From Balanoglossus misakiensis (taxonomy: Eukaryota; Animalia; Hemichordata): a stretch of DNA of 64,000 nucleotides. This document shows, one piece after another, positions 1 to 64,000 of the stretch. The stretch covers positions 3,378,902-3,442,901 of the forward strand of contig CM082585.2 of the NCBI GenBank assembly GCA_040954595.2. Reading direction: 5' to 3'. The notes under the pieces were generated by a model. It did no database searches. It was not told where the DNA came from and saw only the letters and a list, made by a program, of their open reading frames with translations. Within the stretch, counting starts at the first letter, position 1. The number at the start of each line of letters is the position of its first letter. A program made the translations under genes and the position numbers.

Positions 1-93
1 TATGATATCCAAATGCAAGCTCATAATATAAAACAGCTGGCCTCTAGAAGTAAACTGTAAACGTGTAAGACATCTGCTGTACACAATTGTCAG

Positions 94-539
94 ACAAGCG
101 TGAAGTTGACCTCATCCTCATCCTCAGCTTCGCCAGCCTCATCCTCATCCTCATCCTCATCCTCATCCTCAGCTTCGTGACCCAGCCTCAGCTTCGTGAC
201 CCTTCGTGACCCCAGCCTCAGCTTCGTGACCCCAGCCTCAGCTTCGTGACCCCAGGAAGTAAACATGAAAATTATCCAAACGATCGGTAAAAAGAACAAA
301 TGGAGTCAAAAGAAGAAATTCAATCAATTATTTAGACTATCCCATGTAAATTATTTTACCTATATCGCTTTCGCTTCTTTTAGATCACATCAGACATACG
401 AAATTCACGATAATTTTGAAATCTTCCTGAGGTCACGAAGCTGAGTCTGAGGTCACGAAGCTGAGGATGAGGATGAGGATGAGGATGAGGCTGGCGAAGA
501 TGAGGATGAGGATGAGGATGAGGCCAACTTCACGCTCGT
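94..539. mobile_element. Foldback-type non-autonomous DNA transposon (MULE/FB-like) with internally repetitive TIRs
   Basis: Left end ACAAGCGTGAAGTTGACCTCATCC and right end GGATGAGGCCAACTTCACGCTCGT are inverted. The arms are built of (CCTCAT)n and CTCAGCTTCGTGACC units. Exact 9-bp direct repeat AATTGTCAG at 85-93 and 540-548 (TSD). Confidence 0.85.
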
Positions 540-1417
540 AATTGTCAGTTATTCTCTTTCGAAGTTGGTATGTATCTTTTGGAGATAAAACGTTTTGAGG
601 AAATACAAAATAGCAAGTAAAAAAAATCAAATTGCATCATGATAATGATATAAATCTAACAGAGAACACCCCATCAATTAACTCAATTAACTTGCAACAC
701 AGAATTTCAAGTAAATATGCCATACAGTTGTGGAGACATGAAAACGATTCACCCAAAAATGCAAGTTTTAGCTTTTCAAAAATAATTTCAACACATCATG
801 ATAACAACTCCCCTAGAGCCCTGCAAACCAAATTGTGAAGCAATCAAACAAACCGTTATAGGGAAATGGATCTTTTACCAAAAACATTACCTGAATTCTG
901 CCCTCAACAAAAACAATGATTCACACTAGAACATTCTAATGAAGCCAGATTGCATAATTTAATTAATTATCATGCCTAATTTGAAGAAGATAACTGACAC
1001 TGAAGGCCAAAGCACAATAAATTCATCACTGGTGTTCTTCAATGAACTCACAGAAGAATTATGTGGGCGAGCTAGATTAGATGCACTGCAGCTTAAAAAT
1101 AAAGAATTCAGGGAAACCAATGAGCATCCAATCACTTGCATAAGGGAGAGTTTGAATCAATACATGTAGATGTGAATACCTACAAATGCAGTTACACAGA
1201 ATTCCTGAATGTACAGGTAGAGACTCAACAAGTTTGCTAAAATAAATAGACCCATGTATCAAGGAAATTGACAGTGTCGGATTTCTGGAAATTTGTAATG
1301 AGCAAATGCTCCATTAGTATGCTATCAACAAAGTAAGAGCCTAAAGAATCGAAAGGATAAACCATAGATTACGAGCGCTATAAAAAGGGAGCAAAGCCCT
1401 GCATAGACTATGGTACT

Positions 1418-1917
1418 ACGGCCAAAATAAAAAAAATATGTGCTGTTCTGATTACCCGACCTACCGTAATTTAAACCCGCGGACCCTAAACTTTTTAGAG
1501 CTTCATAAACCCGGGAGTAAAAATAACGATTTCAATTACCGTTAAAGTCATTTTATAAGTCGCAACGGTATTATAAGTTGCACCCCTTCTTTGAAAGACT
1601 TGTTTGGGAGGAGATTTTAAGGAAATGAATACAACAGAACATTGGTATTATAAGTCGCACCCCCTTTTCGGCACACACTGTCACTCAAAAAAGGTGCGTC
1701 TTATAAAATGACTTTAACGGTATTCGAATCTACAAAATTCATGAAAATTTCGCGAACACGCGAGAAATGATGAAATCACGCGCATCAAGCAAGAACTATG
1801 ACGTCATTCTTCTACACTACGGCGGCCAAAGATATAAATTTCCCTACCTGCCTACGCCCTACCCTATTTTTGAAAACCATGTTAGTAATCGGAAAAGTGC
1901 ATATTTGGGGGGCCTTA
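1418..1917. mobile_element. Non-autonomous TIR element, interrupted by the MITE at 1539-1720
   Basis: Imperfect inverted ends (GGCC...AAATATGTGCTGTTCTGATTAC versus GTAATCGGAAAAGTGCATATTT...GGCC). The right-end sequence recurs at ~24843-24918. Confidence 0.55.
1539..1720. mobile_element. Tc1/mariner/pogo-type MITE
   Basis: Perfect 21-bp TIR CCGTTAAAGTCATTTTATAAG / CTTATAAAATGACTTTAACGG, flanked by TA on both sides. Confidence 0.85.
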
Positions 1918-2539
1918 CGAAAGTTCAAAAAAATCATTTCAATGAGAAACTTCTAGCATACAAAACTATAGAAAGCAGTATTATGATAATTTACTTAAAT
2001 GCAAATCTTAGTGATATTGTAGGAGACATTGTTTTTTCGTTGAAGTTTGGAATAATTTTAATTTAGCCTCTAAGATACCTTCTTCAGCCAATTTAGATTT
2101 CAACATTATTTGAGTAACAATTTAAATGAATTGAATCATTCTTTTTTCAGCCAGTGGTTGAGAAAGCGATTAACCTAATTGTTAGCCTACAGGTTGGGAT
2201 GAAATTCCCTCAAGGCTCATTAACAAATTAAAACTAAAAGGTTGCAAACTGTGTACCAGGTCCAGTACATCTGTACTCCATTATATCACATCATAAATCT
2301 CTTTCCCCACTAGTGACTTTCCAAACCTCTTAAAATCACCTTTGTAGTTGTACTGCTTTATATAAAAAGGGTAATGTTAACCACTTGACTATATCAGCCA
2401 TGTAACCCTATATACCAAACAAATTACAGATCCTTATTCATTTGCACCAGAATTAACTGGCATGCAAGATATATAGCAATTAAATATGGTGCCTGAAATT
2501 TCTGGCATTTTAGGTAGGAAAGAGGTTAATGATATTGGC

Positions 2540-2870
2540 AACTAATTCTATTCAACCTGTATTCAGCAAATTATTCGAAAAACTGCTAAAACCATATCGC
2601 AGATATCTAGGTTAAAGATTTTATATGGTCATTTTAGAGAAAAACAGTTGCATGTTGAGTCTCCCTTGCAAGTCTTCTACAATGTTTGCTTTCAAGATGT
2701 AATAGATAATGGAGATTTATCATTTGGTATGTTTATAGGCTTCGCTAAGGCATTTGAGAGGTCAAGACTAGTCAACCATGATATTTTAATGTCAAAACTA
2801 CTGCACTGTGGCATCAGAGTGGTACCATGGATCATAGGCTGTATAGAATCAAGAAATCAATATCACAGGT
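2540..2870 (+). pseudogene. Decayed non-LTR retrotransposon reverse transcriptase fragment (CR1/L2-like)
   Basis: Translations include SIQPVFSKLFEKL and DNGDLSFGMFIGFAKAFE..VNHDILMSKLLHCGIR..W. These match the RT pattern PISxLPxFSKxxE / FxDFxKAFDxVxHxILLxKL. Frameshifts are present. Confidence 0.7.
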
Positions 2871-5800
2871 GGTGCAACTCAGGGAGAAGATTTGAAGTAT
2901 TTTATAAATTATTTATAGTGAAAAAAGAATATGTGAAATTTGGCAGTTCATAGGGCTTTAAATAATTATTTTATGATTTAGTTTTGTCTGTATCAGATGA
3001 TGGTCTTTTCCAAATGCATTTTATTTTTGATCCATCATTCAATGATAATTACTCACAAAAATGTTTTTCTCCCTTATTCAGCTTCCCAAAAGAGTGTGAT
3101 GTCATTTTCACATATTTTTAGGTTTTCATGTTGATTCATACTTTCATGTCAACAAATTCACATCCTGCCACCACATCACATATACACATCAACTATCACT
3201 GTGATACATGCTATGGTTTTCAAGTTTATACTATTGACTCACACACACAATCTACTACCTGTCTACACATACTCACACCAAACCCTAGCTGTAATATAGA
3301 TTTAATGTGGCATAAATATACCAGTCATGTACATTTTCTTTTTATCCTCCCTATTAAGTATATTTTCCAAATGAACGAAGTTTCTGCTTGTCAGCAAATC
3401 ATGTTTATGTGAACCAATCATTTGCATTGTTGACAAATGCACTGAAGTCCGGACTTGAATACAATTTTTAAACAATATTAATTTTGATTCTTCACTCATG
3501 GACTATGTTGAGACGAATATCACATTTTACATTTAACCCTGCCTTAGGCAATTGGAAATGAAACCATGGTTGACACACAAAAAGACAAAGGTTACAGAGA
3601 GCTGACATCCAAACTGTGCTGGAAAATTAATTTCATTACCGTCCTCAATTTGTTCCTATTGAGTCGCAAAGGCCATGGGAAATTATCTCTGAATTAAAAA
3701 CAACAATAAAACTGGTACAACAAACATGATTGACACAGTCTATTATAGTTACATGTATATAGCCATTGTAAACTGATATTTCTTTATAACATCTTGTGAT
3801 ACTAATAATTGGGCAATCACTGAATTCAGTAAATAACACAATATGAATAATAATGTATAATTTTTAATCCCATAAGAGATGAACAGATCAAATTAAATTA
3901 AAAAATTAAAAATAGTAACATTTTTCAATATGCATGTACATTAAAAAGTTGAAGTCCAATTTACAATTTGTCATTTCAATTTAATATTCTTGGGCATATG
4001 GAATCTAAGTTTGAAATTTGTTAATGTTGCATAACCATTTTGATATTGATATTGAGACATTAGAACTGGTGCCAGCTTTTTTTAAGTATTCTGTGTAGAA
4101 TTTTAAATCCACCAAAATAATCATGTATTGTATAAAAGACGTTTCATATCTTCTTAATCTAAACCAAAGAAATACAGTGGTCTTTCAACATTTTCCAACT
4201 TCAATTCATCACATTCACACCAGGCTGAACTGTATTAAAATAGTGGCAATTATCTTATATGTACTGTAAATAGGTCGCTACCATAAAATATACAGTTGTA
4301 AATATACAGAGAGACTGTTCGATAAATTACCACCCATTCACTTAGCAAAGCAAACGGCAGAACAGTGAATAAATTCTGGCGCAATTATGCTATCCCTTGA
4401 AATTTGAAAACCATGTCACGACACTTGTTAGTTGTACACAGGAAATTAATTCTCAATATTAAACACATTTGAATTTCCATTTAATACTAGCACATAAATA
4501 GTTTTTATTAATCTCAAATACCGGCCTTCGATCTGGACTGTATCATAAGACTCCTCAAATTAACTGAAGTAACTGAATAAAAATGATAATCTTTACTGTG
4601 GTATTAAGATTTTCTCATAACAAAAACCTCACACAGCTACATGTACCCTTGAACTAATTCTTGGGAAGAGATCTTCAGTGACCTTTGTATTTCAAAGGGA
4701 GCTCACTACATCAAAACCTTTCCTTTTTTGCATTTCAATGATTAAATCTATACTCTCACCTCTTCTTTCTCCCATTCCACCCAAAGCGTCTAAAATGTCA
4801 AGATAAACCTACACATATATTGAATTCAATTTAATATGCAACTATTCTCATTTCGTCATTGCAGTCCTTCAATTAACTTAAGTACAGATATTCAACGCCA
4901 GACTGTAGAATAAATTTTGCTTCTTAATAATACTTAGCTACCATGCACTGTTATTAATTTATACAGAATCCTAAATTTAGATGCATCAACATTATATTTT
5001 CTACTGAAGTTGACACTAATTCAAAAATCAACCATAGGTTTCAGTGATCAAACTGGACCAGACATTTCTCTTTACTACAAATATCAATAATTCTCTACTA
5101 ACAGTTTAATTTTTGTTTTCAGTAAAAATTCTGCTTGGTCACTATTGCACAATTTTTCCTTATTTATATTATATGCACTAGTAGTAGTGTGAATAATGCC
5201 ATGGACATCCCAGATATTGTGGCTTTTCAAGAACAAAAAGCTTGTCAAAGTGTTAGCTAACCCATACTCCATGTGCTCTATATAATTTTTAACAGCTTTG
5301 AGTCAATTTGCGGATTTCTAGAAATTTCTCTGGGTCATACCTTTGTATGCGTGGATTATTTTCTTGAGTCGCCAGTGAGTTTGTTGAGTGCGTGGCGTGT
5401 CATATGGGCTAAGAGGGCACACAGCACATACGTCAGATTAAAATCGATGTTGATGGTTGCCGTAACAAGATTGACAGCATCTGTGTAATGGTCAGTGTCT
5501 TGTAAATCAGGTTAAGGTTTTAAGAGCAGCTTGATGTTCACCATTTCATCATATTACCGATAAACATTTGTGAGACACCAATTTAGTCAACCAGATGCGG
5601 TATTATGAAATCTTTATTAAGAACACAAATACCATCAAATTTCTCTTTCTCGTCTCTTCAAGGCCCTCGGATTTTTTTTTACCTCAAAGTATCTTCGAAT
5701 TTTCCCACATTATTTTAATTTTACCCAGTAAACAATATTAACCTTGACCTTTGTCACAACAAGCATTTTATTTTTAATAGAATTTAGGAAAACTGTAGTT

Positions 5801-7743
5801 TTCCAGTTCATTTAAATTTTTCAGAATTTTTAAAGACCCAATAGCTATTGCTTATAGCATGTTTTTAATCGATGAAATACAGCTCTTTATCCTAAGTTAC
5901 AGACAACATTAATTTATTTTGTGTAGATTCTAATACCCATGTGTGCATACCACAGCTATTGTGTACTCCCACAATGGGCAGCTGCATAAATGGGTGTGGC
6001 ACCCATTTATTATTTTAACTTGTTTATAATTACATGTACAGCCCCAATCAGAGGTTGATAATGTGTTTATATATACCCATCACTCAGCTCATATAAATGG
6101 ACCACTCAAGTTTGAAAGTAAAATCACAAAATTATATTTAAAAATTGGCAGCTACTGGGGCTTTAAAAGCTTGCCATATTATGAAAAAAAAGAAAACTGG
6201 AACTTGGAAGGCATTCAGTTCCATATATTCTAATGGACTATCTCAAGATATGTCTGTGAATAATCATCATCCAGTGTGTACGGTTTGGTTGTGATAGGTC
6301 GCATTGAGTGCAGCCTTCCTAACCAACGCATATGCACAACCCCTATAGTTTGTTCAGTGACTGTGTGAACCTCAAAATTGTGCGGCTCTATCACACAGCA
6401 AGCATTACATCGTCTTGATAAGGGTAATATGGCACTGGCCATAGATAGATGAATTATTGTCACCACATCTTCATGCAGCACTTGTTAACAGTGTTTTTGG
6501 AGGTGAACAGCAACTAACAATGACACAAAATGATGCAGACCATGCTGCCCAAAATATCAATGGTAGAACTCAAGCTATCATTTAGATTGCACTGAGTTAA
6601 GGAAATGTATGTAGTTGGCAACTCATAGTCCATTTACATGTACAAGTTCCTCTCGAAGGCATACATGAAACATAATTAAAATTACAGCCCACGAGGACAA
6701 TGGTTGTTTTAAAGGAGGTACTCCTGTCTGAAATAAATATAGCTTAACTGCATGGCCGGTGAAGATAGTGATCAGATATTAAAGACTGTAATGGGTATGT
6801 ATTGCTAGAGGCAACCAATTTTGTGTGAGGAACCTGCTAAGTAATAGTATTCAGTACACTCAACTCTTTAGTGGTCGATTAAACAGTTTATTATTTTGAT
6901 TCTGATGAAATTGAAATATGCACATTGCTACAACTATATTTAACAAACAAGTTTGCATTCTGGATAGGAAAATTATTATTCTGTTTCCTAGTTGCAACAG
7001 AAATGTATAATGGAGCCATCAGTAATTACAGGGGGTTAGCCAGTGGGGAGGGGGGGGGGGGACAGTGGAACATTCATCATGTAAAGTGCAGTGTGACCCT
7101 CCCTCAAACACCCCTTTCTAAAATATGTTACTCCCCTCTTTTTCAAATTTTGAATTTGTAAAATGACCCTCCCGCTGCTGCAAATTTAAAATGCATGTAT
7201 GACATGGTAGTGCATTTGTTATGCAAATTAGCATCCATACTACCATACCTGGAATGCATGTTCACCAATTATTCTCTAATGTTCACTCTTGTTTCGATAC
7301 AAGTTTGACTATAGTCGAGGAACGCCAAAATTCATGGGCTCGGAAGCCTCGCCCATGAATTTTTGGCTTTCCCCTCGCCCTTGCCCATAAACAAACATTA
7401 ATGGTCAGGACGTCGTCCATTATTTCTATATTGTTGAAAATAGAATTCTAGTCGCGAATTGGGAGAATTGAATTCACTTACCAACAATGACAATGGTCAT
7501 ACTCATTACTCATAAAAAGGAGTTGTTGAGAAGCTAGACAGGTTAGAATTTGCAAATGTACAAAATGACCCCCCCCCCCTCCCCAGTGGATATGACCCTC
7601 CCGAAGGGCAGGTTGTAAAATATGACCCACCGTGCCCTCCCACCTGAAAAAAAAAATTCCCACCATTTGCCAATTGCCCACCCATTCGTAATTATAAATT
7701 ACATTCATGATCTTGGTGAATATAACCTAATTTGAAAACTTAC

Positions 7744-7806
7744 CTCATCTTTAGTAGCGTGCGTTGCTAAGACCAACAAGGAAACTAGCCACGTTCGGAT
7801 CATCAT
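7744..7806 (-). CDS. First coding exon (signal peptide MMIRTWLVSLLVLATHATKDE) of an unidentified secreted or membrane protein gene running leftwards
   Basis: AAAATGATG start, a 63-nt open frame with a hydrophobic core, then a consensus donor GAG|GTAAGT. It lies just downstream of a CpG-richer promoter-like zone. No downstream exons could be assigned within the window. Confidence 0.55.
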
Positions 7807-7849
7807 TTTCACGAATCTATAGTTAGCCAGCTCTTTCAACGTTCAGTGC

Positions 7850-8340
7850 ACGAAATAATGCGAGAGCTTTCTCCCTTGTATGCTTCGATGAGTCGATCGT
7901 TATCCACAATAAGGAGCAGTTCTCAGTGATGTTCTGAAGGGGGCATGGGTTGTATTTACACCTCCTAATCACCAAACTGTGCCGTATGTTCTATCCCTCG
8001 CTGGCTAGGAGCTAAAATATTGTATCCCTGTCGAGTGACCCTACCACAGTTCAATATTACGTATAGCCTACGAGCATCGACCCATGATCCGCCTCCCGCA
8101 ATGGATATTCGGGATCTCAAGTGATGGACTCCGCCTGCCCTGTATCAATCAACCACGTGGATACAACTGACTGACGTCAATGCTTGTACAATTAAGAAGT
8201 CGGTTACATCCCAATGCTCACAAACTACTAAAGTTACCTGTTTTCGTCGAGAACGCGAACAGCAAATTTCTCACAGTGAGCGCGCCGCCATATTACTGTA
8301 TGGTCGCATGTTGATGGTTTTCGTATATACGAACCCTCCC
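7850..8340. promoter_or_regulatory. CpG-enriched promoter region with CRE (TGACGTCA ~8172) and a YY1-like GCCGCCAT motif; possible non-coding exon ending at a donor at 8238 (-)
   Basis: Local CpG enrichment over the AT-rich background, TGACGTCA, CGCGCCGCCAT at ~8281-8291, and a minus-strand CAG|GTAACT. Confidence 0.45.
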
Positions 8341-9779
8341 TGCTAATTGATAGGAATTCTTGTCCTTCTTTAATAAAATTCTTCTTCCAGAAACTTTTTC
8401 TATCAGTTGATCATATGTAGCATATTTTACTTTACCTTGCAAATAATTTGTGGTGTAATTTCAACAAAGATTAAAATCAAATGAAAGTGTAATGTTCGCC
8501 ATGCTAAACGGGGGCCGGTCGTTAAACGGAACAGCCAGTGAAAGTGAATGATGCGGGCAACCTGTTGCCGCAGTTACGTTCTGCATCCCATTATCATGAT
8601 AATACAGCTGCAGTTTATACGTACGTACGTAGTGTCATTGTAACAATGGGTGTGTTATGCTCTATTTTAAAATAATCATGAACGAAAACACGAATGAATC
8701 ACTGATGAACACACCTATAGTCGACGGTGATCAAAATATAAACCAAAACCCTCACTCTGTTAGTGCCTTGCAAGGCTTGGACAGCCCCAGTTCTGAGTAC
8801 ATTAATTAACAGTCCGCGGGTACGGTACAGTCTCTCTGTTTCCAGGGAGGTCCCCTGCTCGAAGAAAACAGAGTACCTACCTTGGGTAGCGATTAGCCAC
8901 CATATTGTTGATAGCTGCAGTATCATAGCTCGAGGGTTTTGCCCTTCTTAATTTCTCTTTTCCCTGTATGCTATGCCAGGTTTTGAATTATCTTTCTTCG
9001 TGTTTTGATTCTTAAGACTTTTGGTGTTTCAAAGCTTATCCCTTGTCAATGCTTGATGTTTCACTAAAGTATTAAAGACAAGATGATGTTTTAATTTTTA
9101 TGGGGCTCCAAAATTCATAAAATGACATGTAAAGCTATTATTGCAGATTATCATCAAGTAGAATTAAAATGATTGAAATCTTTTTGCAAAACAAAGCACT
9201 TAAAGCCATTTGGTCAAAACGCTTTCTCAAGGACATATATTGTATAAATAGCTGGAAGCCAAGATGGACTTTTTCCGCTAATTTTTATTCATGTAAATGC
9301 AACCTAGAGATAATTGGTTTCTATGGTAACTTTATCAAACCTGCAGACTGTCCCAATACTGGCTTTCTGTCGCCATTTTATAGTGAGTGATTCTTTATTT
9401 GCACGAATCTTTTGAAGATAAATGGAAAAACCTGATTCTGCACAGTCATTGTTTCAACTAGTAATCTGGTCAAATCAATTTATAAAGTTCAGAAACAATG
9501 TTTTTTTTTCTGAGTGGATTAAATCGGGAATTTTGTTCGTCAAGGATATTATTATGCGGAAACAAATATTTATAGAACAAATATTATATAACTGAACTTT
9601 ACTTGTTGAAAAATGTAATGGCGCCATGGACTAATATTCTTTTAGATGAAAAAATCAATGCTCAAATCTTTTCACTCAACAGGAATATTTTTTCACATTT
9701 CACAACATAACTGCTACAATGGGATTTCATTCAAAATAAAATAGAGACAATATGTTGAGACCATGTGGACCAAGAAGTG

Positions 9780-10260
9780 CATGTAAACCGGAGTAGTACT
9801 TCAGGAAAAATGATGTCATAACCCACCAGATAAAACACGATGTAATTTCATTTTATAGTTTATACATTGTATCTTACCTAATTGTCTGAAACTATGCAAC
9901 TGGAGAATATGTCCATCTCCCTATAGTAATCTCTGCCATGTCATAGAAGACCAAGAACACATTTTCTTTCATTGCATCAAAGTCCAACTATTTTGGAAAG
10001 ATGAGATTACTAATTTTCGCTGTTTCTTCAAGATTGATCCTATTATTAATATGAAATCATAGATTCTGGGAATGCACAAAAACATCAAAATTATGCCTCA
10101 TCCATCTTACCAAAGGTGCAAATAGTGGACCAGTGGACCATTCACACAAGGGCATGAGGTGATTGTATAACTCATCCAGTTATAATTATACGAGACAGAA
10201 TCCTGTATTATCAGGAAAAAAAAACCTTTATTAGCAAAATGGAGCCTTCTTAAAACATTT
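9780..10260 (+). pseudogene. Decayed L1/Tx1-clade LINE ORF2 C-terminal (zf-RVT) fragment
   Basis: 9922-9999 translates to YSNLCHVIEDQEHIFFHCIKVQLFWK, matching CxxC-x(4-5)-E-xx-HLFFxCxxVxxFW. The surrounding frames are broken. Confidence 0.6.
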
Positions 10261-11349
10261 CATGTTTTCTGTCTCTAACATTAGGAGAACCACTTAATAC
10301 ACAGACACATACAGCAGTCAGTTGACATTCTTCTTCACACTGGTATAGTTAAATATCAGTAAGCACATAAATCTGAACCTAATAAAAAAGTCAGATTAAA
10401 CTTATATGATCACAAGATATTTCAACATAAGCAAGCCGTCTGGTCTACCATCCTTAAGAAGTCTTTGAGATGATATCTCTTTTCAGGGACAATTGTCACT
10501 TATGATGGATCAACATACAGTAAAACTGCCTATGCAATACTATAGTACTGAATAGGTAGTTCTACATATCCGACCGGTAGAGGGCGCTGTTTAATATTCG
10601 AATGCCCTCCAATAAATTTATTTGTAAACAATGGCCGCTATTCATATGCAGGCTTTGTGGACAAGTTAGTCTCATACACCTAGCCAAAGTACTAGAAACA
10701 AGTGTCGCTACATGATAGAAAACTACTAGCAAAATCGCAAAAAGTAAGAGTAACTGGTATAAAGCTGGTACAGAGTGTACCGTATCAAGTGAAAAATTGA
10801 AAATCTCCATTCAGTACCAGAAATACCAAGTCCCCACCAGAGTTGTGACAGCGAAAATTTTGATGGGAATGACAGATATACTCTGCACACACATATTTCT
10901 TTTGGTGTCTAATTACACACAACATCATCCTACCTATTCAATTTGGTGTGTGTGTCTCTCTCTGTGTGCTGTGTAACTGCTTTCAGACTGACTTTCAAAA
11001 TCTTAAGACAAATCAAAATATTGACTTACAAATGTACTTATTACACTAATGCAAAATAGTGTCTAATTCATGACTGAAAAAACAAAACAAAGGCATAATC
11101 AGGTACATGCCAATGAATACCAAATAAAACAGCATGGGTCATCAGTAGTTAATAGAACCTGGTCTCCTGTCTGCAGTGGTACATGCATTACCCAGAGGTG
11201 TTCTACCCCTCTAAAATGGTACAACCCACACAAGATGATCAATTCCAGGAGAATATACACATTACATATCAAGCTTTCCCGCGAACATATCGTCCATAAA
11301 TCTCTCTAGGTGATGTACTGGACAGAATTCATTACTGGCAGTGAGAATT

Positions 11350-16834
<5,485 letters not shown>

Positions 16835-17007
16835 TTTGTTTTCGTTCGTTTGTTTGTTGTCGTTAGTGTTAATGTTGTTCTTGCCTCTCAAGAGGGCGCC
16901 GTCAATGACCTTTGGCTTTTCAGAGACACGGTTGTTGTCAGTCAGCTGAGCTGTAGACGGAAGACGAGTGGACAGCGAAAATTGGAGGAAGTTTGAGCAT
17001 CGAAAAG
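16835..17007. promoter_or_regulatory. Putative bidirectional promoter: COPS6 (-) and a non-coding first exon on + ending at donor AAAG|GTAAGT (17007)
   Basis: CpG-rich, with the YY1-like AAAATGGCGG at the COPS6 start and an ETS-like CGGAAG at ~16958. A consensus plus-strand donor lies ~170 bp from the COPS6 ATG. Confidence 0.55.
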
Positions 17008-17820
17008 GTAAGTTTGACCATTTTAATAGTTTGCGCGATAAATTATATTTGAAAAGGTTTGATCATCAACTTGTATGTTCACACATGGAGATAAACTCGC
17101 TGGTAGGCCTGTATTCATGTACTACCCTCAGTGACCGTTTCGACCCCGACACCTATGGTCACCTCGACCCCCCAGACCTTAGTTACTTCGATCCCTATGA
17201 ATTCATTCGGTAAAGAGCCTGGTACGTCACCAGGTTCGTTTGATCATGGAGGTGGTTTGATGCGCTAATCTTTGCAGAGTATTCCAGGGCTTCGGTGTGA
17301 GGCACTACGCATGCGATGTATAATGATTGACACTCCAAGAAATCGTGAGATCGAGTAGCGAATCACAAATCGCAGCTTTACCGTGAATCGAACGCATTAC
17401 AGGAACACATATTTACCGGCCAAGTGACCGTTATTTTGAGGCAAAGTTGCATATCGTTCGTAAGCCTTGTTACTGATCTATGAAAAATCAGACACAGGAG
17501 GTCAAAGTGACTTGGCTGCAGGGGTCAAGGTGACCACAAAGAGGTGTGAATCACTGGGGTCAAAATGGTCAGAGGTCGAAGTGACCTGTTACTGTCAGCC
17601 CACTTTTGTCTATGGACCCTTGCAGATTTCAGGCTATATGTCTTTGTTTTCTGTTGCCGTTCAAATGCAACTGAACTATTAAAATGGGAGATGGCCGCAG
17701 CTGTCCGTGGGGGTAATCGGCAACCCCCCCCCCCCAAAAAAAAAACGGTACAGCTGCGTTTAATACTAAAGCCAACTTTGGCGTGATGCTCATTATCTAG
17801 AAAGTGAAAAGCACAATCGT

Positions 17821-18195
17821 TATTGAACACCTATTGCCTGGCCATGAGGGCCATAGCGGCCGTTTATTACCCGCCGTAATTATAATATACCTCATGCTAA
17901 TACTGTGCCGTGATTCGCCAGAATCCGTCACGTGATAGGAAAATAGAATCGACTATGAACTGCTAGGGAAATAGCTGAAAAAATATAAACCGGTCAGGTG
18001 ACTGTTAGCATAGGTTTATTATAGAACACCTATAGCCTGGCCTATATTCGGGCCATAGCAGCCGTTTTTACCCCCTCGTGACTGTGAGTTACCAGAATCA
18101 TATGCTATTTCCCTCGGCCGTCTGGTAACTCACAGCCCCTTGGGGGTAATAAATGGTTGCTATGGCACCCATGGCCAGGCAATAGGTGTTTAATA
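17821..18195. mobile_element. MITE with ~45-bp TIRs
   Basis: AACACCTATTGCCTGGCCATG... / ...CATGGCCAGGCAATAGGTGTT, with an internal direct copy of the left TIR at ~18025. Confidence 0.7.
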
Positions 18196-18693
18196 TTAAA
18201 TGGCAACACTACTATCACTAACATACCAATAAAACAGACACAAGTGTTGGGGGTAAAGGTCAACTACCGGTACTTTAATTTTTCATGTTGACCGGCTAAA
18301 TAGCCTGAAAACTGCCAAAACAGGAGATACAGAATGCAGAGGCGAAGCATGTAACACTGAATGCACTTATTAAAATGAAGCTCTTAACAACTTTTTTTTT
18401 TTTTTTAAACAATGGGAGGGAGGGTGGGTAATGTCCGCTGTCAGTCTGGGCAGTAAACCACGAGGTAGCCTCGTCCCAGGACTAACTCCCACATCCTCGA
18501 TCCCAGCTCCATTTAAACTCCAATAAAACAAGTGTTATTGTACACAAAAAGAACGAAACTGGTGGCGTGTGCCACACAATTACTGGTAACTTTAATCATG
18601 GTTACTAGCTCAGGTAACCATGCTTTCATAAACAAAATGTGTGTGGCTATTTATTATTTTTTTTTATCCTTTAGGGCAACACCACCAGAAATA

Positions 18694-21114
18694 ATGAAGA
18701 TTAGTCATCAAAAGAAGTTGCAGACGTTTTGCAGAGTCTGTGGCTACAAAATGAAAAAAATTGAAGAGACGGGGTAGCTTTGTAAAAGTGTGTGACTTCA
18801 GGGAGGAAATTTTAAACGTATTCGACATTGATGTCACACATGACCAGGCAGATATTCACCCACAATACCTATGTGCAACTGATGAAGCTATATTGAGGAA
18901 AAGCAGACTGACAAAAATCAAGTCGAGAAAATACATGGCTGTACAACCACTACTGGCATTCAAACAATGTTCAGGAGCTGAAAACTGCCGTGTTTGTAAC
19001 AACAAAACTAAAAGACCACCAAGAAGGCCACGATTTTTGAAATCTTCAAGTTTGTCCACAGACTCTCTGAACGTAAGTAAAAGTACATTTTGTACATGTA
19101 CACTGTAGGTATAATTTATGTGCATACACAAGGCACTAGTAGTTTTAATTGTTGATTGGTGTGTACGTTGTACATGTCATTCCACTTATATAGTAAATGG
19201 GATTAGATCATAACAGTGGTTCATCTAGACAGGGGGGAGGGGGGGTTCAGCCCTATTGACATGTTGACACCCCCTAGCAATTTTTTCAGGGGGGGGGGGG
19301 GACTAGTGCCCCTTAAAATGGTGTCATTTACATGTATGATGCTGAAGAAGTTACTGTCCCCCACCCCTTGCCAGAGTGCAATCCCCCTTAAACATTCTGG
19401 GCAAGAGGGGGGGGGCATCCCCCCTGCTGATACCATCCTGCATGAAACACTGACGTATCGTTCCTTTTTCCATCCACACCACCTTCTGTCTCTAATTACT
19501 AACAAATCTTTTTTTCCATAATAGCCTGAACAGAAACAGTCTGTGAATGATGTATCACCTGAAGTCACACCTATACCACTTGCAGATGATGGAAATTTTG
19601 AAAGGTGAGTTCATGTAAAAGCTACATGCCACACCAGATAAATCAAACATTTTTTACATCAGGTGTAACTGACAAGTACTGTGGTTATTTATTCTACTTT
19701 CCCTTGTTTCATTTGTAAATACATTTAGTTACCAATAATTGAATTAGTGACATCCCAACATTTGCTAAAATTATATGGCTATTAAATTGATTGTGTGTTT
19801 GACCTATTGGAATTTGGATATGTTTTTTTTTTTCACCTGCAGTCATTTGATTATTGATAACAGAGAGAGACTCAACAATTTGTATTTCACAAAATGAATT
19901 GTACTTGGTGTATGATAGTTGATACTCTGAAACTTGTGAAACATTATAATTGTGTGTCAGTGATGTACATTATGCATTTAAAAATGGTGTGACAAGACTA
20001 CCGGGGTAGATATTTTATTGATTCTGTTGTTATATGAATCCCATGATGTTTTTCTTTGTCATATATACGAGTGGTTTTTGTGGGGCCATGCAATTTCGAG
20101 TCCTAATTTGCAAAAACCTGTCTTGTATCTCAACCTCAAGTAGAAATTGTCCTGACCACAAATAAAGGCAAAACTTGTCCATTGCTTGTTGAATTTTCAG
20201 TGTTAAATAATGTTCATTTTTTACGTTTTCTTTTTTCCAGCTCAGAAGCTGATGTAATAATTGACGATGAAGGATTTGAAGCAGATGGCTTCTATGTTGA
20301 ACACCACGGCAAAATCTATCAGTATGATCCGCGCATCATCAGTGATGAAGATTTCAAGAGTCTTCTTTCTAAACAAGAGAATGAAAGGAGCTTTCAAAGT
20401 CTCATGGATGAATTGGCAGATTTTGGAACACTTCTTTATGGCTGGAACACAACTGTTCGTACTGAGACTATCTACCTGACACAATTGTCATTCGGTGACA
20501 AGTTCCCAGTCATCAGTAAGTCAGTCACAATCAACCCGGATTTGTCAGTCATCATCTATGTACACAACCAGCAGTTATTGCCTGATCATCCAATATTCAA
20601 CAAATGCTCCGTACGATCAAAGCAAGACGTTCTCGGAATGCTCTCAGAATTGGCCAAGTTTAATGTATGCTGCGGTAACTTTGATGATGACTTCCTGGAC
20701 TTTGTACCCGGTGGTGTCGGCCCGTCTCAATCTGGCCCGAAAGCCATTTCAGCAAGTTTCAGAGAGGGCAATTTCCATGCCACTTCAGCTGTTGGTGTGA
20801 AGTATGAAAGCACAATACGCTCTGTTGATTGCCAGCTGCTTGTCAACGGGATCAGATGCCATGCTTGCAGTCAATATAGGGGAACCTTACGACGTATGCG
20901 AAGCAGAAGGACAAAGTCGGCTGTCACGGAGAGAATTGGTCCGCAGTCAAGAGTACCTTACACCGCACTCAGTAAAGATGAACTTTGCCAGAAACTGCGT
21001 AACACCCAAATGGAACTTAAACAATTACAAGTAACAAATGAACGCATTAAGCAACAATTAAGAGAAAGAATCAATGAGGAAGGCGTTGAATTTAACAATT
21101 TGTCTGTGGTATAG
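18694..21114 (+). CDS. Transposon-derived zinc-binding protein: RAG1-N-terminal/Chapa-like domain + CxGN...TIRxxxC...RCxxC module + coiled coil, no catalytic core; 3 coding exons, ~443 aa if one A in an A7 run is removed
   Basis: Acceptor TTTAG| at 18674. Exons 18694-19072, 19525-19604 and 20241-21114 are GT-AG and in phase. Motifs: HQKKLQTFCRVCG...FDIDVTHDQADIHPQYLC...FKQCSGAENCRVC and VCCGNFDDDF...TIRSVDCQLLVNGIRCHACSQYRGTL. There is one frameshift at AAAAAAA 18754-18760. Confidence 0.7.
19214..19452. mobile_element. hAT-like MITE with G/C tracts, in an intron of the RAG1N-like gene
   Basis: CAGTGGTTCAT / ATGAAACACTG inverted ends with subterminal CAGGGGGG / CCCCCCTG. No clear TSD. Confidence 0.5.
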
Positions 21115-23134
21115 ACTGTTTTGGCTGGTCCCCTGCCTTGGTGACAAGCACCAAAGAGACTGGTAATGGCAAACCGCAATATTTAGAATTGTTTAATCTG
21201 ATTGGCTAGTAAAGGAGCGTTCTCATTGGTCACAATTACTTCCGGGCAGGATTCAATCTGTCATGTTTCTTGATATCATTTTTACCCTTCCCGAATATAT
21301 ATACATTTTTTAAAAACAACAGTTTATGATGGAAGTGAAGCTGATATCAATACAACTACTGACACAGATGTACTTAAATTTTACATCAGACATGCGCATC
21401 AACTCACTTCTGGAATGTCAAAAAATTAGCACATTACAAAATGGCTGATGGAGTGTATCTGCATCTATCTACCTGCCTATCTTGTCAAATGAGACGCAGT
21501 GATCAGCGAAATAGGCTGTTAGACTAACGATGTCATTGGAACCTCTAACTTACTCGATGTGCAGTTCTGTTGTCTATGATTGTACTAGTTAAGATCTAAT
21601 AGTTTTAATACAATTACAATTATTTTAATCATTTTAGAATATGCTGTTTCTTTGCATAAAAGCAGTTTCATAAATTTCCATGTAATCAAATAAAATACTG
21701 TCACTGTACCATGCAGGCACCTCCATGCATGCACAATGGAAGAAACTTAAGAATATTGAGAATTGTAAATGTTATCATAATGTTGATGATAAACAGCAAT
21801 GTCCTTACTGGAGTTATTTTATGTATCTCAGGCGACCTTTGACCTATTTTCCCATATCCACAGCAGATGCAGCATCTAAATTTGATGTGGTAGTTTATCT
21901 TTAGAGGTCCAGGCTTCCCATAGAAAACAATAGATTTGGACTGGACCATGGTGGTGAAAGGGTTAAATCCACAAGAGAACACTAGCAATCCTTTTAAAAG
22001 TTCTGCTATATGTGCTACCCATTCATTACCTTTTAGACAAAAAATCATGTATCTTAACCCGATCATTATTCCATCTTATTTGTAGATCTGTCTTTTGCCT
22101 TCAGAATTTTGTTTCCTCAATGCGAGGGTGCAACATTTGAATTCAATAGATCTGATTTCTTGGTTGAATGGCTGCTGATGCAGTGGCCTTCTGCAGGCAT
22201 CCAATAATGCCTACCCTCTTAAAAACCTCAGAGGAACACTTTCACCTATGTATTCTTATGGAAAAGGACTGCTGAAGACTTTGTTTTGACACTGAGGGCA
22301 GTTTTGGCAAGAAATAAAATTTCAATCTCAATCTCTCTTTCTCACTCACTCTCTCACCCTCTAAGAAAATCTTCTACCTTTGCAAACATCTGAGCGTTTC
22401 TAGACATTTCAAATTCTGCAGTACAATGGACCAAATAGAAACACAAAACCAACCAATTGAAATAAAACAATTTAATGCTGAAAAATATATACTGTATAAC
22501 TGTATATAAACTACCTAAAAAATATATATATACTGTAAAATTGTATAACTACTTTTGAACAAAAACAGGTTAAATGTCCCTAAAAGGCAAATGCAAATTT
22601 CAAAACAAATTTCAACACAAACTTCACTAAGTTCGTCTCTACAAAGTTGCATACATGATTTGAAAGGAATGGGAAAGGTTTCTCAGAAGATTTTTGAAAG
22701 AATTTTGCCCAAAAATGGCAAAATTTGCCGAAAAATCCATCCTCCATACATCAGCCCAATCTGAATATACGTTTCTTATATTATAACAATGTCAGAGCAA
22801 TCTAACCAATGATAAAGAGAAAATGATTTTTGACAAAAAATGGGAAGAATTGCCCCAAAAATACAAATATAGAAATTTCAACAAATTTGACTACGGTCAT
22901 CCCAAGCAAGTTACATACAACATTCACAGCAATGGGACAGGTAGTTTCTGAGATGATTTTCGACCAGTCACTCCACTTATCTGATAAACTCAATCTGCGT
23001 TGCGGACAGCTAAAAATCTAGTTAACTTTGTTTCCCCTTTCGACTAGTTCTAGTTCAAAACGTTGGCACCCGGGTTTTTGCATGCAATACACGGCCTGAA
23101 AGTGGCCAAGTCGAGTCCTTCGCCAAGATGTTAC

Positions 23135-26100
23135 TCAAACTTCTCCCGTTTTCTTCATGGTTCTCCACTTGTCCTTCAAGTTCACGTTGGTGCGGTTGTT
23201 GAAATGGAAAGATTTCAAAATCTCACTCCACTTGCCGGTGCCGCACAGTTGCACTCCGCGTTTCAGATTAGCCTTTTCCTGGTCTGACCATGCGCGCCTC
23301 AGACTGCCGGGTGTCCTGATCTTCATTGGAGTGGAACTGGACAAGGGTTGCAGTCGTCGTGATGGTGCTGTCAGAAAAGTCGCAACAACACAAATATAAG
23401 GAAATTGCTACATTTCAAGAAAAACAAATCTCAGTGTTATGTCAATGTTCAAAAGGTTTGATCTTCGTGAGTGCACAAACAGCTACAGATACAGGGGCTT
23501 TAAAAATAGATATATGAATGAATGTACCCTCATACAGAACATGTGGTTTGATCTACTCACGTGTACTGATGTCCGAGTCGGAATCTGACCATGGGACTTT
23601 CTCGTCCTTTATCTTGGGTTTAACTTTAAGGCCATGAATATGAAGTCTGTTTGTATGACACTTTACTTCCCTGAAACGAAAAAAAATTCAACAGAGTGTA
23701 TATCAACAGCCATGATCAGAAGAACATCAAAAGCACATCTAATCAACACCATAATTTCAAAAATCGCGCCAAGGACACAGTGGTCCCATTGAGGGATTAC
23801 ACAAGAAAAAGTCTACACCGGAGTACATGGCCGTATACAGACAGACACACACACACATAGCGAGAGATCAATGGGCAAACACTGACTGACCCATAAGCTG
23901 CCAATGGGATATTTACTGTACATATACTAAATAGAACAGCTGACCTTTTTAAAACTTAGCCAGATATGTAATCATTCAGGAATTTGCTGTGTATATAAAT
24001 ATCACAGGATGGGGTTCCTGCCTATTTTAAACAACTCAATAAAGTAAATACACACCACTTTGTAAAGCAATCTGACCAGTAGTTCTTGAGTTACTGAGTT
24101 TTGACCAAATTCACATTTTTCCAGCTAATTTGCATATTTTTGGCAATGACAACTTCATTTGAACAAACTCCCATCTACAGCCCAGCCTGTGCATCAGCAC
24201 ACCAAATATCAAGGTGATAAATGCAGCAGTTATCAAGTTTTTGATGTGGACGGACATACAGACATCCATACATACATACATACATACACATGCAACCGAT
24301 CCCATAAGGTCCCATGGTATAAACCAATGGGACCTAAAAACTGACTGAGCAACAGCAACTTACAGGAACAAAGTTACTCAGAACAAAATTGTATAGTTTA
24401 CATAATTATTCACATTTAAGGATTCCCAGCAGGGGGAGGACTTTTTGTTGACATTTTCAAACGAAACAAAATTAATTTCTTAAAAAGGGTACTTGCCAGT
24501 CTATTCATAGATTGTTCCCCCATATTTGGTCTCATCAGAATCATCGCATTCACATTATTTACCTGTGAGGAGTTGTGTCTGCACTGGTATCATCCGCACC
24601 ATCTTCCATGGAATTGTTATCTTGCTGCACCAATAACATCCCACTGTTTCCCCCAGTGTCAGTCTCACATGTGCAGATCAACTTCTTTCCTAGAGACACA
24701 CGTCGTCCACCTTCCAAGTCACTCTCCTCCTCATCATCACTGGATTCGGGGTCCCTGCAGCGTTTCTGCCGCTTTGCATTTTCCTTATCCTTCATTGTCA
24801 GAGAAATTAACAAAAATATCGCTATAATAAAATTAAAAAAAATTCCCTACCTTACCCTGCCTACCCTATTTTTGAAAACCATGTAATCAGAACAGCACAC
24901 ATTATTTTGGGAGGCCTAAATAAGTATACACACAAGATTCACCTGTGCTGTCTTCATTTCAGCCAAGACCTGAGGAGCACAACTCTTCACTGGATTCCAC
25001 CCAAGCACATTGCCTCTTTTCACACGGATAATTTCATAGCCGTTCCCGGGCCTGGCGTCATCTACCTGAACATCTTCCCTGTAGAAATATACAAATATGC
25101 ATGGGTTAATTGGTGGTTTTAAAGGTATACGGTCACCTATGGAAAATTAGCTATACATGTAGTTACCATGGAGATCTAGCCAATCACAGATTTTCAGTGG
25201 GTGGCACACGCGAAAAAAAGAGCGCCACCATATGTTTTTTAGAACGCTCAAATACGCCATTTCAGCCATATATGGGCCGTATATAAATTGGAGGTGACCG
25301 TATACCTTTAAGTCATTTCAGTCCGACCAGGTCAGGTCAGATTAATGATAACTGTGTGTACAATGAACAGGTGTAAATACCCATATGAAAGTTTGTGTCC
25401 GCAGTAGACCTCTAGGAAATAAAACGTAACCACACAACTTGCCTTCACTTTTTAACACCCCTACATTTCATCACACAGAAACAAGACTGGAATTTATCTC
25501 TACTGGGGTTCAGAACTGTTTCTTTTAGTCTTTTTTTTTTCCTCACTCTGTTCATTGAATCAATGTTTGTAAAAAATTCATGGGCCCAGTCAATAGTCAG
25601 AAAAAAAATTCAAATGGAAACACGAGATTTCTCAAAAGCAATGTTGACAAAACGAGCACTCATGATGTAAAAAGCATCCAAATGTCTAACACCCATACCT
25701 GTTTCCACAGATTTGTTCCATTTCCCTCTTTATTCCTTCTCTCCAATCAACAACAACATTCATCTCATCACTATCAACCCCGGTCACAGCTTCAGGTCTT
25801 GCAGTAGTAAGAGTCTTCTTCTCAAGCTACAGATACATTTAGGGTTAAAGTCTCTCTCACGTTGTCCTTTTCCCATTAATTACGTTTGATACAAGACACT
25901 GTTTATGTTAATGTATATGTGTATATGTAGTGAATGAACGTTCAACCACACACAGCTTGCATCCCACTTGTATGATTGATATGAGAGTAAACTCGCCCCA
26001 AATGAATAAATAAATGGTAGAGATCGATTATTCATTTTGGCGAGTTTTTTCACTCTCACATCTACAAGTGGGATGGAAGTTGTGTGTGGTCGAACGTTGA

Positions 26101-29100
26101 TTCAATATATATCCACATGAAGAATAACATAAACGGTGTCTTGTATCAAACATAATTAACGGAAAAGGGGCAGCGAGAGAGAGACTTAGTCCCTTTCAGA
26201 AATTAGTTCAAGAAATGTAGACGACTCAATGGCAGAAAAACCAGCCGTAAATGGAGGGAAACAAATCTAGCCAACATAATGTTCAAAAACAGAAATGCTA
26301 TCTCCACCCCCCCCCCCCCCAACTTGTCACCAGATGTACACAGTACAATTCTGTTTTCTATATCAATTCAATAAAAAAATACTTGTTTACAATGGTGAAT
26401 TTTACAATATTCACCCAGTTTCAGTTGTCAGATACTCTAGCACCACACTATCCAAGAATGCAAAGTACTGTGATGTTTATACAATTTTTATAGCCGTACA
26501 TTTTATATGAGCAAACAAAATAAAAGTCATAATGAATAACTGTCTGAAAACATAACATCATAACTTACATCTTGTAGCCATGCCTTCTTGAATTTTTGCT
26601 GAACTTTTTCCAAGATTTTAACCATGGCCTTGTGAAATCTCGCATATGAGTTGTCTTTGATGAACTTCTGCTTTTGAGCACCAGTTTTGTCTCTCAGAAT
26701 CTCAGCTATCTCTTCTTTCACTTTCTATATGGGGAAAAATGTAAAATTATCTTCAAGTAAGAACGTAAGTAGAGTGAGTGCAGAAAATTGACATTTGCAT
26801 TCGAACACCCTTACATTTTTAAACTACATTAATTTTTAGAAAAAAAAGTTGAGACAGTACAGTTGATCATCTTGTTATATTATTTTTTATAAAACCATAT
26901 TAATTTTGGGAAAAAAGATGAAACAGTACAGTTGTAGGATGCTTGTTTATTTGCATATCTATAATACATGTCCATCTCAGTTTGTTAATTTGAATTCCTA
27001 TTATACATTTCAGAAAATAAACAGCTATCTGTGCTCACCTGTTCCACTGCTGAAAGATTTTCCTTATCCCATAATCTGTGAAATACATCTCGTGCTTTAG
27101 CGTGATTACCAGCCTGAATGCACACGACCACTGCCTAGAGATAAGGACAAAAGATGATAAGTTCTTTAATGATGGGGGTCAATAATTTCACTAAAACAAC
27201 TCACTGTAGTAAGCTGTGAAATTGGTGATATTTACTTGAGATCTGTATCATTTTTGTCAATGTGACCGCGTGCATTGCTGCATGCAACCTTTTTGCAAGC
27301 TCAGCAATTGATAATGAAATTACCATTAACCACTACATTTAAACTTAGGGACAAAGTCTCTCTCTCTCTCTTTCTCTGCCCCTTTTCCATATATTAAGTT
27401 TGATACAAGACAACATGCATGTTAATGTACATGTGGATATATAGTGAATAAATGTTCAACAACACAACTTCTATCCGACTTGTAGACACGAAACTGAAAA
27501 AACTCGCCAAAATGAATGATTGTTCTCTACCATTTATTCATTTTGGGCGAGTTTTTACTTCCATATCATAAAGCGGGGTGGAAGTTAGGTGTGGTTGAAC
27601 GTTCATGCACTACATATAATTATAGTATACACATGTAAAATGACATAAAGGATGTCTCGTATCAACATAATTAATGGAAAATGGGCAGCGAAAGAGAGGC
27701 TTTGTCCCTTTAACCCTATTGCTACCGGGGGTCATATCTGGTTAGAGTGTCAAGTCCCTTAAAATACGTATTTGCCTCTTTTTCTTCTGAAACGTATTTT
27801 GACTGTCTTGACATGGCTCTCATACGTACTTAAACAGTCAGGACGTAAGTGGGGTAATTAAACAGCAGGGGATCATGCAATGCAAACACTTGAACTGGCC
27901 AGTAACGTTTGAATTGCTCATTTGCATACAGTTTTTCAACTTTTTTCACAACGAAAGTTAAGCAACTTGCAACCCATTTCTGACAATTATTTCACCCCAG
28001 GCACATTACTGGTACTATGAGTGTACTACATGTGATTTTTCATGAAGTTTTATCCAGAAGAATTTCTTAACTTCCACTGACAAAATTGTGATCACGAAAT
28101 TCAAAGTGACCTTGAAGTTAAAAAATAAAAAAAAAAATATCAGCCATACCCACACAAAAATTAACCCCCTCAGGTTTTAGAAACATTATTAAACTCCTCT
28201 ATTCATAATTTTGACATGAATATATCCATGCCGAGAGTCAAGGACCACAATTTACAGTGCCATAGGTCAGTCCTGAGAAGTCAGTCAGCGTGAATAGTGT
28301 ATAGACTCCATATGTAATATGCTAATGAGAGTTAACGATGCGTTGAAAAGGAAGCCATTACGTCATGGGTTAACATGCGTTGACCCATTTCAATGCATAC
28401 ACATATGGCAAACACGGCTGTACTCGTCGATGGCGAAGGCAATTTTTACACCGTCATTACTCCACAACGGAGCGGCTCACACTATTATAATTTCACGGTA
28501 ACTTAGTTCAATATCTTCCTAACCTACCCAATTTTTTTCAAGACAAGAAATCTTTGCTGAGAGTCAAGGACCACAATTTAAACCAACATACCGAAACTGT
28601 CTTTCTCGGGAACGCGTCTTTAAAACTTCACGAAAAATCATCCTATCATTGACTATGGTGTTTCATACACGTCTTAGAAAAATGGGTGCACTACGATCAC
28701 TTGTAGTACCGAAAATCTCCGTTTGAAAATTTTTCGAACTGGCCGTAACTGCCACTCAGCGACGTTCACATTCAAATAGATCTCTTTGATCTCACCGCCG
28801 TAATTACCCCACTTACGTCCTGACTGTAGACACACTTGGCAGTCTGAGCCCCCTGAAAAATGTACCAAATCGTACTGGTTTGTACTGTATTGGTCTGAGG
28901 GTCATGTACATGTATATGATGTATAGGCCCTACTGATTAACACACACTTGGCAGTCTAACAGGCCTGGGAGCCCGGATTCTAGGCACCCTGGAAATCAAA
29001 CCAGTTCATACTGACTTGGCAGCGTTAGGGTTAAACCAGCAGAGGAGAGCTATGGATACTGGTGGGGATGTTGGGGCACGTATATGTGTTGCCAAAAATA

Positions 29101-31977
29101 AACAACTACATGTACCGGTACCTGTTTACATATCAGTAGTCTTGCTATCTGTACATCCCAGTCACTCAAGCAAACTGTTCTCCAAGTTACCATGTTTTCG
29201 AATATGCCCAAAGCTGTTTCCAGTGGGGTTCCTTCTGCTGAGCCCATATACTTGGTATCCGGATCACAGCCACCCATCAATAAGGACAACAGATGCAGGA
29301 ATGCTTTCATTTTGAATTCTTCCTCCTTGACTGCATGGATTACACATGTAAACAAAGTAATGCAAAACTGTAGGATAACATCATTTTTTGACCAGATACA
29401 AAGAAAAGGTTTGAAAGGACAGAAGCTTCAACTTTAGAATTAGAAAGATTGTTCCCACATCTCATACTGGTTTGGAAAGTCAGCAAATACTATATGTTAA
29501 TTTAGATTGTGTGTATATTTGAAGTACTGGGGTAGGTCATAAGGTCACAAGACAAGGTCATGATACAGTGAAATTTTGGACTCAGATACTGCATCGAGAG
29601 TTCAAAATTCGATATAATTTTTGCCAACTACACCAAAATAAACAAATGGTATAACACCTTTCTACTGAAAGTAAAATTTGGTGTTGTTTGGATGTTTGAT
29701 CACTCATCCAGACAATCGAGGCGGGCCTTGTGCATTGAAGTTTATGCCCATGTCGTCTGATGCATGATTTCCACAACGTTACCAAACACACAGAATATCG
29801 CCGAGCTCGGTTTTATTCTAGTAGATGAAAGTACCATTAATTTCACCGAGCTCTTTCTCTAATATGCTTACAAAGACCTCTGCTACCATGTTCTTCTGTA
29901 GAAAAATACTCTAGAACAGTAAAACCTATCTAAACTGAATACCAAGGGGACTGAAGAAATTGTTCGGTTTGCTGAGGTGTGCAGTTAATAAGGTCAAGAG
30001 TAAAATGTTTTTATTTACATATGCAAATTTATTTAGGTAACTGGTATGTTTATTGTTTATGTATGGTAACATAAAATAAACAAAATGACTTCAAAATCTG
30101 AAGATGTATGCTGCAAACAGTTCTACAAGTAAAGTTTGCTAGCAATCTGACAATTTATTTAATTTTTACAGCCTTAAAAAAATTGTCATGACATTTTAAA
30201 CCCAAAAATGCCCATTTTTTAAGGTGGCATACCAATCACATCAATAAAACTGTTGGCTTCTATGTAGATAGAAATTCATATGGTGTTTGAAGACTTTTTT
30301 CAAACAGACAGATAAATAAAACATAATCATGCTTATCTTCTGAGAAGATCTTGGGGAGAGTACTGACTTAGCACGGGGTGTGTCTCATGAATGGGCTGCT
30401 TTATACCAACAATTATCTTGTGATGATCGGTAAACGTACGCTGCGGTCAACCACAGCCGCCACTTTTTTGACCCTACACAAACTGTCAAGAGCTATTGGA
30501 ACCGAGCGAAGAATAAGCTTAGAGAATGAAAGGTGTGACCAAGAAAATGATGCCTAGTTATCTTGACGAATTTATGTGGCGAGAGCATTACAGAAACACA
30601 CCGCAGTCACGAACATCATCTTCGCGCACATTGCTGAACAGTATGATCCTGCACTAAAAAACACGAGAAAAATAGGGTCTTTCACGGCCAAAATAAAAAA
30701 CAATAAGTTTGTTAATAAAATAAATTGTTTTGTTCCAAAATAAATTCAAGTTGTTTTCCTTTATAAATGTCTACGAATTTATGTGGCGAGAGCATTACAG
30801 AAACACACCGCAGTCACGAACATCATCTTCGCGCACATTGCTGAACAGTATGATCCTGCACTAAAAAACACGAGAAAAATAGGGTCTTTCACGGCCAAAA
30901 TAAAAAACAATAAGTTTGTTAATAAAATAAATTGTTTTGTTCCAAAATAAATTCAAGTTGTTTTCCTTTATAAATGTCTACGACCATTCAGGTGGTAACT
31001 CGCCACTCTCACCCTCCCGAAAAGGCCATCCCGACCAGAGAATGGTAGAGTCCAAGATGCGCCAACACTACATGTGGGAGTAAACAATATACAAATGTAC
31101 ACATGCTGCACTCCCGCCATTTCCAACTGAAAATGTTCTCGTCACAGCAAAAAGTAAACAAATTTAAATCGTCATAACTTCGTTTATATGCCCCGGAAAG
31201 TATACAAACTTCACAGGAAAAGGGGCCAATGTCTATACTTTATAAATATTACATCGGATTTCAAAAAGAACTTGGTGTAACAGTCCGTTCAAGAATTTAG
31301 CGAGGCATGTTTCCAAAACGCGAATTTTCATTACTCTGCACTTTAGGTTATTTCTCTGAAACTATAGCATTAATCTTATCAAAAATACTCCCGAAGATAT
31401 GGTTCGATATATGTACATTTAAGTAAACCCTATAAAACTACTCAGAACGCTCGCTGTTGGTAGCGGGTTAATAACCAAATTTGGGGGAAACTTTCGGGGC
31501 TCAGTGTAAAGACCTCGTTTTTCGAATCAGATTCCTCGTTTGCATAATTATGTAAATGAGGGCGTTACTGGCAGAGATTTCATCTGAATTCTGATCTAGG
31601 AACTTTATAGAACACCAGGCATCCGCCAATCATAAATACATTTTACACTCACTGAATCAGAGACCGTATTAGGCTACGGATGATGTCACATTCAAACAAT
31701 CATGACGAAGAGTGCAGTTCGAATTCATTCATTCATTCACCGTACCGTCCTGTGAAAGATGAATTTGTGGAGAGTCTAGAGGGGCCGGGGTTGGGCGTCA
31801 ATTGTGTGGGATTTATTTTATCTTACCATCGGAAAGATCCTGTCCATTTTTTCGTTCGACCGTATAGTGTTTCTTGAACTCCTCCCAGTATTCTTCTGTT
31901 GCTACAGCAAGATGCCATCGATGGTAACGTCCTGTCACTTTCTCGGCGGAGAGAAGAACACCGTCTATATGCGCCAT
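23135..31977 (-). CDS. TERF: Telomeric repeat-binding factor (TRF1/TRF2 family): TRFH dimerisation domain plus C-terminal telobox Myb, ~489 aa
   Basis: Exons 31827-31977, 29872-29895 (candidate micro-exon), 29122-29330, 27039-27134, 26569-26724, 25699-25826, 24943-25078, 24563-24789, 23561-23670 and 23135-23367 sum in frame. TRFH-like TPLETALGIFE...LLICKQ|AVVVCIQAGNHAKARDVFHRLW. Telobox RRAWSDQEKANLKRGVQLCGTGKWSEIL...NRTNVNLKDKWRTMKK. TERF1 versus TERF2 cannot be distinguished. Confidence 0.88.
24050..24340 (+). repeat. Interspersed repeat with (CATA)n microsatellite and 3' hairpin, Helentron/DINE-like (related copies ~37620-37860, ~51190-51310)
   Basis: Shared core AATTTGCATATT..TTGGCAATG..CTTCATTTGAACAAA..CCCAGCCTG..CACCAAATATCAAGGTG, followed by the microsatellite, the hairpin AGGTCCCAT..ATGGGACCT and an A-run. 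Confidence 0.45.
25123..25307. mobile_element. Kolobok-type MITE
   Basis: TTAA + AGGTATACGGTCACCT ... AGGTGACCGTATACCT + TTAA (perfect 16-bp TIR). Confidence 0.8.
25841..26194. mobile_element. Kolobok-type MITE family AGGGACAAAGTCTCTCTC (copies or fragments also at 13033, 27347-27709, ~39570-39754, 46880-47152, ~62720)
   Basis: ~55-bp TIRs. A TTAA flank is preserved at 13029, 27710, 39755 and 46876. The internal sequence is shared across copies. Confidence 0.75.
27714..29030. mobile_element. piggyBac-type non-autonomous element carrying a nested Tc1/pogo-type insertion
   Basis: TTAA-CCCTATTGCTACC ... GGCAGCGTTAGGG-TTAA. An uninterrupted paralog lies at 59285-59587 and a right-end fragment at ~12585-12690. 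Confidence 0.8.
27835..28826. mobile_element. Tc1/mariner/pogo-type non-autonomous element (~990 bp)
   Basis: Perfect 26-bp TIR CAGTCAGGACGTAAGTGGGGTAATTA. It is inserted at the TACTTA|GACAC site that is empty in the paralog at ~59395-59405. Confidence 0.85.
30375..30660 (+). pseudogene. Merlin (ISXO2/IS1595-like) transposase C-terminal remnant in TERF intron 1
   Basis: Translates, with frameshifts, to SHEWAALY...YAAVNHSRHFFDP-TQTVKSYWNRAKNKL-RMKGVTKKMMPSYLDEFMWREHY...IFAHIAEQY. This matches the Merlin motifs SDxWxxY, VNHSxxFVDP and YLDEFMWR. Confidence 0.8.
30566..30983. repeat. Near-perfect two-copy tandem duplication, period 206 bp
   Basis: ACGAATTTATGTGGCGAGAGC...TAAATGTCTACGA begins at 30566 and again at 30772. 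Confidence 0.9.
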
Positions 31978-32503
31978 TTTGTACCAGAATACCTTCGTTT
32001 TCAGATTCGAGCTCGGATTCGGATTCTTGAGACAGACCAAGACTCTTTGAATATAACAATACTACAATAACCTCCTCCACTTGCGCGAGTGCATTTTGTA
32101 GATCTTTATAGATTTTTCGAAATTTTAGGCTGGGCCTGCATTTATTACAAAGTAAACATTTCCAAGACCTCAAATCGGCTGTCATTGTTCTTGATCTATC
32201 GCAGCATAATAACCGAACAGCGCCCTCTGGTGAGTTAAGAGAAAACAAAATGTACATGCAATGTATTTATTTATTTACACTTTTAAAGAGCGTCCAATTT
32301 ACCCATTGAGCAAAATTCATCGTGGCCCGTACAATACATTGGGGGAAAAATAAATAAAAGGTGACTCGAAAACACGAGTCAATTACAGTGTTGCATCAAT
32401 AATCAGACCTAAATTAGAACTGTAATCTACTTCAGATATTTGCCAATCTGAAATGTTGACAGATAAAGAATCCCCACTCCTATGTGTTATTTTGAACTTC
32501 TAG

Positions 32504-33747
32504 GTTGCAGCAAGATTAAAAGAGAAGAATTCTCCATGATTTCTGTCCACTGTGTTGCCTATAGGTTGGCTTTCGCTGCTTCACAGGCTGTGAATTGGGT
32601 ACCATATTTGAATGAGTGCAACATTACACCAACTCCGCTGGTATTATCAAAATTCAGCAGTAAGAATGGCTGGTCTTACAGAAATTCAGGTAAATATTTT
32701 TATGCATTGTATTATTTGGACTGGTTTTATGTCGTATACATTTGTGTTGTGGATACATGTGTATCAATACAGGCAAATGTCTGAACACATAAAGTTGATC
32801 CATACTTATATTGTACTAGTATTGAATTGTCATTATAAACAATTATTTATCATTGAGAACAAATATTTCCACATCTTTTTGTATTTACAGAAAAATCTTT
32901 GGTGAAAAAGGCACACGATTGAAAGAGGCAAAATCTGTGAGATGGCCGTCTCACCACGGAGCTGAAGAGCCACATGATGCCACTGCAGTTGGTCTGTCTA
33001 TATTTGTCAAGCAGTTCAACTTCATTGCCAGCCTGCACATGTTGAGCGATGAATGTGTTGCCACATTTGTCCAGGTTATCTCTGCTGTTTCAGATCAGTC
33101 TGTTGCATTTCCCACACATGTATGAAGACCAATCCTGTTACATGTACACACTACTTGTGTATTCCTGGCTACTAACTATTTTTGCAATGTGTTCTTCCTT
33201 TAATACATAATTCTCCTTTTTTACAGAAACAAGACAGTGATCTAACAATCTTAGAGAGTGTTGTCACTTCGACCACAGTAGCCACCAGGAAGCTGAAACA
33301 GCATCAAAGACAACATATGAGCCATTTGATGACATACATCACTGAGACGTTAAGACAATTCGAAATCAAGGTCACCCAGGAAATGAAGGACAAATTTATG
33401 TCACAGGTATGCATATGGAAATTGCAGTAGTGGTGCATTTATAATTTAAGGCTTTGAAAAAAATCTGTATTTTTTTATAATTTCAAAGCAAGATAATTGA
33501 TAGCAATTTAATCATCATGCAAATAATGCTTTAGTTATGATAATAATGACTTTCAATAATTCATGTCAAGAGAAACTTGAGGTTGGTATCAAGAGTAAAA
33601 TATAGAGTAAAATGATGAATTAACAAAGTGAAATATGTATTTGTATTTGCTCATTCCACCTGTATTTATATCAGACTTTGATTGAACACTTCAAGATGGA
33701 TGAGGAAATTGCTGTCTGTGAATTCCTGCTGCTGAAGATATCCATGC
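32504..33747 (+). pseudogene. Decayed intron-containing hAT transposase (ZNF862-like) fragment
   Basis: Exon-like pieces: VAARLKEK..MISVHCVAYRLAFAASQA..YYQNSAVRMAGLTEIQ|GT; AG|KIFGEKGTRLKEAKSVRWPSH..DATAVGL..FIASLHMLSD; AG|KQDSDL..; AG|TLIEHFKMDEEIAVCEFLLLK. The hAT motifs HCxAHRL and RWxS are present, with several frameshifts. Confidence 0.75.
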
Positions 33748-33774
33748 AGTCCACTTACAGAATCTGGAGCCGAT

Positions 33775-33869
33775 GACGTTGGAAATCTACAAAAAGACAC
33801 TCTGGGGTCTCTGGAACAAGTTTTATAGTGGTTGGTCTTGCAACCAACTGCTTCACACGTTTTCGGCAT
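33775..33869 (-). pseudogene. Truncated THAP zinc-finger N-terminus
   Basis: MPKTCEAVGCKTNHYKTCSRDPRVSFCRFP matches the THAP start M-x3-C-x4-C...SFxRFP. The conserved W and C-x2-HF are absent where the sequence runs into the opposite-strand hAT fragment. Confidence 0.65.
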
Positions 33870-33937
33870 TGTTTTCAACACAAATATGTGCCATATGTAA
33901 CAAAAATTGCAGTGACCAGGCTGATGCGACCATGTAG

Positions 33938-34918
33938 CTACCACAGATCACATACTTTTCTCTTCAAAGTCGTCTTCTCTCCTCGCAGGGTTCTTGTCGT
34001 CTGTTCTGGTGCAGATCTGCTCAATGTGTCATCATTTCTGATGCCGTTGTAGTCTTCTGAATGAGCAGAGGAAGATGCCTTTCCAGTCTCCCTCTTCGTC
34101 AATGTAGTCAAGGTGTTACGGTAAATGGAACAAACAGCACACCGTGATGAACTGTCTGAAGAAAAAAGGAGTTGACATTTAACGTGTCTGATAGTCTTGT
34201 AGTATGGCCCATCTTCTTCATGTGCAATTACCTCTTTGCGTTTGTTAAGAAATACACAGTTTTGGTGTGGTGATCTCAGACGACACAAATCGTTGAAGCC
34301 ATCATTTCCAGGGCACAGGACTGTGGTCTCCAACAATTTGAAGAGATGACAGCATGACTCTGCATCAATTCTTTCAGGAATAGCAGTAAACACTGGAGAG
34401 GCATTTGCTCTACTTCCATACACTTCCACAGTCCAGATCCCAGACTCTTGCACTTCGATTCGGATAGGCACTTTCCTGAATTGACTACACATCTGCCAAC
34501 AGCAAATACTCCTGTTTGTGTGTTCGCCAGAAACCTCACACATGTAACCATATTCTTCGGCCTTGCTGGCGATCACTGATATCAGTGTTGGTGCTTGGTC
34601 ACGTCTGACTTCAGCACTGGTACACAAACTGCAACTGTTTGTGTGCTCCACAAATGAGGGAGGGTTTATGTTAATGGGATGCTCCTTCAATTTATTGCGA
34701 CGAAACTTCTCTTTCCACCGGTTTAATTTTAATGAACACGGCATGCATATGAAAGGTGGGAATATATCCCCATCTTCAACAAGGACATCTATATTCAATG
34801 CTCTCTTTATCGTGACAGAATGGACTTCTTTCTTTATAGGTAAGTTGTTCCGTTTTATTGCTTTTTCCTTACCGCACAATCGACACTGACACCTAAGGTT
34901 AGCTTTGTGATTTTCCAT
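33938..34918 (-). CDS. Second RAG1-N-terminal/Chapa-like + CPGN...TIRHxxC...RCxxC protein (326-aa ORF)
   Basis: MENHKANLRCQCRLCG...LNIDVLVEDGDIFPPFICMPC...FVEHTNSCSLC, then LCPGNDGF...TIRHVKCQLL...RCAVCSIYRNTL. A strong acceptor TTTTCCACAG| lies 3 nt before the ATG. The frame is uninterrupted. Confidence 0.75.
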   Translation of the reverse strand: MENHKANLRCQCRLCGKEKAIKRNNLPIKKEVHSVTIKRALNIDVLVEDGDIFPPFICMPCSLKLNRWKEKFRRNKLKEHPININPPSFVEHTNSCSLCTSAEVRRDQAPTLISVIASKAEEYGYMCEVSGEHTNRSICCWQMCSQFRKVPIRIEVQESGIWTVEVYGSRANASPVFTAIPERIDAESCCHLFKLLETTVLCPGNDGFNDLCRLRSPHQNCVFLNKRKEVIAHEEDGPYYKTIRHVKCQLLFSSDSSSRCAVCSIYRNTLTTLTKRETGKASSSAHSEDYNGIRNDDTLSRSAPEQTTRTLRGEKTTLKRKVCDLW

Positions 34919-34980
34919 TTTCTGTGGAAAAAGAAAAGAAAAATATGATCATACTCTCTCAGTCTCTCTTATTGTCTTAA

Positions 34981-35388
34981 GGATGTACGAGCATAATGTA
35001 CACTGGTAAACAGCGCATGTGTGTCTCTTTCCCATAGGATTACATTCATTGATAATTGCTAGAAATAAGTCATTTTCAAGAAATTTTGCACATAGCTCAG
35101 TCGAGTAAAAATCATTGGTCAAATAAAATCTTTGTGGTTACCGTGCTCTATTTTGAGATAAATTTCGTTAAATATTTTACCCATACACAAACCACTGGTG
35201 AAAATGCTGAGTCAGCAATTTTCTTCTATTATCGACGAAATTCGTGGCTCTGTATTTCAAAAACAAGCATGGTTACCCCTATAAACATTTTATTACTGAT
35301 TTTCATCATACATACAAATGAGAATCCAAAAATTCGCAATTACTAGAAATGACAACACTTTCTGTTCAATTTTACTGAATGTACATCC
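34981..35388. mobile_element. Kolobok-type non-autonomous element (related inverted fragment ~36990-37210)
   Basis: TTAA-GGATGTAC ... GTACATCC-TAAA. The internal sequence matches the reverse complement of ~36995-37160. Confidence 0.6.
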
Positions 35389-35466
35389 TAAAACTCTGAG
35401 ACATTCGGTGCAGGAGTTTTGTCATGATATCTAATTTATTCTATTGTGGCGGTAGGGTTTCCTTAA

Positions 35467-36452
35467 GGTAGCTGGAAAGGCTATTTTTGAAGCAAATTCT
35501 CTCAATGTTTGTGAATTTATTTTCACAAGTTGGAATAAAGATAATGACTTGAAATTTGCAGCATGTATTCTTAACAAACTAAAAAGTGAGGGAAAAATAT
35601 GACTGTAAAAATATCTGCTAAAATTATGAAATTTGATACGCCTAAATATAAATATTCATAATTTTACAAAATATTGATTGAATCTTGACATGTTTTCACA
35701 AATTATTGAATAATTTGTATTCATTTTAATATGAAGCAACCCCTCCAGCAATGTATGGGACACTTTCAGCAAAAACTTATTTTTTTCAAAGTTATCACTC
35801 AGGAAAACACAGTTTTTGTTGATATTTTGTATACAACTTTAACATGCTGCCAAAACACAACGGGAAAACTTATGAAAAAACTGTCCCGTAAAATTGTTCT
35901 TTGGGATGTCCCGAGTCTTTCCTGAAAGTTTCATGATAAAAAAAATATCTGGCATACCAATTCAATCACAAATAAAAACCATTACATTATGGCGAAGGGC
36001 AGAAAAGTAGCGAAATACGCAAAGTTTAGCGGCAGTTCACGGCGAAGGATCGCATTTATCTGGGTCAAACTCCTTTCCGCTGGCCTTTGGGGTTCCCAAG
36101 AAGTGTAAAAATGTCCATAATTTGGCAGCCTTTAATAAACAAGCAAGGTTATCTATCGCTGAAAATTGCAAGAATCAGTGTTTGCAAGTTACATTTAAAT
36201 GCCCTTGGCTAGGGGAACCCGTCCTTGTGCGCATAGCCTAGGAGAAGTCTTCCCCAAGAGGGCGCTCAAATAAGTCTCCCTAGCTTCCTTGCCAGATGTA
36301 TGAAATTAGGTATCATAAAACCAGCCATATCTTGTTACACGTTTATTGCCCCGAATTTTTCATAAGTTTAATTTTTCTCTAATACATTTCTAGATATAAA
36401 TTCAGTGTTTTTAAATGAAATTTTAACTGACGCCCTAGCCTTTCCAACTACC
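35467..36452. mobile_element. Kolobok-type non-autonomous element (~990 bp)
   Basis: TTAA + GGTAGCTGGAAAGGCTA ... TAGCCTTTCCAACTACC + TTAA (17-bp TIR with one mismatch). Confidence 0.8.
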
Positions 36453-38535
36453 TTAATACAAAAATGTACAAACAAACGGCCGATTTCGAACTCCAAACGT
36501 GCGTCAAAAATGGGCAATCAGGTACATTTGAGCTCAAATTGATAGCGACTGGAGTAATCGAGGCCAGTGACGAAGATCGACGCACGTTTTGAGTTCGAAA
36601 TCGGCCGTTTGTTTGTATTAAGGAAATCCCTACCGCATCAAATCTGTTGAATTTCACCAGGTTTGTCTATGTAGCTTTGCAGGGCTGAGGTTTGGGGACA
36701 TAGCAGAGCTACAATCCATCCCACGCGAAAATAATACTTGCAATGGTAAGGAACTTATTGATTGTTGGGGGTGTTTGGGAAACACTCGGCATATTCACTT
36801 CAAAATCCTACTTTTTGGTTGTACGAAAAGAAAAACAAACGCCACAAACCTTCCAAGACGTCCGCAAGACACGTTTCCGGTAGTACAGTGGTGACGCGTA
36901 AAGTGGACCCCCTAGGTACGTGTAAATAAAAGTCACTGTGCATATCTGGTACCCTCGTCCGCGCGCATAGTGTACAATAAGTAAAGGTGAAAGTATTGTC
37001 ATTTCTTTTAATTGTGAAGGTTTGTTTTCTCATTTGTATGTATAATGAAACTCCGTAATGAAATATAGGGTCCCCGCGCTTGTTTCTCGAAATACAAGGC
37101 CGCCAATTTAGTCGATAAATGAAGAAAACTGCTGAGTCAGCATTTTCCACCAATGGTTTGTCTTTGGGCCAATTATTTAGAAAGGTCCCACACTGAGTGG
37201 CGCGTACTTTCAACAACTGACATGACAGAGAACACGACAGCGAAAGCCAAGGAACAGAATAGCCAGAACTATCACAAGTGCCTAACTAAATGTCTGATTT
37301 TAATCAGATTGATTCCAGGCAAACCATGGGAATCCACTGATTACATTTTACAAAATCTTACTTGGGTTACCTCAAGGAATACACCTAATAAATTTCAAAG
37401 CAACCTGACAAGTGATTTCTAAAAGGGAACAATATTTGCCTTATTTTGCGATAATTTGAACAAAATCAAGTTAGATCACCTACAGGAAGCGGCAAACAAA
37501 ATTTAGTTTCAGAGATTTTTTTTAAATGAGGAAAAAGACAAACAATGCAAATAGAAAATTCATTCTGTATAAAGCTCATAACATACAAGCCTGTATGAGG
37601 TCAACATAAGAAGCATGCACACAGCAATTTTCAGAACAATTTGCCAAGTAGTTGTTGAGATTCGTAGTTCTGGCCAATTTCACATTTTCCTGCTCATTTG
37701 CATATTCTTGGCAATGGCATCTTCATTTGAACAAATTCTGATCCACAGCCCAGCCTGCCACCGATACACCAAATATCAAGGTGGACAGAGACAGACAGAC
37801 ACACACAAACACAGATACACACATACATACATACTGTGCCATACCATAAGGTCACATTGGAAAATACACCAAGAACAAATCTCATTAATTATGCAAATTT
37901 GCAATTTATTGACTTGAAACTGTGCATAAATTCACGTGAAAACAATACTTTTTTGTTCAGTTTCAGGAAGTTTGATACAAAAACTTAAGGCTAATTGCAC
38001 AGATTTCTTTACTATGCAAATTAGCCATTAATTAATATTACAGAAAAGTCTTATAGCATGGACAGATCTTTGTTGGATCAGTAATTGTACCATGATTCAT
38101 AACATTACATACAACAATAAAAGAGATATATCACTAATTAGAAAAGGTCATTCAGTATGCAAATTTGCACTTTATCTGACCATAAAGTGCAAAGTGCCCC
38201 TAAGCTTGTGAAAACAATATCTCTGGTAAGTTTCATCAACTTTTAAGTGCTTGAACTCTGCCGTTATAGGGCTACCTGCAAAAATTAATTTAATTCGAAG
38301 AATTATCAAGATGACAATGACCCATTTATATCAGATCTAATGTGCAAGACACACACACCAAAATGTACTCAATTCTAACCATTTGTAACCTGACAGACAG
38401 ACATCAGTTCAACAAAAGTATCTAAGGAATAATTACAGAGAGAAGAAAACATCCTAAAACCTGTCATTTAAATCTGTCAACCAATTGTGCCACTATGGCA
38501 ATAGAAGGTGAATTTATTTTGGTTGTAGTATTTAA

Positions 38536-38767
38536 AGTGAAGGGGTCGTTGCGCCACGCTCATTTGTTTATAAGCATTACAATTCATCCACAAATCCCTG
38601 AAATAAGATCATTCTTAGAAAGAACGAAGCAGCCAACAGCATAGACTGGGCATGACAGCAACTGAAGATGCTAGTAGGTCGTGGCGACTGCAGTGTGGTT
38701 TGCGCTGGTATGGGAGGACAAATTCTCATCAAGGGGGACACCTGCACTGCGCGACGACCCCTTCCCT
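38536..38767. mobile_element. Kolobok-type MITE (copy 2), just 3' of the U2SURP stop
   Basis: TTAA TSDs; TIR AGTGAAGGGGTCGTTGCGC / GCGCGACGACCCCTTCCCT; paralog of 13912-14127. Confidence 0.75.
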
Positions 38768-38974
38768 TTAAGGATGGAGCAACGGCTGTTGTTTGCAGTT
38801 CATGAGTGGCAGCATTCAATTATAGTCTGGCAGAGAGTAAGCCTTTCATCACCATATCCCAGTCCAACCCCATTGCTTCCTATGGAACAGTTAGACCTCT
38901 AAGAAGGGAACTGGGGGTGAAGGGTTGAATGAACAAAAGTCTCAATTTCTATTGAATCGTTTCTATGACCATTA

Positions 38975-63635
<24,661 letters not shown>

Positions 63636-64000
63636 TTTGGACTTGAGCTGTGTCTTTGTCTCGTTCGTAAAATGTAAACAGAAATTCTCTAACGGCGGAA
63701 GGTGCCCTTGTTATACGTATTCTGATTGTACTTAGTGTTAGAGTAAATCGATCTTATGAAGTATTTAGCATTTATCTATTGAACATTTTGTAGACTAAAG
63801 TAAAATGTTATAACTGCCGATAAAATAACTTCGAACGAGACTGTCTAGCCAATCAGGCAGTTTACGCCACTGCACCTCGAGATGGCGCTGTGCAAGACAA
63901 CAATTACAAATCCCAGACAGTAATGACCTCCAATGACCTCTTGTTTATTCACGCCTGAACAGTGTCAAAGAGGCCGTAGTTGACAGCGCTTAGGGACCGT
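63636..64000. promoter_or_regulatory. U2SURP promoter / 5' region
   Basis: AAAATGGCGG (YY1-like) start context, CGGAAG at ~63696, CCAATCA at ~63849 and local CpG enrichment. Confidence 0.5.

Follow-up and report, generated by a model that had tools for sequence, protein, structure and literature searches.

The window analysed here, a stretch of 64,000 nucleotides from the hemichordate Balanoglossus misakiensis, contains two genes, A on the plus strand and B on the minus strand, that share one architecture: a double zinc finger of the NZD/Chapa type, a middle module (an RWD-like domain followed by a four-cysteine module), a coiled coil and then a stop codon. The two motifs that the original prediction had read in these genes are where it placed them. 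Family profiles recovered both, and in a scan of the six-frame ORFs of the window (20 aa or longer) only A and B reached E < 1e-3, with the next best at E 0.59. The two proteins align by blastp over two segments, one of 43 aa at 47% identity (E 2e-6) and another of 58 aa at 31% (E 4e-5). Their DNA shows no obvious similarity (best blastn E 0.57), as had been noted. Read depth over both is at background level, a value that is not a copy number. Between them lies a host gene, presumably TERF, a name taken from a telobox motif; an exon at 23135–23407 (minus strand) encodes a Myb domain at 23138–23407 (Pfam Myb_DNA-binding, E 2e-10), which fits the name and is given for context only. The analysis gives no support for a meaning in the facing arrangement of A and B across this gene, to which the prediction had drawn attention, as the two belong to different sub-lineages. 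We also rejected the idea that they are the two arms of a single element, given these different sub-lineages, the unlike DNA and the intervening host gene. A match to the Ptychodera flava protein P0187 at 24853–25065 (E 8e-5) was set aside, being missed by the middle-module profile and overlapping repeat-depth sequence.

Gene B is a single open frame of 326 aa (34918–33938, minus strand), with its ATG 3 nt 3′ of a splice acceptor. Residues 1–101 (34616–34918) form the NZD/Chapa type I domain, in which all eight ligands are present (H4, C12, C15, C58, C61, H92, C96 and C99), corresponding to the scheme of four cysteines in ZFa and His, His, Cys, Cys in ZFb when aligned to the mouse RAG1 NZD (21WB) through the family profile. 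Pfam matches to this head were zf-AD (E 1.1e-4, falling under the cut-off) and RAG1_imp_bd (E 1.4e-3). Residues 109–199 (34322–34594) are predicted to fold as an RWD-like alpha/beta domain (pLDDT 91; best Z 8.0, r.m.s.d. 2.5, 80 residues aligned), an arrangement that is common. The four-cysteine module follows at residues 200–285 (34064–34321; pLDDT 91.5), with a predicted zinc site formed by C202, C248, C260 and C263, positions that are cysteine in 103, 102, 100 and 98 of 106 aligned relatives, respectively; a fold search gave a best Z of 3.3 among 48,161 chains, which does not establish that the fold is new. The coiled coil (33938–34015, helix 302–325 in the model) runs to the stop at family profile position 318 and is about 20 residues shorter than that of relatives. 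The 326-codon frame is unbroken and keeps 12 of 12 ligands. On sequence trees, gene B falls inside the NZD clade, where it joins an acorn-worm subclade with proteins of Saccoglossus, Glandiceps and Ptychodera (support 98). Past the end of gene B, a THAP-like ORF (approximately 33869–33780) had no Pfam match and a profile E of 2.9, and was not counted.

Gene A is spliced, as the original prediction described it. Exon 1 (coding, 18694–19072) encodes the double zinc finger (approximately 18706–19003) and a basic linker, with the ATG 19 nt 3′ of a splice acceptor; exon 2 (19525–19604) encodes an acidic linker, placed by splice phases and by alignment with the start of P0187; and exon 3 (20241–21114) encodes a linker, the middle module (approximately 20464–20919), the coiled coil and a stop, which falls at family profile position 336, directly ahead of where full-length relatives have a helix-turn-helix (HTH). 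Pfam RAG1_imp_bd matched exon 1 at 24.9 bits (cut-off 23.3), and family profiles built without gene A scored it at 58.2 bits for the NZD and 88.7 bits for the middle module. Two defects had been overlooked. A run of seven A residues (18754–18760) has one base too many, so that the frame from the ATG at 18694 closes after 27 codons; the extra base is polymorphic, present in the contig of run X2 and absent from that of run X1 (same sample). The fourth ZFa cysteine is replaced by an Asp codon (18881–18883), a substitution unique to gene A in an alignment of 117 NZD domains, where cysteine occupies the position in 115. A cysteine is also aligned to a ZFb histidine position, and the gene A NZD is thus a degenerate homologue that does not keep all eight ligands, judged from the alignment.

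All gene A exons have GT–AG ends and compatible phases. The join of exons 2 and 3 is colinear with P0187, the nearest full-length relative of gene A (61% over 307 aa; exon 3 against residues 23–306, 62% identity). The join of exons 1 and 2 has phase as its sole backing, which would agree by chance in 1 of 3 cases, and the P0187 gene model is without an NZD and starts within the equivalent of exon 2. Moreover, the middle module of gene A clusters with that of P0187, outside the NZD clade (support 99). Gene A may therefore not be one gene, the NZD exon merely happening to lie 452 bp upstream of a non-NZD P fragment, which would leave gene B unaffected. We regard this as rather doubtful, as both parts are on the same strand, in the right order and flanked by a canonical donor and acceptor, the head and the middle module both derive from the same wider P group, and a constrained tree with P0187 inside the NZD clade was not rejected (p-AU 0.185). 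Taken as one gene, the combination of an NZD exon with a sister-branch middle module points either to an NZD element that branched off early or to a chimera; from its sequence, gene A may be chimeric.

The first domain had been assigned to the RAG1 N-terminal/Chapa type, a motif also carried by N-RAG-TP elements, and this assignment stands. As single sequences, exon 1 of gene A and the head of gene B matched 21WB at only E 0.52 and E 0.79; a single-sequence PDB search gave 0 matches, and gene B retrieved no homologues in a word-based search. Profile comparisons with the RAG1 NZD gave E 4.4e-9 and 6.2e-12, the former between a profile of 20 full-length members and 21WB, with eight ligand positions aligned. 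In a structural check of the kind that the prediction had called for, residues 10–78 of the gene B model align with ZAD structures (M1BP 7PO9, Grauzone 1PZW and Pita 7POK; Z 5.3–6.6, the best with r.m.s.d. 2.2 over 64 residues), whereas Foldseek found nothing at E ≤ 0.001 with either model. A ZAD has a single zinc site; gene B and most relatives carry the ligands of a second site as well. The 21WB structure was in none of the fold-match lists, from a library that may not include it. In the ESM Atlas, the top clusters for gene B have RAG1_imp_bd in 11–12% of members (score 0.91–0.92, low recognition), which is a lead only, and nothing was returned for the gene A middle module. Two scans of viral contigs found no relative.

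What follows this head in longer relatives is a P-type transposase. The NZD and middle module occur together in 83 of 150 listed gene B homologues, of which 23 extend to the first catalytic Asp, and the core after the NZD is P-type in those long relatives having one. The full-length order is NZD, RWD-like domain, four-cysteine module, coiled coil, HTH and an RNase H core split by a GTP-binding insert (Pfam PF21787/21788/21789). Three such proteins (P0017, P0018 and P0034) match Pfam TNP-like RNaseH_N, GBD and RNaseH_C together with NZD/zf-AD, and lack THAP. The 20-member profile matched the Drosophila P transposase (6P5A) at E 4.3e-42, and all four catalytic-region motifs are intact in 24 of 29 NZD-bearing cores. 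The link between the second module and P-type cores, made in the prediction, was borne out in 81 of 120 listed core relatives, these being the best 120 of 334 matches to an NZD-type query. A THAP start was found in 0 of the 28 NZD-bearing proteins among these 120 and at 0 of 8 NZD loci, and THAP and NZD together ahead of a core in none of the 120 proteins or of 80 loci (8 with NZD, 17 with THAP). Neither a RAG1 core nor a RING had a Pfam match in 50 proteins scanned. Judged by sequence, a RAG1-type double zinc finger takes the place of the usual THAP of P elements in the full-length relatives of A and B, which come from sea urchins, lancelets and hydroids. A lineage pairing the RAG1-type N-terminus with a P core, as had been proposed, is therefore represented by full-length members, and on the core tree they form one clade. 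On this quick tree of 109 rows, which has no Drosophila P or THAP9 outgroup, 29 of 29 NZD rows fall inside one clade of 46 (SH-aLRT 99) that contains no THAP rows; the remaining 17 rows are N-terminally incomplete. The tree of the NZD alone, which includes no named RAG1L or Chapaev sequences, gave no resolution (8 of 114 branches starred).

In some invertebrates, full-length members of this branch (NZD-P) probably remain mobile, as judged from near-identical dispersed copies. Hydractinia has such copies at no fewer than nine named loci (XP_057290356.1 and XP_057290355.1 are two of the proteins), including an identical 889-aa protein on 6 contigs, and the seven members compared share 99.6–100% identity. 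Patiria, the lancelet and Antedon each have near-identical copies on two contigs, with pair identities of 98.6% in Patiria and 99.8% in the lancelet. No TIR or TSD was found at the 8 NZD loci (permissive scan on 6 of 8), several of whose contigs stop near the gene. The matches are stop-free at four NZD loci, three of which have intron positions in common, and this is also compatible with domesticated genes. The branch could accordingly be mostly an old, THAP9-like domesticated family of marine invertebrates with A and B as its pseudogenes, and one-per-species groups in three sea urchins (approximately 65% identity) and two sea cucumbers (64%) would suit such a history. We consider this very unlikely given the near-identical copies on separate contigs, the intact catalytic motifs and the several divergent sublineages within one species, of which four Diadema proteins in the core tree are an example. 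Sister, non-NZD loci do retain element ends: TIRs were found at L067, L070, L037, L041 and L066, and end in CA, with an exact 7-bp TSD at L067 and L037 and none found at L070, L041 and L066. L067 has a 40-bp TIR, and neither THAP nor NZD was detected in it.

In the window itself, no transposase core was found past the coiled coil of either gene by tblastn with 150 and 145 relatives or by a core profile (best E 0.74), and no TIR or TSD was found around A or B. A and B are fragments of P-superfamily members, not transposases. The prediction had also offered that they might be domesticated functional proteins, which gene A does not support: it segregates a frameshift allele, has lost a ligand, and 9 of its 13 exon 1 differences are replacements against 4 synonymous, with no synonymous excess (p 0.30), which together read as decay. 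Both window genes are probably dead. Decay alone does not predict the open frame of gene B with its 12 ligands, nor the clustering of homologue ends just past the coiled coil (one 25-position bin holds 14 ends, and the following 11 bins together hold 24; p 1e-6). These features raise the possibility that A, and especially B, have been retained with a repressor-like or domesticated role, in which they would dimerise with or outcompete a full-length transposase. Small P elements commonly encode such repressors, the 207-aa KP protein being one example given in PMC7776569; like KP, A and B have an N-terminal head and coiled coil and no core, but A and B lack THAP and have no detected element ends around them. 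Coiled-coil ends are shared with 14 of 75 homologues, RefSeq models of Glandiceps (342 aa) and Saccoglossus (337 aa) among them, and the family splice acceptor just before the ATG is kept in both genes. We nevertheless judge this unlikely, in view of the state of gene A and the shortened gene B coiled coil. Many short homologues may also be gene calls ending at introns or contig ends, and the 314-aa Patiria protein P0277, which stops at this point too, matches a full-length copy at 99.7% identity, the rest of its element being annotated as the following locus; coiled-coil ends can thus arise from simple breaks.

The reading we favour, with reasonable confidence, is that A and B are core-less fronts of P-superfamily elements, most likely relics, from a branch that has no THAP, has full-length members with an NZD and is probably mobile somewhere. 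The window copies would be independent insertions that lost their cores afterwards, and the NZD would be a single gain on a core already without THAP. An NZD-P transposase would cut and paste like P transposase, and the elements would probably be bounded by CA-ended TIRs and flanked by a 7-bp duplication, as in sister elements; P-superfamily TSDs are 7–8 bp. End recognition is likely through the HTH and middle module, because L067 keeps clean TIRs and a TSD without either head. We lean slightly towards the NZD being an accessory head that binds DNA or chromatin, or protein; that it strictly substitutes for THAP is conceivable and the less favoured of the two.

Published statements assign the NZD/Chapa domain only to RAG1(L) and Chapaev, and our literature search did not find a P-type case. 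The P-type core would be a third carrier, with an unrelated core and a range from hydroids to lancelets, making the NZD a swappable transposase head. Since full-length relatives have it on a P core, the RAG1 module is likely to have moved between unrelated transposon families, on the sequence comparisons. A ‘separate, unknown transposon’ has been suggested as the source of the RAG1 N-terminus (PMC1131882), and NZD-P is a candidate for that role. A broader scenario, in which an active ancient P branch of cnidarians, molluscs and invertebrate deuterostomes swapped THAP for the NZD, supplied or traded the RAG1L and Chapaev zinc domain and left truncated copies acting as KP-like repressors, we hold to be improbable. 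A and B serve only as pointers to these elements, which, being apparently recently mobile, offer systems in which NZD function could be probed by deletion or THAP swap; an active Hydractinia element, if confirmed, would be the first for its role in transposition.

Compared with the P superfamily (Drosophila P 6P5A and THAP9; PF12017, PF21787–PF21789), NZD-P relatives are alike in coiled coil, HTH, split RNase H core and DDE-type motifs, and differ in having the NZD instead of THAP at the N-terminus. Sister elements have the CA-ended TIRs of the superfamily and a TSD of 7 bp, against 8 bp given for Drosophila and zebrafish P in PMC7776569; the middle module is extra to the six P domains listed there. 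Chapaev type I proteins (PMC4411706; bioRxiv 10.64898/2026.01.24.700457) have the same kind of N-terminal domain and ligand scheme, whereas the NZD-P core is P-type rather than CMC/Chapaev and no RING follows the domain. The RAG1 NZD shares the eight-ligand pattern of C4 ZFa and His/His/Cys/Cys ZFb, but in NZD-P it is followed by the middle module and P core rather than a RING and Transib-type core, with no RAG2L partner. The NZD of NZD-P is shorter than the mouse domain at the vertebrate H2 insert, as has also been described for the invertebrate RAG1L NZD.

Gene A (plus strand; exons 18694–19072, 19525–19604 and 20241–21114, with GT–AG ends and agreeing phases) and gene B (minus strand; one open frame of 326 codons, 34918–33938) flank a TERF-like host gene, and both contain the two motifs described in the original prediction. 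The absence of DNA likeness between them was also borne out (best blastn E = 0.57), with two short matches at the protein level. The first domain had been assigned to the RAG1 N-terminal (Chapa) type, known also from N-RAG-TP, and this assignment held. Gene A exon 1 scored above the Pfam cut-off for RAG1_imp_bd, and family profiles matched the mouse RAG1 N-terminal zinc domain (NZD; structure 21WB) with E-values of 4.4e-9 and 6.2e-12, aligning the His, CxxC, CxxC, His and CxxC ligands. The link to 21WB is carried by the family profile, because gene A and gene B match it poorly as single sequences (E = 0.52 and 0.79). The NZD of gene B retains eight of eight type I ligands, and its matches to zf-AD and RAG1_imp_bd both fell under the cut-off. 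In structural comparison, residues 10–78 of the gene B AlphaFold model (pLDDT 91.4) superposed on ZAD structures (Z = 6.6, r.m.s.d. 2.2, 64 residues). An NZD–ZAD relationship is likewise described in bioRxiv 10.64898/2026.01.24.700457.

The second module comprises two parts followed by a coiled coil. Gene B residues 109–199 are modelled as an α/β domain whose arrangement is RWD-like (best Z = 8.0, non-specific), while residues 200–285 contain four cysteines, retained in 98–103 of 106 relatives and predicted to form a zinc site; structure comparison of this four-cysteine part gave no clear match. A search with a single core returned 334 proteins, and the module was present in 81 of the best 120, in keeping with its predicted tie to P-type cores. 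Since it is also weakly detected in THAP-bearing relatives, the module marks a wider P subgroup.

Gene B was searched against 1.84 billion representatives, giving 170 matches. Among the best 150, both modules were present in 83 homologues, of which 23 extend to the first catalytic Asp. A Pfam scan of 50 homologues found models for the P-type HTH, RNase H and GTP-binding insert on the long ones, and THAP on one only, a toadfish protein without a core. Full-length relatives show how the domains are ordered and that the core is of P type. The matches listed place NZD with core in crinoids, sea urchins, sea stars, sea cucumbers, one brittle star, lancelets, Hydractinia and Clytia. A profile built from 20 such proteins matched Drosophila P transposase with an E-value of 4.3e-42, and all four catalytic-region motifs are retained in 24 of 29 NZD-bearing cores. 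PF12560 and PF21787 co-occur on single proteins, so the architecture was latent in public annotations.

A core tree was calculated from 109 rows (quick IQ-TREE, LG+G4, root not fixed), leaving out 13 of 122 candidates in which the RWHP anchor, or a stretch of 380 residues following it, was absent. All 29 NZD rows fell within one 46-row clade (SH-aLRT 99), the remaining rows of which have incomplete N-termini. This clade and a sister group without either zinc head form a THAP-less clade (support 100). The eight THAP rows lie outside it and do not form a single clade; P0232, a row labelled as having another N-terminus, is placed among them and resembles a decayed THAP. Given the N-termini of Drosophila P and THAP9 (PMC7776569), we infer that THAP preceded NZD on P cores.

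With the match to Drosophila P, the single NZD clade substantiates the proposed lineage with a RAG1-type head on a P core (NZD-P). This lineage does exist and, judging by the literature searched, has apparently not been described. We found no report of NZD or Chapa on a P core in that literature, Repbase, Dfam and most subscription journals being outside its scope; the sources consulted included PMC1131882, PMC7204232, PMC4411706, PMC7776569, PMC10462144, PMC10824691 and PMC13228809, and the preprints bioRxiv 2026.09.03.748810 and 2026.08.31.747927. Two papers on transposases with the Chapa domain both confine it to RAG1(L) and Chapaev. Sporadic matches (e.g. a lancelet protein) are given in Supplementary Table 1 of bioRxiv 10.64898/2026.01.24.700457, and could include NZD-P members.

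Several relatives have unusual forms. Sea urchin proteins P0164, P0167 and P0176 (∼65% identity) and sea cucumber proteins P0166 and P0290 (64%) form one-per-species groups on long stems and are candidate domesticated genes. The lancelet protein P0023 (XP_066279151.1, 1290 aa) lacks a core and carries the NZD in triplicate, an extended Ser/Pro repeat and the middle module. The toadfish protein P0057 (XP_034017367.1, Thalassophryne amazonica, 522 aa) combines THAP, NZD, middle module and coiled coil, also without a core; the middle module of this vertebrate protein clusters with lancelet NZD-P proteins (support 95), and horizontal transfer or a THAP–NZD fusion is possible.

In a middle-module tree of 95 rows, gene B sits inside the NZD clade beside Saccoglossus, Glandiceps and Ptychodera proteins (support 98). 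By the names of its closest proteins, the host is an invertebrate and probably an acorn worm. A Glandiceps gene model (P0015, XP_077991809.1) joins a middle module of the gene B subclade to a methyltransferase-like domain, and may be an artefact. The frame of gene B is intact, yet ends within the coiled coil, and no core remnant was found anywhere in the 64-kb window; gene A and gene B are probably relics. It is unlikely that such truncated copies act as repressors like KP, the truncated Drosophila P protein. Among 75 homologues that begin at the NZD and extend beyond position 200, the 25 positions past the coiled coil hold the ends of 14, compared with 24 over the next 275, as repressors might give, but introns or simple breaks (e.g. 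P0277) could yield the same clustering.

Gene A, also a probable relic, is disrupted in the window sequence by one surplus base in the A run at 18754–18760. This base is absent from the contig of one sequencing run and present in that of another from the same sample; a segregating allele is therefore the simplest explanation of the break. The fourth ligand of its first zinc finger (ZFa) is Asp in place of Cys, the sole such case in 117 aligned domains, and its exon-1 haplotypes differ by nine replacement and four synonymous changes (synonymous excess p = 0.30, on small numbers). With its frameshift allele, lost ligand and replacement-heavy differences, gene A looks to be decaying. In the middle-module tree it pairs with P0187 (support 99) outside the NZD clade. 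P0187, a Ptychodera protein with a complete core and 61% identity to exons 2–3, was the sole match when longer relatives were sought with the last exon; its gene model begins within gene A exon 2. Constraining P0187 into the NZD clade was not rejected (p-AU = 0.185), so gene A is either early-branching or chimeric.

Near-identical copies suggest recent movement of NZD-P elements. In Hydractinia the protein occurs at at least nine named loci, with one identical sequence on six contigs and seven compared members 99.6–100% alike; pairs on separate contigs are 98.6% (Patiria) and 99.8% (lancelet) alike, and in Antedon a single sequence has two accessions. Counting against mobility, scans for terminal inverted repeats (TIRs) and target-site duplications (TSDs; de novo at 34 of 80 metagenome loci, TIR profile at all 80, permissive at six of the eight NZD loci) found none at the eight NZD loci, several of which have short flanks. 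An intron lies immediately 5′ of the ATG in this family, so the 5′ end lies further out. Sister elements have clear boundaries. Locus L067, with no THAP or NZD detected, contains a P-type element (7173–11669) with a 40-bp TIR and 7-bp TSD; the THAP-type L037 has a 42-bp TIR and 7-bp TSD, and L070, L041 and L066 have TIRs and no TSD. Among molluscs and acorn worms, a third N-terminal type, basic or low-complexity, occurs commonly. The NZD-P transposase would cut and paste as P does. Because the sister element without THAP or NZD keeps clean ends, end recognition is likely the task of the HTH and middle module, with the NZD as an accessory head.

The window has other features as well. A short start at 33780–33869 (minus), 70 bp past the gene B stop, has an MPxxCxxxGC motif that we take to be THAP-like; its Pfam and profile scores were not significant for THAP. 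Frameshifted pieces at 32467–33125 (plus) had no Pfam match and are similar in their motifs to a ZNF862-type hAT transposase. Inverted-repeat (MITE-like) elements upstream of gene B (35169–37179) and gene A (17820–18200) showed no relation to the P-type TIR profile. A piggyBac-like transposase spans three frames at 54224–56924 (plus; DDE_Tnp_1_7 E = 8e-11 to 2e-19, zf-Tnp_2 weak), within an intron of a minus-strand gene. An MPN/JAB gene (12704–16990, minus; MitMem_reg E = 3e-19), presumably COPS6, stands head-to-head with gene A, ∼1.7 kb apart, and a CID/RS-domain gene (38975–57806, minus; CID E = 0.023), which we take to be U2SURP, is on the same strand as gene B and ends ∼4 kb upstream of it.
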